From an uncultured delta proteobacterium (lineage in GTDB: Bacteria; Myxococcota_A; UBA9160; SMWR01), in NCBI GenBank assembly GCA_963832165.1, contig CAWHTE010000007.1:96001-160000 (forward strand): a stretch of 64,000 nt of DNA, written 5' to 3'. A program made the translations under genes and the position numbers. Below, piece after piece: positions 1-64,000 of this stretch. Numbering within the stretch: the stretch's first letter is position 1; each line of letters opens with the position of its first letter. The notes beneath the pieces were generated by a model. It saw nothing but the letters and a program-made list of their open reading frames with translations, was not told where the DNA came from and made no database searches.

Positions 1-86
1 CATTCGGCCACGGCGAGCGTCACGAGCAGCGCCGCGACCGCCGTGCTTCCGCGAGCGATCAGTGAAGTGAGACGGTCGAGATCCAT
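1..86 (-). CDS. Partial CDS (5' end only), hydrophobic N-terminus, hypothetical
   Basis: ATG at 86 with AAGGAAGG RBS; reads MDLDRLTSLIARGSTAVAALLVTLAVAE and runs off the window edge. Confidence 0.6.
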   Translation of the reverse strand, partial: MDLDRLTSLIARGSTAVAALLVTLAVAE

Positions 87-111
87 GGTTCCTTCCTTGC
101 TCGGGGGGAGC

Positions 112-396
112 TCATTTCCGCGGGATCTTCATCACCAGCGGGAGCGTCCCGAGAGCGACGTTGACCCGCACACCGACGATCGTCTGATCCGGTTGCACGA
201 ACCACATCATCTGGCTGTACGGCTGGTCCGGGATCGGAGCCACGGAGATCAAGTTGCCGTACTCGAGCGGAATCGAGTCGAATCCGCCCGGCGTCCTCTC
301 GAACCGCAAGGGCCCCCGGTCCTGCGTCGTCTCCAGGGGCTGACAGGCAGCGCACATCAAGGCGATCACAACGGCTGACAACAGGCTTCTGATCAC
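112..396 (-). CDS. Small hypothetical lipoprotein
   Basis: GTG start with GAGGAGG RBS; signal peptide ending CAAC (lipobox-like); 94 aa. Confidence 0.65.
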   Translation of the reverse strand: MIRSLLSAVVIALMCAACQPLETTQDRGPLRFERTPGGFDSIPLEYGNLISVAPIPDQPYSQMMWFVQPDQTIVGVRVNVALGTLPLVMKIPRK

Positions 397-567
397 GAAC
401 GTCCCTCCTCGCGGCGTGGGACGAGCGGTGGCCCCTCGAGTTAGGTCAGGGGAGCACCTCGCGTCGCTCGGATGGCGCGATCATATACCCGGGCGGTCGA
501 GAAGTGGAAGCCCGTTCTGCCAGCGCGAGGGCGAGCTGGGGCCCATCACCCTGCTCCTTCGGGTGCG

Positions 568-596
568 AATAGCGGGGAAATAGCGCCGGAATAGCG
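568..596. repeat. Three AATAGCG direct repeats at 11-bp period (putative regulator binding array)
   Basis: AATAGCG starts at 568, 579 and 590, in the intergenic region upstream of the 112..396 gene. Confidence 0.55.
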
Positions 597-621
597 CGTG
601 CCTAAGCCCCTGATGTGCCGG

Positions 622-2046
622 CTAACGCGCCCGGTGAACCACTCCCTCCGCGGCCGCCTGGAGCTCTTCGAACGCGCCGTGGATCTGCTCGCAGAGCGCC
701 TGCACGTCGGGCACGAGATCGGGATCGACCGTGAAGCCGAACTCCATCTTCCCCATGTACGAGACGACCGTGGCGTTCAGGCCCTGGCCCGCCGAGAGCA
801 CCGACATCGGGTACATCGACTCCATGCGCGCACCCGCCGTGTAGAGCGGGATCGGCGTGCCGCGCACGTTCGATACCACGAGGTTTCCGGGCAGCGGCAC
901 GCTGTCGGGTGCGAGCGCCACCGCGCCCATGAGCAAGCCCACCAGACCCGGCGCAAAGCTCTCCGCCACCGCGGTGAGCACGTCGAAGCTGCCCGCGACG
1001 CTCTCCTTCGACCGCACCGAGTTCTTCGCGATCCGGCGCAGCCGGTCCGCGGGGTCCTCGAGATCGGTCGCGAGAGAGACCGGCATCATCGTGATCTGGT
1101 TGTTCAGCGACTTGTCTTCCTGCGCGCGCAGCGAGACCGGGCACACCGCGACGAGCGGCCGATCGGGCAGCTCACCTTTCGCGCGCAGCCAGCGGCGCAG
1201 CGCACCGCCGATCACCTCGAGCACGACGTCGTTCAGGGTCACGTCGAAGTGCTTCTTGACGGCCTTGAGCTCCTCGAGGTCGAGCGAGGCACACGCGAAG
1301 TTGCGGCGCGGGCCGACGAGCTTGTTGAACGAGAGGGGCGGGACGTCGCTCCAACCCGGCGGCGCGAACTCGCGGTCTCCGCTCGGCCACCACGAGGACG
1401 CGATCGCGCGCGCTCCCGTCGCGAGATGCTGGACGCGCTTGCCCTGGCGCTCGAGCGCGTTGCGCGCGGCGCGCACGGCGATTCCGAGGCTGCTCGGAGC
1501 TTCGGGCCTTCCCTCCTTCATGATGTCGGGGACGATCGGCGGCCGCGTCGCGTCGGGAGAGAGGTCCGTGAGCACCTCGGCGAGGCCGACGCCCGCCTGG
1601 CCGTCCATCAGGCAGTGATGGTTCTTCATGAACATCGCCACCTTGCCGTCGGCGAGGCCCTCGATGTACCAGACCTCCCAGAGCGGTCGCGAGCGATCGA
1701 GCGGACGCGCGAACAGGTGTCCCGCGAGCTCACCGAGCTCCTTCATGCCGCCCGGCGAGGGCACCGCGATCCGATGCACGTGCTTGCGCACGTCGAAGTC
1801 GGTGCACTCCACCCAGTACGGGCGATCGAGCCCGAGCGGCACCTCGAGCAGCTTCCAACGGAAGCGCGGAACGAGCACGAGCCGCTCCTCGATCGAACGC
1901 ACGAGCTTCTCGTATCCGAAATCGGGCGCGCCGGTCGGATCGAGCAGCGTCATTCCGCCGACGTGACCCCAGGTGGTGTCGGTCTCGGTGGAGAGGAAGA
2001 CGGCATCGCCGTCGGGGAGCTGCTTCACGGTGGTCTCGGTGGTCAT
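622..2046 (-). CDS. Wax ester synthase/diacylglycerol acyltransferase (WS/DGAT)
   Basis: Start trimmed to MTTETTVKQ; HHCLMDG catalytic motif; PLDRSRPLWE and NLVVSNVRG motifs. Confidence 0.93.
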   Translation of the reverse strand: MTTETTVKQLPDGDAVFLSTETDTTWGHVGGMTLLDPTGAPDFGYEKLVRSIEERLVLVPRFRWKLLEVPLGLDRPYWVECTDFDVRKHVHRIAVPSPGGMKELGELAGHLFARPLDRSRPLWEVWYIEGLADGKVAMFMKNHHCLMDGQAGVGLAEVLTDLSPDATRPPIVPDIMKEGRPEAPSSLGIAVRAARNALERQGKRVQHLATGARAIASSWWPSGDREFAPPGWSDVPPLSFNKLVGPRRNFACASLDLEELKAVKKHFDVTLNDVVLEVIGGALRRWLRAKGELPDRPLVAVCPVSLRAQEDKSLNNQITMMPVSLATDLEDPADRLRRIAKNSVRSKESVAGSFDVLTAVAESFAPGLVGLLMGAVALAPDSVPLPGNLVVSNVRGTPIPLYTAGARMESMYPMSVLSAGQGLNATVVSYMGKMEFGFTVDPDLVPDVQALCEQIHGAFEELQAAAEGVVHRAR

Positions 2047-2108
2047 CGGAGATTCTCCTGATTGGAACCTTTGGATGAAATTCACTTCGCGCTCGATGCG
2101 CGCGTGGC

Positions 2109-3902
2109 CTAGAAGCGCAGCGCGCCGGACGCGATGCGCGCGTGGACATGCGCGTCGAGCCGTTGATAGGCGCGGCTCTCGTCGTCGCGGTAGAAGATCG
2201 GATCCGACGTCGACGCCGGGTCGAAGCCCTGCTTCTGGAGCTCGACCTTGCGCAGCTTGAACGTTCCCGTGACGTCGGGTGCAACCCACATGCGCACGAA
2301 CGCGGGCCGCGCATAGGCGGGAAGCTCGCGCTCGACGCGCGCGTACAGGCTCGCGCCGTCGATCGCTGCTTCGGGGTCGAGCACCACCGCGGCCATGCCC
2401 GCGCGGCCCTCGGCACCGGGCACCGCAACGCCGTACGCGGCGCACATCGCCACTCCGGGCTCGCCGCCGACGGCCTCGGCCACCTGCTGGGTGGAGACGT
2501 TCTCGCCCTTCCAGCGGAAGGTGTCGCCAATCCGATCGACGAAGTAGTAGTAGCCGTCGGCGTCGCGCGAGAGCAGGTCGCCGGTGCGGAACCACGCGTC
2601 GCCCGGCTCGAAGACGTCGCGCAGGATCTTCTTCTCGGTGGCTTCGCGCGATGTATAGCCCTCGAAGCGCCCGGCCGCGGTGCGACCGGCCTCGGCGATC
2701 CGGCCGATCAGCTCGCCGGGCTCCCCGATCTCGCACGGCACGCAGCGACCCGCCGCGTCGCGCAGCGGCGCGTCGGCATCCACGTCGAAGCGCACGAGCG
2801 ACACCTGGGTCCCGGGCGCGGCCTTGCCGACCGACCCGGGCCGCCCCGCGAAGTTCACCATCGAGACGTTCCCCTCGGTGGCTCCGTAGAACTCGACGAT
2901 GCGCGGCACCGCGAAACGCTGCTGGAAGGTCTCCCAGACGTCGGGCCGCAGTCCGTTGCCGAGCGCGAAGCGCAGCGAGTGGGCGCGCTCCTTCGGATGC
3001 GGCGGCTGATTCACGAGGTAGCGGCACAGCTCGCCGATGTACTGGAAGGCCGTCGCGCCGCTGTCGACGATGTCGTCCCAGAACCGGCGCGCGCTGAACC
3101 TGCGCGCGAGCGCGAGCGTTGCGCCGCTGCGCAGCACCGCGTTCACGCACACCACGCCGCCCACCGTGTGGTAGAGCGGGAGCGCGCAGTAGAGCACGTC
3201 GCTGTCCGAGAGCCCCGCGAGCAGCGCGTAGGTACCACCCGCGACGAAACGGCTGTGGCTGAAGCGCGCCGCCTTGGGCAGACCCGTGGTGCCCGAGGTG
3301 TAGATGTAGAAGAGCGGGTCGCCGCCGCGCAGATCCGCGCGCACGCTCCGCGGCGGATCGTGGCGCGAGAATCCCGCCGACTCCTCGTCAAGCGACTTCG
3401 CGTGGGGCGGAAGCTCCAGCCCCTCACGGCCGGGATCGGCGAGCGCGAACAGATCGACGGCGGGCGCATCCACCCCGAGCGACTGCCACGCGTCCGCGCA
3501 TTCGGCGCCGAGCACGACCGCGCCACAGCCCGCCGTGCGCACGCTGTGCGCGAGCGCCTCGCCGCGCAGATTCGTGTTCAGCAGCGCCGTCGTGACGCCC
3601 GCCTTCGCAAGACCCATCCACACGGCGATGTACTCGGGCCGGTTCTCCATGAGCAGCGCCACGACGTCGCCCTTGCGGAGCCCGCGCGCGAGCGCCCAAT
3701 GCGCGAAGCGATTCGCCTGCGCGTTGAGCTCGCCGTAGCTCGTTACGCGGCCCTCGAAACGGACGAACGGCGCGTCGGGGCGGCGGCGGCACTGGCGCTC
3801 GAGCAGATCGGCCGCGGTGAAGCGGCGGCTCGGTCCCGCGCGCAGCAGGTCGGGCAGCAGGCGCAGCGCGCGGCCGAAGACGAGGAGATCGGAGCTCGAC
3901 AT
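2109..3902 (-). CDS. Long-chain acyl-CoA synthetase, FATP/VLACS family
   Basis: YIYTSGTTGLPK AMP-binding motif; FVDRIGDTFRWKGENVST FATP signature. Confidence 0.93.
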   Translation of the reverse strand: MSSSDLLVFGRALRLLPDLLRAGPSRRFTAADLLERQCRRRPDAPFVRFEGRVTSYGELNAQANRFAHWALARGLRKGDVVALLMENRPEYIAVWMGLAKAGVTTALLNTNLRGEALAHSVRTAGCGAVVLGAECADAWQSLGVDAPAVDLFALADPGREGLELPPHAKSLDEESAGFSRHDPPRSVRADLRGGDPLFYIYTSGTTGLPKAARFSHSRFVAGGTYALLAGLSDSDVLYCALPLYHTVGGVVCVNAVLRSGATLALARRFSARRFWDDIVDSGATAFQYIGELCRYLVNQPPHPKERAHSLRFALGNGLRPDVWETFQQRFAVPRIVEFYGATEGNVSMVNFAGRPGSVGKAAPGTQVSLVRFDVDADAPLRDAAGRCVPCEIGEPGELIGRIAEAGRTAAGRFEGYTSREATEKKILRDVFEPGDAWFRTGDLLSRDADGYYYFVDRIGDTFRWKGENVSTQQVAEAVGGEPGVAMCAAYGVAVPGAEGRAGMAAVVLDPEAAIDGASLYARVERELPAYARPAFVRMWVAPDVTGTFKLRKVELQKQGFDPASTSDPIFYRDDESRAYQRLDAHVHARIASGALRF

Positions 3903-3911
3903 GGTTTCCTC

Positions 3912-5357
3912 TCAGGCGGCGCGCGCCGCAAGTTTCTCGCAGCGAGCCGAAGGCGAGCGAAGACCAGAAGACTCGTGGCTCGCGGCCTTCACCAGCTCTT
4001 CGAACGCATCCGCGACGTAGCGCGAGAGACGCGGCAGGTCGGGCACCGCGCGCGCACACGCGTAGAAGCCGAAGTTCAGCTGTCCGCCGTAGCTCCATAC
4101 CGTGGTGTTGAGTCCGGCGGAGAATTTCATGTGACCCACGGAGACGAAGTTCTCGACCACACCCCAGGGCCCCGTGAGCGGCTCGGCCGGTCCACACACG
4201 TTCGAGATCGCGCAGCCGCCCGGGAAGTTCGGGATCCAACGCACATAGGCGCGCATGAACCCGCTGAGCGACTTGATCGCGAACGGCGGCAGCCAGCGGA
4301 GCCAGTCTTCGAGATGCGCGCCCTCGCGCAATCGCAGCTCTTCCTTCGCGCGCGCGGTCTCGTGCTGAACCGCGCGCAGCCGCGCGATCGGATCTGCGAT
4401 CTGCGTCGGGAGGTCGAGCGGGCGGGTCGTGACGCGGTTCCCCCAGAGCAGCTCCTCGTCTGCGCGGCGGATCGACGCGGGCATGAACGCGCGCGTGGGC
4501 AGGCCCGGCAGCGCGCCGCGCTCGAGCAGCCAGCGCCGCACGCCTCCTGCCACCGAGGCGACCACGACGTCGTTGATCGTGCCGCCGAGCTGCTGGCGGA
4601 TCTCGCGCGCGGTCGCGAGCGGGGTCGTGAAGTAGTGGAATGCACGCCGCCGAGAGAGCGGACCACCGAGCGGATGGTGCGGACCCCGCAGAGCATCCGG
4701 ACTCGGCTCCGCTGCGATGGAATCGCCCTCGCGAGCGGCGGCCACGCGCGCGCGCGCGTTGGAGGTCGCGCGCACGAGCGACGGAATGTGGTGGACGGTC
4801 CCGCGCCAGAGATCGCGCAGCGCGTGCTTGATCAGGGTCCAGCGCGAGGGAAGCGCTCGAGGGGCGGCCGCGTTGGACTCGACCGCGGGCTCGGGCATGT
4901 GCAGCAGCTCGAGCAGGCGCCGGCTCGCCGAGCCGTCCGCGAGCGCGTGGCTGATCTTGAGCACCGCGACGATGCCGCCCTCGTATCCCTCGAGCCACCA
5001 CAGCTCCCAGAGCGGGCGGTCGGGGTCGAGCGGAACGGACACGATCTGCGAGATCGCTTCACAGAGCTCGTCGCGTCCGCCGGGAGCCGCAACCGCGGCG
5101 CGCCGGAGATGCCAGTCGAGGTCGAGAGCGGGGTCCGCGACCCATACCGGGTGGTGCAGATCGAACGGCACGCGCAGCGCGCGCCACTGCAGCGGCTCGA
5201 GCGATGCGACGCGGCGCGCGAGATCGCGGCGCGCAGACTCGAAGCTCCACACCGCGCTCGCGCGCTCGGAGAGGAACGAGATCTTGAGCGTGTGCTGGGG
5301 CTCTTCGGGCCGCTCGTCGTAGATGAACTGGGCGTCGTGGCCCGACATTCGCTGCAC
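3912..5357 (-). CDS. WS/DGAT family O-acyltransferase (second copy)
   Basis: SHALADG variant of the HHxxxDG motif; PLDPDRPLWE; ISNVCGP. Confidence 0.9.
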   Translation of the reverse strand: MQRMSGHDAQFIYDERPEEPQHTLKISFLSERASAVWSFESARRDLARRVASLEPLQWRALRVPFDLHHPVWVADPALDLDWHLRRAAVAAPGGRDELCEAISQIVSVPLDPDRPLWELWWLEGYEGGIVAVLKISHALADGSASRRLLELLHMPEPAVESNAAAPRALPSRWTLIKHALRDLWRGTVHHIPSLVRATSNARARVAAAREGDSIAAEPSPDALRGPHHPLGGPLSRRRAFHYFTTPLATAREIRQQLGGTINDVVVASVAGGVRRWLLERGALPGLPTRAFMPASIRRADEELLWGNRVTTRPLDLPTQIADPIARLRAVQHETARAKEELRLREGAHLEDWLRWLPPFAIKSLSGFMRAYVRWIPNFPGGCAISNVCGPAEPLTGPWGVVENFVSVGHMKFSAGLNTTVWSYGGQLNFGFYACARAVPDLPRLSRYVADAFEELVKAASHESSGLRSPSARCEKLAARAA

Positions 5358-5399
5358 GATCGATTCACCTGGGGGAGTAGGGGGTAGGCGAATAGGAAA

Positions 5400-5428
5400 A
5401 TATTGATTATCTTTACGATAGTCAATAT
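5400..5428. promoter_or_regulatory. Inverted repeat, putative TetR operator in AT-rich divergent promoter
   Basis: ATATTGATTATC-N5-GATAGTCAATAT (11/12 arm match) between the WS/DGAT operon and the TetR gene. Confidence 0.7.
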
Positions 5429-5601
5429 ACGCAAACGGATTAATTTTAGTTTCCTCAGTAAATTATCAGGAAATCTAGCGACCCCCGGGGTATGGCGGAT
5501 CGTCCCCGGGCTTTCTACGGATACGCCCGGGATTGTTCTTGCGAACCCGCCGCGTCAGCGAGAAAATCCCTGTTACGGGTTGGAGAGGTTGGATATCCCC
5601 A

Positions 5602-6243
5602 ATGAAGAAGAAGAATTCGAATCTCGAGGCCGCGCGGTCGCGGATGTATCACGACCTGATCTTCGAGTGCGCCGAGCGCGTATTCGCGGAGAAGGGCTTC
5701 GACGAGAGCACGATGCAGGACGTGGCCTCCGAGGCCGGCATCTCGCTCAAGACGCTCTACGCCACGTTCCCGGGCAAGAACGAGATCTGGACCGAGATCC
5801 AGGCCGTGCGCGGGCTGGCCTTCCTCGAGCGCGTGCGCGGCAGCGACGGCGAAGCCTCCGCGATCGAGAAGCTCGAGGCCGGGCTGCGCGCTTTCGTGAC
5901 CTTCCTGCTCGAGCACGACGCCTATCGGCGGATCCTGCTGCGCGAAGGGCACGCCTGGGGGCTCGATCCCAATACCGAGAACACCCGCGAGCACTGGCGC
6001 GCCGGCACGGGCTACGTGGCCGCGATCGTGCGCCAGGGAATCGAGGAAGGCGTGTTCCACAAGGGCGACCCCGAGCTGCTCGCAGCGTCCGTGACCGCCG
6101 TGATGCAGGTCCAGCTCGGAGGCCGCTTGTTCGCTTCCGCGAATCAACCCGACGCGGAGGAGATCGTGAGCGGTACGCTCGAGCTCCTGCGCCGGATGCT
6201 ATGCGTGAACCCGGAGCCGACCCAGGCGCGCCGGGTGGCGTGA
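5602..6243 (+). CDS. TetR/AcrR family transcriptional regulator
   Basis: N-terminal HTH AERVFAEKGFDESTMQDVASEAGISLKTLYATFPGK; start taken at MKKKN. Confidence 0.92.
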   Translation: MKKKNSNLEAARSRMYHDLIFECAERVFAEKGFDESTMQDVASEAGISLKTLYATFPGKNEIWTEIQAVRGLAFLERVRGSDGEASAIEKLEAGLRAFVTFLLEHDAYRRILLREGHAWGLDPNTENTREHWRAGTGYVAAIVRQGIEEGVFHKGDPELLAASVTAVMQVQLGGRLFASANQPDAEEIVSGTLELLRRMLCVNPEPTQARRVA

Positions 6244-6248
6244 GCTCG

Positions 6249-7052
6249 ATGGATCTCGAGACGGTCGACCTCGGAACGCCGTTCCTCCGGCTCGAACGGC
6301 GCGATCACCTCGCCTGGTGCACGATCGACCGGCCCAAGTCGCGCAACGCGCTCTCTCCGGCGATGTACTACGGCGTCAAGCGCGCGGTGCAGTGGGTGAA
6401 CGCGCGCAGCGAGCCGACCGCGCTGATCCTCACGGGTGTGGGCGACGTGTTCGCCCCGGGCGGCGAGCTGCGCGGCGTGCGCGAGGACCCGAATCCGGTC
6501 GTCGACGCCCTCACGGGCGACGAGGTGCTGCCGTTCGAGGCGATCCGCCACAGCGCCGCACCCGTGGTCGCCGCCGTGAACGGAATCTGTCAGGGCGGTG
6601 GCCTCCTGATCGCGATGCTCTCCGACGTCGCGGTCGTGAGCGAGCGCGCGACGTTTCGCGCGCCGGAGCTCCTGCGCGGGATCGCCGATTCGGGCTATGC
6701 CGCCTATCTGCCGCCCCACGTCGGCATAGCGCGGGCGCGCGACCTCCTGTTCACGGGCCGCAAGCTCGACGCGCGCGAGGCCGTGGAGATGGGGCTCGTC
6801 GCGCGCATGGTCCCGCACGACCAGCTCGCCGACGCCGCGCGCGAAGTCGCCGAGAACATCCTGCGCACCGCGCCCGAGGCGCGAATGATGGTGAAGCGCA
6901 TGATCCACGAGCGCTATGGCCCGGTCGATCGCATGAGCATGGACTGGTCGCTCTGGAAGGCCGGCGAGGCGCGCGAGGGGATGCGCGCGTTCGCGGAGAA
7001 GCGCACGCCCGCGTGGGTGCCGAAGGCGCTCGACACCGGCAAGCGCCTGTAA
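6249..7052 (+). CDS. Enoyl-CoA hydratase/isomerase (crotonase) family
   Basis: IDRPKSRNAL, VAAVNGICQGGG, FRAPELLRG, EGMRAFAEKR; alternative GTG start at 6240 overlaps the TetR stop. Confidence 0.9.
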   Translation: MDLETVDLGTPFLRLERRDHLAWCTIDRPKSRNALSPAMYYGVKRAVQWVNARSEPTALILTGVGDVFAPGGELRGVREDPNPVVDALTGDEVLPFEAIRHSAAPVVAAVNGICQGGGLLIAMLSDVAVVSERATFRAPELLRGIADSGYAAYLPPHVGIARARDLLFTGRKLDAREAVEMGLVARMVPHDQLADAAREVAENILRTAPEARMMVKRMIHERYGPVDRMSMDWSLWKAGEAREGMRAFAEKRTPAWVPKALDTGKRL

Positions 7053-7056
7053 CGCG

Positions 7057-7857
7057 TCAGCCGACGCGCGAGCTCTGTCCGCCGTCGACGGGCAGCATCA
7101 CGCCCGTGATGAAGCGCGCCTCGTCGGAGGCGAGAAAGACCGCGGCCCAGGCCACGTCCCAGGCCGTGCCCATGTGCCCGCCGAGCGGTACCGCGGCGTG
7201 GCGCTGGGCGACGAGCTTTTCCTTCGCGATGCCGAGCTCCTGCGAGAGGCCCTCGATCGCCATGGGCGTCTCCATGAGACCGGGCATGATCACGTTCGCG
7301 CGGATCCCGTACTTCGCATTGCCGACCGCGAGCGATTGCGTGTAGGCGTTGATGCCCGCCTTCGAGGTCTTGTAGGCGACCGCGGGCGTGGCGCAGATCG
7401 CCGCGATCGACGACACGTTCGTGATCGCCCCGCCCTTCTGCTCGCGCATCACGGGCAGCACGTGCTTGCACGGAAACACCACGCTCTTGAGGTTCACGGC
7501 GAGGATGCGGTCCCACGCCTCTTCGTTCACGTGCGATGGGCTCGCGTCGCCGCCGCCGATTCCGACGTTGTTGTGCAGCACGTCGATCCGGCCGTGGCGC
7601 TTCACGCACGTGGCGACGAGCGCCGCGCAATCGGCCTCGAGGGTGGCGTCGGCGCACGCGGCTTCGGCCTCGCCGCCCTCGGCGCGGATCATCGCGACGG
7701 TCTCTTCGGCGGAGTCGAGCCGCCGATCGACGGCGATCACGCGCGCGCCCTCGCGCGCGAACAGCACCGCGGTGGCGCGGCCGTTTCCGATCGTGTCGCC
7801 GGGCGTCTGCCCGGCGCCCACCACGATCGCGACCTTGCCCGCGAGGCGCGCGCTCAC
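7057..7857 (-). CDS. Short-chain dehydrogenase/reductase
   Basis: GAGQTPGDTIGNG Rossmann variant, NNVG, YKTSK catalytic motif; GTG overlaps the upstream stop. Confidence 0.9.
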   Translation of the reverse strand: MSARLAGKVAIVVGAGQTPGDTIGNGRATAVLFAREGARVIAVDRRLDSAEETVAMIRAEGGEAEAACADATLEADCAALVATCVKRHGRIDVLHNNVGIGGGDASPSHVNEEAWDRILAVNLKSVVFPCKHVLPVMREQKGGAITNVSSIAAICATPAVAYKTSKAGINAYTQSLAVGNAKYGIRANVIMPGLMETPMAIEGLSQELGIAKEKLVAQRHAAVPLGGHMGTAWDVAWAAVFLASDEARFITGVMLPVDGGQSSRVG

Positions 7858-8414
7858 GGACGCGGCAGCGGCGCGAGGCCGGGCTCCGGCTGGACGCCGA
7901 AGCTGTTCAGGGCCATCGACACGAGATTGTATTGGCCGACCGTGAACACGAGATCCATGAGCTGCTGCGTGGAGAGCGAGCTCGCGAGCTCCGTCCACGT
8001 GGTATCCGAGATGAACGCGTCGTCGTGCAGCTCATCAGTGGCGCGCAGCAGCGCGCGCTCGAGCGTGCTCCAGCCGATGGCGGCAGCGCCCTTCGGAATG
8101 CGCGCGATCTCCTCGTCGGACAGGCCCACCGCCTTCGCGATCGCGACGTGCTGACCCCACTCGTAGCCCGCACGGCACAGCCAGCCGATGCGCAGGATCA
8201 CGAGCTCGCGCTCGCGCGCGGGCAGCGTCGATTTGGCGAGCACGTGGTTGCCGAACACGAGCCAGCGCTTCAAGAGGCCCGGGTGGTTCGCGAGCGTGCG
8301 GAAGATGTTGAGGATCGAGCCCTCGCCGACCGGGCCCTGGCCGACGCGCTGGCGCGTCTCCGGGTCCATCTCGTCGTCGGAAAGCGGCGCGACGCGCGGT
8401 TTATCGAGTCTCAC
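7854..8414 (-). CDS. Carboxymuconolactone decarboxylase/AhpD-like protein
   Basis: NIFRTLANHP, RERELVILR, YEWGQH motifs. Confidence 0.88.
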   Translation of the reverse strand: MRLDKPRVAPLSDDEMDPETRQRVGQGPVGEGSILNIFRTLANHPGLLKRWLVFGNHVLAKSTLPARERELVILRIGWLCRAGYEWGQHVAIAKAVGLSDEEIARIPKGAAAIGWSTLERALLRATDELHDDAFISDTTWTELASSLSTQQLMDLVFTVGQYNLVSMALNSFGVQPEPGLAPLPRP

Positions 8415-8441
8415 GAGTTTCCCTCCCGCGGGCCATGGTAC

Positions 8442-9566
8442 TCACACCCGCGTCCTGAGCACGCTCGGGTCGAAGCGGAACAGCCGAGCCGCCGTGCCCG
8501 CGACGATCTGCGCCGCGTCGTCGACCGGGGTGTGCGCGAACAGCTCGGAGACGATCTTGCGCGAGTGGGGAAAGGTGCCTTCGGCGTGCGGAAAATCGGA
8601 GCCCCACAAGAGCGGCGCCGCGCCCGTGAGCGGGAGGTTGTGGACCGCGACGGGATCGAACTGGAACGTCCCGTGGATCTGTCGCCTCATGTAGTGGCTG
8701 GGCTTCTCGGGCAGGATCGGCTTCACCCATCCCTCGTACTGCTGGAACGCCTCGTAGTAGTAGTCGACCGTGCACATCGCCCACGACAGCCAGCCCGCGT
8801 TCGTCTCGACGAACACGAAGTGGAGTCCGGGGTGATCGGCGAGCACGCCCGAGGTGGCGAGCATCGCGGCTGCGCGCGGCGCCATCGACTGCGTCGAGAG
8901 CAGATTCGTCACGGCAGCGCCGGGGCCGCGGTAGAACAACATGTCGTGCCCGCTGCCCTGGTGCATCACGACCGGAAGACCGATCTCCTCGATCGCACTC
9001 CAGAGCGGCTGCCAGCCGCGGTGGTTGTACTCGGGCGTGCCCACGAGCGGCAGCATGGCCGCAGCCAGCCCGAGGTCGGCGATGCGCGAGACCTCCGCGA
9101 TCGCGGCGTCGACGCTCCAGGTCGGGATCATGCCCGCGCAGCGAAAGCGCGGAGAGCGCGACGCGAGCCGATCTGCGATCCAGTCGTTGTAGATCCGGCA
9201 GCAGGCCTCGCCCGTGCGCGCGTCCGCGATGTTCCACGCGTACAGCCCCGCGCTCGGGTAGACGCACTCGCCCGAGATCCCGTCGCGGCGCATCGCGGCG
9301 AAGCGGCGATCCGGGTCGGCCGTGAGCACACGCAGCGCATCGAGGTCGGAGACGCCCGCGGCGGCTGCGGCTTCGGTGATCTCGCGCGTGTGCGCCGTGT
9401 CCTCGATGCCGATCCGCTTTGCGAACTGGGCCGCCGAGGCGTGCTGAGGACCCAGCTCGGGCGGCAGGTGCTCGCGCATCGCGGGGGAGAGCTCGGCGTG
9501 CCAGAGCGTGCTGGGCTCCTCCACGTGACTGTCTGCCGAGATCAGCGGAAGGCTCTGCAGGTCCAT
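8442..9566 (-). CDS. Amidohydrolase family 2 (metal-dependent hydrolase/decarboxylase)
   Basis: ISADSHVEEP N-terminus; WGSDFPHAEG C-terminal motif. Confidence 0.9.
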   Translation of the reverse strand: MDLQSLPLISADSHVEEPSTLWHAELSPAMREHLPPELGPQHASAAQFAKRIGIEDTAHTREITEAAAAAGVSDLDALRVLTADPDRRFAAMRRDGISGECVYPSAGLYAWNIADARTGEACCRIYNDWIADRLASRSPRFRCAGMIPTWSVDAAIAEVSRIADLGLAAAMLPLVGTPEYNHRGWQPLWSAIEEIGLPVVMHQGSGHDMLFYRGPGAAVTNLLSTQSMAPRAAAMLATSGVLADHPGLHFVFVETNAGWLSWAMCTVDYYYEAFQQYEGWVKPILPEKPSHYMRRQIHGTFQFDPVAVHNLPLTGAAPLLWGSDFPHAEGTFPHSRKIVSELFAHTPVDDAAQIVAGTAARLFRFDPSVLRTRV

Positions 9567-9580
9567 GGTGTCGTGACGCG

Positions 9581-10846
9581 TCAGGCGATCGGGCCGTGTA
9601 CCGATTCGTATTCCCTGCGGTAGTCGGCCCGAGACCGCGTGCGCAGATCGACGTCCCGCGCGCGCGCGCGCAGCGCGCCCACCGTGGCGGCTTCGCGGGG
9701 CACGTGCCGGAACGGATCGAAGCGCAGCCAGCGCAGCGCATTCTCGAACCCGATCTTCGCGATCTCGGAATCGCTGCACTTCGCGAGGGTGAAGTGCTCG
9801 AACAGCTCCTCGGGCGAGCCCGGAAAGCTGCAGTCCGAATGCGGGTAGTCGACCTCGTAGGCGATGTTGTCGATGCCGATCCGGTCGCGCAGCAGCAGGC
9901 CCGACGGATCGCAGATGAAGCAGGCGAGGAAGTGTCGGTGGAACTTCTCGGTCGGCGTGAGACCGCCGAGATCCGATTGCATCCATCGCTGGAGGTGGAA
10001 CTGGCGCTCCATCCGGTCGAGGAAGCCCGGGATCCACGACGTGCCGCCCTCGGAGAGCGCGATCTTGACGTCCGGGTATTTCACGAGCGACTTGCACCAG
10101 AGGAAGTTCGCCGCGCACGCGAGCGAGTTCCAGCACGGCAGCGTGCTCGCGACCTCGATCGGCGTCCGGGACTCGACGGGCATGGTGATGTTGCTCGACG
10201 CGATGTGCACCGCGATCACGACGCCTTCTTCCTGACACGCGGCAAAGAACGGATCCCAGGCGCCGCTGTGGATGCTCGGATGGCCGAAGGTCTCGGGCGC
10301 CTCCGAGAACGCGATCGCAGTGGCGCCCTTGCGCGCCACGCGCCGGACTTCCTGTGCCGAGAGCTCCGGCGACCACAGCGCGCACAGCGGCAGCGGGATG
10401 AAGCGGCCCGGATGGCTGCCGGCCCACTCGTCGATGTGCCAGTCGTTGTAGGCCTGGAGACATGCCAACGCGAGCTCGCGGTCCGCACAGCTCGCGAAGA
10501 AGCTCCCGCTCATGCCCGCGAACGACGGAAAGCACATCGATGCGAGGATCCCGTTCGCGTCCATGTCGCGGACGCGCGCCGCGCTGTCGTAACAGCCCGG
10601 GCGCATCTCGGCGAGCGTCGAGGGATCGTATCCCCACTCCTCGTTCGGCAGCGTCACGACCGCACAGATGAACGGCGTGGCCGCGGCGCCTCCCTCCCAG
10701 ACCCAGGTCTGCGCGCGGCGCTTCGCGTCGTAGACGAAGCGCGGCGCGCGGTCGGCCCACTTCTTCGGGACGTGATTCGCGAATACACTCGGCGGCTCGA
10801 CGATGTGATCGTCGACGCTCACGAGAATCATGTCGTCCAGACGCAT
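9581..10846 (-). CDS. Amidohydrolase family 2
   Basis: VSVDDHIVEP; AYNDWHIDEW; EVDYPHSD. Confidence 0.9.
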   Translation of the reverse strand: MRLDDMILVSVDDHIVEPPSVFANHVPKKWADRAPRFVYDAKRRAQTWVWEGGAAATPFICAVVTLPNEEWGYDPSTLAEMRPGCYDSAARVRDMDANGILASMCFPSFAGMSGSFFASCADRELALACLQAYNDWHIDEWAGSHPGRFIPLPLCALWSPELSAQEVRRVARKGATAIAFSEAPETFGHPSIHSGAWDPFFAACQEEGVVIAVHIASSNITMPVESRTPIEVASTLPCWNSLACAANFLWCKSLVKYPDVKIALSEGGTSWIPGFLDRMERQFHLQRWMQSDLGGLTPTEKFHRHFLACFICDPSGLLLRDRIGIDNIAYEVDYPHSDCSFPGSPEELFEHFTLAKCSDSEIAKIGFENALRWLRFDPFRHVPREAATVGALRARARDVDLRTRSRADYRREYESVHGPIA

Positions 10847-10866
10847 GGTCTGGCAGGAGCCTACCA

Positions 10867-11730
10867 CTACCGACGGTTGGGGTCCTCGACTCCGTAGATC
10901 CGCGCCATCTGCTGCGATACGAGCGCGGTGACCGGCAGCGAGATCTCCGCGTCGCGCGCGAGTGCCAGCACACCCGCGAGATCCTTCTCGGCGATGATCA
11001 TGTGGTTGCGCATGAGCTTCTGCACGGGCTCCGACGTGCGGACCGCCTCGGGCAGCTTGACCCCGCCGAGGTAGTTGACCATCAGCTGCGTGAGCTGGCC
11101 GTTCGCCTGCCCGGCCTCCTCGAGCACCGACTGCGGCAGCCCGATCGCCTTCGCGAGCTGGAACGACTCGAACGCTGCGGCCCACTGGAGATAGGTGATC
11201 AGGTTGATGCAGAACTTGAGCTTCGCGCCGTCGCCGAGTGCGCCGGCGTGGATGATCTTCACCGAATTGCACTCGAACACGGGCCGCACCTTCTCGAGCG
11301 CGTCCGCGTCGCCGCCGACGATGTAGGTGATCTGCTTTGCCTTGGCGCGCTCCGCGCCGCCCGTGACGCACGCGTCGAGCACGGCCACGCCGAGCGGTTT
11401 CGCGGCCTCGGCGATCTCGATCGCGGTGGCGGGCAGGATCGTGCTGTGGATCGCGATCACGGCGCCCGGCTTCGCACCCGCGAGCACGCCGTCGTCGCCA
11501 TACACCACCGCGCGCACGTGTTCGTCGGCCGGTACGCAGATCCCGATCACGTCCGATCGCTCACCGACCTCGCGCGGCGACGACGCGGCGCGCGCTCCGC
11601 CTGCCACGAGCTCCTGCACGGGCTCCGGCGCGAGGTCGTAGACCGTGGTCTCGAATCCCGACGGCGCGAGATGCGCCGCGATCGGCTTGCCTTGGTTCCC
11701 CAACCCGATGAATCCGACGCGAAGCGACAT
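10867..11730 (-). CDS. NAD(P)-dependent oxidoreductase, 3-hydroxyisobutyrate dehydrogenase family (Rv0770-like)
   Basis: GFIGLGNQG; DACVTGG; K-x3-N (KFCIN); EKDL. Confidence 0.88.
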   Translation of the reverse strand: MSLRVGFIGLGNQGKPIAAHLAPSGFETTVYDLAPEPVQELVAGGARAASSPREVGERSDVIGICVPADEHVRAVVYGDDGVLAGAKPGAVIAIHSTILPATAIEIAEAAKPLGVAVLDACVTGGAERAKAKQITYIVGGDADALEKVRPVFECNSVKIIHAGALGDGAKLKFCINLITYLQWAAAFESFQLAKAIGLPQSVLEEAGQANGQLTQLMVNYLGGVKLPEAVRTSEPVQKLMRNHMIIAEKDLAGVLALARDAEISLPVTALVSQQMARIYGVEDPNRR

Positions 11731-11764
11731 CGCACACCTCCGAGCGATTCCACGGTATCACAGC

Positions 11765-11790
11765 TTACATTGCATCCGCTATGTAAATAG
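11765..11790. promoter_or_regulatory. Palindromic operator, copy 1
   Basis: TTACATTGCATCCGCTATGTAAATAG in a divergent intergenic region; 23/26 identical to 17980..18005. Confidence 0.8.
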
Positions 11791-11796
11791 TCTACC

Positions 11797-12576
11797 GTGC
11801 TGCGCGTGCAATCCCCCCGCACAGCGATCGTCACGGGCGCCTCGTCGGGCATCGGCGCCGCGACCGCCGTGGAGCTCGGCCGTGGCGGATGGCGCGTGGC
11901 GATCGGCGCGCGGCGCGTCGATCGGCTCGAGGGCGTGGCCAAGCAGGTCGAGGCCGAAGGCGGTGTGGCACTCGCGAAGCGCCTCGACGTGACCGATCCC
12001 GCATCGGTCGAGGAGTTCTGCACCGCCGTCGAGTCCGCGCTGGGCCCGATCGATCTGCTCGTGAACAACGCGGGGCAGAACATGTCGGCGCTGATCGCGG
12101 AGGCCACGACCGACCAGCTGCGCCTCGACGTCGAGGTGAACCTGCTCGGAGCGATGTACATGACCCGGCGCGTCGTACCGGGCATGATCGAGCGCCGCGT
12201 CGGCGACGTGATCTTCGTGGGCTCCGACGCCGCAATGCGGCCGCGAACGTTCCAGGGCGCCTACAACGCCGCGAAGGCGGGCCTCGAGGCGTTCGCGCGC
12301 GTGCTTGCGATGGAGACCGAGGGCACCGGCGTGCGCTCGATCCTCGTGCGCGTCGGCCCGACCTGGAGCGAGTTCAACAGCCAGATGCCGCACGCGCGCC
12401 TCCCCGAGATCCTGCAGAGCTGGAAGCACTGGGGAATTCTGCGCAGCCTGCACGCGATGCCGTCGGAGAGCGCCGCGCGCGCGATCGTGCGCGCCGTCTC
12501 TGCTCCCGTAGAGGAGTCGTACACCACCGTCATCGAGGTGCAGCCCGGCGGCCGCAGCAAGGAGTACGCGAAGTGA
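11797..12576 (+). CDS. SDR oxidoreductase (Rv0765c-like)
   Basis: TGASSGIG, YNAAK; GDVIFVGSD..R.R...GAY.AAKA and METEGTGVR resemble M. tuberculosis Rv0765c as recalled. Confidence 0.88.
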   Translation: MLRVQSPRTAIVTGASSGIGAATAVELGRGGWRVAIGARRVDRLEGVAKQVEAEGGVALAKRLDVTDPASVEEFCTAVESALGPIDLLVNNAGQNMSALIAEATTDQLRLDVEVNLLGAMYMTRRVVPGMIERRVGDVIFVGSDAAMRPRTFQGAYNAAKAGLEAFARVLAMETEGTGVRSILVRVGPTWSEFNSQMPHARLPEILQSWKHWGILRSLHAMPSESAARAIVRAVSAPVEESYTTVIEVQPGGRSKEYAK

Positions 12577-13328
12577 AGCTCGACGGAATCGAGGGCAAGG
12601 TCGCGATCGTCACGGGAGCGGGCGGCGGGATCGGCGAGGCGTACGCGACGGGGCTCGCAGCGCAAGGCGCCCGGGTAGTCGTCGCCGAGATCAAGAAGGA
12701 GAACGGCGAGCGCGTCGCCGAGGAGATCCGCCAGACCGGCGCCGAGGCGATCTTCGTCGAGGTCGACGTCGGGTCTCCCGCATCGACGCTCGCGCTGGCC
12801 GATCGCACCGTGGAGGCGTTCGGCGGCATCGACTTCCTCGTCAACAACGCCGCGATCTTCGGCGACATGAAGCTCGACTCGCTCCTGCGCGTGGACTGGG
12901 ACTACTACCAGCACTTCATGAACGTCAACATGAACGGCGCGCTCCTGTGCACGCGCGCGTGCTTCCGCTCGATGCGGGAGCGCGGTGGCGGCGCGATCGT
13001 GAATCAGTCCTCGACTGCATCGTGGATGGGCGCGGGCTACTACAGCCTCGCCAAGAACGGCATCAACGGGCTCACCCAGTGCCTCGCGCGCGAGCTCGGC
13101 CCGCAGAAGATCCGCGTGAACGCGATTGCGCCGGGTCCCACGGAGACGAGCGCGCTGCGCAGCACCGCGGGCGATTTCGCGAAGCAGCTCGTCGCGCAGC
13201 TGCCGCTCGCGCGCCTCGGACAGCCCGGAGACATGGTCGACGCGTGTCTCTTCCTGCTCTCCGACGCCGCGTCGTGGATCACGGGCCAGATCGTGAACGT
13301 CGACGGCGGTCAGATCTCCCGCCTCTAG
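12573..13328 (+). CDS. SDR oxidoreductase (Rv0769-like)
   Basis: TGAGGGIG; NNAAIFGDMKLD.LL.V..DYY..FM.VN, GAIVNQSST and SWITGQIVNVDGGQI closely resemble Rv0769 as recalled; GTGA overlap. Confidence 0.9.
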   Translation: MKLDGIEGKVAIVTGAGGGIGEAYATGLAAQGARVVVAEIKKENGERVAEEIRQTGAEAIFVEVDVGSPASTLALADRTVEAFGGIDFLVNNAAIFGDMKLDSLLRVDWDYYQHFMNVNMNGALLCTRACFRSMRERGGGAIVNQSSTASWMGAGYYSLAKNGINGLTQCLARELGPQKIRVNAIAPGPTETSALRSTAGDFAKQLVAQLPLARLGQPGDMVDACLFLLSDAASWITGQIVNVDGGQISRL

Positions 13329-13340
13329 AAAGGAAATGCC

Positions 13341-14819
13341 ATGGCACTCGCTCCGCTCGCACCCGAAACCCGCAACCTGATCGACGGCAAGCTCGCTACT
13401 GCCAGCAACGGCAACACGTTCGAGAACGTGAGCCCCTCCACCGAAGAGGTGCTCGGCACCGTCGCCGACGGCACCAAGGACGACATGCTGCGCGCGGTGA
13501 CCGCGGCGCGGCGCGCGTTCGACGAGACGAGCTGGTCGACCGACCACGCGTTCCGCGCGAAGTGCGTAAAGCAGCTCTACGAAGGGCTCAAGGCCGAGAA
13601 GGAGCAGTTCCGCTCGATCGTCGTGCACGAAGCGGGCGCGCCCGTGACGCTCACGAGCTACATGCACATCGACGATCCGATCGAGATGATGGCCTACTGG
13701 GCCGACAAGGCGGGCTCGTACGTGTACGAGCGGCGCATGAAGGACATCCCGTTCTTCGGGCGTGCGAATGGGCGCATCCTGCGGCGCGAGGCGACCGGCG
13801 TGGTCGGCGCGATCACGCCCTGGAACGTGCCGCTCTACCTGAACATCGCGAAGCTGGGTCCTGCGCTCGCGTCGGGCTGCACGATCGTGCTCAAGCCCGC
13901 GCCCGACACGCCGTGGTCGGCCACTCACATCGGCAAGGTGATCGCCGAGCACACCGAGATCCCGCCCGGCGTCGTCAACATCGTGGCGTCGTCCGACCAC
14001 CTCACGGGCGAGATCCTGTCGTCGGATCCGCGCATCGATCTCGTCACCTTCACTGGCTCGACCGCGACCGGGCGGCGCATCATGGAATGCGCATCGCCCA
14101 CGCTCAAGAAGGTGTTCCTCGAGCTCGGCGGCAAGTCGGCCAACATCGTGCTCGACGACGCCGACTTCGCCGCGGTGCTGCCGATGGGCGCAATGACCTG
14201 CGTGCACGGCGGCCAGGGCTGCGCGATCACCACACGTCTCCTGCTCCCGCGCTCGCGCTACGACGAAGGCCTCGCGATCCTCAAGGCCGCGTTCGAGAAC
14301 TGGAACTACGGCGACCCGACCAACCCGGCCAACCTCCAGGGGCCGCAGGTCTCGAAGCGCCAGCAGCAGCGCGTGCTCGGCTACCTCGAGAAGGGCAGGA
14401 AGGACGGTGCGCGCGTGCTGGTCGGAGGCGGCGCACCCAAGCACTTGTCGAAGGGCTTCTACGTCGAGCCGACCCTTTTCGTGGATGTCGACCCCGATAG
14501 TGCTATCGCGCAAGAAGAGATCTTCGGTCCGGTGCTCTGCGTGATTCCGTACGAGGACGACGACGACGCGGTGCGGATCGCCAACAACTCCGTGTACGGC
14601 CTGTCGGGCGCGGTCAGCTCGGGCAGCGAGGAGCGCGCGCTCGCGGTGGCGCGGCGCATCCGCACCGGCACGATCTCCGTGAACGGCGGGATGTGGTTCA
14701 ACGTCGACTCGCCGTTCGGCGGCTACAAGCAGAGCGGGCTCGGGCGCGAGAACGGCGAGATGGGGTTCGAGGAGTATCTCGAGACCAAGGTGATCGGCTG
14801 CTCGCCGCAGGGCTCGTGA
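13341..14819 (+). CDS. Aldehyde dehydrogenase (Rv0768/AldA-like)
   Basis: ITPWN, FTGST, LELGGKSA, catalytic Cys in HGGQGC, EEIFGP, PFGGYKQSG. Confidence 0.95.
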   Translation: MALAPLAPETRNLIDGKLATASNGNTFENVSPSTEEVLGTVADGTKDDMLRAVTAARRAFDETSWSTDHAFRAKCVKQLYEGLKAEKEQFRSIVVHEAGAPVTLTSYMHIDDPIEMMAYWADKAGSYVYERRMKDIPFFGRANGRILRREATGVVGAITPWNVPLYLNIAKLGPALASGCTIVLKPAPDTPWSATHIGKVIAEHTEIPPGVVNIVASSDHLTGEILSSDPRIDLVTFTGSTATGRRIMECASPTLKKVFLELGGKSANIVLDDADFAAVLPMGAMTCVHGGQGCAITTRLLLPRSRYDEGLAILKAAFENWNYGDPTNPANLQGPQVSKRQQQRVLGYLEKGRKDGARVLVGGGAPKHLSKGFYVEPTLFVDVDPDSAIAQEEIFGPVLCVIPYEDDDDAVRIANNSVYGLSGAVSSGSEERALAVARRIRTGTISVNGGMWFNVDSPFGGYKQSGLGRENGEMGFEEYLETKVIGCSPQGS

Positions 14820-14823
14820 TCGC

Positions 14824-15790
14824 TCAGGCGCTGCTGCCGCGGAACGCGCGCCGGTACGCCTTCGGGCTCGTCCCGACGATCTGCTGAAACTGGACGCGGA
14901 GCGTGGTCGCGGAGTGGAAGCCCGAGAGCGCGGCCACACGCTCGACGGCGTGGCTCGTCGTTTCGAGCAGCTGCTGCGCCCGGCGCACCCGCGCGCGCGT
15001 AACCCAATGCGCCGGCGTCGTTCCCATCTGCTCGCGGAAGCGGCGCGAGAGCGTGCGAGTGCTCATCGCCGCGCGCCGCGCGAGCGCCAGCAGCGAGAGA
15101 TCGCGGCTGCAGGTTCTGATCGATCCAGGTCACGAGCGGCGCCAGCGATTCGCCATCGCTCGGCGGCGGCGGGTGAACGATGAATTGCGCCTGACCGCCC
15201 TCGCGCTCGAGCGCGACCACCGCCATGCGCGCCGTGTTGGCCGCGACGGCGGCCCCGAAGTCGCGGCGGACCAGGTGCAGACACAAGTCGATCCCTGCCG
15301 TGGCGCCCGCCGACGTGAGCAGATTCCCCTCGTCGACGAAGAGGACGTTCGGGTCGACTGAAATCGCGGGATGGCGCCGCGCCAGCTCGTCCGCGACGAG
15401 CCAGTGCGTCGTGGCGCGCTTGCCCGCGAGCAGACCCGTTGCCGCGAGCAGGAAGGCGCCCGAACAGATCGAAGCCAGGCGCGCGCCGCGGTCCGCCGCG
15501 GCGCATAGCGCCTGCACGAGCTTGCGCGGGATCGGCGCACCGACGTCGGCGATGCCGGGAAGGATGATCGTATCGGCGCGCGCGAGCGCCTCCAGGCCAG
15601 CGCGCACCCGGATCTCGAAATCGGCCGTGCGCACCGTGCGCGTCACGCCGCATACCACCAGGCGATACGGCGCGCGGCCATCGGCGAGCCGGGTGCCGCG
15701 AAAGATCTCGGTAGGCGTCGCGAGGTCGAACGGCAGCACGCCGTGCGTCGCCACCACCGCCACCTCGTGCACCGCGGGTCGTCTGGCCAC
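14824..15790 (-). pseudogene. GlxA-family AraC regulator (DJ-1/PfpI + AraC HTH) with +1 frameshift near 15105
   Basis: SICSGAF and TSAGATAGID amidase-like domain in one frame; HTH MSTRTLSRRF...PKAYR in another; deleting one base restores NLQRDLSLLALARRAAMS. Confidence 0.85.
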
Positions 15791-15813
15791 GGCGGGAATC
15801 TATCGGATCGGAT

Positions 15814-15848
15814 TGGCTGGATCCTGTCGAAAGTTGTCATTCCAGCCA
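15814..15848. promoter_or_regulatory. Inverted repeat in the GlxA divergent promoter
   Basis: TGGCTGGA-N19-TCCAGCCA perfect 8-bp arms. Confidence 0.6.
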
Positions 15849-15894
15849 CGCCCGGAGGCGGTACGTTGGCGCCGCCGCCCGCTGGAGGTTCGCG

Positions 15895-16323
15895 ATGGAG
15901 ACGATCACTTCCGAGTTCGCCGTGATGGCCGTGTGGGGCCCCGCGCTGCAGGCGCTCGCCTTCGTGCTCGTGATGTCGCTCGTGCGCGAGCCGGCGCGGC
16001 AGCAGTTCAACGCGATTCTCGTTGCAGGAGCGGGAGCCGCCTATCTGAACGGCGGGCTCGGGTTCTGGGAGTATCCGTTCATTCCCGCGGCCACCGCAGC
16101 GGCGTATCTCGGGCTGCGCTCGTATCGCTGGATCGGTGTCGCGTGGCTGCTGCATACGGGTTGGGACATCGTCCATCATCTCTACGGCGACCCGATCTGG
16201 CCCTGGCAGCCGCTCTCCTCGCTCGGCTGCGCGACCCTCGACTCACTGATCGCGATCTGGTTCCTCGCGGGCGCGCCGTCCGTCTACGCGCTCGCGGGTC
16301 GCCGCCCGCAGCCGGCTCGATGA
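15895..16323 (+). CDS. Integral membrane protein (DUF6010-like)
   Basis: GGAGG RBS; FNAILVAGAGAAYL and WLLHTGWDIVHH motifs; several TM segments. Confidence 0.75.
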   Translation: METITSEFAVMAVWGPALQALAFVLVMSLVREPARQQFNAILVAGAGAAYLNGGLGFWEYPFIPAATAAAYLGLRSYRWIGVAWLLHTGWDIVHHLYGDPIWPWQPLSSLGCATLDSLIAIWFLAGAPSVYALAGRRPQPAR

Positions 16324-16737
16324 TCTGGCGCGCTGCGCTCGCACTCGTCGCCGATGCTCGCGCTCGGCTGCTACCACGTGGGCCAGCTCGTGCACCTCGT
16401 GAGTGCGCGGCGCGACGCGGGCGCTCCCGCGCTCTACACCGAGCGATGCAGCAGCTGCCACGGCGACGCGGGGCGCGGCGACGGTCTCGCGGGACGTTCG
16501 CTCGACCCGCCGCCCCGCGACTTCGCGGACCGCCGCTGGCAGGCTTCGACGACGGACGACCGGATCCGTTTCGTGATCCGCCACGGCGGCGACGCCGCGG
16601 GGCTCAGCGAGAGCATGGCGGCGCACGACGACTTGTCCGACGAGCAGCTCGACGCGCTCGTGGCCTATATCCGGCGCGTTGGTGAGGCGGCCGAGATCAG
16701 TTCGGCTCCGGCAACCCGTACAAGTCGATCGCGTTGA
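16320..16737 (+). CDS. Monoheme c-type cytochrome, probable lipoprotein; apparent +1 frameshift at 16351
   Basis: CSSCH heme motif, PPPRDF, distal Met in SMAA; ATG 16320 overlaps the upstream stop and with one C removed gives MIWRAALALVAMLALGC. Confidence 0.8.
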
Positions 16738-17935
16738 GACCGAAGATGCGCCGCTGCATCGCGTCGGGCAGACCCTCCATCTGCTCGCGCAGCTCGCCGA
16801 CGACGCCCGGGATCTTCGCGTCGGGGTGCGGATAGTCGCTCGCCCAGATGATCCGGTCGGCACCCACGAGCGGGCTCTGCGCGGTGAGCTTGAGCGTGCT
16901 CTCGTCGGGATCGAACGAGATCCAGCACTGGCGCTTGAAGTACTCCGACGGCTTCATCTTGAGCTGCGGCACTTCCCAGCGGAAGATCTCGTAGTGGTGA
17001 TCGAGCCGCTCGAGGATCGGCACGATCCACCCACCGTTCGCCTCGAGGAAGATGCAGCGCAGGCGCGGGAAGCGCTCGAGCACGCCGCCGCAGATCAGCA
17101 TCGTGAGCGCGATCTGCATGTCGAACACGTTGCCGAGCGCCTGGGTGAAGAAGATGTTCTTGTTGCCGTAGGTGCCGTCGGCGATGCTGTCGATGTCGGC
17201 AGTCATCTCCATGATCGACTTCGCGCCGGGCGCGAGGAACTCGTTCAGGCCGAGCTGGCGCACGGCACCGGGCATGTCGGGCATCAGATAGGGATGGAAG
17301 CCGACCGCGAGGTCGAGATCCTGGAGCGCGGCCCACAGCCGGTCGTAGGATCCGTCGCAGAACCATTGGCCTTCCTGGTTCGGGTTCGGGCGCAGGAACA
17401 CCCCGACGTGTCCGAGCTTGCGCGCGTCCTCGACGACGCGGATGCAGCGCTCGATATCGGTCTGCGGCGCGGCCGCGATGCCGAACAGGCGCGTGGGAGC
17501 CTCGTTGCAGTAGTCGGCGACCCAGCGGTTGTACGCGCGCGCCTGGGCCTCGGCGAAATCGAGGTCGGGGCGGCTCGAGATGCCGAGGAACTGCGTCGGA
17601 TAGACGACCGCCTGCTCGATGTCGTCCTGCGCCATCTCGACGAGGCGTCGCGCAGGGTCGAACGCGCCCGAGCGGATGTCCGAATAACGCATCTCGCCCT
17701 TGAGCACGCGCGTGCGCTCTTCCAGCGTCATGCCGCCGGCGCCCGCGAGCGCCATGCGGTTCGCGTACATCTTGAGGTCGTCGTAGTAACACCACTCGAC
17801 GCCCTTCGCGTCGGTCTCGACGTGGAAGCAGCGCTTCTTGTAGCGCTCGGGCATGTAGTCGAGCATCGCCGTGGGGTGCTCGAGGACGTGGCCGTCGGCG
17901 TCGACGATGCGCGGGCGGGGCGAGGACGCGGGCAT
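16697..17935 (-). CDS. Amidohydrolase family 2
   Basis: VDADGHVLE; WASDYPHPD; AGGAGG RBS. Confidence 0.9.
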   Translation of the reverse strand: MPASSPRPRIVDADGHVLEHPTAMLDYMPERYKKRCFHVETDAKGVEWCYYDDLKMYANRMALAGAGGMTLEERTRVLKGEMRYSDIRSGAFDPARRLVEMAQDDIEQAVVYPTQFLGISSRPDLDFAEAQARAYNRWVADYCNEAPTRLFGIAAAPQTDIERCIRVVEDARKLGHVGVFLRPNPNQEGQWFCDGSYDRLWAALQDLDLAVGFHPYLMPDMPGAVRQLGLNEFLAPGAKSIMEMTADIDSIADGTYGNKNIFFTQALGNVFDMQIALTMLICGGVLERFPRLRCIFLEANGGWIVPILERLDHHYEIFRWEVPQLKMKPSEYFKRQCWISFDPDESTLKLTAQSPLVGADRIIWASDYPHPDAKIPGVVGELREQMEGLPDAMQRRIFGLNAIDLYGLPEPN

Positions 17936-17979
17936 GGGGGGACCTCCTGGGCGTCGGACACCCGACGACGCTATCCCAT

Positions 17980-18005
17980 TTACATTGCATCTGCAATGGA
18001 AATAG
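17980..18005. promoter_or_regulatory. Palindromic operator, copy 2
   Basis: TTACATTGCATCTGCAATGGAAATAG with core CATTGCA-TC-TGCAATG in a divergent intergenic region. Confidence 0.8.
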
Positions 18006-18034
18006 CGTTACCCTCCGTCCCAAAGGAGCGAACC

Positions 18035-19130
18035 ATGGCGAACCCCCAGGAGAGACCGCTGCGCGTGATCCAATGGTCGACCGGGAATGCGGGCAAGAAC
18101 GCGGTGCGCGGCATCGTGCGCCACCCCGACCTCGAGCTCGTGGGACTGCACGCGCACTCGAAGGAGAAGCAGGGCGTCGATGCCGCCGAGCTGTGCGGCC
18201 TGCCGAGCCCGACCGGCGTGCGCGCGACGAACGACGTCGACGCGCTGCTCGCGCTCGACGCCGACTGCGTCTGCTACATGGCGCAGGGCGAGACGCGGAT
18301 CCGCGAGACGATCGACGATCTCACGCGGATTCTGCGATCGGGCAAGAACGTCGTGAACACGTCGCTCGTGTCGCTCTGCTACCCCGTCGTTCTCTCCGAA
18401 GCTGCGCGACGCGCTGCAGAAGGCCTGCGAAGAGGGCGGCACCACCTTCTTCACCTCGGGCTTCGATCCGGGCTGGTCCGGCGACGTGATTCCGCTCGCA
18501 CTCGCGTCGACCTGCGAGCGCGTGGACTCGATCCGCGTCACCGAGTGCATGGACTACTCGACCTACGAAGACCCGGGGTTCACGGGCGTGTTCTTCGGCT
18601 ACGGACGTCCGCTCGACTACGACGCTCCCCTGCTGCGGCCCGGCATGCTCAAGGGCGGCTGGGGCTGCATGGTGCTCATGCTCGCCGATGCGCTCGGCGT
18701 CTCGCTCGACGAGATCCGCGAAGAGCACGAGCGGCTGCCCGCGCCCGAGACGTTCGAGACGCGCATGGGCAAGATCGAGAAAGGCACCTGCGCGGGCGTG
18801 CGCTTCGAGGTGCAGGGGATCGTCGATGGCAAGCCCGCGCTCGTGGCCGCGCACGTGAATCGGCTGCGCCAGGACATCGGGCCCGACTGGGAGCGCCTCT
18901 CGGGCAAGCGCCACTCGGGTTACAAGATCGCCGTGAAGGGCTCGCCGTCGCTCTACTGCGAGATCGAGCCGGTGGGCGAAGACGGCGACCACAACACGGC
19001 GGGGATCCTCGGCACCGCGATGCGCGTGGTGAACGCGATTCCGGCGGTGTGCGCGCATGCGCCCGGCGTCGTCTCGACGCTCGACCTCCCGATCTTCTCG
19101 GCGCGCGGAATCGGGGGCCGCGTGCGCTGA
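18035..19130 (+). pseudogene. DapB-like / 2,4-diaminopentanoate dehydrogenase-like NAD(P)H oxidoreductase with +1 frameshift at 18382-18385
   Basis: AAGGAG RBS; RVIQWSTGNAG Rossmann start; removing one C from TACCCCG joins CYP to SFSPKLRDALQKACEEGGTTFFTSGFDPGW; C-terminus TAMRVVNAIPAVC. Confidence 0.85.
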
Positions 19131-19133
19131 GGA

Positions 19134-19238
19134 TCAGTGAAGAGGGAAGAACGCGAAGATCGAACCAACCATGAACAGGCAGACGACCGCGGCCCGGAAG
19201 CCGAGATGAACGATCTCGATCACCTCTATGCGATCCAT
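19134..19238 (-). CDS. 34-aa single-TM small protein
   Basis: GGAGG RBS; MDRIEVIEIVHLGFRAAVVCLFMVGSIFAFFPLH. Confidence 0.5.
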   Translation of the reverse strand: MDRIEVIEIVHLGFRAAVVCLFMVGSIFAFFPLH

Positions 19239-19286
19239 GATTCGCCCTCCAATGGGGGCAGTTTCGGCGGTCCCAGGCGCAGTCCC

Positions 19287-19302
19287 TGTGAAGCCCTTCA
19301 CA
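19287..19302. promoter_or_regulatory. CRP/FNR-family binding site
   Basis: Exact TGTGA-N6-TCACA (TGTGAAGCCCTTCACA). Confidence 0.7.
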
Positions 19303-19505
19303 CGCCCCGAAAGATTTCCAAACGGGGGGTGGAAGCGGCACTCGCCAGCGCGCAAGCGGAGTCCGGGGCGCGCAGCCGAACAGTAGACCGGATCAGCGCA
19401 GAGCGCACGCGTACCCCTGGCCTGGGGACCGGGATTCCCGTGTCAGGACAAGGGGTTCGCCGCTCCTGCTTCGGCTGATCGCCACTCGGTTTCGGAGGGA
19501 TCTCC

Positions 19506-20849
19506 ATGCCCGCCCAGCCCGCTTCCCCGCCCCGCCCCACCCCCGTGAGCGGCGCCGTGCCCGGCCTCGGCCACACCGCCGAGTTCCTCGCCAACCCGGC
19601 GCTGTTCATGCTCCGCGCGTGGCGCGAGTGCGGTGAGCTCGCGGAGTTCGACCTCGGCGGCGTCCGCAACATCCTGATGGTCGGACCCGAGGCACACGAA
19701 GCGGTGTACCGCGCGCCCGAGGATCAGCTCTCCGCGGCCGAGCCCTACAAGTACATGGTCCCGGTGTTCGGCGAGGGGATCCAGTACGGCGCGCCGCTCG
19801 AGATCGAGCGACAACAGGTGAAGTTCCTGACCCACGCGCTGCGCCCCGACAAGATGAAGGGCTATGCGCGCGTGATCGCGCAGGAAGTGGAGGCCTGGAT
19901 CGCGAGCTGGGGCGACGAGGGCGAGCGCGACTTCTACGACGAGTTCAAGGAGCTCGTGCTGCGCACCTCCACGCACTGCCTGATGGGATCCGAGTTCCGC
20001 GCCAAGCTCACCGAGGAGTTCGGTGCGCTGTTCCACGACCTCGAGCAGGCGATCTCTCCGCAGGCGGTGCTCGACGCACACTCGCCCGACGAGGCATTCG
20101 CGAAGCGCGATCGCGCACGTGCGCGCCTGCAGGAGCTCTTGATGGAGTCGGTGCGCGCACGTCGACGCGTGGGTGGCGACCATCCCGACATGCTCGAGGT
20201 GTTCATGAACGCGCGCTACATCGACGGCAGCGCGCTCCCCGACGAGCTGATCCCGGGAATGGTGGTGTGGATCATGTTCGCGGGCTTCCACACGAGCTCG
20301 AACACGGCGAGCTGGACGGCCGTCGAGCTCGCGCGCAATCCGCAGTGGGTTCCTGCGATCGCGCACGAGATCGACACGGTGTACCGGCCCGGGGGCGATC
20401 TCTCGATCGCGGGGCTGCGCGAGCTGCCTGCGCTCGATCGATTCATCGCCGAGGTGCTGCGGCTGCACCCGCCGCTCGTGACGCTGATGCGCACGGTGAT
20501 GCGCGACTTCGAGTACAAGGGGAATGTGTTCCCGGCCGGCACCGTGCTGGCGATCTCGCCCTACGTCTCGCACCGCGTGCCCGAGGTGTTCCCGGATCCC
20601 GAGCGCTTCGACCCCACGCGCCCGGTTCCGAAGAGCGTGTTCGGCGCGATTCCGTTCGGCGGCGGTCGGCGCAAATGCGTCGGCAACGCGTTCGCGCTGC
20701 TCCAGGTGCAGTCGATCTTCTGTGCGCTGCTCGCGCGCTACCAGTTCGAGCCGGTCGACCCGCCCGAGAGCTACCGTGACGTAATGCCTTCGCTGATCCT
20801 GCGGCCGAGCGAGCCGTGCCTGCTGCGCTATCGCCGACGGAGTGCATGA
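19506..20849 (+). CDS. cyp51: Cytochrome P450 CYP51 family (sterol 14alpha-demethylase-like)
   Basis: YKYMVPVFGEG (SRS1), MFAGFHTSS (I-helix), EVLRLHPPL, PFGGGRRKCVG heme motif; C-terminal PPESYR...RYRRR as in mycobacterial CYP51. Confidence 0.88.
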   Translation: MPAQPASPPRPTPVSGAVPGLGHTAEFLANPALFMLRAWRECGELAEFDLGGVRNILMVGPEAHEAVYRAPEDQLSAAEPYKYMVPVFGEGIQYGAPLEIERQQVKFLTHALRPDKMKGYARVIAQEVEAWIASWGDEGERDFYDEFKELVLRTSTHCLMGSEFRAKLTEEFGALFHDLEQAISPQAVLDAHSPDEAFAKRDRARARLQELLMESVRARRRVGGDHPDMLEVFMNARYIDGSALPDELIPGMVVWIMFAGFHTSSNTASWTAVELARNPQWVPAIAHEIDTVYRPGGDLSIAGLRELPALDRFIAEVLRLHPPLVTLMRTVMRDFEYKGNVFPAGTVLAISPYVSHRVPEVFPDPERFDPTRPVPKSVFGAIPFGGGRRKCVGNAFALLQVQSIFCALLARYQFEPVDPPESYRDVMPSLILRPSEPCLLRYRRRSA

Positions 20850-21058
20850 CCATGCGAGTCGTCGTCGACCTCGACCTGTGTCAGGGACACGGCGTCTGCC
20901 AGAGCGAGGCGCCCGAGATCTTCCGCGTCGTCGATCGCCCGGGCGAGTACGCGCGCGTGGAGGTGATCCTCGAGCGGCCGCCCGAAGAGCTGCGCGTGCC
21001 GGCACAAGCCGCTGCGCGCTACTGCCCGAGCCGCGTGATCACGATCGTCGAGGACTGA
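20846..21058 (+). CDS. fdx: 3Fe-4S type ferredoxin
   Basis: CQGHGVC...CP motif (CxxHxxC); ATGA overlap with cyp51. Confidence 0.92.
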   Translation: MTMRVVVDLDLCQGHGVCQSEAPEIFRVVDRPGEYARVEVILERPPEELRVPAQAAARYCPSRVITIVED

Positions 21059-21065
21059 GGCGGCG

Positions 21066-21905
21066 TTGGCGCACGGCGAATCCGCGTGGTTCTCGCACAA
21101 TCCCGACAAGGCTTGGGCAGAGAAGCTCTTCCTGACCTTCATCCCCGTGTTCGTGATCTACAACGCGGTGATGCAGCAGATGGGCTGGCTCGACGCGGGC
21201 ACCTTCTGGCACGTGGTCCAGAACGCAGCGATGTGGCTGCCCTACTGCGTGCTGTTGCCCGCGTGGCTGCGGCGGAACAGCGATGTGCCGTGGACCAGCA
21301 GCTACTGGTTCAAGCTGAACGTGTACATGGCAGTCTGGGTGTTCTTCGCCACCTACTACCACACCGAGTACTTCTTCGAGCTGCTCGGCCTTCGCTACCG
21401 CTTCCCCGCCGTGCACGCCTACTTCGATTCGGCGCTGATCGGACCCGACGAGGCGACCGCCGCAGCTGAGTGGAAGAAGGTGCCCGTGGGCATGTATCTC
21501 AACTCGGTGGCGTTCTTCCTCGTCTACCACAGCGCCGCGGTCGTGTGCATGCGGCGCGTGCGGCGCTTCACGCTTCCCTGGAGCGCGGCGGCGCGACGCG
21601 CGGGCTGGGTCGCGATCGTCACCGCGACGGCGCTCTTCTTCGCGTGGGCGGAGACCTACCTCTACATCACCGACGATGCCGCCGCGAACGTCTGGTACGT
21701 CGATGTGAACGCGATGCTGCGCTTCGGCTCGTTCTTCTACGCGATGTACTTCATCGTGAGCTTCCCGAACGTATTCCGGCTCGACGAGGATCCGGGCGCG
21801 CCGCGTTGGACCCTCTCGCGCACGGTGATCGAGGCCTGCTTCGTCGCGATCGTGAGCATGACGCTGCTCGACTTCTGGGCGAGCTGGATCGGCCCGATCG
21901 CATGA
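21066..21905 (+). CDS. CPI1: Cycloeucalenol cycloisomerase / cyclopropylsterol isomerase homologue
   Basis: Colinear motifs with plant CPI1 as recalled: NPDKAWAE, YWFKLN, TYYHTEYFF.LLG.RY.FP, FLVYH, AET, FYAMYFIVSFP..FRLDE, W.LSR, LLDFW...GPI; polytopic membrane protein; TTG start. Confidence 0.85.
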   Translation: MAHGESAWFSHNPDKAWAEKLFLTFIPVFVIYNAVMQQMGWLDAGTFWHVVQNAAMWLPYCVLLPAWLRRNSDVPWTSSYWFKLNVYMAVWVFFATYYHTEYFFELLGLRYRFPAVHAYFDSALIGPDEATAAAEWKKVPVGMYLNSVAFFLVYHSAAVVCMRRVRRFTLPWSAAARRAGWVAIVTATALFFAWAETYLYITDDAAANVWYVDVNAMLRFGSFFYAMYFIVSFPNVFRLDEDPGAPRWTLSRTVIEACFVAIVSMTLLDFWASWIGPIA

Positions 21906-22924
21906 GGGTGCTCGTGACCGGCGCAACCGGGATGATCGGCTGCCACGCGGCGGCGGCGCTCGCCCGCGCGGGACACGAGGTGCGCGCGCTCGTGCGCGAT
22001 CCGCACAAGCTCGACCGCGTGATGGCTCCGTTCGGACTCGCGGGCGCGATCGAAGCGCGCTCGGGAGACGTCACCGACCCGGCGTCGGTTGGCGAGGCGC
22101 TGCGCGGCTGCGACGCTCTGATCCACAGCGCAGGACTGTTCTCGCACGCGCTCTCCGACGCGGCGCTGCTCCAGGCCGTGAACATGCGCGGCACCGAGAC
22201 CGTGCTGAGCGCGGGCTGCAAGGCGGGCCTCGCGCGGATCGTGTTCGTGTCGAGCGCGCTCGCGCTGTTTCCGCCGCCGGGTCCACTGATGCGCGCGTCC
22301 GACGCGGTGGCGAGCCCGGCGACGATGTACTCGGCGTGCAAGGCGGAGGCCGAGCGCTGCGCGCGCGCTCTCCAGGACGGCGGAGCACCGATCGTCACCG
22401 TCTATCCATTCTCGGTGCTCGGCCCGAACGATCCGACCGTCGGCAGCGGCCCGGGCGTGCTCGCGATGGGTCTGCGCGCGGGACACGTCCTCGTTACCGA
22501 GGGCGGGCTCGCCCACACCGACGTACGAGACCTCGCCGACCTGTTCGCCGCGCTCGTCGCCGCCGCCGACCCGCCCCCGCGCGTGATGGCGACCGCGGCG
22601 TTCGTCGCGCACGAGCGCTACTTCGAGCTGCTCGCGCAGCTGACCGGCCGCAGCGACCTCGTGGCCCAGCGCATCCCCGGCCGCGTGCTGCGCGCGCTCG
22701 GCCGCGCCGGAGATCTCGCGCAGCGCTGGCTCGGCCGCTCCCCGCAGCTCACCGGGGAGGCCGCCCAGATCCTCACGCGCAGCGTCCCGGTCGACGATCG
22801 CGAGGCACGCGCGCTGCTCGGCCGCGCGCCGACGGCGATCGAGGACTCACTGCGCGACACGATCGCCTGGATGGCCGCGACCGGCGTGATCCCGCCGCGC
22901 TGCGCCGGGCGCCTTTCCGTCTAG
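21902..22924 (+). CDS. Extended SDR, NAD-dependent epimerase/dehydratase / 3beta-HSD-like
   Basis: TGATGMIG, VSS, YSACK motifs; ATGA overlap. Confidence 0.85.
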   Translation: MRVLVTGATGMIGCHAAAALARAGHEVRALVRDPHKLDRVMAPFGLAGAIEARSGDVTDPASVGEALRGCDALIHSAGLFSHALSDAALLQAVNMRGTETVLSAGCKAGLARIVFVSSALALFPPPGPLMRASDAVASPATMYSACKAEAERCARALQDGGAPIVTVYPFSVLGPNDPTVGSGPGVLAMGLRAGHVLVTEGGLAHTDVRDLADLFAALVAAADPPPRVMATAAFVAHERYFELLAQLTGRSDLVAQRIPGRVLRALGRAGDLAQRWLGRSPQLTGEAAQILTRSVPVDDREARALLGRAPTAIEDSLRDTIAWMAATGVIPPRCAGRLSV

Positions 22925-23042
22925 CATCGGTCCTGCGGAATCGCGCTGCCCGCGGCTGGTGTCGTGTCCCAGGACATGGCGCGGATCTACCAGGTGAAGG
23001 ACGCGGCGCGCCGCTAGCGGCGGCAGCGTCTAGACTCTCGCG

Positions 23043-24662
23043 ATGCACTTCCCCGATCTCTCCGATCCGCGCGACCGCACGCTGCATGGCGTGCTGCGCC
23101 GCCAGGCCGAGGCGAACCCCAACGCTACCTACCTGCACGTCGACGACGAGCGGATCTCCTACGCGGAGGTGCTCGCGCGCTCGAACGCGTGGGCTGCGGC
23201 GCTGCGCGAGCTCGGCGTCGCGCGCGGCGATTCGGTCGCGTTCCTGCTCAAGAGCAGCCCCGATTTCGTGTACGCGACCTTCGGCTGCCTCCAGCTCGGT
23301 GCGATCTGGATTCCCGTGAACGTCGACTATCGCGGCGCATGGCTGCGCGCGACGCTCGAGGACGCCGCCGCGCGCGTGCTCGTCGTCGACGCAGAGCTGG
23401 TGCCGCGCGTGGCGGAGGTCGCCACGGGCCTGCTCTTCGAGCGCGCGATCGTGCTCGGCGACGCGAGCGCGCGCAGCGCGCTGCCGTGGCCCGCGATCTC
23501 CGCCTCGGACATCGCGAGACGGGTCGGCAAGGTCGCGGCGCCGGAAGATCCCGGCACGGGCCCCGGCGACACCGCGTGCGTGCTCTGGACGTCGGGCACC
23601 ACGGGGCGCTCGAAGGGCGTGATGCAGAGCCACAACGTGTGGATCCGCGCCGCGCTCTCGGGGGCGCAGAACTCCGGGATTCGCGACGGAGACGTGCTCT
23701 ACGGCTGTCTGCCCATGTACAACTCGGCGGCCTGGGTGGCGCACGTGTACCGCGCGCTCGTGGCCGGGATTCCGGTCGGACTCGATCCGGCCTTCTCCGT
23801 GCAGACGTTCTGGGACCGCATCCGACACTACGGCGCGACGCAGATCTTCACGCTCGGCACCATGCACATCTACCTGTGGCAGGCGCCCGAACGCGCCGAC
23901 GACGCGCAGAACCCGGTGCGCCACGCAGGCTGCATTCCGATGCCCGATCAGCTCATCGACCCGTTCAAGAAGCGCTTCGGGATCGAGTCGCTCGACCAGG
24001 GCTACGGCCAGAGCGAGGTGCTCGGCTTGCTGCACCGCTACGACACGCTGCCGAGGAAGCCCGGCTCGCTCGGCCAGCCGCTACCGGGTCTCGAAGTGGC
24101 CCTGCTCGACGACGACGATCGGACCGTCGCGCCCGGTGGGGTGGGCGAGTTCTGCGTTCGGCCGACCGAGCCGAACACGATCTTCTCCGGCTATTGGAAC
24201 AACCCAGAGGCGACGGTCGCTGCGTGGCGCAACCTCTGGTACCACACGGGCGATCTCGGCCGGCGCGACGAGGATGGCGACTGGTTCTTCGTCGACCGCA
24301 AGAAGGACTACATCCGCCACAAGGGCCGCAACATGTCCTCGTTCGAGGTGGAGCGGACGTTCGCGGCGCACCCTGCCGTGTCGGAGGCTGCGGCGATCGG
24401 CATTCCCGACCCGAACCTCCCGAGCGAGGCCGAGCTCATGGTGTTCGTGAAGCTCAAGGAAGGAGCAAGCGTGACGCCGGCCGAGCTCGCGCGCTTCGTG
24501 AACGACAATGCACCCTACTTCTTCGTACCGCGCTATCTCGAGATCGCCGACGATCTGCCGCACACGCCGACCGGCCGCGTGCAGAAGTTCGCGCTGCGCG
24601 AGCGCGGCGTCGGGCCTGCGACGTGGGATCGCGTGGCCGCCGGATTCGAAGTGACGCGATGA
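23043..24662 (+). CDS. AMP-dependent acyl-CoA ligase (CaiC-like)
   Basis: WTSGTTGRSKG, GYGQSE, WYHTGD, DRKKD. Confidence 0.92.
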   Translation: MHFPDLSDPRDRTLHGVLRRQAEANPNATYLHVDDERISYAEVLARSNAWAAALRELGVARGDSVAFLLKSSPDFVYATFGCLQLGAIWIPVNVDYRGAWLRATLEDAAARVLVVDAELVPRVAEVATGLLFERAIVLGDASARSALPWPAISASDIARRVGKVAAPEDPGTGPGDTACVLWTSGTTGRSKGVMQSHNVWIRAALSGAQNSGIRDGDVLYGCLPMYNSAAWVAHVYRALVAGIPVGLDPAFSVQTFWDRIRHYGATQIFTLGTMHIYLWQAPERADDAQNPVRHAGCIPMPDQLIDPFKKRFGIESLDQGYGQSEVLGLLHRYDTLPRKPGSLGQPLPGLEVALLDDDDRTVAPGGVGEFCVRPTEPNTIFSGYWNNPEATVAAWRNLWYHTGDLGRRDEDGDWFFVDRKKDYIRHKGRNMSSFEVERTFAAHPAVSEAAAIGIPDPNLPSEAELMVFVKLKEGASVTPAELARFVNDNAPYFFVPRYLEIADDLPHTPTGRVQKFALRERGVGPATWDRVAAGFEVTR

Positions 24663-25510
24663 AGGAGCTCTTGCGCTGGCAGGTCGGCGACGTGCGGATC
24701 ACGCGCGTGCAGGAGCTCGAGGCACCCGACATCCGTTTCGTGCTCCGCGATGCGACGGTCGAGAACCTCGCCGAGATCGACTGGCTCGGACCGTTCCTGG
24801 CGCCGGGCGGCCATGCGCTCGCGTCGGTGCACACGCTGATCCTCGAGGTCGGCGAGCGGCGGATCGCCGTGGACACCTGCATCGGCAACGACAAGCCGCG
24901 CCCGATCCCGGCCTGGAGCATGCTCGAAGGCCCGTTCCTCGAGGATCTCGACAAGGCGGGCTTTGCACCGCCGTCGATCGACACGGTGATCTGCACACAT
25001 CTCCACATCGATCACGTGGGCTGGAACACGCGGCTCGTCGACGACCGGTGGGTTCCGACGTTCCCGAATGCGCGCTATCTGCTCGCGCGGTCCGAGTGGG
25101 AGCATTGGTCGGCCGACGCCAATCCGATCAACCAGACCGTGCTCGGCGATTCCGTGCGCCCGATCTTCGATGCGGGGCTCGTCGATCTCGTCGAGACGGA
25201 TCACGCGGTCGACGCCGCGGTGAGCCTCGAGCCGACGCCGGGACACACGCCCGGACACGTGTCGGTGCACGTGCGATCGCGCGGCGAGGAGGCCGTGATC
25301 ACCGGCGACCTCGTGCACCATCCCGCGCAGTTCGCGAGGCCGCACTGGGGCGCGCAGGTGGACTGGGACCGCGCACAGGCCGACCGCACGCGGCGCGAGT
25401 TCATGGCGCGTTATGCGGATACACCCGTGCTCGTGATCGGAACGCACTTCGCGGGGCCCACCGCGGGACGCCTCGTGCGCGACGGCGACGCGTACCGGCT
25501 CGACGTGTAG
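24659..25510 (+). CDS. Metallo-beta-lactamase fold hydrolase
   Basis: THLHIDHVGWN; PGHTPGH; GDLVHHP; ATGA overlap. Confidence 0.9.
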   Translation: MKELLRWQVGDVRITRVQELEAPDIRFVLRDATVENLAEIDWLGPFLAPGGHALASVHTLILEVGERRIAVDTCIGNDKPRPIPAWSMLEGPFLEDLDKAGFAPPSIDTVICTHLHIDHVGWNTRLVDDRWVPTFPNARYLLARSEWEHWSADANPINQTVLGDSVRPIFDAGLVDLVETDHAVDAAVSLEPTPGHTPGHVSVHVRSRGEEAVITGDLVHHPAQFARPHWGAQVDWDRAQADRTRREFMARYADTPVLVIGTHFAGPTAGRLVRDGDAYRLDV

Positions 25511-25511
25511 G

Positions 25512-26174
25512 TTACTTCCGCTCCTCGAGGCCGTTCTTCTGGAGGCGCCACAGCAGCACGTCGAGGCGGTCCTGTCCGAAGAACGGCTCGCCGCGGAATG
25601 CGCAGGTCGGCACGCCCCAGTGTCCGGCCGCCTCGTGGTCGTTCTGGCTCTGCTCGATCACGGCCTCGATCCGGTCGCGCTCCTTGTGCGCGAGCTCGTC
25701 GAGCTCGGCGAGGTCGAGACCCGCGCGCCGCGCAGCCGCCGCGAGGTGATCGCCCGCATCCCAGTTCGGCGTGCCGCCCCAGATCACGCGGCCGACCTCG
25801 TCGGCGAACTCGATGCCGTGGCCGCGCTCCTCGGCCAGCACACCGAGCCGCGTCAGCCGATGGATGTAGGGCTGCTCGCTGCCGGTCACGAAACGGCCGT
25901 CGCGCACCTCCTGCACGACGGGATCCGGCTTCGGCGGCGCCATCGGCAGCCCGAGGTACTCGGCCACGCGGAACAGGTCGCGCATGAAGTAGCTGGGCCA
26001 GAGCTTGTGCACGCGGTCGAAGAACTCGGGCGTGCGGATCGCGAGCGGATACACGGGACGGAAGCGCACGCGCAGCGCATAGCGCTGCTGCCACTCGCGC
26101 AGCCGCGGCGTCGCGAGGTACGACCATGGACTCCGAAACGACCAGAAGACGTCGATCTCGAGCGGGTCCGCCAC
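25512..26174 (-). CDS. DsbA family / 2-hydroxychromene-2-carboxylate isomerase-like
   Basis: WSFRSPWSYL; WGVPT; FFGQDR. Confidence 0.88.
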   Translation of the reverse strand: MADPLEIDVFWSFRSPWSYLATPRLREWQQRYALRVRFRPVYPLAIRTPEFFDRVHKLWPSYFMRDLFRVAEYLGLPMAPPKPDPVVQEVRDGRFVTGSEQPYIHRLTRLGVLAEERGHGIEFADEVGRVIWGGTPNWDAGDHLAAAARRAGLDLAELDELAHKERDRIEAVIEQSQNDHEAAGHWGVPTCAFRGEPFFGQDRLDVLLWRLQKNGLEERK

Positions 26175-26180
26175 GGCGGC

Positions 26181-27224
26181 TTACAGGAGCTCTTCGGCGA
26201 GCAGCTCGAGCGCTTCCGGCTGACCGGAGCCGACCTGGATCGTGTCGATCCAACGCTTCTTGCCCGCCTCCTTCCAGACCTGCAGGCGATCGCGGATCTG
26301 CTCCTTCGAGCCCACCAGGTGCACGGCGTCGACGAGCTCGTCGGGTACCGCCGCGGCGGCTTCGAACTTCTTTCCATCGAGGAAGAGGTTCTGGATCTTC
26401 ACCGCGGCTTCCTCGTAGCCCAACCGCTTCGCGAGATCGTTGTAGAAGTTCTTGTCGCGCGCGCCCATGCCGCCGATGTAGAGCGCGAGCATGCCCTTCA
26501 CGGGCATGCGCGCCTTCTCGACGTCGTCGCTGATGATCACGCTGACCATCGCGACGACGTTGAAGTTCGCGAGGCTCTTCCCTCCGCCCGCCTTCGCGAA
26601 ACCCTCCTGCAGATAGGGCAGGTACACGGAGTCGAAATTCTCCGGGTCCACCATCATCGGAAATACGCCGTCGGCGACTTCGCCCGCGCAGCGCATGCCG
26701 GCGGGGCTGATCGACGCGGTGTAGATCGGCAGGTTCGGATTGCCGTGCAGGATGCTCTTGAGCGGCTTGCCGTGACCGGTCGTGCCCGGGCCCGTCACCG
26801 GGATGTCGTAGTGCTCGCCGTGGAACTCGACCGGCTTTTCGCGCGCGAGGATCTGGCGCACGATCGCGATGTACTCGCGCGTGCGCGTGAGCGGCTTGCC
26901 ATACGGCACGCCGTGCCAGCCCTCGATGACCTGCGGGCCCGAGGGCCCGAGGCCCAGGATGAAGCGTCCGCCCGAGAGGTGATCGAGCGTCATCGCCGTC
27001 ATGGCCGTCATCGCGGGCGTGCGCGCGGGCATCTGCATGATCGCGGTGCCGCAGCGCAGCTTGGTCGTGTTCGCGAGCACCCACGTCGCCGTCGTGACGG
27101 CGTCGTTGCCGTACGCCTCGGCGGTCCAGGCCGAGTCGAATCCGAGCGACTCGGCGCGCTTCACGAAGTCCAGATTGATGCTCGCCTTGGCCCCGAACGG
27201 CGCCACACCGATTCCGAGTTTCAT
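26181..27224 (-). CDS. LLM-class, probably F420-dependent oxidoreductase
   Basis: WTAEAYG.DA, ARTPAMTAM, LGLGPSGPQVIEGWHG, ALYIGGMGARDKNFY. Confidence 0.9.
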   Translation of the reverse strand: MKLGIGVAPFGAKASINLDFVKRAESLGFDSAWTAEAYGNDAVTTATWVLANTTKLRCGTAIMQMPARTPAMTAMTAMTLDHLSGGRFILGLGPSGPQVIEGWHGVPYGKPLTRTREYIAIVRQILAREKPVEFHGEHYDIPVTGPGTTGHGKPLKSILHGNPNLPIYTASISPAGMRCAGEVADGVFPMMVDPENFDSVYLPYLQEGFAKAGGGKSLANFNVVAMVSVIISDDVEKARMPVKGMLALYIGGMGARDKNFYNDLAKRLGYEEAAVKIQNLFLDGKKFEAAAAVPDELVDAVHLVGSKEQIRDRLQVWKEAGKKRWIDTIQVGSGQPEALELLAEELL

Positions 27225-27267
27225 CTCTCCCTCCTATCCACCTTTAGGGGCTTGCATCATCGCACAT

Positions 27268-28338
27268 TCACGGCTGGGACACGTCGATCGCCTGCGACCC
27301 GCTCGGCAGCGAGATCCGGGTGCCGTCGCGGCCCAGTGTAATGCCACCCGAGAACGCGCCGGAGACCCCGTCGAGGAATGCGCTCTCGAGCCCGGGCACG
27401 GGCAGCGGCGGAACGACGTGGTAGAAGAGCAGATGGCGCGCACCCGCGGCCTGCGCGAGCTCACCGGCCTCGACCGGTGTGGTGTGATAGTCGGGGATGT
27501 CCGTGGTGATCTTCGCGAGCCCGGCATTTCCCGCGCTCTCCGCGGCGTCGTGCAGGATCGCCACGAGCTGCGGCGACAGCGCCTCGTGCACGATCAGGTC
27601 CACGCCGCGCGCCTGGGTCAGCAGGCTCTCGGACTTGCGCGTGTCGCCGCTGACCACGAGCGAGCGGCCGCCGTAGTCGAAGCGGTAGCCGACCGCGGGG
27701 ACGACCGGCTCGTGCTCGACGCGAAACACGCTCACGCGGATGCCGTCGCGCTCCCAGAGTACGCGCGCCGCGCCGAGCGCGGGCGCATCGAACGGACGCG
27801 CATCGAAACCCGCGCCTTCGGGCGGAACCACGGCGGCCCCGTGGTGCGCGACGCGGTAGCGCGCGTCGTGCTGATAGGCGCGATCGAAGCCCTCGGCGAC
27901 GTCCAGCAGACCCTCCGGACCGTAGAGCGGGAGCGGGTCGCGATGGCTGCCTCCCACCCAGCGCAGCAGTCCCAGCTCGCCGAGCCCGTCGATGTGATCG
28001 CTGTGATAGTGGGTCAGGAATACGGCCGCGGCGCGGGCGGGCGCCCAGCCGATCGGCCCTTGCAGGTTGCGCGCTCCGTTCGTGCCCGCGTCCACCACGA
28101 ACAGCGTGCGCCCCGCGACGACCGCGACGCACGGTCCCGACCGGTTCGAGCTCGGCATCGGGCCGCCTGCGCCGCACAGCGCCACGTGCAATCCGTCGGG
28201 CAGGTCGGCGATCGGATCGGCCGCGAGCGCGCGTTCGGCGCCCGTGCGCATCACGCGCTTGGCGATCGGCCCGCACGCGGCGATCCCGATCGAGCCGACG
28301 GCGGCGACGGCGATTACCGCAGCGAGCGTTCTGCGCAT
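27268..28338 (-). CDS. RNase Z/arylsulfatase-like MBL-fold hydrolase with lipoprotein-type signal
   Basis: THYHSDH, VEH.PV.PAVGYR, SGDT, HEA, DYHT; N-terminal IAAC. Confidence 0.85.
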   Translation of the reverse strand: MRRTLAAVIAVAAVGSIGIAACGPIAKRVMRTGAERALAADPIADLPDGLHVALCGAGGPMPSSNRSGPCVAVVAGRTLFVVDAGTNGARNLQGPIGWAPARAAAVFLTHYHSDHIDGLGELGLLRWVGGSHRDPLPLYGPEGLLDVAEGFDRAYQHDARYRVAHHGAAVVPPEGAGFDARPFDAPALGAARVLWERDGIRVSVFRVEHEPVVPAVGYRFDYGGRSLVVSGDTRKSESLLTQARGVDLIVHEALSPQLVAILHDAAESAGNAGLAKITTDIPDYHTTPVEAGELAQAAGARHLLFYHVVPPLPVPGLESAFLDGVSGAFSGGITLGRDGTRISLPSGSQAIDVSQP

Positions 28339-28405
28339 GTGCTCCTCCGGATACCTGTTGAGCGCCACACTATACTGCTGCGAGCATTCCCGGAGGTGCG
28401 AAGAG

Positions 28406-29713
28406 ATGTCCGAGCCGCGCGTGGTGCTCACGAATGCGAACCTGATCGATGGCAGTGGACCGCCGCAGTCGCGCGCGACCGTGGTGATCGAGGGCAATCG
28501 GATCGCGCACGCGGGCGGCAATGCGCAGGCGCGCCCGGGCGACCGCACGATCGACCTCGCGGGCAAGACCGTCATGCCGGGTCTCGTCCAGGGACACTTC
28601 CACTCGGGCTTCGGTCCGTCGCCGACGATGGGCGCTGCGCCGATTCTCGGGCTCGAGGCGCCCGCGCCCTACATGGGCATGATCGCGGCGCGCAACGCGC
28701 AGATCGCGCTGCAGTGTGGCGTCACGGGCGTGATCGGATCGAGCAACGGCGACAACCTCGATGTGTGTCTGCGCGAGGCGATGATCCTCGGGATCGTCGA
28801 GGGTCCGCGCATCGCCGCGTGCGGCCACGAGTTCATGGCGTCGGGCGACATGGCCGACGGCACCAACCGCTCGTATTTCATGGGCATCCAGCACCCGGGC
28901 CTCACGCGGCGGCTCGATGGCGCGGAGGAGTTCCGCCAGGCGACGCGCGAGGAGATCGGGCGCGGCTGCGACGTGATCAAGATCTCCGTGGCGCCCGGCC
29001 ACGGATCGTCTCCGGTGCGCGACGTCTGCTACCTCACGCGCGCCGAGATCGACGCGGTAGTCGGCGTCGCGCACGATCACGGCAAGCTCGTGCGCGCGCA
29101 CTGCCCGTCGCGCATCGCGATCCTCGAGTGTGCGCGCGCAGGCGTCGACATCATCGACCACGCCGACCGCATCGACGCCGAGGGGATCGACGCGGTGCTC
29201 GAGGCCGGCGCAAGGGTCACGCCGAGCCTGCTCTGGAGCACACGCTTCCTGCAGTTCGCCGAGAGCTGGAACTACGCGATGGGCCCATTCCCGATCGGCG
29301 AGGGCTTCGCCGAAACACACGAGCAGGTGCTCGCGCGGCTGCGCGGCGTGCGCGAAGACTTCGAGTACACGTGCAGGATCCTGCCCGACCTCGTGACTGC
29401 GGGCGTGTCGCTCGTGTGCGGCGACGACTTCGGCTTCGCGATGATGCCGCACGGCGACTACGTGTCGGAGTTCGAGGTGTACACCAAGCAGCTCGGCATC
29501 CCCGCGCTCGAGGTGCTGCGTTGGGCATCGACGAACGGCGCGCGGCTGATGGCCGGACCGCTCGGCTTCGATCCGGGCCACGGCACGATCGCCGCGGGCC
29601 AGCTCGCCGACCTGATCGTCGTCGACGGCAATCCCGCGAACGACATCTCGTGTCTGCGCGACCGGATCGTGGCGATCGTGCGCGACGGGAAGTTCGTGCG
29701 CGAGGCCTTGTAG
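28406..29713 (+). CDS. Amidohydrolase family 1 (imidazolonepropionase/prolidase-like)
   Basis: TVMPGLVQGHFH, RAH, IDH, ADLIVVDGNP. Confidence 0.88.
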   Translation: MSEPRVVLTNANLIDGSGPPQSRATVVIEGNRIAHAGGNAQARPGDRTIDLAGKTVMPGLVQGHFHSGFGPSPTMGAAPILGLEAPAPYMGMIAARNAQIALQCGVTGVIGSSNGDNLDVCLREAMILGIVEGPRIAACGHEFMASGDMADGTNRSYFMGIQHPGLTRRLDGAEEFRQATREEIGRGCDVIKISVAPGHGSSPVRDVCYLTRAEIDAVVGVAHDHGKLVRAHCPSRIAILECARAGVDIIDHADRIDAEGIDAVLEAGARVTPSLLWSTRFLQFAESWNYAMGPFPIGEGFAETHEQVLARLRGVREDFEYTCRILPDLVTAGVSLVCGDDFGFAMMPHGDYVSEFEVYTKQLGIPALEVLRWASTNGARLMAGPLGFDPGHGTIAAGQLADLIVVDGNPANDISCLRDRIVAIVRDGKFVREAL

Positions 29714-29746
29714 GTGCTCCGATTGCTGCTGCTCGCGGTTCCGTTC

Positions 29747-31021
29747 CTAAGCCGCGCGGTGGAGCGAAATCCGCTTCGGGCCCCGGATCAGGAACGAATC
29801 GTGGTGAGCCACGTGGGGCTCGGCGCTCTCGAGCCGGAGTAGCTCGGGCACGAGCGCCTCGAGCGCGATGCGTGCCTCGAGCCGCGCGAGCGACGCGCCC
29901 AGGCAGAAGTGCTTGCCGAAGCCGAAGGCCGCGAACCCCTGCAGGTCGCGATCGAGAACGACGCGATCGGGGTTCTCGAAGCGGCGCTCGTCGCGGTTGG
30001 CCGAGCCGAGGTACGCCGCGACGTGTTGGCCCTTGCGGATCCGGACGCCGCGGATCTCGGTGTCCGCGATGGCGGTGCGGAACACCACCTGGATCGGGGA
30101 CTCGTAGCGCAGCACCTCTTCGACGAGCGCGGGAATCCGGCTCGGATCGGCCGCCACCTCGCGCAGCACGTCGGGGTACTCGAGCAGCGCGTGGGTGAGA
30201 TTGCCGATCAGATTGGTGGTGGTCTCGTTGCCGGCGATCATCAGAAAGATCACGAACTCGACCACTTCGAGATCGGAAAGCGCGATCTTGCTGTCCTGCT
30301 CGGCGAGGATCGCACTGATCAGATCATCGCCCGGGTGCGCGCGGCGGTCGCGCGCGAGCTCCCGCATCGCCACCATGCACTCGAGCAGCGGCGTGGTGTT
30401 GCGCGGTGCGAAGAGGTGCTCGCGCTCGGGTCCGGAGATCATCGCAATCACGCGGTCCGACCAGCGCTTGAAGTCGGCGTGCCGCTCGCGGGAAACGCCC
30501 AGCATCTCGGCGATGATGGTCGCGGGCAGCGGAACCGCGAGGTCGGCGATCGCGTCGAACGGCGCGCCGCGCAGCAACGGCGCCACGCACTGCTCGACGA
30601 TCTCGCGCACGCGCGGCTCCCAGTCCGCGATCTGGCGCGGCGTGAAGCCGCGGTTGATGATCGCGCGCATCGAGGTGTGGCGTTCGCCATCCTCGGCGAT
30701 CAGGATGCGCGCACGCGCGAACGCCAACGGGTTTGCGCGCAGCTTCCAGAGCAGCTTCCAGAGGAACGGGATCATCGCCCAGGTGATCTGGAAGCTCTCG
30801 CTGCCGCCACCGAACGTCATCGTGAACATCGCACGCGACGAGAAGTTTTCGGGCGACTTGAGCACGTGCACCACGTCGTCGAAGCGCGTCACCAGGAAGA
30901 AACGGCGCTCAGGGCTGTAGTAGACAGGAGCCTCGTCGCGCAGCCGCCGGTACATCGGGTACGGATCGGCATGGCTCGCGAACGGATCGAACTCGAACGA
31001 CATGGAGCGGGGGGCGGTCAT
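29747..31021 (-). CDS. Cytochrome P450 (paralogue 1 of 3)
   Basis: AGNETT, EVLR, FGFGKHFCLG. Confidence 0.95.
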   Translation of the reverse strand: MTAPRSMSFEFDPFASHADPYPMYRRLRDEAPVYYSPERRFFLVTRFDDVVHVLKSPENFSSRAMFTMTFGGGSESFQITWAMIPFLWKLLWKLRANPLAFARARILIAEDGERHTSMRAIINRGFTPRQIADWEPRVREIVEQCVAPLLRGAPFDAIADLAVPLPATIIAEMLGVSRERHADFKRWSDRVIAMISGPEREHLFAPRNTTPLLECMVAMRELARDRRAHPGDDLISAILAEQDSKIALSDLEVVEFVIFLMIAGNETTTNLIGNLTHALLEYPDVLREVAADPSRIPALVEEVLRYESPIQVVFRTAIADTEIRGVRIRKGQHVAAYLGSANRDERRFENPDRVVLDRDLQGFAAFGFGKHFCLGASLARLEARIALEALVPELLRLESAEPHVAHHDSFLIRGPKRISLHRAA

Positions 31022-31043
31022 GTCAGGTCCAGCCAGGGGCGGG

Positions 31044-32312
31044 CTAGGCCGCGCGCTTCACCGCGAGCCGCTTCGGGCCGCGCACCAGGAACGAACTGAC
31101 GCGCGCGATCGTGGAGTCCGCGCGTTCGAGCCGCGTGAGCTCGGGCACGAGCGCCTCGAACGCCACGCGCGTCTCGAGCCGCGCGAGCGACGCGCCGAGG
31201 CAGAAGTGCTTGCCGAAGCCGAAGCCCGGGAAGCCCTGCGCGTCGCGGTCGAGGTCGAGCCGGTCGGGATCGGGAAAGCGCCGCTCGTCGCGGTTCGCCG
31301 AGCCCAGGAAGACCGCCACGTACTCGCCCTTCCGGAGCCGCACGCCGCGGATCTCGGTGTCCTCGGTGGTCTTGCGGAATACGACCTGCACGGGCGAGTC
31401 GTAGCGCAGTCCCTCCTCGACGAGATCGGGGATGCGGCTCGGGTCCGCGGCGACTTTGTGCAGCTGTTCCGGGTGCTCGAGCAGCGCGTTCGTGATGTTC
31501 CCGATCAGGTTGGTGGTGGTCTCGTTGCCGGCCACGAGCAATAGCAGCACGAACTGGATCACCTCGCGGTCGTCGAGCGCCGTCCCGCCCTCCTGCTCCG
31601 CGAGGATCGTGCTGATCAGATCGTCGCGCGGGTTCGCTCGCCGCTCCCGCGTGAGCTTCTCCATCGCCAGGAGGAACTCGAGCACGGGCTGCATGCTCCG
31701 CCATATGCGAAGCCGCTCGTCGCGATCGGGCCCCGTCGCATACGAGATCGTGTAGTCGGACCAGCGCTTGAAGTCGCGGTGCTGATCGGCGGGCAGGCCG
31801 AGCAGCTCGGCGATCAGCGTGACGGGGACGCGCGCCGCGAGATCGGCCATCACGTCGAAGGGCTCGCCGCGGCGCAGCGGCGCCATGCACTCTTCGACGA
31901 TCTCGCGCACGCGCGGCTCCAAATCCGCAATCTGACGCGGCGTGAAGCCGCGGTTCACGATCGCGCGCATCGTCGAATGTCGCTCGCCGTCCTCGGCGAT
32001 CAGGTTGCGCGATCTGAAGAACGTGAGCGGGTTGAACCGCATCTTCGTAACGATGCCCCACATGAAGCGGAGCGTTTCGCGCGTGAGCGGCGGGAGCTTC
32101 TCGCGGCCGCCGCCCATGATCATCGTGAACATCGCGCGCGACGAGAAGATCTCGGGCGTCTTCAAGACGTGCATCACATCGTCGAAGCGCGTCACCGACC
32201 AGATCCGCCGCGCCTCGCTGTAATGCACGGGAGCTTCGTCGCGCAGGCGCCGATAGATCGGGTACGGGTCGTCGTGACTCGCGAGCGGGTCGAAGTCGAG
32301 CGGCCGCGTCAT
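31044..32312 (-). CDS. Cytochrome P450 (paralogue 2 of 3)
   Basis: AGNETT, EGLR, FGFGKHFCLG. Confidence 0.95.
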   Translation of the reverse strand: MTRPLDFDPLASHDDPYPIYRRLRDEAPVHYSEARRIWSVTRFDDVMHVLKTPEIFSSRAMFTMIMGGGREKLPPLTRETLRFMWGIVTKMRFNPLTFFRSRNLIAEDGERHSTMRAIVNRGFTPRQIADLEPRVREIVEECMAPLRRGEPFDVMADLAARVPVTLIAELLGLPADQHRDFKRWSDYTISYATGPDRDERLRIWRSMQPVLEFLLAMEKLTRERRANPRDDLISTILAEQEGGTALDDREVIQFVLLLLVAGNETTTNLIGNITNALLEHPEQLHKVAADPSRIPDLVEEGLRYDSPVQVVFRKTTEDTEIRGVRLRKGEYVAVFLGSANRDERRFPDPDRLDLDRDAQGFPGFGFGKHFCLGASLARLETRVAFEALVPELTRLERADSTIARVSSFLVRGPKRLAVKRAA

Positions 32313-32360
32313 GAGGACCTCCCGGGCACGCGACCGGAGATTAGCTGCTGAGTGGAAGGA

Positions 32361-34086
32361 TCACTTCGCTCCGCATTTCGAGGCCCCGGCCTGCGAGACC
32401 GCGGCATCCTTCTGCGCCCCGGTCATGAGACCGGCCAGGACGAAGTCTTCGGCGGTGTGAGCAACGCATGAGACGTAGCCCCCGTGGTTCTTCCACTTGT
32501 CACCGCTCTGCGAGTGCTGGCAGGGACAGAGCTGAGAGATGGAGCAACCGCTGGCGTCGACGGTGGCACCCGACGGCGTCCCCAGACAAGCGTCCACCCC
32601 ATCCGCGACGCCATCCGCGTCGGCGTCGTCGACGACGGGATCGCACGCGTCCCCGAGGCCGTCGTGGTCGACGTCGGCTTGCGAGGGATTCGGATCGTAG
32701 ATGCAGTTGTCATCCTCGTTGAGGGCCCCGTCTCCGTCGAGATCGGGATCGCACACGTCGCCGACACCGTCTTCGTCGAGATCCGCCTGGTCCGAGTTGG
32801 AGATCAACGGGCAGTCGTCATCCGACTCGCAGATGCCGTCGTTGTCCGCGTCGTTCTGCGAATCGAGAGCGCAGACGTCGCAGAAGTCGGGCGTGCCGTC
32901 GCCATCGGTGTCGAGCGCGTCGCTGCCGCCGGGACAGACATCCGAATCGCCGCAGACTCCGTCGCCGTCGGCGTCATTGTGCGGATCCGTGGCGCACGGG
33001 TCACACGCGTTGGGAACACCGTCGCCATCGGTATCGAGCGCGTCGTCGCCCAGAGCGCAGACGTCGCAGGCGTCCGGAACCGCGTCGCCGTCGCCGTCGA
33101 CGGAGTCGTCCCCGGCCGCGCAGATGTCGCAGCCATCCGGCACGCCGTCGCCATCGGCATCCAGGCCGTCGTCGGAGCTCGCGCACGCATCGCAGAAGTC
33201 GGGGACTCCATCGTCGTCCGCGTCGAGATTGTCGTTGCCACCCGGGCAGATCGGCGGCTTGAAGGCGATGTCGGTGGGCTTCGCGCCGACGTTCTCGGAC
33301 AGGAAACGAACCTGTCCGTCGAGGCCGACCGTCACCACCGCGAGCGCGCCGGCGGCGCCGGTCGCGAAGAGCGCACCGTCGACAGCGCCGGGTACCCAGA
33401 CCGTCCAGCGGAGCCTCGTTTCCGCCCACGGGGCTCCCCTCGAAGATCTGCCCGGACGCGAAGCGCAGCGGCTGCTGGCTCACCACGCTGGCGTTGCTCG
33501 GGTCGAGCACGGCCAGCGTCGGGGACGCGCCCGACTCGACCAGGTACAGCAGCGAACCGGACACGTTATTCGGGTCCGGGCCGAAAGCCAGGCCACCGTT
33601 CGCGATGCCGGGATTGCCCACGAGCGTCGCGACAGCGGTGGTCGTGTTGATCGTGTACACGCAGAAGATGCACGGAGCGTTGTTGGCGGAGGTCGCGTAG
33701 AGGGTGTCCGTACCGGGCTGGAACGCCAGGTCGGAGATCCCGACCGTCTGGCCGGTCGCGGTGACGATCTTGCCGACCGTGTGCAGGAGCGTTCCCGCGT
33801 TCGGGTCGATCTCCACGAGGAAGGAGGGCTGGGTGTTTCCGTCGCGCGTGGACGCGAACAGCCGGCCAGTGGAGTCGAAGTCGAGACCGGAGATTCCGCC
33901 CGGCGTGACCGGGTCGCCTAGCACGGCGGCGACACCGGTCGCATCGTCGATGCGCAGCAGCGAGCCAGGGGCGCCTGCGGCGGTCACCGGAGACACGCCG
34001 GCGTACATTTCGGCGGCGGCGATCGGTAGGCCATGGAGGCCCAGGCCCCAGGCGAGAGCACAGACCAGGCCTAGCGTGCGAATCAT
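32361..34086 (-). CDS. Secreted beta-propeller protein with thrombospondin type-3-like Ca-binding repeats; +1 frameshift near 33387-33392
   Basis: Signal peptide and repeated G/D-L-A-F blades (34086..33390); then DxDxDGxxDxCD repeats and a Cys-containing KNHGGYVSCV C-terminal module in the next frame. Confidence 0.8.
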
Positions 34087-34299
34087 GACACCCCCCTTGC
34101 TGAGCGCGCGGCGATCCTAGAGGGCCATACCAACTCGGTCAAGCGAAGCGTTAGGTTTAGCGCGGTGTTAGCCAGATAGTTAGCTAGATCGAACTAACTG
34201 GCGTCGCCCCCTGTCCCTAACAGGCGCCGTTCTCCCCTCATGCCGGCCGCGAGACCGACCGATCTGCCCTGGGCCGGATCTCGAACTGGGGGGTACGAG

Positions 34300-34698
34300 A
34301 TGGCGCGGTGGCAACCGCTCCTGTTCGCAGTCGCGTTGGTCGGAGCCGCGTGCGGAGAGCAGGCCATGCAGCCTCCCGCGGAACTCCTCCACGTCTGGCA
34401 CTCCCGCGCCGACTCGCTGCGCGATCGCTCGCTCGAGATCCGCAATGAGTGGCTGGTCTTCGGGATCGGCCGCCATGTGAGCGAGACGTATCGACTCAAC
34501 GGCATCAAGTCCACGCCGCGGCAGCACGGCACCCACTACGTGCTCCACTACGAAGACCGGTCGGGGAATGAACGCCAGCTCGGGATCCTCTACCACGACG
34601 GGACCCCGCCCACCCTGCAGCTCGACTACCACGATGAGACCTGGGTGCGATGGCAAGACGCCACCTGGCTCTCGGAACGCGCGGAGGATCCGACTTGA
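34300..34698 (+). CDS. Hypothetical lipoprotein
   Basis: MARWQPLLFAVALVGAAC lipobox; stop overlaps the next start. Confidence 0.65.
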   Translation: MARWQPLLFAVALVGAACGEQAMQPPAELLHVWHSRADSLRDRSLEIRNEWLVFGIGRHVSETYRLNGIKSTPRQHGTHYVLHYEDRSGNERQLGILYHDGTPPTLQLDYHDETWVRWQDATWLSERAEDPT

Positions 34699-35255
34699 CC
34701 ACCGATGCCCGGCGCCGAAGTACGCTGCGCCTTCACCTCGTGATCACGAGCGTCACCGCCACGGCGGGCTTCGCCGCCGTGATTGCCGTCTCGCTCTTCG
34801 TCCCTGTGATGACCCATCTCGGCCGCGATGGGCTGCGTCCGGACGAAATGATCGGCGTGGCGGACCACATCCTCTTCCTCCACGCCGGTTTCTGGCCCGT
34901 CGTCGCGGTCTCGCTCTTCTGCTCGATGGCGAGCGGCGTCTGGCTCTACGAGCGCATGAAGGCGCCTCTAGTGCGCTGGGTCCGCGCCTACAGCGAGATC
35001 GCAGCCGACCGCGTTCCCGATCCGGTCGTGATCCGACGCACCGACTACCTCCACGAAGAGGCGGATGCGCTCAACCGGATGATCGAAGCGCTGCGCGGCC
35101 GCCGGGCGGCGCTCGATGCGTGCGCGGGCGCCTTGCGCGAGGCGCTCGGGGTACTCGAGAGCGAGCTGCCTGCGGAGCATCGGCCCGCGCTGGACGCCGT
35201 GATCAAGCACGCCGCCGACCTGCGGATCCAGCTCGGCGAACCGAAGCGCGGCTAG
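34695..35255 (+). CDS. Two-TM membrane protein with HAMP-like/coiled C-terminus
   Basis: TTG start after GGAGG; two hydrophobic segments, then PLVRW...IRRTDYLHEEADALNRM HAMP-like pattern. Confidence 0.7.
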   Translation: MTTDARRRSTLRLHLVITSVTATAGFAAVIAVSLFVPVMTHLGRDGLRPDEMIGVADHILFLHAGFWPVVAVSLFCSMASGVWLYERMKAPLVRWVRAYSEIAADRVPDPVVIRRTDYLHEEADALNRMIEALRGRRAALDACAGALREALGVLESELPAEHRPALDAVIKHAADLRIQLGEPKRG

Positions 35256-35270
35256 GTGCGTTTTCGCAGC

Positions 35271-35780
35271 ATGGCGAAGGGAACCGACGCAGCACGGAGC
35301 GGCACTCGCCGCCTCGCCCGACGCCGCACCTCCGGTTTCACACTGATCGAGCTCGTCATCGCCGTCGGGATCGTCGGACTGCTGTCTGCGATCGCCGGGA
35401 CCAACTACTTCCAGTACATCGAGAAGGCTCGAGCGACGCGCGCCATCGCGGACATCAAGAACATCTCCATCTCGATCGATGCCTCCAAGATCGACGACGA
35501 CGGCATCCCGCCCGCCTCGCTCTCGGATGTCCAGGACGTTCCGCCCATCGATCCCTGGGGCCGCGCCTACCAGTATCTGAAGATTGCGGGAACGGCGCCC
35601 AAGAAGGGCGCCACCCCCGTCCGCAAGGACCGCTTTCTCGTGCCGCTCAACACGGATTACGACCTCTACAGCTTCGGCCCTGACGGTCGCAGCAAGCCGC
35701 CGCTATCCGCGCCCGAGAGCACCGACGACATCGTGCGCGCAAACAACGGCGGCTACATCGGCCTCGCCGAATACTACTGA
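35271..35780 (+). CDS. Prepilin-type N-methylation protein, GspG-like
   Basis: SGFTLIELVIAVGIVGLL class III signal; DPWGRAY and YDLYSFGPDG, DDI GspG-like motifs; alternative GTG at 35256. Confidence 0.88.
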   Translation: MAKGTDAARSGTRRLARRRTSGFTLIELVIAVGIVGLLSAIAGTNYFQYIEKARATRAIADIKNISISIDASKIDDDGIPPASLSDVQDVPPIDPWGRAYQYLKIAGTAPKKGATPVRKDRFLVPLNTDYDLYSFGPDGRSKPPLSAPESTDDIVRANNGGYIGLAEYY

Positions 35781-35786
35781 TCCCCC

Positions 35787-38357
35787 ATGAGGCCGGAGCG
35801 GTTCCATTGGGTTTCGAGCGGCCTCCAGAGCCGCGTCGCACGCCGCGTCGTCTCGCTATTCGTCGCTTGCGCGCTGCTCCCCGTGGCCGCGTTCGCCGTC
35901 TTCGCCTATCAGAGCGTGCTGAGCGAGCTCGAGCAGGATGCCTTTGCGCGCCTCCACCGGGAGAGCAAGAACGCGGGGATGTCGATCCTCGAGCGGTTGA
36001 TGCTGCTCGACAACGGCATGCTGATGGTGCTCACAGACCTCCGCGCGCCGTCGCCCGAGCGGATTGCAGCCGCCGACACCACGCTGCGCGAAATCACGCA
36101 CGACGGCGCTCGCCACCTGCGGCTGGTCGAACGCGCGCAGGAGGCGCGCCTCACTCCCGCGCAGCGAGAGCAGCTCCGCGCCGGCGGCAGCGTGCTGCTC
36201 GCCGAACCCCGCGGCGACGGCCCCGCTCGGCTCACGCTGATGCGCAGCCCGCGTTTCGGCGCACGGAGTCCGATCCTCGCGGCGGATCTCACCGCGACCT
36301 ACGTCTTCGCCGCGGATGGCCGCGACCTCTCGGACCACTACTGGGTGGAGGACGGGAGCGGCGCTCGGCTCTTTGCCACCGAGCGCGCCGCACATTCGCG
36401 GGCCACTTCGCTGCCCGCCGATCCGCGCGAGCACCGCCGCTACTGGACCGCGGACGATGAGCGTCTGCTGGGCGCCTCCTGGCCGCTCTTTCTCGCCTCG
36501 CGCTTCGGCGGCGGCGAGTGGGTGGTGGCCCACGCGCGGCCCACCGCCGAAATCTACCGGCCGGCAGACAACTTCAAGGCCACGTTCCCGCTGGTGGTCG
36601 GCGTATCGCTGCTGGCCGTCACGTTGCTCAGCCTCGCGCAGATCCGTCGCCGCCTGGTGCCGATCGAGAAGCTCGTCGAGGGCACGCGGCGCATCGCGGC
36701 GGGGCGCTTCGCACCCGTCGAGATCGAAACCCAGGATGAGTTTCAGGAGCTCGCGGGCGCCTTCAACCAGATGAGCCGCGAGATCCAGCAACGCCTCGAC
36801 ATGCTGGCCACGGTCAACGCGATCGGCGTTTCCCTGTCCGGCGAGGTGGACATCGATCGCCTGTTGAACATCGTCCTGCGCGGCTCGATCTCGGTCACCA
36901 AGGCCCACGGAGGCTCCCTGTTCCTGCGAAGCGAAGACGGTCGGTTCGACCACACCGTGCTGATGGTCGACGGCAAGTCCCGCGGCTCCGACTTCGATGC
37001 CGCGCTAGGCGTAGCGTGCGTCGAGCGCTGCGCAGCAGAAGGCACGCTGCGACAGCGGCGCGGCGCGGCGGGTGCCGAGGCGCTGGATCCCCGCGAGTGG
37101 CAGGGCTTGCAGGATCGCTACGGCTTCTCGATCGGGTCGCTGCTCGGAGTGCCGATGCGGAACGAGCGCGGTCGCATCAGCGGAGTCCTTCTGCTCTATC
37201 GCGCCCTCGACGCGGACGGGCGCGCGCACGGCTTCGACGAGGAAGCCTGTGAGCTGGCGTCTTCCCTCGCATCGCAGGCGGCCGTGGCGCTGGCCAAGAC
37301 GCGCCTGGTGGAGAGCTTCCGCGCCCTCTTCGAGGGGCTGATCCAGCTGACCGTCCGCGCGATCGACGAAAAATCGGCGCACACCGGAAACCATTGCCGC
37401 AAGGTGCCGATCCTCACGGAGATGATCGCCGATGCGGCCTGCGCCGAGACTTCCGGGCCGCTGAAGGATTTCGAACTGACGCCGGAGGAGCGCTACGAGC
37501 TGCGCATCGCCGCGCTGCTCCACGACTGCGGCAAAGTCGTCACGCCGGTCCACGTCATGGACAAGGCCACCAAGCTCGAGACGATCTTCGACCGGATCGA
37601 GCTCGTCGAGCTCCGCTACGAGATCCTGCGCCGCGACGAGCGGATCCGCGCGCTCTGCGGCGTACTCGCCGGCATCGGCATCGACGCCGAGCGGGCGCTC
37701 ACGCCAGAGCTCGCGGGCAAGCTCGCCGCGCTCGATCAGGAGCTGTCCCTGCTGCGGCGCTGCAACCAGGGCGGGGAGTTCATGCCCGAATCCCTGAGCC
37801 GCACCGTTCGCGAGCTTGGCTCGACGCGCCGCTGGACGGACGCGCGCGGAGTGGAGCGCGAGCTGCTCTCCAACGAGGAGGTCGAGAATCTGACCATCTC
37901 GAAGGGAACACTGAACCCGGCAGAGCGGGAGATCATCCGGTACCACGCGGTGGCGACGATCAAGCTCCTCGAAGAGCTGCCGTTCCCGGAGCAGATGCGC
38001 AACGTTCCCGCGATTGCGGGCTCCCATCACGAGCGCATGGACGGGCAGGGCTATCCGAATCGACTCCGGAGAGACCAGATCTCGATGCAGGGAAGGATCC
38101 TCGGACTGGCCGACGTCTTCGAGGCGCTGTCTGCGAAGGACCGCCCCTACAAGCCGGGCAAGAGCCTGAGCGAGTGCCTGCGGATCCTCGGGGCGATGTG
38201 CGAAGAGGGCCACATCGACCCGCACCTCTACGCACTCTTCGTGGAGAAGCGCCTCTACCTGCGCTATGCGGTCGACTACCTGGAGCCCGAGCAGATCGAC
38301 GAGGCCCATCACGAGGAGCTCGAGCGGCTGACCTGGGACCTGGCGCCTCGCGCCTAG
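35787..38357 (+). CDS. Membrane HD-GYP phosphodiesterase with periplasmic sensor, HAMP and GAF domains
   Basis: Two TM helices; HAMP (DEFQELAGAFNQM); GAF (SLLGVPM); LLHDCGK and HHERMDGQGYP; DRPYK. Confidence 0.92.
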   Translation: MRPERFHWVSSGLQSRVARRVVSLFVACALLPVAAFAVFAYQSVLSELEQDAFARLHRESKNAGMSILERLMLLDNGMLMVLTDLRAPSPERIAAADTTLREITHDGARHLRLVERAQEARLTPAQREQLRAGGSVLLAEPRGDGPARLTLMRSPRFGARSPILAADLTATYVFAADGRDLSDHYWVEDGSGARLFATERAAHSRATSLPADPREHRRYWTADDERLLGASWPLFLASRFGGGEWVVAHARPTAEIYRPADNFKATFPLVVGVSLLAVTLLSLAQIRRRLVPIEKLVEGTRRIAAGRFAPVEIETQDEFQELAGAFNQMSREIQQRLDMLATVNAIGVSLSGEVDIDRLLNIVLRGSISVTKAHGGSLFLRSEDGRFDHTVLMVDGKSRGSDFDAALGVACVERCAAEGTLRQRRGAAGAEALDPREWQGLQDRYGFSIGSLLGVPMRNERGRISGVLLLYRALDADGRAHGFDEEACELASSLASQAAVALAKTRLVESFRALFEGLIQLTVRAIDEKSAHTGNHCRKVPILTEMIADAACAETSGPLKDFELTPEERYELRIAALLHDCGKVVTPVHVMDKATKLETIFDRIELVELRYEILRRDERIRALCGVLAGIGIDAERALTPELAGKLAALDQELSLLRRCNQGGEFMPESLSRTVRELGSTRRWTDARGVERELLSNEEVENLTISKGTLNPAEREIIRYHAVATIKLLEELPFPEQMRNVPAIAGSHHERMDGQGYPNRLRRDQISMQGRILGLADVFEALSAKDRPYKPGKSLSECLRILGAMCEEGHIDPHLYALFVEKRLYLRYAVDYLEPEQIDEAHHEELERLTWDLAPRA

Positions 38358-38379
38358 CTCGGAATCGAACTCGAGCGGG

Positions 38380-39660
38380 TCATGCCGCGCGCTCCACTGC
38401 GAGCCGCTTGGGGCCGCGCACGAGGAACGAGTCGACGCGCGGAATCGCACCCTCGGCGCGAACGAGCTTCGGCAACTCGGGCACGAGCGCCTCGAATGCC
38501 ACGCGGGCCTCGAGCCGCGCGAGCGATGCGCCGAGGCAGAAGTGCTTGCCGAAGCCGAAGCCCGGGAAGCCCTGCGCGTCGCGGTCGATGTCGAGCCGGT
38601 CGGGGTCCGGGAAGCGCCGCTCGTCGCGGTTGGCCGAGCCCAGGAAGACTGCGACGTACTCGCCCTTCGGGATTCGCACACCGCGGATCTCGGTCTCCTC
38701 GGTGGTCGTGCGGAACACCACCTGGACCGGCGAGTCGTAACGCAGGCCCTCTTCGATGAGATCTGGAACGCGGCCCGGGTCTGCAGCGACCTTCTGCACC
38801 TGGTCGGGGTGCTCGAGCAGCGCGTTGGCGAGATTGCCGATCAAGTTGGTGGTCGTCTCGTTGCCGGCCACGAGCAGCAGCAGGATGAACTGGACCACTT
38901 CGCGGTCGGTCAGCGCCGTCGCGCCGTCCTGCTCGGCGAGGATCGTGCTGATCAGGTCGTCGCGCGGCTCGGCACGGCGCTCGCGCGCGAGCCTTCGCAT
39001 CGTCGCGAGGAACTCGATCATCTGATCCATGTTCTTGCGCTCGAAGCGCAACTGATCGCGGTCGGGACCGGTCGTCATGGTGATGGCGAGGTCGGACCAG
39101 CGCTTGAAGTCGCGGTGCAGCTCGGCGGGTATTCCGAGCAACTCGGCGATGATCGTCACGGGCACGGGGACCGCGAGATTGGCGACCACGTCGAACGGCT
39201 CGCCGCGGCGCAGCGGCGCCATGCACTCTTCGACCACCTCGCGCACGCGCGACTCCAGAGCTGCGATCTGTCTCGGCGTGAAGCCGCGGTTCACGATGGC
39301 GCGCATCGACGAGTGGCGTTCGCCGTCCTCGGCGATCAGATTGCGCGCGGTCCAGAACTCGAGCGGGTTGAGGCGCACCTTCCAGACGATCTGCCAGAGA
39401 AAGCGCAGGATCCCGAACGTGAGCGGCGGGGTCTTCTCCATGCCGCCCGCCATCACCATCGTGAACATCGCGCGCGACGAGAAGATCTCGGGCGTCTTGA
39501 GCACGTGCATCACGTCGTCGAAGCGCGTCACCGACCAGATCCGCCGCGCTTCGTTGTGGTGCACGGGCGCTTCGTCGCGCAGACGACGGTAGATCGGATA
39601 CGGATCGGCGTGAGTCGTTAGGGGATCGAACTCGAACGTCGTGGCGCGAGGCGTGGTCAT
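38380..39660 (-). CDS. Cytochrome P450 (paralogue 3 of 3)
   Basis: AGNETT, EGLR, FGFGKHFCLG; long stretches identical to 31044..32312. Confidence 0.95.
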   Translation of the reverse strand: MTTPRATTFEFDPLTTHADPYPIYRRLRDEAPVHHNEARRIWSVTRFDDVMHVLKTPEIFSSRAMFTMVMAGGMEKTPPLTFGILRFLWQIVWKVRLNPLEFWTARNLIAEDGERHSSMRAIVNRGFTPRQIAALESRVREVVEECMAPLRRGEPFDVVANLAVPVPVTIIAELLGIPAELHRDFKRWSDLAITMTTGPDRDQLRFERKNMDQMIEFLATMRRLARERRAEPRDDLISTILAEQDGATALTDREVVQFILLLLVAGNETTTNLIGNLANALLEHPDQVQKVAADPGRVPDLIEEGLRYDSPVQVVFRTTTEETEIRGVRIPKGEYVAVFLGSANRDERRFPDPDRLDIDRDAQGFPGFGFGKHFCLGASLARLEARVAFEALVPELPKLVRAEGAIPRVDSFLVRGPKRLAVERAA

Positions 39661-39719
39661 GGGGATTCCCCGGGCGCGCGGGCGCGATGCTAGCTCAGCG
39701 CGACCTTCCCGCTCGCCGG

Positions 39720-40844
39720 CTACGGCGCGACCGCGTCCGGCGTCGTGAATCCACTCGGGCGGTGGATGCCAACGCAGAGAGTCTCGTGCATGCCGTAGCC
39801 GACCTCGCCCGTGTCGAGCTCGTAGCGGCAGAGCGTCTCGTTCAGGAACGACCAGGGCTTGCGCAGCTCGGGCGTGCCGAGGTCGTGCACGAGACCCTGC
39901 ACGACGTGCTCGCCGCGCCAGGTGCCGTGCCCCCAGTCCGCGTCGGGGCGATAGCCCGACCCCGCTGCGAGATAGACCGTGCGCAGCGGCGTGTTCGTGC
40001 TGCGCAACGGACGGCCGCCGGGCGGGTGCAGCGTCACCACCGACTTCGCGAGCTCGCGCGTGCCCGAGAGATAGGTGGTCTCGATCTCGGGAAAGCCCAT
40101 GTCCTCGTTCGGCTTGTCGATCCCGAACCGCCACACCTTCACCGACTCCTGCTGCATCCGGTTTCCGTCGCAATCTTCGTCGAGCGAGACCTTGATCATG
40201 TAGTCGTCGAACTGCATCGGCAGCCAGTTGTGGAGCAGGCCCATCGTGCGATTCGCCATGTCCTTCCAGCGGATCCCGGGCGCCTCGGGCTCGCCGACCG
40301 GCCGCACGCCCCACGAGTGGTCGCGCGCGCCTTTCCAGGTCGCAGGGCTCACGTCGTAGTGCTGACCGCCCACCTCCAGCTCGCCGCTCCAGGTTCCAAC
40401 CTGCGCATAACGCGAGACGTCCTGCGTGATCCGCGCGCGCGTGCGATTGAACGACTTCGGCTCCTCGAGCGCGGGCACCGTGCCCTCGAACAGCAGATCG
40501 AACGCAACTCCCCATTCGTTCGGCGCGCAGCGCACGCGCAGGGAGCGCAGCCCCTTCACGACCTCGACCGAGAGCGGTCCGACGCTCGTGTCGATCCGGT
40601 CGTTGCCGAGCTCGCGCGAGGCGCGCACGGTGTACTGATGGGTGCCGTGCGAGATGGAGACGAACGCGTCGGTGACGCCGAGATTCGGATACTGGCCGAG
40701 CCCCGCGACGAGAAACAGCTCGCCGCTCGAGGGATGGCAGTTGAAGTAGTAGCGATCGTAGAAGTTGCGGTCGCTCGTGAACACGTAATCGAACGTGTCG
40801 GTGGTCTGGTGGGCGAGATACTCGTCCATCGGGCTGATCGGCAC
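39720..40844 (-). CDS. Conserved hypothetical beta-rich protein, possibly CrtC/AttH-like lipid-binding fold
   Basis: DE..AHQT, NFYDRYYFN, RDHSWGVRP motifs typical of a family I recall from actinobacterial lipid clusters; GTG start inferred. Confidence 0.7.
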   Translation of the reverse strand: MPISPMDEYLAHQTTDTFDYVFTSDRNFYDRYYFNCHPSSGELFLVAGLGQYPNLGVTDAFVSISHGTHQYTVRASRELGNDRIDTSVGPLSVEVVKGLRSLRVRCAPNEWGVAFDLLFEGTVPALEEPKSFNRTRARITQDVSRYAQVGTWSGELEVGGQHYDVSPATWKGARDHSWGVRPVGEPEAPGIRWKDMANRTMGLLHNWLPMQFDDYMIKVSLDEDCDGNRMQQESVKVWRFGIDKPNEDMGFPEIETTYLSGTRELAKSVVTLHPPGGRPLRSTNTPLRTVYLAAGSGYRPDADWGHGTWRGEHVVQGLVHDLGTPELRKPWSFLNETLCRYELDTGEVGYGMHETLCVGIHRPSGFTTPDAVAP

Positions 40845-40948
40845 GGAGGTCTCCCATTCGTCTCGATTGCGCGTGGCGCGCGAGGCGCGCTGCATTATGG
40901 CACGCTGATAGTGCTCTCGACGTTCCCTATCTCCCCTGGAGGTCTCGC

Positions 40949-41392
40949 ATGAGAATGGACTGGCCCGTGGTCGCGCTCCTGTTCGCATTGGGCTGCGGCC
41001 CACTGATCATGGTGCCGGGGGGCGAGCTGTCCGGAACAGTGAAGCCCGCGCCGGGCGACTGGTCGTTCACCCACTCCGTCGAGACGGTGCAGCTCGAGAC
41101 CCGTCCGGAGGATCCGTACTCGGTGAACGTCTGGGGCGTCGCGATGGGTCACGCGTTCTACGTCGCTTCGGGCCGTGGCGAGTCGGCCGCCTGGGCAAAG
41201 CACATCGCGGCGGATCCGCGCGTGCGCCTGCGCGTGGGCGAAGACCTCTACGAACTCAACGCGGTGCGGACCACAGACGAGGTGGAGATGGCCGCCTTCA
41301 TCGACGCGGCGAAGAAGAAGTACGAGGACTTCGAGCCCGACGAGCGCCAGCGCAGCGAGGCGATCCTGTTCCGCCTGGAGCCGCGTCGTTAG
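40949..41392 (+). CDS. DUF2255/split-barrel-like lipoprotein
   Basis: GGAGG RBS; ALGC lipobox; PYSVNVW, W..HI.ADPRVRLRVG. Confidence 0.7.
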   Translation: MRMDWPVVALLFALGCGPLIMVPGGELSGTVKPAPGDWSFTHSVETVQLETRPEDPYSVNVWGVAMGHAFYVASGRGESAAWAKHIAADPRVRLRVGEDLYELNAVRTTDEVEMAAFIDAAKKKYEDFEPDERQRSEAILFRLEPRR

Positions 41393-41787
41393 TCGTAGAT
41401 GATGAATTCCAGGAGATTCGCGTCGGGATCGCGTACGTAGACGGAGACTCCCTTGCCGCGCGCGCCCGGCAGCTCGACGGGCCCCGCGATGATCTCGGCG
41501 CGCGCGGCCGCGAGCGTCTCGTGCAGGCGCTCCTTGCCGCCTTCCCAGACAAAGCAGAGGTCGCCGCAGCCGGGGAGCGCGGTCGGCCCGCGCAGCGTGA
41601 AGTCCTCGCGCTGCCACAACCCGGGCGCGTGGACGTTGATCTTCTGGTTGCCGAGGTGGATCGAGAAGAACGGGACGCCGGCGGCGCGCCATTTCGCGAG
41701 GTCGGGCACCTGGAAGCCGAGCGCGCCGTAGAATGCGATCAGCTCCTCGGGCTTGTGGGTCGGCAGCGCGACGTGATCGAAGCTCAC
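41389..41787 (-). CDS. VOC/glyoxalase family protein
   Basis: FDHVAL, DLCFVW, SVYVRDPDANLLE; alternative TTG start at 41796. Confidence 0.88.
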   Translation of the reverse strand: MSFDHVALPTHKPEELIAFYGALGFQVPDLAKWRAAGVPFFSIHLGNQKINVHAPGLWQREDFTLRGPTALPGCGDLCFVWEGGKERLHETLAAARAEIIAGPVELPGARGKGVSVYVRDPDANLLEFIIYD

Positions 41788-41804
41788 GACGGGCAAGGGA
41801 CCTC

Positions 41805-42272
41805 CTAGCAGGCGCCCGCGGTCTTGCGCCGCGCGCCCTTGCGCGGGGAGAGCACGGCGAATGCCCAACCCGCTCGCGTGTAGGGAACCAGGAACTGCGC
41901 CACGCGCCGCAGCGGCGCGGGCAGCGACGCGGGAACGCGCGAGCCCTCGCGGATCACGAACGCGCTCGCGTCGTGCGGGCGGCCCCGGGTCCAATACCGC
42001 GTGCGCGGCTGCGCGACCAGATTTCGCACCCAATCCGAGCGGTCGCCGCGAAACGTGGCCACGATCATGTGCCGGCCGATGCGCGTCGCCGCGAGCGGGT
42101 TGCGCCGTAGCTCGCCGCTCTTGCGGCCCACCGTCTCGAGCACGATGAACCCGCTCGGCGCGAGGCGCGGCGAGCCGAAGCCGCGTCGCACGATCGGCTC
42201 GACGACGCGGTTCAGCATCCGGAAGAACTCCACCTCGAGAGAGCGGCGACGCGCGACTGCGCGCTCAGCCAC
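41805..42272 (-). CDS. Deazaflavin-dependent nitroreductase (Ddn/F420H2 quinone reductase) family
   Basis: LETVGRKSGELRRNPL and DWVRNLVAQP motifs. Confidence 0.8.
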   Translation of the reverse strand: MAERAVARRRSLEVEFFRMLNRVVEPIVRRGFGSPRLAPSGFIVLETVGRKSGELRRNPLAATRIGRHMIVATFRGDRSDWVRNLVAQPRTRYWTRGRPHDASAFVIREGSRVPASLPAPLRRVAQFLVPYTRAGWAFAVLSPRKGARRKTAGAC

Positions 42273-42765
42273 CGCGCGCCGCCCGCAGATCGCCGCCGAA
42301 GAATACGCGCGCGCCGAGTACCGCGGGCGCGATCAGCCAGGGCAGATTGAACACCAGGTAGTAGAGCGTGTTGGGCGGCGGATGCGGACCCAGGAAGGTC
42401 TGCACGAAGTAGAAGAACATGTTGGTGACGGCGGCGCCCGCGTACACGAGACCGAGCGGCAACAGCCACGAGCGCAGCCCGACGAGGCCCACGATCACGA
42501 ACAGCAGCGCGGGCGCCGAGAAGAAACCGTCGAAGAGACACGCGGCGATCAGGTTCGGCGGCGGATCGAGGTGCGCCGGCTCTTCCGCGACTGCCCATTC
42601 ATGGAGCGATCGCAGCGGCGGCCACGGACTGTCGGGCGCCACGGGCACTCCGATGCCCTCGGGCAGGCTGAACAGGAAGCCGTAGAGCACCGAAACCGAG
42701 AAGAACAACGCCAGCGCCAGGTCGAGCGGGCGTCGGTAGATCGGCACGACGCTCGCGCGGGTCAC
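42265..42765 (-). CDS. EXPERA-domain (EBP/TMEM97/TM6SF-like) membrane protein
   Basis: Four TM; RRPLD start, acidic residue in LFDGFF.AP, C-terminal NLPWLIAP typical of EXPERA. Confidence 0.75.
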   Translation of the reverse strand: MTRASVVPIYRRPLDLALALFFSVSVLYGFLFSLPEGIGVPVAPDSPWPPLRSLHEWAVAEEPAHLDPPPNLIAACLFDGFFSAPALLFVIVGLVGLRSWLLPLGLVYAGAAVTNMFFYFVQTFLGPHPPPNTLYYLVFNLPWLIAPAVLGARVFFGGDLRAARGG

Positions 42766-43217
42766 GGGCCGTGCTTCGAGAAGACGCGAACGCCCTGCGA
42801 TCCGAACGAGAGCACCTGATAGGTCTCGGGGTTGGGGCCCTCCATGCCGGGCGAACCGATCGGCATGCCGGGAACCGCGAGTCCCTCGACGTCGGGGCGC
42901 TCCGCGAGCAGCTTGCGCACATCGGCCGCCGGAACGTGGCCCTCCACGACGTAGCCGCCGACGAAGGCCGTGTGGCACGCCGAGAGCTCCAGCGGAATTC
43001 CGTTCTCCTGCTTGATCGGCGTGACGTCGGGCACGTCCGTGGCACGTACCTTGAATCCGTTGCCGCGCAGATGATCGATCCATTTCTCACAGCAGCCGCA
43101 GGTCGGCGACTTGTAGACGTGGACCTCGACAGGCTCGGCCGAGGCAGCCGGCGCGAGCGCGATCGGGGCCAACAGGGTCGCCGCCACCGCCATTGCCGTC
43201 GCAACGAAACGTTGCAT
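42762..43217 (-). CDS. DUF411 / CopG-like periplasmic metal-binding protein
   Basis: KSPTCGCC..W, ACHTA, EGHVPA, GLAVPGMPIGSPGME. Confidence 0.92.
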   Translation of the reverse strand: MQRFVATAMAVAATLLAPIALAPAASAEPVEVHVYKSPTCGCCEKWIDHLRGNGFKVRATDVPDVTPIKQENGIPLELSACHTAFVGGYVVEGHVPAADVRKLLAERPDVEGLAVPGMPIGSPGMEGPNPETYQVLSFGSQGVRVFSKHGP

Positions 43218-43297
43218 CGAATCCTCCTTGGCGAACGCCGCAGAGCCTAGCAGCGCGAACCAGGACTTGGATATCGGCGCCGCTACGCGGGCGTTCG

Positions 43298-43573
43298 CTA
43301 CGGAAGCGGCTCCTCCATCGAGCGGACGCGTCGCGGGCTCTCCGCGCTGTGATCTTCGTACTCGGCCCAGAACACGACGTCGCGCCAGTCGATCTCGGAG
43401 GCGCGCGCGAAGCGCTCGAGGTCCTCGAAATTCCCGGCCGCAAGGTAGACGATCGAGCGCAGCACGCGCGCGCTGCACTCGAGCGCCTCGACGAGGCGCA
43501 TCACCTCGAAGCTCGTCTCGCCCGGATAGTCGCGCAACAGGCGCGCTCGAACATCAGCGGGGATCTCTGCCAC
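43298..43573 (-). CDS. Small helical hypothetical protein
   Basis: RVLRSIVYLAAGN...DWRDVVFWAEY pattern; start uncertain. Confidence 0.6.
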   Translation of the reverse strand: MAEIPADVRARLLRDYPGETSFEVMRLVEALECSARVLRSIVYLAAGNFEDLERFARASEIDWRDVVFWAEYEDHSAESPRRVRSMEEPLP

Positions 43574-43617
43574 CGCGGTAGATTCTACCGTCCACAGTCG
43601 AGGGAGGCGCTCGTGTG

Positions 43618-44151
43618 ATGCAGGCCCGCGCTCGATTGGAGCTGCTCTCGCGCGCCGGATGGGATCACCAGACCCCGAACCTGCTGCGCGCGGTGGCACA
43701 TCACCCACACCTGCTCGAGCCGTTTCTGGGCTTTGCCGCGGCGCTCGCGAGCCGCGGCGTCCTGCCGCGCCGCAGCTCCGAGCTGCTCGCGTTGCGCGCG
43801 GCCTGGAACTGCCGCAGCGAATTCGAGTGGGGCCATCACGCGCTCTACGCGCGTGCGGCGGGACTGTCCGACGCGGAGATCGCCGCCGTCGCGGTCGGCC
43901 CCGACGCGGAGAACTGGTCGGACGACGATCGCGCGCTGCTGCTGGCGGCCGATGAGCTCCACGCAGAGCACGCGATCGCGCAATCCACGTGGGACGCGCT
44001 CGCGGCGCGCTGGAACGAGGGGCAGCTCGTGGAGATCGCGTTCGTGGTGGGGCAGTACACGATGCTCTCGATGGTCGCCGGGGCGCTCGCGGTGCCGCTC
44101 GAAGAGGGCCTTCCCCGCCTACCGCGCGGCGCGAGTGCGGAGGTATCGTGA
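43618..44151 (+). CDS. Carboxymuconolactone decarboxylase/AhpD-like protein
   Basis: NLLRAVAHHP, ELLALR, FEWGHH, VVGQY. Confidence 0.85.
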   Translation: MQARARLELLSRAGWDHQTPNLLRAVAHHPHLLEPFLGFAAALASRGVLPRRSSELLALRAAWNCRSEFEWGHHALYARAAGLSDAEIAAVAVGPDAENWSDDDRALLLAADELHAEHAIAQSTWDALAARWNEGQLVEIAFVVGQYTMLSMVAGALAVPLEEGLPRLPRGASAEVS

Positions 44152-45173
44152 CTCGGGAGGCCGCGATGGATCGGTACTTCTCCTACGCCGAGCAGTCGGG
44201 ACACTATTTCAATCGCCCGCACGAGCGGCCCGCGCCCGGTTCGATCGGCGGCACTGCGTCGTGGCGGCGCGCCGACGTGGCCGACCCCGCGATCTGGCGC
44301 ACCGTGCTCACGCGCGACCAGATCGACGAGCTGCGCCACGCCGTGGTCCACGCGCGCGGAACGGGGCGCGCACTCGGCGATCTGCGCGCGGTCGACTTTC
44401 CGCTCCCGACGCTACAGCGCGAGATCGCGCGCTGGCGCGACGAGATCCAGACCGGCCGCGGCTTCCAGGTGGTCTCGGGCGTGCCCGTGCGCGAGTGGAG
44501 CGAGCAGGATGCGAGCCTGTGCTTCTGGTGTCTCGGCCTGCACATGGGCCGGCCCGGCGCGCAGAATCCGCAGGGCGATCTGCTCGGTCACGTGCGCGAC
44601 ACAGGTGCGAATGCGCGCGACCCGTTCGTGCGTCTCTACCGCACCGCCGCGAACATCGACTATCACTGCGACGCGGCAGACGTGGTGGGTCTCTTGTGCC
44701 TGAACACGGCCAAGCGCGGCGGTGCGAGCCGGATCGTCAGCTCGGTGGCCGTGTACGACGAGCTCGTGCGCCGCCGCCCCGACCTCGTATCCCGACTCTA
44801 CGAGCCCTTCCTGCTCGACATCCGCAACGAAGATGCCTCGGGCGCGCTGCGCTATCTGCCGATCCCGCCGTGTCGGTTCGCGGGCGGGCGGCTGCGCACC
44901 TTCTACCACAGCGACTACTTCCGCTCGGTGGTGCGCCACGCCGACGTGCCCGCGTTCACGGACCGCGAGCGCGAGCTGCTCGATCTCTACGAGGCCGTCG
45001 CGAGCCAGCCCGACTTCTATCTCGACATGGAGTTCGCGCCCGGCGACATCCAGTGGCTCTCCAACCACGCGATCCTGCACGCGCGCACCGCCTACGAGGA
45101 TCACCCGGAGCCCGAGCGCAAGCGCCATCTCTTGCGGCTATGGCTCTCGATCGATCCGGCGAGCGCGGCTTAG
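44148..45173 (+). CDS. TauD/TfdA family Fe(II)/2-oxoglutarate dioxygenase
   Basis: YHCD facial triad start; NHAILHAR; RHLLRLW; alternative ATG at 44166. Confidence 0.9.
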   Translation: MTREAAMDRYFSYAEQSGHYFNRPHERPAPGSIGGTASWRRADVADPAIWRTVLTRDQIDELRHAVVHARGTGRALGDLRAVDFPLPTLQREIARWRDEIQTGRGFQVVSGVPVREWSEQDASLCFWCLGLHMGRPGAQNPQGDLLGHVRDTGANARDPFVRLYRTAANIDYHCDAADVVGLLCLNTAKRGGASRIVSSVAVYDELVRRRPDLVSRLYEPFLLDIRNEDASGALRYLPIPPCRFAGGRLRTFYHSDYFRSVVRHADVPAFTDRERELLDLYEAVASQPDFYLDMEFAPGDIQWLSNHAILHARTAYEDHPEPERKRHLLRLWLSIDPASAA

Positions 45174-45175
45174 GC

Positions 45176-46969
45176 CTACGGAGCGACGGAGAACGCGCGC
45201 AGCGAGCTGGAGTCGTTGCCCTGGCGCAGGACGGCCGTGCCGAGCCGGTCGTAGACGACACCGGTCGGGGAGAAACCGTCGTCGATCGAGACGTTCGCGA
45301 GCGCGGTCACTGCGGCCGGGATCGAGCCGAGATCCACCGCGAGCAGCTTGTCGCCGCCGCTCGTGCGGCTCGTGACGAGCAGGCGATCTGCTCCCTCGTC
45401 GATCTCGATTCCGTCGGGCTGACCGAGCTGAGTCGTGTTCGCCGCGAGGTTGGTCACGGCGCCGTTCGGCGCGATGCGCAGGATGCGCGACGTGCTCGTG
45501 CCGTTGTCGACCGCGTACAGCGTCCCTTCCGACGAGAACACGAGATCGGAGAGCCGCGAGACGGACTGGTTCAGCACGATCTCTGCGGGCGGGTTCGGGC
45601 TGACCGGATCGATTGCGAACACGCGGCCGTCCGCGGTGGTCGCGATCAGGTCTCCGCCGAACGAGCCGAAGCCCGACGGAGCGAGCTCGAGCCCCAGGAC
45701 CGCACTCGCGGAGACGCTCACGAGCAACGAGACGGTCCCGTCCGCGGCGCGCTGGTAGATGTTGCCGCTGCCGGTCGAGACGTAGATCACCTCGTCGACC
45801 CCGGTGGTCGCCGCCGGGTGCTTCGAATCGACGGCCACGCCGAGCAGGTCCTCGAGCGGCGATCCGATGGCTGATCCGAGCGACGTCACGGAGCTCCCGT
45901 CGCGCGGAATGCTGAACAGGAAGTTGCTGTCGACGGTGCCGCCCGTGCCCGGATCGTTCGCCACGAGGATGAACCCGCCGAGGCGGTCGAACTCGAGATC
46001 GCCATAGCCGACGCTGGGGCCGCCGATGATCAGCCCGAAGTTCGGATTCGCGGGATCGACGCGGGAGAGTTGAGCGCCGCGGATCGCGCGCGGGCTGGTC
46101 GCGATGAACGCGATCGTGCCGATCTGGTCGAAGCCGATCCCACTGGGCGCGTCCGGATCGAAGTGATAGGCCGCCCGCTTCGTGGGCGTGCCTCCCGCGA
46201 CCGGGACCGTGTAGAGCACGCCGTCGTGAGTCGCGTCGCCCGCATCGGCGACATAGATCTCCCCCGCTCCGCCGTCGGAGCCGATTCCGACCGGAGTGAT
46301 GAAGCCGCCCTGGAACGACGTGACCGTTCCGTCGGTGTTCACGATGTCGAGCTCGGCGTGGGTGGCGTCGATCGCGAGCAGAGTCGTGCCCGCGAACGCC
46401 AGGTCGACATAGCGATCGCCGGGATTCGCGAACGGAGTGACGGTGGGCGGGTCGTCCGTCGTGATGCGCAGCACGCCCGATGCACCCGCGGCCGCGAACA
46501 GCGACCCGCCAAAGCCGCCGTAGCCGTCGGGCGCGAAGGTGAGGCCCGTGATCGGATCGCTGCCCGTGTCCACGAACAGCTCCGAGGAGCTGCCGTCGCC
46601 GGAGATCTCCCAGATCCTGCCGGCATCATCACCCGCGAACAGGCGCGGATCGGTTCCGAAGCCCGGGAAGATCGAGAGCAGCGCGGGGTTCGCTGCGCCG
46701 CCTACCGCGAACGTCGTGACCGAGCCGTCGACGCGCGACACGCGCGTCACGTCGGACGTTCCCGTGACAGCGAAGAGATCCCCTTCCACGCGGATCGTCA
46801 CATCGCCCGATCCGCCCGATCCGCCCGGCAACACCGGCGGGAGGAAAGCCTGCGGAAACGCGGGCGTCGTCGTGACGATGGTGTTGTCGCCGCCTCCGCC
46901 GCCGCACGCGAGGCCACACGCACACGCGAGCGCGAAGGGTGCGGTGAATGCTCTCGGTCGCCAGCGCAT
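45176..46969 (-). CDS. Lipoprotein with duplicated beta-propeller (NHL/SMP-30-like)
   Basis: LACGGGGG lipobox; two colinear halves (GLTFAPDGYGGFGGSL vs GLELAPSGFGSFGGDL). Confidence 0.75.
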   Translation of the reverse strand: MRWRPRAFTAPFALACACGLACGGGGGDNTIVTTTPAFPQAFLPPVLPGGSGGSGDVTIRVEGDLFAVTGTSDVTRVSRVDGSVTTFAVGGAANPALLSIFPGFGTDPRLFAGDDAGRIWEISGDGSSSELFVDTGSDPITGLTFAPDGYGGFGGSLFAAAGASGVLRITTDDPPTVTPFANPGDRYVDLAFAGTTLLAIDATHAELDIVNTDGTVTSFQGGFITPVGIGSDGGAGEIYVADAGDATHDGVLYTVPVAGGTPTKRAAYHFDPDAPSGIGFDQIGTIAFIATSPRAIRGAQLSRVDPANPNFGLIIGGPSVGYGDLEFDRLGGFILVANDPGTGGTVDSNFLFSIPRDGSSVTSLGSAIGSPLEDLLGVAVDSKHPAATTGVDEVIYVSTGSGNIYQRAADGTVSLLVSVSASAVLGLELAPSGFGSFGGDLIATTADGRVFAIDPVSPNPPAEIVLNQSVSRLSDLVFSSEGTLYAVDNGTSTSRILRIAPNGAVTNLAANTTQLGQPDGIEIDEGADRLLVTSRTSGGDKLLAVDLGSIPAAVTALANVSIDDGFSPTGVVYDRLGTAVLRQGNDSSSLRAFSVAP

Positions 46970-47008
46970 GCACCCCACCCCCGTCCGCCTTCGCGGGCAG
47001 GAGCCTAG

Positions 47009-48349
47009 CTACGACGGGTCGGGAATCCAGTTGCCGTGGAAACCGAACGGCACGCGCGTGGGCAGATGGATCGTCGCGACCGGTTCCGCCGAGAAGTCGC
47101 GGGCCGCGAGGATCACCACGTCGCTGCGGTTCGTGTCCTCGTCGTGGGTGTAGGAGAGCACCCAGCCGTCGTCCTCGTCCGCGTCCGCAGTGCGCGGCAC
47201 GAAGACCGGCTCCATGAACGTGCGCGACCGCCCCTGCGCGTGCACTTCGGTGCGGCCCTCGCGCAGATCGTGCTTGAGCAGCGCCTCGAAGCGGAACCCC
47301 TCGCCGACCTGGACCGCATAGCCGTAGCGGTGTGGCTTCCCGACGAGCCGCTCGTCGAGGCGAGGAAACTCCTGGGGACGATCGTCGAGGCGCTCCTGCT
47401 TCACGGGCCCGCCGCGCGGGTCGATGATCCATCTGTCGAGCGTCGGCGGGCCGTTGCCCGCTTGATAGCGCTCGCTCGCGAACACCTGCGGCAGACGGAC
47501 CACGTCGATCACCACGCGCCCGTCGGCGTCCTCGAACGCGTTGAGCGGATGGAAGACGAAGCAAGGGTCGATCTCGCGCCAGATCACGTCGTCGGCGCCT
47601 CCCTCGCGCGGCAGCAGACCCACGCGCGCGCCGTACTCGGGCTGCCACGAGTAGGGGAGGCCGATACCCGATTCGACCGCTGCCTTGTCGAGCACGACGG
47701 GCAGATCGAGCAGTACGAAGTAGTTCCGCGTGATCGCGCAGTCGTGAATCATCGGAGAGCCGGGAACCGGCACGTCGACCGTCTTGCGCACACGCCCATC
47801 CACGCCCACGACCACGTACTGGATCCGCTCCTCTCCGACCCCGTAGACCGCTGCGTGCAGCTCGCCCGTGTCGGGATCGCGCTTGGGGTGCGCGCTGAAG
47901 CCGGCCGGAAGCGTTCCCGCGAAGTCGCTGCGCCCGATCGTCTCGAGCTCGCGGCCGAGCTCGACCGGCAGGTTGCCGCCCTCGACGATCGCGAACGTCC
48001 GGCCCGCGTGCGAGATCACGTTGGTGTTGGCGATGCCGCCGCCGAGCGAGTCCGCGCGCTGCGGGCCGGAGACGGGCGGCCACCCCTTCGCCGCGACCAC
48101 CTCGTCGTCGCGAACGAAGCGGCCGCGATACCACGCGGCGCGTCCGCCGCGCAGCTCGACACCGTGCACCATGCCGTTGCCGAGGAACCAGTGATAGTTC
48201 GCGGGGTCGGGCGCGATCGGGTTCGGCCCGATGCGCAGCAGGCGACCCTCGAGCTGTTCGGGAATGTGGCCCGTCACGCGCAGATCGATTGCGGTGTGCT
48301 CGTCGGCCACCGGAGCAAAGTTTCCCGTCAGGAAGAAGTTCTCGGTCAT
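47009..48349 (-). CDS. Carotenoid cleavage oxygenase (RPE65 family)
   Basis: GNFAPV, R.GPNP, four Fe-ligand His in SAHPK, MIHD, FHPLN, GFHGNW; EFPR. Confidence 0.95.
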   Translation of the reverse strand: MTENFFLTGNFAPVADEHTAIDLRVTGHIPEQLEGRLLRIGPNPIAPDPANYHWFLGNGMVHGVELRGGRAAWYRGRFVRDDEVVAAKGWPPVSGPQRADSLGGGIANTNVISHAGRTFAIVEGGNLPVELGRELETIGRSDFAGTLPAGFSAHPKRDPDTGELHAAVYGVGEERIQYVVVGVDGRVRKTVDVPVPGSPMIHDCAITRNYFVLLDLPVVLDKAAVESGIGLPYSWQPEYGARVGLLPREGGADDVIWREIDPCFVFHPLNAFEDADGRVVIDVVRLPQVFASERYQAGNGPPTLDRWIIDPRGGPVKQERLDDRPQEFPRLDERLVGKPHRYGYAVQVGEGFRFEALLKHDLREGRTEVHAQGRSRTFMEPVFVPRTADADEDDGWVLSYTHDEDTNRSDVVILAARDFSAEPVATIHLPTRVPFGFHGNWIPDPS

Positions 48350-48954
48350 CGCGTGCCTCCGGGCGCTCCGTCCATCAGGAGCTCGAGCACCGTGGTGAGC
48401 GCGTCTTCGAGCGACGCGCGGGGAACCGGTCCGCTGAGAGCACCGTGCGCCCAGAGCGTCGCGAGGCCGTGCAGCGATGCCCACACCGCGCCCGCGAGCA
48501 CGCGCGTGTCGCGCTGCGGATGCCAGCCGGCGTCCTGGGCTGCGCGCACCCGGACCACGACGTTCTCGAATGCGGCGCCGGCATCGCGGCGAAAGGTGGC
48601 GTTGTCGGCGTCGAGCAGCTCGGGGCGAAACATCAGCGCAAACAGCGCGGGGTTCGCGACCGCACACTCCACGTACGCGCGCGATCCCGCGCGCAACCTC
48701 GCGAGCGGCCCGACGCCCGGCGCGAGCTGGGCCGCGGACTTCTCGATCACTTCCGACAGCATGCGGAAGCCGTGCGCCGCGACCTCGGACAGGAGCCCGG
48801 CGAAGCTCGCGAAATGGCGCAGCGGCGCACCGTGCGAGACCCCCGCGTGCCGCGCGATGCTGCGCAGCGAGAGCCCCTCCAGGCCTTCGCGCGCGAGCAG
48901 GTCGAGCGTGGTCTGGATCAGGCGATCGCGGAGAGGCTCGGAGGAGGGGTCCAT
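48346..48954 (-). CDS. TetR family regulator (WHG-type C-terminus)
   Basis: LSLRSIARHAGVSHGAPLRHF; WASLHGLA. Confidence 0.92.
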   Translation of the reverse strand: MDPSSEPLRDRLIQTTLDLLAREGLEGLSLRSIARHAGVSHGAPLRHFASFAGLLSEVAAHGFRMLSEVIEKSAAQLAPGVGPLARLRAGSRAYVECAVANPALFALMFRPELLDADNATFRRDAGAAFENVVVRVRAAQDAGWHPQRDTRVLAGAVWASLHGLATLWAHGALSGPVPRASLEDALTTVLELLMDGAPGGTR

Positions 48955-48956
48955 TC

Positions 48957-48992
48957 GTAGACATTGTCTACCATCGAGTAGACAGTGTCAAC
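48957..48992. promoter_or_regulatory. Tandem TetR operators
   Basis: GTAGACATTGTCTAC (48957-48971) and GTAGACAGTGTCAAC (48978-48992), 21 bp apart, abutting the TetR start. Confidence 0.85.
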
Positions 48993-49084
48993 ATGTGAAA
49001 AATTAAATGTCACCTGGACGCAATTCAGTGCAACATATCCTCCGGGGATGCCCGCTCGCGCGGTCGCATCTTCGAGGAGGGTCC

Positions 49085-49672
49085 ATGAGATCGCTGGCCG
49101 TAACGGCCGCTCTTGTCGCTTTCGCGTTGGCGGGTTCTTCCGCGAGCGCCGAATCGTTCTCGCTGGAAGACTGCGACGCGTTCGGGTGTGAGGGCTCGAG
49201 CATCTTCCTGAACGTCGAGTCGGACGGAAGCGGGAACTGGAACGTGCTCCTGGGGATCGACACGACGAACTACACCGGCAACGCCGACGGAATCGTGCAG
49301 GCCGGATTCAAGGCGATCAACGACGCGGACGACGTCACGCTCGTGTCGTTCACCGACGGCACGTGGGCCGACCCGATTTTCGGATCCGTCAGCTCGAGCG
49401 GCCTGTGCGCGGGTCCCTCCAGCTCCGACTTCGTCTGCACGAGCGGCTACGTCAACATCGTCGACGATCCGGGGATCGACACTTGGGCGTTCTTCGTCGA
49501 GGGCGGAACGCTGATCGAGCAGTGGACGATCAAGTTCCAGTACTGCGACGAGGGCAACACGAGATGCAGAGGCCACCTGATCTCGGCGCCGAGCGTTCCC
49601 GTTCCGGAGCCCTCGGCCGCGCTCGTGTTCGCCGCGGGCTTGTTGATCGCAGCCTCGCAGCGCCGACGCTAG
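49085..49672 (+). CDS. PEP-CTERM sorting-domain protein
   Basis: GAGGAGG RBS; signal peptide; three Cys pairs; VPEPSAALVFAAGLLIAASQRRR. Confidence 0.9.
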   Translation: MRSLAVTAALVAFALAGSSASAESFSLEDCDAFGCEGSSIFLNVESDGSGNWNVLLGIDTTNYTGNADGIVQAGFKAINDADDVTLVSFTDGTWADPIFGSVSSSGLCAGPSSSDFVCTSGYVNIVDDPGIDTWAFFVEGGTLIEQWTIKFQYCDEGNTRCRGHLISAPSVPVPEPSAALVFAAGLLIAASQRRR

Positions 49673-50833
49673 TCACGCACCATCGCGCAGCACGCTGCGC
49701 GCGATCGTGTTGAGCTGCATGAACGTGGTGCCCTCGTAGATCTGCGCGACCTTCGCGTCGCGCAGGTACTTCTCGGCCGGGCACTCCTCCGTGACCCCGA
49801 TGCCGCCATATACGTCCACGCAGCGGCTCGCGACCGATTCTGCGGTGCGGCTCGCGACGAGCTTCGCCATCGCCCCCGCGCGCGCGAGATCGCGCCCGGC
49901 CTCGCACATGCGCGCCGCGTTGTAGACGTGGAGGCGCGTCGACTCCACGTCGGTCGCGCACTCGGCGAGCAGGTGTTGCAGCGCCTGGAACTCGGCGATC
50001 CGCTTTCCGAACGCCTCGCGCTGCCCCGCATAGGCCACGGCGCCCTCGAGCGCGCCCTCGGCGAGCCCGAGCATCTGCGCGCCGATCCCGATCCGCCCTT
50101 CGTTCAGCGTCTCGATCGCGAGCTTGTAGCCCTGACCCACCTCGCCGAGCACATTCGCCGCCGGCACCTCGACGTCGTCGAGCAGCACCTCGCAGGTGCT
50201 CGATGCGCGCACGCCCAGCTTGCCCTCGCGCTTTCCGATGCGTAGGCCGCGCGTGTCGCGCTCGACGATGAATCCGGTAATGCCGCGGTAGCCCGCGTCC
50301 GGGTTCGCATTCGCGAACACGAGAAACAGCCCCGATTCGGCCGCGTTCGAGATCCACATCTTGCGGCCGTTCAGGCGCCAGCCGTCGCCGATGCGTTCCG
50401 CGCGCGTCTCGAGCGCAAACGCATCGCTGCCCGAGCGCGCCTCCGAGAGCGCGTAGGAGCCGACCGTGTCGCGCGCGAGACGGGGGAGAAAGCGCTGTTT
50501 CTGCTCCTCGCTGCCCCAGCGCAGGATCAGCTTCACGACGAGCGTGTTCTGCACGTCGACGGGAATCGCGAGCGCCGGATCTACGCGGGACACCTCTTCG
50601 ATCGCGAGGATCGTCATGAAGAACGTCGCTCCCGCGCCGCCGTAGCTCTCCGGGATCTCGATCCCCATCAAGCCGAGCTCGAACAGCTCTGCGATCAGCT
50701 CGGGCGGCTGACAGCGCTCGCGCTCCATCTCGGGCACGCGCGGCCGGATGCGCGACTCCGCGAATTCCCGCACCGTCTCGCGAAAGATCCGCTCCTCTTC
50801 GGACAGCTCGGTGATCGGGGCCGCGGTCATCAC
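49673..50833 (-). CDS. Acyl-CoA dehydrogenase (short/branched-chain type)
   Basis: YALSEARSGSD, KMWISN, KLGVRAS, QIYEGT. Confidence 0.93.
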   Translation of the reverse strand: MMTAAPITELSEEERIFRETVREFAESRIRPRVPEMERERCQPPELIAELFELGLMGIEIPESYGGAGATFFMTILAIEEVSRVDPALAIPVDVQNTLVVKLILRWGSEEQKQRFLPRLARDTVGSYALSEARSGSDAFALETRAERIGDGWRLNGRKMWISNAAESGLFLVFANANPDAGYRGITGFIVERDTRGLRIGKREGKLGVRASSTCEVLLDDVEVPAANVLGEVGQGYKLAIETLNEGRIGIGAQMLGLAEGALEGAVAYAGQREAFGKRIAEFQALQHLLAECATDVESTRLHVYNAARMCEAGRDLARAGAMAKLVASRTAESVASRCVDVYGGIGVTEECPAEKYLRDAKVAQIYEGTTFMQLNTIARSVLRDGA

Positions 50834-50916
50834 TCCTCCTCCTGCGTCGGTCGTATACTAGGCCGCCTTACGCACCCGCGAATCTCGAGCTGCTGTTCAC
50901 CAAGGAGCGGAGCCCC

Positions 50917-52134
50917 GTGCACTTCGACCTGACCGATCTCGACCTGTTCGAGAAGGGTTTCCCGCAGCATGTGTTCACGTGGCTGCGCCGCGAGGCTCCC
51001 GTCTATTGGCACGAGCCCACTTCTCACACCCCCGACGGCGACGGCTTCTGGGTGGTGAGTCGACATGCCGACGCGCTGCGCGTGCTGCTCGATCCGATCG
51101 CGTTCTCGTCGGTCACGGGCGGCAGCCGGCCGCATGGCGGCTCGTTCCTGCAAGACACTCCGCTCGCGGGCGTGATGCTCAACATGATGGACCCGCCGCG
51201 CCACGACCGGATCCGCGGGCTCGTGAACAAGGGCTTCACACCGCGGCAGATCGCCAACCTCGAGGCCGAGCTGCGCCGGCGTTCGCGGTTGATCCTCGCC
51301 GATGCCGCGCAGCGCGGCCGCTGCGACTTCGTAGTCGATGTCGCGCGCGAGCTGCCGCTTCAGGCGATCTGCATGTTGCTGGGCGTACCCCAGGAGGCGC
51401 GCACCGAGCTCTGCGACTGGATGGACATCACCATGGAGTACTCGGGCCGCCAGCTCGGCGAGACCACCCCGGCAGCCCGCGAAGCGCACGAGGGCATCCA
51501 GAGCTACGGCGCGAAGCTGATCGCGGAGAAGCGGCTCGCGCCGGGCGACGACATGCTCTCGGTGGTGATCCACGCGGCGCTGCCGGGCGAAGAGCCGCCG
51601 GGCCTGACCGACGGCGAGCTGTTGATGTTCTTCTTCCTGCTGTTCGTGGCCGGCAGCGAGACCACGCGCAAGGCGATCGCGGGCGGCCTGCTCGCGCTGC
51701 TCGAGACCGGAGAGTGGGAGCGCCTGGAGCGTGAGCCCGGACTGCTCGGTACCGCGGTGGAAGAGATCGTGCGCTGGACGACGCCATCGGTGTACAAGCG
51801 CCGCACGCTCGCGCGCGATACCGAGCTCGGCGGGCAGCGGCTGCGCGCGGGAGACAAGCTCACGTTCTGGGAGATGTCCGCGAATCGCGATGACGCCGTG
51901 TTCGAGGACCCGTTCCGGTTCGACGTCGGCCGCGCTCCCAACCCGCACCTGGGCTTCGGGCACGGTGTCCACTACTGCCTCGGAGCCAATCTCGCGCGCC
52001 TCGAGATCCGCGTCATGCTCGAGGAGCTGGTCGCGGCCGGGCTCGAAATCGAGGTCACGGGCGATCCGGTCTGGACCCGCGACAATCGCCTGTTCGGGCT
52101 CAAGCATCTGCCGGTGCGGATCGGCGCGCGTTGA
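50917..52134 (+). CDS. Cytochrome P450, CYP125/CYP142-like clade
   Basis: F.KGFP..VF..LRREAPVYW, GFWVVS, AGSETTR, EIVRW, NPHLGFGHGVHYCLG. Confidence 0.9.
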   Translation: MHFDLTDLDLFEKGFPQHVFTWLRREAPVYWHEPTSHTPDGDGFWVVSRHADALRVLLDPIAFSSVTGGSRPHGGSFLQDTPLAGVMLNMMDPPRHDRIRGLVNKGFTPRQIANLEAELRRRSRLILADAAQRGRCDFVVDVARELPLQAICMLLGVPQEARTELCDWMDITMEYSGRQLGETTPAAREAHEGIQSYGAKLIAEKRLAPGDDMLSVVIHAALPGEEPPGLTDGELLMFFFLLFVAGSETTRKAIAGGLLALLETGEWERLEREPGLLGTAVEEIVRWTTPSVYKRRTLARDTELGGQRLRAGDKLTFWEMSANRDDAVFEDPFRFDVGRAPNPHLGFGHGVHYCLGANLARLEIRVMLEELVAAGLEIEVTGDPVWTRDNRLFGLKHLPVRIGAR

Positions 52135-52246
52135 AGCGGTACGCGAGCGCGCGCAATCGGACCGGAACCGCGCGCTCAGGCCGCCCCTCGAATGGGTCGA
52201 TGAGATACCGGAGTCCCGGGCCGATCGCGCCCGGGCCGGAGTTCTC

Positions 52247-53185
52247 GTGGATCGACGACGCCAGGCTCGCCGTCTGTGCACCGCCCTGCTGCGCATCGCT
52301 TGCGCGTGTGGACTGGCGCTCGCGCTCGGGTGCGCCTCCGTCGAGCACGGCTACAACGCGCAGCAGTATGCGGGCGTTCCGCTCGCGCCTACGAAGGGCC
52401 GCGGTGCCGAGCGCTTCCGGGCCGAGCTGGAGCACGACGAGACGCTCGCGAGCTACGTCGCCGAGCACGGGCGGCCCGATTACTTCTACATCATCGATCG
52501 CCAGAAGCTCTACTTCTTCTACACCGCCACGGACCAGGCGGCGATGTTCGAACGGATCCTGATGGAGCCGAGCCAGGTGACCGAGCTCGGGCGGATCCCG
52601 GGCAGCCTGCTCAAGATGCTGCCCGAGCCGACGCGCAAGCAGGTCGAGGCGCGCCGAGCGAGCGCGCAGCGGCGCGCGCAGACCCAGGCGCGCCACGCGC
52701 AGGGCAAGATCGACCGCAGCGCGCCGCGCCGGGCGGGCAGTGCGGCCGCGATTGCGCCCGGCGGCAACTACATCGGGGGATTCGAGGTCGCCCAGATCGT
52801 CGCGCGCATGCGCGCGCCGCGTACTGCGGCCGATCCCGGAGTATCCGACTGGCGCGAGTCGCGCGTGCGCGGGGGCGTCGCCTACACCGCGCGCGTGGGG
52901 CGCACAAACTATGAGGTCGGCCCCGAGCGCGTCGCGTTCACGACCGCCGTGCCTGGCTCACGCGCAGAGCTGCCCGGGTCGGCGCGCCTCGCGATGGAGC
53001 GCATCAACGATGCGATCTTCGCCGCAAAGGCCCAGGCTGTGACGGATCAGATGATGGCACTCGCGGAGCGCGCGGTCGCCGACCGATCGGGCTCGACGAG
53101 CTTCAGCAAGCGCGTGGCGGGCCGCACGATCCGGATCGGGCGACGCGTCGACGCCGGCGTGTTCGCCTACTCGATCCACCCGTAG
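52247..53185 (+). CDS. Hypothetical lipoprotein
   Basis: GTG after GGAG; LALALGC lipobox; GRPDY motif; start uncertain. Confidence 0.65.
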   Translation: MDRRRQARRLCTALLRIACACGLALALGCASVEHGYNAQQYAGVPLAPTKGRGAERFRAELEHDETLASYVAEHGRPDYFYIIDRQKLYFFYTATDQAAMFERILMEPSQVTELGRIPGSLLKMLPEPTRKQVEARRASAQRRAQTQARHAQGKIDRSAPRRAGSAAAIAPGGNYIGGFEVAQIVARMRAPRTAADPGVSDWRESRVRGGVAYTARVGRTNYEVGPERVAFTTAVPGSRAELPGSARLAMERINDAIFAAKAQAVTDQMMALAERAVADRSGSTSFSKRVAGRTIRIGRRVDAGVFAYSIHP

Positions 53186-53202
53186 CGCGGCAGCGCTCGG
53201 AG

Positions 53203-53439
53203 CTAGCGCTCGCGCCGGATCGCCGTACCCGCGATCAAGAGGCCCGCCCCGAACAGGAGCAGCGAGCTCGGCTCGGGCACCGCGGGCGTGAATCCGTTCT
53301 GGTCGTCGTTCTCCGCCGCGACGGAAACGGATGACGTCGAGGACGACGCGGCCGTGCTGCCGTGGCCTCCGCCACCGCCGCAGTCCGCACCCAGACCCGC
53401 AAGGGCTACCAGGAGAATCAGCAGCAACCGCATCCGCAT
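53203..53439 (-). CDS. Miniature PEP-CTERM protein (78 aa)
   Basis: GGGAGG RBS; signal peptide ending GADC; Ser/Thr-rich linker; VPEPSSLLLFGAGLLIAGTAIRRER. Confidence 0.85.
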   Translation of the reverse strand: MRMRLLLILLVALAGLGADCGGGGGHGSTAASSSTSSVSVAAENDDQNGFTPAVPEPSSLLLFGAGLLIAGTAIRRER

Positions 53440-53574
53440 CGCGTCGGCCTCCCACAGCCCCGCCGTTTGGCGGGCTGGTAGTGAGTGACCGTACCCGTCG
53501 CGGTGGTAACAACTCTCCGCGCGCAGAACATTCTGCGCGTTAGTTGCACACGAGCGTTCTGTTCGCGGGAGTCG

Positions 53575-53859
53575 CTAGACGCGCGAGCCGCGCAGGCGCA
53601 TGGCGTGGTGGCGCACGAGCAGGCCGATGCTCACCGCGGCCGACAGCCACGCGATCACGCGCATGACCTGGAACAGAGGCGTGTGACCCACGTGCAGCTG
53701 CGGCGCGAATACGGCGAGTCCGTAGGCGATCACGAGCAGGGAGAACGTGAGCGTGGTGGCCGCATGTCGCCGCTCGCCAGTCACTCGCCAGCGCCAGGCG
53801 AAGAACGGCAGGTGGGTCGCGAACACGCAGAACAACACGAGCGGCCAACCCCCGGACAC
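53575..53859 (-). CDS. Small three-TM membrane protein
   Basis: 94 aa hydrophobic ORF 3 bp downstream of the flavoprotein stop. Confidence 0.65.
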   Translation of the reverse strand: MSGGWPLVLFCVFATHLPFFAWRWRVTGERRHAATTLTFSLLVIAYGLAVFAPQLHVGHTPLFQVMRVIAWLSAAVSIGLLVRHHAMRLRGSRV

Positions 53860-53862
53860 GAT

Positions 53863-55296
53863 CTAGCCGCCCGCCGCGCCGCGACCCGCGCGGCGTCCGA
53901 AGAACGTGCCATCTCCGAGCGACAGCCCGCTGCTGTACCCGCCCACCGAGAGGCCCGACGTGCTGCGGCCCGCCGCGAACAGACCCGGAATCGCATCGCC
54001 GTCGCCGTCGAGCACGCGGCCCTCCGTGTCGGTGTGGAGGCCCCCCAGCGTGAACGCGGCGTAGAGCGAGTTCTCGGTGGTGCAGTCGAACGCCCCGAAC
54101 GGAGGCAGGACGAGCGGAGTCACATAGCGCGGATCCTTGTGGAACACGGGGTCGCGGCCCGACTCCGCGTGGCGGTTGTAGAGCGCGAGCGTTGCGGCGA
54201 GGCTGCCGTCCGGCAAACCGAGCTCGCGCTCGAGCTCGGCGGGGGAGTCGCCCACGGCGGCCAGGCTCCGCTCATAGCTGGGCTGCTCGAACACCGCGTC
54301 GTCGACCACGAGCCAGGCACGACCGCCGCGATGCAGCAGCGCGAACTCGCCGAGCCGCCCGTAGTAGGCGTCTTCGTTCACGAAGCGCTGGCCCTGCGCG
54401 TCGACGAGCACGCCGCGCTTGAGACCCCAGGGCTGTGTCGCGGGTAGCGAGATCGAGACCGCATCCATGTGCAGCGTGGCCGCACCCGCAGCCATGCCGA
54501 GCTGGATGCCGGAGCCGTCGTCTCCCTCGGCGCCCACGCGCACACTGCAACGGCGTGCGAGCGGCGCATACGCTTCGAGCATCCGATCGTTGTGGATGAA
54601 GCCGCCCGTCGCAAGAACGACGCCGCGGCGCGCCCGCAGCGCGCGGTGCGCGCCGAACGTCTCCGCCACGACGCCGACGATCGCACCTGCGCCGTCCATC
54701 ACGAGGGCGCGGACGCGATGGTCCGGGGCGATGCGCGCGCGGCTCGCGGCCACGGCGGCGGTGAGCACGCGCATGAGCAGCGGGCCGGTCTGATGCTTCA
54801 TCTGAGGGACGTGACCGCGCGGAGCAGGCACGGCGATGTCGCGGTAGGGATGTGATTGCTCCGAGCCCGACCACACGAGACCGTCGTCGGTGGGCGGCTC
54901 GCCGCTGCAGCCTTCGTAGAAGACCGGCTTGAAAGGCACGCCCTGCGCGACGAGCCAGGCGTAGTGCTCGACCGACCCATCGCAGTACATGCGGATCTTC
55001 GCCTCGTCGGGCGATCGCCCGACCGACGCCATCAGGTACTTGAACATCTCGTCGGGCGAGTCCTCGAAGCCGCACGCCTTCTGGAGCGCCGTGCCCCCTC
55101 CCAGGTAGAGCACGCCACCGCTCATCGCCGACGTTCCACCGCCGCCGCTCGCGCGCTCGAGCACGAGCGTGTGCGCACCCTCTGCGGCGGCCTCGAGCGC
55201 CGCGGCTGCTCCCGCGGCACCCAGCCCCACCACCAGCACGTCGACTTCGTCGTCCCAACTTCCGACGTCGGCTGCGCGAACGATCCGGCTCGACAC
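53863..55296 (-). CDS. FAD-dependent oxidoreductase, 3-ketosteroid delta4(5alpha)-dehydrogenase-like (Rv1817-like)
   Basis: VVGLGAAG; YLGGGT..Q..CGFEDSP.EM.KYL; PAPRGH; RFVNED.Y; FTLGGL; GYSSG.SLGDG.FFGR. Confidence 0.85.
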   Translation of the reverse strand: MSSRIVRAADVGSWDDEVDVLVVGLGAAGAAAALEAAAEGAHTLVLERASGGGGTSAMSGGVLYLGGGTALQKACGFEDSPDEMFKYLMASVGRSPDEAKIRMYCDGSVEHYAWLVAQGVPFKPVFYEGCSGEPPTDDGLVWSGSEQSHPYRDIAVPAPRGHVPQMKHQTGPLLMRVLTAAVAASRARIAPDHRVRALVMDGAGAIVGVVAETFGAHRALRARRGVVLATGGFIHNDRMLEAYAPLARRCSVRVGAEGDDGSGIQLGMAAGAATLHMDAVSISLPATQPWGLKRGVLVDAQGQRFVNEDAYYGRLGEFALLHRGGRAWLVVDDAVFEQPSYERSLAAVGDSPAELERELGLPDGSLAATLALYNRHAESGRDPVFHKDPRYVTPLVLPPFGAFDCTTENSLYAAFTLGGLHTDTEGRVLDGDGDAIPGLFAAGRSTSGLSVGGYSSGLSLGDGTFFGRRAGRGAAGG

Positions 55297-55343
55297 GATT
55301 CCTCCGAGGCCGCCAAAGCTAGCGCGCCCTATCCTCGCCGAAC

Positions 55344-56984
55344 GTGGATGCGACCGACCGAGGAGCCACCGAGCCGGGCCAGCGGATTCGCGTGCTCGCG
55401 CTCGGCCTCGCACTCGACGAGCCCGAGGCCGTGCTGCGCGATCGCGCCGCCGAGGTGCTCGGAGTCGAGCGCGAGCAGATCCGCACGTTGAGCGTGGCGC
55501 GACGCGCGCTCGATGGTCGCCACCGCGCCGAGCCGCGCTTCGTGGTGCACGTGGACGTCACGATCGACGCGAGCGCACGCAGCCGCGAGCTCGCGCGGGC
55601 ACTCGCGGCCGGGCGCGCGCGCAAGCTCCCGCCGCTCGCGCGCTTCGAGCTCGAGAGCTTCGAGCGCGCCTGGCGCGGGCGCGTCGTGGTCGTGGTGGGC
55701 GCCGGACCGGCCGGACTGTTCGCCGCACACGTGCTCGCGCTGCACGGTGTGCGCGTGGAGCTGCTCGATCGCGGACCCGAGCTGCGCGAGCGCGGGAAGT
55801 CGGTGGCGCGCTTCGTGAACAGCCGCGAGATCGACCCCGAGCGCAATCTGCTGTTCGGTGAAGGCGGCGCCGGCACCTACTCCGACGGCAAGCTCTACAC
55901 GCGGACCCAGCACGAGCTCGAGGATCCGATTCTCGCGGTGCTCGTCGCGTGCGGCGCGCCCGAGGCAATCGCCTTCGACGCGCGCGCACACATCGGCACC
56001 GACCGGCTGCACCGCGTGCTTCCGCGGCTGCGCGCGCAGCTCGAGGCATCGGGCGTGCGCTTTCACTTCGGTACGCGCCTCGAGTCGCTCGCGATGGACG
56101 ACGCCGCGCCGCGGCGGATTCGCGCCGTGCAGACGTCGGCCGGAGAGCTGCGTGCCGATGCCGTCGTGCTCGCGCCGGGCCACAGCGCGCGCGATACGTT
56201 GCGCGCGCTCGCGCACCAGGGCGTGGTCGTGCGCGCGAAGCCGTTCCAGCTCGGCGTCCGCGTCGAGCACCCGCAGGAGCTCGTCGACCGCGGCCGCTAC
56301 GGCGATCCCGCGCTCGCCGCGCGCCTCGGCCCTTCCTACTACGCGCTCGTCGACAAGGGCGCGACCGGCCGCGCGGGCGTGCACAGCTTCTGCATGTGTC
56401 CGGGCGGTCAGATCGTCGCGTCGGTCTCCGAGCCGGGCCTGCTCTGCACCAACGGCATGAGCAACTCGCGGCACTCGTCTCCCTACGCGAATGCGGGGCT
56501 CGTCGTCACGGTGGATTCCAACGACTCGAGCGGGCCCTTCGCGGGCGTCGAGCTCCAGCAGGAGCTCGAGCGGCGCTTCTTCGACGCGGGCGGTGGAGGA
56601 TTCCGCGCACCCGCGCAATGCGTCGAGGACTTCCGCGCGGGCCGCGAGAGCCGCGCGTTGCGCCCCACGAGCTACAAGCTCGGGATCTCGCCCGCGCGCA
56701 TCGACGCGCTGCTTCCCGATTGGATCCGCGATGCGCTGCGGGGCGCTCTCGCACGCTTCGAGCGCGAGATCCCGGGCTTCGTCGCCATGGGCCAGCTGGT
56801 CGGGATCGAGTCGCGCAGCTCGAGCGCCGTGCGGCTGCCGCGCTCCGCCGAACTCCGCGTCGCGACGGGCTTCGCGAACTTGTTCCCGGCCGGCGAAGGC
56901 GCGGGCTATGCGGGCGGGATCATGAGCGCCGCGATCGACGGCGCGCGCAGCGCACACGCGCTGCTGCGGCAGCGGCCGGACTAG
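55344..56984 (+). CDS. Conserved FAD-dependent oxidoreductase (COG2509-like)
   Basis: GAGPAG; FGEGGAGTYSDGKL; HIGTD; SFCMCPGG; GEGAGYAGGIMSAAIDG. Confidence 0.9.
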   Translation: MDATDRGATEPGQRIRVLALGLALDEPEAVLRDRAAEVLGVEREQIRTLSVARRALDGRHRAEPRFVVHVDVTIDASARSRELARALAAGRARKLPPLARFELESFERAWRGRVVVVVGAGPAGLFAAHVLALHGVRVELLDRGPELRERGKSVARFVNSREIDPERNLLFGEGGAGTYSDGKLYTRTQHELEDPILAVLVACGAPEAIAFDARAHIGTDRLHRVLPRLRAQLEASGVRFHFGTRLESLAMDDAAPRRIRAVQTSAGELRADAVVLAPGHSARDTLRALAHQGVVVRAKPFQLGVRVEHPQELVDRGRYGDPALAARLGPSYYALVDKGATGRAGVHSFCMCPGGQIVASVSEPGLLCTNGMSNSRHSSPYANAGLVVTVDSNDSSGPFAGVELQQELERRFFDAGGGGFRAPAQCVEDFRAGRESRALRPTSYKLGISPARIDALLPDWIRDALRGALARFEREIPGFVAMGQLVGIESRSSSAVRLPRSAELRVATGFANLFPAGEGAGYAGGIMSAAIDGARSAHALLRQRPD

Positions 56985-57850
56985 TCCCGCGACAGGAAGT
57001 CGCGCGCAATCTGCACATAGGTGTCGGGCATGGTGAGCGGGCCTTCGTGGGGCGCGCCGGGCACGATCAACTCTTCGGCGCCGGGAATCGATCGCGCGAT
57101 CAGATCGGTGTGGGGGCGCAGAACGATATCGTTCTCGCCCGCAACGATGAGGGTCCTGGCGGTGATGCGAGCCAGTTCGGCTGGCGAATAGTGTGGTTCC
57201 GTGTGAATCATCGTCGCGATCTTCTCGAGCACGACGGGGAAGTGCGAAGGGTCGGGCGCGAGCCTGTCGTAGAGCACCTTCGCCTGAGCCCCGATTTCCG
57301 CCATGCGCGCCGAGCTGAAGGTTTCCGGCGCTATGCCATCGGGCGAGACATTGGCGCCAATGGCGATGAGGCGGCGTACGCGCTCGGGGTGCTTCATCGC
57401 CATGTCGAGCCCGATGATGCCGCCGTCGCTCCAGCCGATCACGTCGACCGTCTCGATGTGCAGCGAGTCCAGCAAGGCGATCATGTCAGCGCCCATCTGC
57501 TCGTAGGTCAGCGGCCCTGGCGCGTCAGTGCTGCGGTAGTGGGCGCGGCTGTCGGGCGCAACGACGAGACGATCGTGCGCGAACGCGCGGATGAAGGGAT
57601 GCATGGTCTCCAGTGACGCGACGGCGCCATGCATCACGAGCAGCGGTGGGCCTCTGCCATAGGTCTCGTAATAGAGGCTGATGCCATTGATGTCGGCGCG
57701 CTGGCCGCCGTGGAAGTCGGAACTGACCGCACGCCACGCTTCGAACGCGGGAATGCCATAGAACCTCGCGTTGACGGCGAACACGCCGACCAGCAGGATG
57801 ACGACGAGGCCTGCGCCAACGCCCCAGGCGATCTTGCTTCGGCTTGACAT
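56981..57850 (-). CDS. Alpha/beta hydrolase with N-terminal membrane anchor
   Basis: GWSDG nucleophile elbow; GEND; GAPH. Confidence 0.9.
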   Translation of the reverse strand: MSSRSKIAWGVGAGLVVILLVGVFAVNARFYGIPAFEAWRAVSSDFHGGQRADINGISLYYETYGRGPPLLVMHGAVASLETMHPFIRAFAHDRLVVAPDSRAHYRSTDAPGPLTYEQMGADMIALLDSLHIETVDVIGWSDGGIIGLDMAMKHPERVRRLIAIGANVSPDGIAPETFSSARMAEIGAQAKVLYDRLAPDPSHFPVVLEKIATMIHTEPHYSPAELARITARTLIVAGENDIVLRPHTDLIARSIPGAEELIVPGAPHEGPLTMPDTYVQIARDFLSRD

Positions 57851-57883
57851 GCTCGCCCCAGCCCGGCGAATTCGCAGTCGTGC

Positions 57884-57908
57884 CGGCCTTCGGCCTAATC
57901 CGCCCTAC
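57884..57908 (-). repeat. Truncated GTAG-family REP-like element
   Basis: Minus strand GTAGGGCGGATTAGGCCGAAGGCCG, overlapping the dus stop codon; second arm (TAATCCGCC) absent. Confidence 0.55.
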
Positions 57909-59092
57909 CCACCCGACACGGCTTCCGCTGCCTCCAGCTCTGCGGCGGGCGGCGTCGCGTCGCCGAGATCGTCGAGGTATCCGTCGGGCAACGCGACCCG
58001 CTGCGTGCCGCCGCGCTTGCCGCGCGGCAGGCGCATCGCGTGGGGCGGGAACGGGACGCACGCGTCGACTCCGTCGAGGATCGCGCGCAGATCCGCGAGG
58101 CTCTCGATCCGGATCAGCGCGTCGCGCAGGCGCGTGCTGTCCGGGAAACCCTTCGTGTACCAGGTCGCGTGCTTGCGGAAGTTGCGCAGGCCCAACCGCT
58201 CGCCCATCCAACCCGCGAGGCGCTCCGCGTGATCGAACATGATGCGCGCCACCTCGCCGAGCGTGGGCGGATCTTCGGGCTCGCGGCCCGCGAACACGTC
58301 GGCGAGGTCTCGGAACAGCCACGGGCGTCCCAGGCAGCCGCGACCGACCACCACGCCCGCGCAGCCCGTTTCGCGCATCATGCGCAGCGCGTCCCAGGCC
58401 TCCCAGATGTCGCCGTTGCCGAGCACCGGGATGCTCCGCACCTGTGCGACGAGCTCCGCGATCGCCTCCCAGCGCGCTTCTCCCGCATAGAGCTGCGCCG
58501 CCGTGCGCGCGTGCATCGCCACCGCGGCGCAACCCTCGCTCTCCGCGATCCGGCCCGCGTCGCGGAACGTCTCGAGCCGCTCGTCGACGCCGATCCGGAA
58601 TTTGATCGTCACGGGCACCGCGCGCGCTGCGCCGACCGCCGCGCGCACGATCGCGCGCAACAGGTTCGGCTTGAGCGGAATCGCGGCGCCGCCGCCGCGC
58701 CGAGTCACCTTGCGCACGGGGCAGCCGAAGTTCAGGTCGATGTGATCGACGTGACCCTCGCCGACGAGCCAGCGCACCGCCTCGCGCGTGTAGTGCTCGT
58801 CGACGGCGTAGAGCTGCAGGCTGCGCGGCTTCTCGCTCGGGTCGAAGCCCGCGAGCCGCAACGTCTTTGCGTTGCGCTCGACGAGCGCGCGCGCCGTGAT
58901 CATCTCGCTCACGTACAGACCTGCGCCGAAGCCGCGGCACAGCGTGCGGAACGGCGGATTCGTGATGCCCGCCATCGGCGCGAGCACGATGGGAGCCTCG
59001 AGCGCGAGCGGCCCGATCCGCAGCGGTGCGAACTCGCCCGGACGCGCGGGCGGTACGCCGCGGTTGGTCTGGCTCACGTAGCGGGGATCCAT
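57905..59092 (-). CDS. dusB: tRNA-dihydrouridine synthase B
   Basis: LAPMAG, DLNFGCP, VTIKFR, HART, GNGDI, GRGCLGRPW. Confidence 0.92.
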   Translation of the reverse strand: MDPRYVSQTNRGVPPARPGEFAPLRIGPLALEAPIVLAPMAGITNPPFRTLCRGFGAGLYVSEMITARALVERNAKTLRLAGFDPSEKPRSLQLYAVDEHYTREAVRWLVGEGHVDHIDLNFGCPVRKVTRRGGGAAIPLKPNLLRAIVRAAVGAARAVPVTIKFRIGVDERLETFRDAGRIAESEGCAAVAMHARTAAQLYAGEARWEAIAELVAQVRSIPVLGNGDIWEAWDALRMMRETGCAGVVVGRGCLGRPWLFRDLADVFAGREPEDPPTLGEVARIMFDHAERLAGWMGERLGLRNFRKHATWYTKGFPDSTRLRDALIRIESLADLRAILDGVDACVPFPPHAMRLPRGKRGGTQRVALPDGYLDDLGDATPPAAELEAAEAVSGG

Positions 59093-59101
59093 CCGGGAGG
59101 G

Positions 59102-61783
59102 TTACCCCGATCCATCCTGCGCGGCCACCGGGTCCAGCGTTTCGCCGACTTCGCGCGAGTAGCCGCGCTGCGGCTCCGGCGCCGTGCTCGAGGCGGCGGC
59201 GCCGACGTTCGCGTCGAAGCCCGTGACGAAGCGGACGTCGGCGATGTCGCGATCGACCGTGATCGGCACGACCGTCTCGGTGGTGGGGAAGCCGCCGCAG
59301 GCCTCCCCTGCGTCGCAGATGGTGATGTCGCCATCCGAGTCGGTGCCGGCGACGAGCAGGTAGTCACCCGGATCCACGCGCGAGAACTCGAACGCGTAGG
59401 CGCCGTTGCTCGCGTCCGCGCCGAACGCCGCGACCGTCTTTCGCGTGACCGGGTCGAGCAGGAGGACGTAGTGGTGACCCGCGTTGGCCTGCGCGTTGCT
59501 CACGTCGCCCACCTGCATGATCACCGCGACGTCGATCATCGCGATCCCGACTCCGTTGTCGGACGTGAAACGGATCATCCCGGTGTAGAGGCCGTCGGCG
59601 AGCCCAGTGCGATCCACGGTGGCGCGATAGGTCCCGAGGCCGGCGGCATCGACCGATTCCGCCGCCACCGTGAGCCATGCCGCCCCATCGTCGCTCGTGA
59701 AGCTCACTCCCGTGACCGAGAGCGGCTGCTGATCGTTGCCGCCGTTGGTTGCAGAGAGATGGAGCTCGCTCGCGAGAAATCCGTAGTTCAAGCCGTCGGG
59801 ATCGATGCGCAGCACCGCGTCGACCACTGTGGAGCCGCTACCGCCGCCGACCGCTCGGTTCACCGCGCGAGCCGCATCGATCAGACCGTTCCCGAAGAAC
59901 GAGGCGCTGCCGATGTCCTCGGTGATCTGGTGGGCATTCAGCGCGTTGTCGATGTCGAACGGCGTGAGCGCCGGATTCTTCCCGAGCATCAGCGCGAGCA
60001 CGCCGGATACGTGGGGTGTCGCCATCGAGGTGCCCTGGAAGAAGGCGTACCCGAAGCCCTGACCGTCCTCGAAGGACGTGCTGAGCACACCGTCGGGAAA
60101 TCCGTCTCCGTCGGCGTCGTGCTGGAAGTCTCCGCCCGGTGCAGCCACGTCGATCGTCGAGCCGAAGCTCGAATAGGGTGCGAGCGTGCGCAGCGACCCG
60201 ACCGCCGACACCGAGATCACGCCGCTGAACGCTGCCGGATACTGGGGCTGCGTGGACGCCTGGTTGCCCGCGGCCGCGACGAAGATCATCTGCTCTGTGT
60301 TGCGCAGGTCCGTGATCAGATCCTGGAAGGTCTGGCTGTACCCGGGTCCCGACAGGCTCATGTTTGCGATCCGCGCCGGGTTCGACGCGCCGGCACCCGC
60401 GCACGAGGTCGTCCGGCCCGCCGCATAGCGCAGCGCCTCCATGATGTCGGCGTCCGTGCCGCCATCCACGCCGAGCACGCGCAGCGGCATGATCCTCGCG
60501 TTCCACGCCACGCCCGCGACGCCCGTCGTGTTGCCGGACGCGAACGCGAGCGAGGTGCGCGCAGCCACGGTGCCGGCGACGTGGGTGCCGTGATAGCTGC
60601 TGCCGCCGGGCGAGTTGTCGCCGGGATCCTCGGGATCCGGGTCGCAGCCGTTGCCGTCGTTGGCAGCTTCGAGGTCGCTGACGAAATCGAAGCCGGTCAC
60701 GAGCTGGCCGGCAAGATCGGGATGCCCGAGCTTCACGCCCGTGTCGACCACGGCGACGATCACGCCGCTGTTCGGAGCCGTGACGTCCCAGGCCGGCGGC
60801 AGGTTGATCTGGCCGTAGTGCCACTGGTACGGATAGAACTCGTCGGCGGGAATCGCATCGGCCGTGCGCACGTAGTTGAGGTCGGCGCTGCGCACGTCCG
60901 CTCGGCGGCGCAGCGCAGTGGCGATCTGCCGGGTGTCGTCCTGCAGTCCACGGCGCCCGCGCGATCCGCCGACTCCGCGCATCTCCGCCGTGAGCTCGAG
61001 CCCGAGCGCCTCGAAGGCCGCGCGCCGCTCGCCGACTGAAAGGGCCTCGAATAGCATCGGCCCATCGGGCTCACCCCGGACGTGTCGCATCCCGACGCCA
61101 CGCGCGCGCACCGCACCGCTCGCGCGCGGGTGGCTGCGATCGTCGCGGTAGCGCACCAGAACCTGACCCGGAACGAACTCGGGCTCGCGGACGCCCGCGC
61201 CCGTCGGCGGCTGCCCGATCGTGAGCGTGTAGTTCGAGAATCCCGTCCTGACCAGCACGACCACGTAGTAGTCACCCGAGGCGGCAGGCACGATCTCCTC
61301 GGTGCGGCTGCGCGTCGCACTCCTCTGCACGAGCGTCTGATCCAGCCGGCGCAGCTCGAGGTCGAGATCGCCCGTGCTCGCGTCTTCGGCGCTCTGCAGG
61401 CGGATCGTCTGCCCGCTTGCGATGGAGACGCGGTACCAATCCGAAAGGTCGCCCGACGTGCTCGTGGGCCCGCCCGAAGGACCTGCGCCGGGCCGGTTCA
61501 GGTATCCGCCGAGCGTGACGGGATTCCCGATCTCCTGCGCCTGGCCCGCGGAGTTGTTGCGCACAAAGGGCGCGTCGCCGTCGTTGGTGTCCGAGTCGAC
61601 CGCGCTGCCCGCGGCGGCGAGGATCGTGCCCGTCACCGCATAGGGCGGTCCGCCATGTCCGCCGCCACCGCCACCGCCGCCGCACGCGGTTCCGATCGCC
61701 GCGAGAGCCGCCGCGAACACGGCGATCGGCCGGAAGTTCAGCGCATCGGAGCGCCGGAAAGGAGCTCGCATCATCCCCAGCAC
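59102..61783 (-). CDS. S8 (subtilisin-like) serine peptidase lipoprotein with PPC-like domain
   Basis: TACGGGG lipobox; triad VVDTG / HGTHVAG / GTSMATP; start may be 61774. Confidence 0.92.
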   Translation of the reverse strand: MLGMMRAPFRRSDALNFRPIAVFAAALAAIGTACGGGGGGGGHGGPPYAVTGTILAAAGSAVDSDTNDGDAPFVRNNSAGQAQEIGNPVTLGGYLNRPGAGPSGGPTSTSGDLSDWYRVSIASGQTIRLQSAEDASTGDLDLELRRLDQTLVQRSATRSRTEEIVPAASGDYYVVVLVRTGFSNYTLTIGQPPTGAGVREPEFVPGQVLVRYRDDRSHPRASGAVRARGVGMRHVRGEPDGPMLFEALSVGERRAAFEALGLELTAEMRGVGGSRGRRGLQDDTRQIATALRRRADVRSADLNYVRTADAIPADEFYPYQWHYGQINLPPAWDVTAPNSGVIVAVVDTGVKLGHPDLAGQLVTGFDFVSDLEAANDGNGCDPDPEDPGDNSPGGSSYHGTHVAGTVAARTSLAFASGNTTGVAGVAWNARIMPLRVLGVDGGTDADIMEALRYAAGRTTSCAGAGASNPARIANMSLSGPGYSQTFQDLITDLRNTEQMIFVAAAGNQASTQPQYPAAFSGVISVSAVGSLRTLAPYSSFGSTIDVAAPGGDFQHDADGDGFPDGVLSTSFEDGQGFGYAFFQGTSMATPHVSGVLALMLGKNPALTPFDIDNALNAHQITEDIGSASFFGNGLIDAARAVNRAVGGGSGSTVVDAVLRIDPDGLNYGFLASELHLSATNGGNDQQPLSVTGVSFTSDDGAAWLTVAAESVDAAGLGTYRATVDRTGLADGLYTGMIRFTSDNGVGIAMIDVAVIMQVGDVSNAQANAGHHYVLLLDPVTRKTVAAFGADASNGAYAFEFSRVDPGDYLLVAGTDSDGDITICDAGEACGGFPTTETVVPITVDRDIADVRFVTGFDANVGAAASSTAPEPQRGYSREVGETLDPVAAQDGSG

Positions 61784-61885
61784 TCCCCCGCTGCGGATCG
61801 GGCGGCGGTCCCCCGGAATCTATCCGATTGGCGGCTCCGCATCGCCACGCAGCGCGGACGGGTGGTGGAACCGCGGCCCGTCCGC

Positions 61886-63268
61886 TCACGACTGCGGGCA
61901 AGCGTGCCCGAGCTGTCCGAGCGCGCTGCACAGCGGCGCCATCTGCGGCGACGACGGTCCGCCCGAGCGCGCGGTCTGGAACATCGCGCGTCGCGCCGCA
62001 TCGGGGGTGGCGCCGCTTCCGATCAGCACTGCGAGCGCGCCCGTGACGTGCGCCGCAGCGAAGCTCGTTCCGCTCGCGAACGCGAACGCTCCTCCGGGGA
62101 CCGTAGAGAGGATCTCCGTACCCGGCGCCCAGATCCGCGCCGAGGGGCCTCCATTGCTCCGGTCGTAGCGAGCCCCCTTCGCATCGATCGCACCGACGCC
62201 GATCACCGACGGATACGCCGCGGGATAACGCGCCTCGTCGATGCCCTCGTTGCCAGCTGCGGCCACCACGATCGCGCCGAGATCATCGAGGCGATTTGCC
62301 GCGCGCTCGAGCAGCGGATTGGGAGGTCCGACGAGGGACAGGTTGAGCACCTGCGCGTGCTCCTTCCAGGCGAGATCGAGCCCGCGCAGCACGTCGAACA
62401 GTCCGCACGAATCGCGCGGCGTGGCGCCGAGCGGAGTGCACACGGGAATCGCGATCACCTCGGCCGCGGGCGCTATGCCGGCGATCCCGAAGCCGTTGTT
62501 CGCAACCGCCGCGATGACGCCCGTGGTCAGCGTGCCGTGCACGCCGACGCCCTGGGGACCCGCGGTGAGCGGCGAAACCCGCACGGGAGGCAGGTCGGGG
62601 TGGTCGGTCTGGGGCGCGGAGTCGAGCACCGCAACGCGGACACCCGCGCCCGTCGAGACCGCGCGCGCTGCATCGACGCCGAGCTCGTCGAGGGAGTGCT
62701 GGAGCTTTCGGTAGGAGTCGGGCGCGGGGGCGGGAGCCGGCTCCACGCGATCCGCAGCACTCGCGTAGATGTGATTGGGGGCCACCACCGCATCGCTGGG
62801 GAGCTTCGCGACCAGGTCATAGGGATCGCTGAGCGGATCTCCGACGACCCGAGCGATCGTCGCGCACAGCACCGGGCTCCAGAACGAATCCGCGATCCGC
62901 GCACCGGGCGCGAGCTGATAGCCGTGCGCGAGGGTCCCGTCGGCTCGCTTCGGCAGCACGAGCAGCGCCTCGCCACCGGCTTGCTGCGAACCCTTCTCGT
63001 CGTGGCTCTGCGCGAGCGAAACGATCGGACCCTCGGCCACGCCCACGTGGCTGCCCATCACGCCGGGCTCTTCGCTCGGCGCGAGCTGCGCAATCTGGCG
63101 CGGCGCTTCGATCGGAGCGCACAGCTCCGGCTCGGCGGGGCTCCGCGTGTCGGCGAACGCGGCGGATGCCGCGAACAGCGCAGCGAAAACCCCGGCCAGA
63201 GCGCGTTGCCGCGGTCTGGCCACAGGCGAACGGCTAGCTGCGCGACGGTTCAGCGAATGCGGCGACAC
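61886..63268 (-). CDS. S8 serine peptidase, secreted
   Basis: Triad VLDS / HGT / SGTSFAA; AAAGN oxyanion; start may be GTG 63223. Confidence 0.9.
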   Translation of the reverse strand: MSPHSLNRRAASRSPVARPRQRALAGVFAALFAASAAFADTRSPAEPELCAPIEAPRQIAQLAPSEEPGVMGSHVGVAEGPIVSLAQSHDEKGSQQAGGEALLVLPKRADGTLAHGYQLAPGARIADSFWSPVLCATIARVVGDPLSDPYDLVAKLPSDAVVAPNHIYASAADRVEPAPAPAPDSYRKLQHSLDELGVDAARAVSTGAGVRVAVLDSAPQTDHPDLPPVRVSPLTAGPQGVGVHGTLTTGVIAAVANNGFGIAGIAPAAEVIAIPVCTPLGATPRDSCGLFDVLRGLDLAWKEHAQVLNLSLVGPPNPLLERAANRLDDLGAIVVAAAGNEGIDEARYPAAYPSVIGVGAIDAKGARYDRSNGGPSARIWAPGTEILSTVPGGAFAFASGTSFAAAHVTGALAVLIGSGATPDAARRAMFQTARSGGPSSPQMAPLCSALGQLGHACPQS

Positions 63269-63872
63269 CGTGCCTCTTTTCGCGGAGACGGCTGATCGCC
63301 GCGCTCACGTCGGCTCCCGGCGCGAGGCGCAACCGATAGACACCGAGCTGGGTCGGTCCCGAGATCACCGTGGCTCCGATGTCGCGCAGCCCGGTCTGGA
63401 TCAGCTCGGCGCTCGCGTCCTCGCGGAATACCACCTGCAGGCTCGGGCCACCGCCGTCGGCAGCGCCATCGGTCGCAGCCGCCGTCTCATAAGTCGGCGC
63501 AACCCGCGCGACCCAGATCGCGCCGGTCGCGAGCATTCCCGAGATCACCGCCACGAAGAGTCCCGCGGCAATCGACGCCTGCCGCGCCGCGGCACCGACG
63601 CGCATCGCCGCCGACTTGCGGCGCGGTTGCGCGACCGACTCCTCATTCGAGTGCGAGGAGATCCGGTCGAGTACGCGCTCATAGACCCGCTCGATGTCGG
63701 GCAGATCGATCGCGGGCTCTTCGTCGCCGCGCACGAACGCGAGCTCGGCTCGGCACGCGCGGCAATCGGCCGCATGGGCCTCGACCGCGCCACACTCCTC
63801 CGGGGTCAGACCATCCGGATACCAGGGAATCGACGTCAGAATCGCTTCGGGGCAGCTGGTCGTCGTGGTCAT
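63234..63872 (-). CDS. Zinc-finger (zf-HC2/ZAS) transmembrane anti-sigma factor
   Basis: HAADCRAC (Hx3Cx2C); one TM; small C-terminal extracytoplasmic domain. Confidence 0.88.
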   Translation of the reverse strand: MTTTTSCPEAILTSIPWYPDGLTPEECGAVEAHAADCRACRAELAFVRGDEEPAIDLPDIERVYERVLDRISSHSNEESVAQPRRKSAAMRVGAAARQASIAAGLFVAVISGMLATGAIWVARVAPTYETAAATDGAADGGGPSLQVVFREDASAELIQTGLRDIGATVISGPTQLGVYRLRLAPGADVSAAISRLREKRHGVAAFAEPSRS

Positions 63873-63876
63873 GGCG

Positions 63877-64000
63877 TCAGTCCTCCGTTCCGAGTCCGGT
63901 CATGGTGCGCAGGCGCGTGCGCGCCCGATTGACTCGCGTCTTCACGTTGGCTTCGGAGATGGCGAGCCTCTCCGCAATCTCGGGATACGAGAAGCCCTCG
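63877..64000 (-). CDS. ECF sigma-70 factor, C-terminal region 4 (partial)
   Basis: EGFSYPEIAERLAISEANVKTRVNRARTRL then TGA at 63877-63879, directly upstream of the anti-sigma gene. Confidence 0.88.
   Translation of the reverse strand, partial: EGFSYPEIAERLAISEANVKTRVNRARTRLRTMTGLGTED

Follow-up and report, generated by a model that had tools for sequence, protein, structure and literature searches.

A CYP51-ferredoxin operon with a CPI1 homologue as a candidate entry module for cycloartane-type steroids in an uncultured myxobacterium

A four-gene operon in the genome of an uncultured myxobacterium encodes a divergent CYP51-family P450 (CYP51a), a ferredoxin presumed to be its electron donor, a homologue of the plant cyclopropane-opening enzyme CPI1 (CPI-A), and an extended SDR. 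On balance, and with considerable reservation, we regard this operon as a probable catabolic entry module for 9β,19-cyclopropyl, 14α-methyl (cycloartane-type) steroids of plants or algae in a host that appears equipped to degrade steroids and unable to make sterols. In plants, CPI1 (cycloeucalenol cycloisomerase, EC 5.5.1.9) and CYP51G1 are consecutive enzymes, according to the accessible passages of 10.1101/784272. Searches of the open-access literature turned up neither this operon nor a CPI with a catabolic role.

Layout and neighborhood of the operon

The operon lies within the 64-kb window, i.e., the whole stretch of DNA that was analyzed, and all four genes are on the + strand. CYP51a (19506..20849; 447 aa, heme Cys391) is followed by the ferredoxin (20846..21058; 70 aa), a single-cluster protein with a CxxHxxC motif and a C-terminal CP, of a kind that accompanies bacterial CYP51. 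Next come CPI-A (21066..21905; 279 aa, TTG start), a mostly helical membrane protein of what we call bacterial subfamily A, and the extended SDR (21902..22924; 340 aa) with its TGxxGxxG, Ser, and YxxxK elements. The coordinates confirm the tight array described in the first-pass annotation: the P450/ferredoxin and CPI-A/SDR junctions are ATGA overlaps, a 7-bp gap separates the ferredoxin from CPI-A, and all four frames are intact.

An acyl-CoA ligase gene (23043..24662, + strand), PRK06155-like at a score below the cut-off, starts 118 bp past the SDR and is overlapped by an MBL-fold hydrolase gene (24659..25510, + strand). Their downstream position had been read correctly, but the neighborhoods of other carriers argue against a conserved partnership with the operon. 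Of 20 metagenome loci, 1 has a close orthologue of the ligase in the vicinity of CPI-A, and the hydrolase is near CPI-A only in locus L001 and absent from the listings of the 20 metagenome loci, so that both genes are weakly linked. Upstream, the C-terminal part of a 2,4-diaminopentanoate-dehydrogenase-like gene (18486..19130, + strand), frameshifted here, is a recurring neighbor. Farther upstream (10867..14819, no strand assigned) are an HIBADH-like gene, a PRK07775-type SDR, a PRK07774 SDR, and an Rv0768-type aldehyde dehydrogenase. These families are relatives of genes around mycobacterial cyp51 and also flank CPI/CYP51 in Parahaliea and in locus L070; the four genes probably belong to the same pathway as the operon. 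Rfam had no match within the window, and the counts of promoter-like (0) and terminator-like (1) sites were not in excess over shuffled sequences.

The order CYP51a-ferredoxin-CPI recurs in 10 of the 20 metagenome loci, with CPI-CYP51a-ferredoxin in 1 more, and this recurrence argues against chance. The same locus is found in nine genomes, two Parahaliea species included, and the ferredoxin is close behind CYP51a in most loci examined. Variable gene order, and the partners lying apart in many genomes, would suit a relic or a loose cluster of lipid enzymes with no common pathway; we consider this very improbable given the four intact overlapping frames, the dozens of invariant positions among 120 homologues, and a CYP51a/CPI-A linkage that recurs in both Myxococcota and Gammaproteobacteria.

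The SDR is the commonest partner of CPI-A, standing directly 3′ of it in 19 of 24 other loci of the class. It had been described as a 3β-HSD-like extended SDR. The extended-SDR part of that description holds, while the 3β-HSD likeness is true at the superfamily level only, as the specific models fall below their cut-offs. The best NCBIfam model is HpnA (128 bits; cut-off, 368), SdmB scores 78 bits (cut-off, 600), Pfam Epimerase outscores 3Beta_HSD, and only generic Pfam SDR families pass the cut-off. We propose that the protein would act as a 3-keto/3β-hydroxy oxidoreductase.

Divergence of CYP51a and CPI-A

The assignment of the P450 to the CYP51 family was borne out. Its best PDB match is Methylococcus capsulatus CYP51 (E 2e-120), the first non-CYP51 P450 appears at 2e-35, and among the 60 matches listed the top 56 are CYP51s or interspersed with them. 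His262, Thr263, and Glu180 are kept in all 120 closest homologues, and the I-helix HT triad is a CYP51 signature (PMC7947880). At the cavity-lining positions given in Table S2 of PMC9519919, CYP51a retains Y79, M82, F86, Q102, G249, F256, P321, and L322, most B′-helix residues are intact, and relative to M. capsulatus it carries Gln93 for V91, Glu101 for K99, Trp255 for A253, and Phe261 for H259. CYP51a forms a separate CYP51 clade (98/99) in which V91Q, K99E, and A253W occur in every aligned member (11, 11, and 12 of 12, respectively) and in 0 of 19 others; Y186, the 3-OH-binding position, is lost in 12/12 members, and H259F is present in 9/12. Since the single-sequence AlphaFold model of CYP51a reached a pLDDT of 36, the pocket argument is drawn solely from the alignment. 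The ferredoxin, also recognized correctly from its CxxHxxC motif, best matches the ferredoxin domain of M. capsulatus CYP51fx (E 4e-12).

A CYP51-ferredoxin-8,14-Bsr module is known from methanotrophs, Mycobacteriales, and uncultured myxobacteria (PMC13277303, PMC7947880). Like the present locus, it joins a CYP51 to a dedicated CxxHxxC ferredoxin; it occurs in sterol degraders and is proposed to modify imported sterols. The host also encodes a canonical copy, and the window contains relatives of the flanking SDRs and of the aldehyde dehydrogenase. The separate clade of CYP51a, its Gln/Glu/Trp cavity changes, and the loss of Tyr186 set it apart from that module, and CPI is mentioned nowhere in PMC13277303.

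CPI-A matched no Pfam or NCBIfam family. The search against CPI1 gave a significant match to Populus alba cycloeucalenol cycloisomerase XP_034926086 (32% over 218 aa; pairwise E 2e-28), and another plant-type sequence was 31% identical over 283 columns. In the ESM Atlas the plant CPI cluster was the third match (0.90), a recognition slightly below the tool's threshold. The full-length homology to eukaryotic CPI1 and the helical membrane character agree with the first-pass description of a polytopic CPI1-like protein, and the product is a true CPI1 homologue by alignment, with a predicted cyclopropane-opening activity. A fold search with the CPI-A model (pLDDT, 87) gave no clear match: the best structural match, a mycobacterial Insig homologue (Z 6.0, rmsd 4.0, 141 aligned), is in the chance range for helical bundles.

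With plant CPI1 and CYP51G1 the bacterial proteins form a homologous pair, and CPI-A keeps the Glu of the N-terminal region, the YxxTxYFF core, Glu196, and the C-terminal Asp. Acid and hydroxyl residues common to plant-type CPI are nearly invariant among its 120 closest homologues (Glu19 in 120, Thr/Ser100 in 120, Glu196 in 120, and Asp269 in 111 with Glu in the other 9). In the alignment, Glu19, Thr100, and Asp269 fall on positions that plant-type CPI conserves. We take E29, T113, and D260 of Arabidopsis CPI1 to be its catalytic Glu, Thr, and Asp, in role and in numbering; the source for these residues is reportedly Rahier and Karst, 2014. Unlike the plant enzyme, to which it is 31 to 32% identical, CPI-A has a 14-residue insertion and an altered motif, HTEYFF rather than WTHYFF (ATYYHTEYFF versus GNYFWTHYFF in the longer form). 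All 120 homologues lack the Gly (replaced by A, C, or V) and have W changed to H and H changed to E, whereas 23 plant-type rows have G in 22, W in 20, and H in 23 at these positions; the motif Gly is presumably important for CPI activity. With the motif GNYFWTHYFF altered, we class CPI-A as a CPI1 homologue rather than as an orthologue of proven activity. Judged by their alignments, CYP51a and CPI-A are each a divergent subfamily with putative substrate-contact positions changed in a fixed manner.

A second bacterial subfamily, B, occurs in CYP51-(ferredoxin)-8,14-Bsr-CPI clusters of other Myxococcota, which likewise place a CYP51 beside a Glu-type CPI; most of the genomes concerned also have IpdA and KstD-like genes. 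They differ in that the CPI is ~38 to 45% identical, the CYP51 cavity is ordinary, no extended SDR partner is present in the loci examined, and one genus (g53) has oxidosqualene cyclase (OSC) in 4 of 13 genomes. Among the best 120 of 745 matches to a subfamily B query there was no named actinobacterial protein, and a search for CPI in plasmids had zero matches.

Fixed substitutions in both active sites also suit a change of chemistry or substrate, in which the operon acts on another polycyclic terpenoid or a steroidal alkaloid, CPI-A cleaves the cyclopropane at another bond, or CYP51a works as a hydroxylase, as oat CYP51H came to do. We hold this to be unlikely but the subject of serious consideration: the host maintains a canonical CYP51 and 8,14-Bsr separately, of 38 genomes with CYP51a 18 lack CPI-A, a count that also speaks against the catabolic reading, and 8,14-Bsr is missing from 19 of 21 genomes of genus g20 and from all 6 gammaproteobacteria. 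New functions have been suggested for some bacterial CYP51s (PMC7947880, section 13). Conventional chemistry is favored by the intact His-Thr relay, Glu180, and most B′-helix residues, by an 8,14-Bsr homologue directly 5′ of CYP51a in one genome (G339), by the linkage, across two phyla, of enzymes that are consecutive in plants, and by neighbors related to the mycobacterial cyp51 region.

Sterol synthesis and steroid catabolism in the carriers

The host appears unable to make sterols and equipped to degrade them. The lack of OSC and squalene epoxidase noticed in the window extends to the whole host genome (89% complete), and OSC is also absent from congeners at 95 to 99% completeness. The sole cyclase found in the host is a DXDD-type SHC, which is frameshifted in the assembly; the frameshift may be a sequencing error. 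IpdA/IpdB-like genes (E 2e-105 and 1e-89 to 6CO6; 6CO6/6CON we take to be IpdAB) sit with PRK07938, PRK07801, PRK07856, and PRK07121 genes, all over cut-off, in a steroid C/D-ring (HIP) cluster of ipdAB, echA20, fadA6, and acyl-CoA dehydrogenases (host G000, C4:469802-478975); the assignment of individual PRK models to individual C/D-ring genes is our assumption. Such a cluster is described in the accessible part of PMC5380842. The host also has a side-chain cluster of the ChsH2/Ltp2 type and PRK07798 ligases, as well as a second cluster (C1:759145-762733) of a P450, a canonical CYP51 (E 6e-170 to 1E9X), and an NTF2 protein in which the six residues tested in 8,14-Bsr are all present and spaced as published.

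The other genes sought as signs of degradation, kstD and hsaA, were not found in the host. No KstD-like gene was found in it, in five congeners, or in genome G283 (best KstD-type match in this incomplete host genome, 96 bits; 25 to 32% identity to seven KstD-like queries). HsaC-like (243 bits) and HsaA-like (184 bits) matches are below cut-off, while HsaA reaches 400 to 414 bits in three other carriers, and there is one weak KshA_C Rieske protein. The route through rings A and B is therefore not accounted for, which counts against a catabolic reading. A verdict of "not a steroid degrader" from the absence of KstD was overturned by the C/D-ring and side-chain clusters. Rieske proteins near CPI/CYP51 loci were rejected as SdmA (40 to 82 of 600 bits).

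Among 32 genomes with CPI-A, many of them >90% complete, none has OSC and 31 have IpdA. IpdA is common in the class regardless (157 of 201 genomes, with OSC in 11), and 20 of the 25 class carriers come from one genus, which weakens the co-occurrence argument. Two further counts are against catabolism: strong KstD-like matches (E ≤ 1e-150) occur in 1 of 25 class CPI-A genomes versus 50 of 201 overall, and 8,14-Bsr was found in only 22 of 50 genomes with CPI-A or CYP51a. Three gammaproteobacterial CPI-A carriers had no CYP51 match of any kind. Still, the missing OSC and squalene epoxidase, the catabolic clusters, and the carrier counts bear out the first-pass preference for scavenging over biosynthesis.

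A de novo cycloartenol route with its cyclase and epoxidase in genome regions missing from the assembly is consistent with 89% completeness and with the OSC of 11 class genomes, and it has a precedent: in the accessible passages of PMC2817430 (Desmond and Gribaldo) and PMC8237579 (Hoshino and Gaucher), bacterial CPI1 is reported from sterol-making myxobacteria such as Plesiocystis pacifica, where CPI1 and CYP51 occur together with OSC and are described as biosynthetic. We consider it extremely improbable here, with OSC in none of the 32 CPI-A genomes or the nearly complete congeners. The CPIs of the OSC-bearing myxobacteria examined lie elsewhere in the tree, outside the Glu-type clade, and have His or Arg after the Thr; there is no IpdA match in their genomes, and the four with the most distant CPI have zero IpdA or KstD matches. 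No assay of a bacterial CPI was found in the accessible passages of the open-access literature.

Imported sterols might also be remodeled for the cell's own membrane or detoxified rather than used as carbon. Methanotroph membrane lipids include 8(14)-sterols (PMC13277303), and a host with a frameshifted SHC and neither KstD nor a good HsaA would fit such a use. This is improbable to us in view of the C/D-ring and side-chain clusters, IpdA in nearly all carriers, the possible sequencing error in SHC, and a Trp-filled pocket that would poorly fit a full-length membrane sterol.

Cultured carriers, all harmless, belong to Parahaliea, Litorivivens, and Solimonas, and the CYP51 of Parahaliea mediterranea is listed in Table 1 of PMC7947880. 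Four soil and rhizosphere sequencing runs contained short pieces of relatives only, one bridging the ferredoxin-CPI junction, which only hints at a soil or rhizosphere habitat.

Proposed pathway and its implications

As a catabolic entry module, the operon would work as follows. The SDR would keep or restore the 3β-hydroxyl; CPI-A, by homology to plant CPI1, would protonate and open the cyclopropane to give a Δ8 steroid; CYP51a, with its proton relay intact and electrons from the ferredoxin, would oxidize off the 14α-methyl; and the 8,14-sterol reductase along with the side-chain and C/D-ring enzymes, whose genes lie elsewhere in the genome, may process the product. CYP51 normally requires prior opening of the cyclopropane (PMC10968281), but Acanthamoeba CYP51 demethylates cycloeucalenol with the ring closed, so that the steps need not follow one set order. 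Conversion of lanosterol to a C19 8(14) steroid is reported for a Mycobacterium sp. (PMC13277303).

Cycloeucalenol and obtusifoliol, the substrates named in the first-pass annotation, are not supported, as both enzymes are divergent at substrate-contact positions and a separate canonical CYP51 is present. Since Trp, Gln, and Glu replace small or apolar cavity residues in a genome with a normal CYP51, the substrate of CYP51a would differ in form, most simply by a side chain cut to a polar stub. The substrate may thus be a side-chain-shortened steroid. More tentatively, as one doubtful but specific possibility, CPI-A and CYP51a could be a matched, catabolism-specific pair that opens the cyclopropane ring and takes off the 14-methyl of cycloartane steroids after the side chain is cut to C19 or C22.

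It is an open question why more than 1,000 non-sterol-making bacteria retain CYP51 (PMC7947880, PMC13277303). This locus, which departs from the plant system in its bacterial ferredoxin, OSC-less genome, and catabolic setting, links CYP51, in genomes with genes for steroid catabolism, to a homologue of a cyclopropane-opening enzyme, and the cultured carriers make the question testable. If the catabolic reading is true, genes for bacterial cycloartenol breakdown would be named, enzymes would be at hand for converting rice-bran-type cycloartanes to steroid building blocks, and metagenomic matches to CPI1 and CYP51 would not prove sterol synthesis, a warning that applies to trees used in tracing how eukaryotic sterols originated and to the reading of biomarkers. 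If the matched pair is real as well, KstD-less hosts would have to pass through rings A and B by a route not yet described, a Glu in place of His in the CPI motif would mark degraders, and bacteria would have both a CYP51 subfamily that acts on a new class of substrates and a dedicated route for recycling plant and algal founding sterols.

Operon structure and conservation

Four joined genes occupy the positions reported by the first-pass annotation: a CYP51-family P450 (19506-20849) shares an ATGA overlap with a ferredoxin gene (20846-21058), which is followed after a 7-bp gap by a membrane-protein gene (21066-21905) that in turn shares an ATGA overlap with the gene for an extended SDR (21902-22924). 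The P450 (here CYP51a) belongs to the CYP51 family, its nearest match being Methylococcus capsulatus CYP51 (E 2e-120), and the ferredoxin most resembles that enzyme's own ferredoxin domain. The membrane protein (CPI-A) matched no family model in Pfam or NCBIfam, but its proposed kinship with plant CPI1 was borne out by a 32% match over 218 aa to Populus alba cycloeucalenol cycloisomerase; whole-length alignment with another plant-type sequence gave 31%. Its predicted structure has eight helices (pLDDT 87), and many of the 367 homologues found carry the JGI label cycloeucalenol cycloisomerase. The SDR, previously described as 3beta-HSD-like, is intact and of the extended type, but scores below every specific family cut-off. 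A CoA ligase and then an MBL hydrolase do lie downstream; because a close ligase orthologue occurs near CPI in only 1 of 20 metagenome loci, and the MBL hydrolase only in locus L001, we do not regard them as core.

The operon is real and conserved, and a relic would be highly improbable. The CYP51-Fdx-CPI order occurs in 10 of the 20 metagenome loci, CPI-CYP51-Fdx in 1, and an SDR directly after CPI in 5, in a set where several contigs are too short to judge gene order and L197 is apparently from the same organism as L001. In the sample of 201 relatives' genomes (the class sample), an SDR follows CPI-A in 19 of the 24 other genomes with CPI-A. The CYP51a subfamily is present in 20 of the 25 CPI-A genomes of the class (in pieces in two more) and also in 18 of the remaining 176. 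CPI-A and CYP51a share one locus in nine genomes, two Parahaliea species included; close relatives of CYP51a bear Myxococcota labels, and named CPI-A carriers include Litorivivens lipolytica and Solimonas soli.

Locus L103 of G218, a genome of the same genus, lacks CPI and SDR: behind CYP51a and ferredoxin come another short gene and the gene for a 430-aa protein. Judging from this locus, CPI and SDR act as a cassette that can be separated from the other two genes. The 430-aa protein recurs beside CPI-A or CYP51a (L001, at 3583-4884, L005, L006, L185, L197, L199, L200, and L216), while the host genome, G000, has a copy elsewhere (contig C11:741239-742534). It belongs to no Pfam or NCBIfam family, and its Atlas matches are unnamed actinobacterial clusters. 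In the window, the stretch 5-9 kb upstream of the operon holds relatives of the SDRs and aldehyde dehydrogenase found beside mycobacterial cyp51. A 2,4-diaminopentanoate-dehydrogenase-like gene at ~18000-19130 is frameshifted; relatives' contigs are one base shorter in two runs near 18382.

Divergence of CYP51a and CPI-A

A tree of 31 CYP51s and an outgroup places CYP51a in a 12-member clade (98/99), separate from the host's canonical copy. At cavity positions taken from lanosterol-bound M. capsulatus CYP51 (PMC9519919, Table S2), V91 is replaced by Gln, K99 (M123 in T. cruzi) by Glu, and A253 by Trp in all aligned clade members and none of the 19 others, and H259 by Phe in 9 of the 12. An aliphatic residue stands at Y186, which binds the 3-OH in the M. 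capsulatus enzyme (PMC9519919). Among the 120 closest CYP51a homologues, which are close kin (66-92% identical), the Gln is present in 119 and the Glu and Trp in all 120; His262, Thr263, and Glu180 are invariant. Helix C comes close to the side chain of the sterol, with which the beginning of helix I shifts (PMC9519919), and we infer that Gln, Glu, and Trp shorten and polarize the side-chain pocket. This remodeling, together with the spare canonical CYP51 of the host, suggests that CYP51a may act on side-chain-shortened intermediates. At I81/F105, where Phe accompanies a strict obtusifoliol preference in T. brucei CYP51, CYP51a has Tyr, suggesting a substrate that would lack the 4beta-methyl group. 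A Parahaliea CYP51 is listed in PMC7947880, with no comment on its pocket in the available portion of that paper.

CPI-A retains Glu19, Thr100, Glu196, and Asp269, and has A/C/V, His, and Glu in place of plant-type Gly, Trp, and His. In the 2014 work of Rahier and Karst, that Gly is said to be important for CPI1 activity, and altering that Trp reportedly broadens the substrate range. With both enzymes divergent at such positions and conserved at others, changed chemistry of the two is conceivable but doubtful. Glu-motif CPIs (CPI-A and the other bacterial Glu-type proteins, subfamily B) form a 37-row FastTree clade (support 95) apart from plant-type sequences. The CPIs of four OSC-bearing myxobacteria, whose genomes have no IpdA or KstD match, fall outside it. 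The motif does not divide synthesis from degradation cleanly, since 4 of 13 genomes of one genus with subfamily-B CPI carry both OSC and IpdA. One CPI inside the bacterial Glu-type clade comes from the thraustochytrid Hondaea fermentalgiana, and there is a CPI-like protein under the name of the fungus Gaeumannomyces hyphopodioides (P0139, P0144); fungi use the lanosterol route.

Sterol synthesis and steroid degradation genes

The G000 assembly (5.5 Mb, 89% complete) extends to the rest of the assembled genome the earlier observation that the window lacks OSC and squalene epoxidase genes. Its one triterpene cyclase, set among hopanoid genes, has the DXDD motif of squalene-hopene cyclase; searches with Pfam and with the epoxidase-like domain of a class relative yielded no squalene epoxidase. 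In the class, CPI-A occurs in 25 genomes and OSC-like genes in 11 (SDCTAE present in all 5 checked), with both in none; 7 further carriers gave no OSC match, making 0 of 32 (G302 and G342 are identical and entered once). The host appears to be a non-sterol-maker. Bacterial CPI1 has been presented as biosynthetic in Plesiocystis (PMC2817430) and other myxobacteria (PMC8237579), but de novo sterol synthesis by this operon is, on these counts, barely credible. A single frameshift near 294830, perhaps a sequencing error, splits the host cyclase (C4:294000-295954); the hopanoid cluster around it is otherwise ordinary. In class relatives (L172-L176), the open frames that hold OSC genes run to 1100-1250 aa and carry an epoxidase-like flavoprotein part ahead of the cyclase, possibly as SQE-OSC fusions or tight overlaps.

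The catabolic setting originally proposed extends beyond the window. A cluster at C4:469802-478975 encodes ipdA-like (E 2e-105) and ipdB-like (E 1e-89) matches to 6CO6, a PRK07938 hydratase, three acyl-CoA dehydrogenases, a PRK07801 thiolase, a PRK07856 SDR, and a PRK07121 flavoprotein; we take 6CO6 and these PRK models to denote specific C/D-ring genes. This content matches the C/D-ring cluster conserved among steroid degraders, as far as it is described in the available part of PMC5380842. A ChsH2/Ltp2-type side-chain cluster lies at C1:454332-459218, and three loci encode PRK07798 ligases that exceed the cut-off, one of them interrupted by a stop codon. The host appears to be a steroid degrader, and the use of the operon for remodeling membrane sterols is improbable.

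Support for ring A/B degradation is incomplete: no KstD-like gene was found in G000, 5 congeners, or G283, HsaA scores 184 bits in G000 versus 400-414 in three other carriers, and the one KshA-like Rieske protein is a weak match. IpdA is present in 25 of 25 class CPI-A carriers, 20 of them from one genus, and in 6 of the 7 further carriers. It is nonetheless widespread: 157 of the 201 class genomes, with or without CPI-A, have IpdA, versus 68 with a KstD-like gene. G000 and 5 of 5 congeners have IpdA with no KstD-like gene found; together with the class counts, this suggests either a novel way of breaking rings A/B or cross-feeding on fragments that retain the C/D rings. Of the 25 class carriers, 14 have KstD-like matches at E <= 1e-120 and 1 has a strong one (E <= 1e-150); all 6 gammaproteobacterial carriers have strong matches, that of Parahaliea within 4 kb of CYP51a. 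The window also encodes two possibly steroid-related proteins, an EXPERA/EBP-superfamily membrane protein (42265-42765) and a PRK07121 flavoprotein (53863-55296), presumably of the delta-4 5alpha-ketosteroid dehydrogenase type. A soluble di-iron monooxygenase-like set at C1:447667-450959 resembles toluene monooxygenase by eye.

A candidate route for cyclopropyl sterols

A second CYP51 cluster (C1:759145-762733) encodes a P450, a canonical CYP51, an 8,14-Bsr-like NTF2 protein, and a CMD-family protein. It resembles the mycobacterial cyp51 region in make-up but lacks its own ferredoxin. In the NTF2 protein, Y36, Y42, Y77, Y79, D132, and D135 are spaced like the six residues that were tested in 8,14-Bsr. 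Of 50 genomes with CPI-A or CYP51a, 22 gave an 8,14-Bsr match, and in G339 the gene stands immediately ahead of CYP51a. A P450 heme motif occurs in 36 ORFs of G000, at least five of them inside the window, and a second ferredoxin, 82% identical to that of the window, lies behind an unrelated P450 (C3:775876-777358).

CYP51 and 8,14-Bsr have been proposed to modify imported lanosterol in degraders, with CPI unmentioned in the available text (PMC13277303), which cites a 1991 paper on microbial conversion of cycloartenol to C19 steroids. Cyclopropane opening normally comes before CYP51 (PMC10968281), although Acanthamoeba CYP51 accepts cycloeucalenol and M. capsulatus CYP51 binds cycloartenol. 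Literature searches, with these and other sources (PMC6385002, PMC10202945, 10.1101/784272, 10.1101/2024.11.01.621555) consulted, turned up no account of a catabolic CPI or of the CYP51a subfamily, though supplements or closed journals may contain one.

The operon is probably catabolic. The proposal of a sterol-scavenging module is favored by the steroid clusters and the lack of detected OSC and SQE, but not by KstD or HsaA. We lean toward a route, pieced together from homology, linkage, residues, and genome content, in which the SDR would furnish the 3beta-ol, CPI-A would open the cyclopropane to give a delta-8 steroid, CYP51a and the ferredoxin would take off the 14-methyl group, and the demethylated product would be handed on to 8,14-Bsr and then to the enzymes of the catabolic clusters. 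Known enzymes, in variant form, would here serve a role new to them, and the proposal names a specific kind of substrate.
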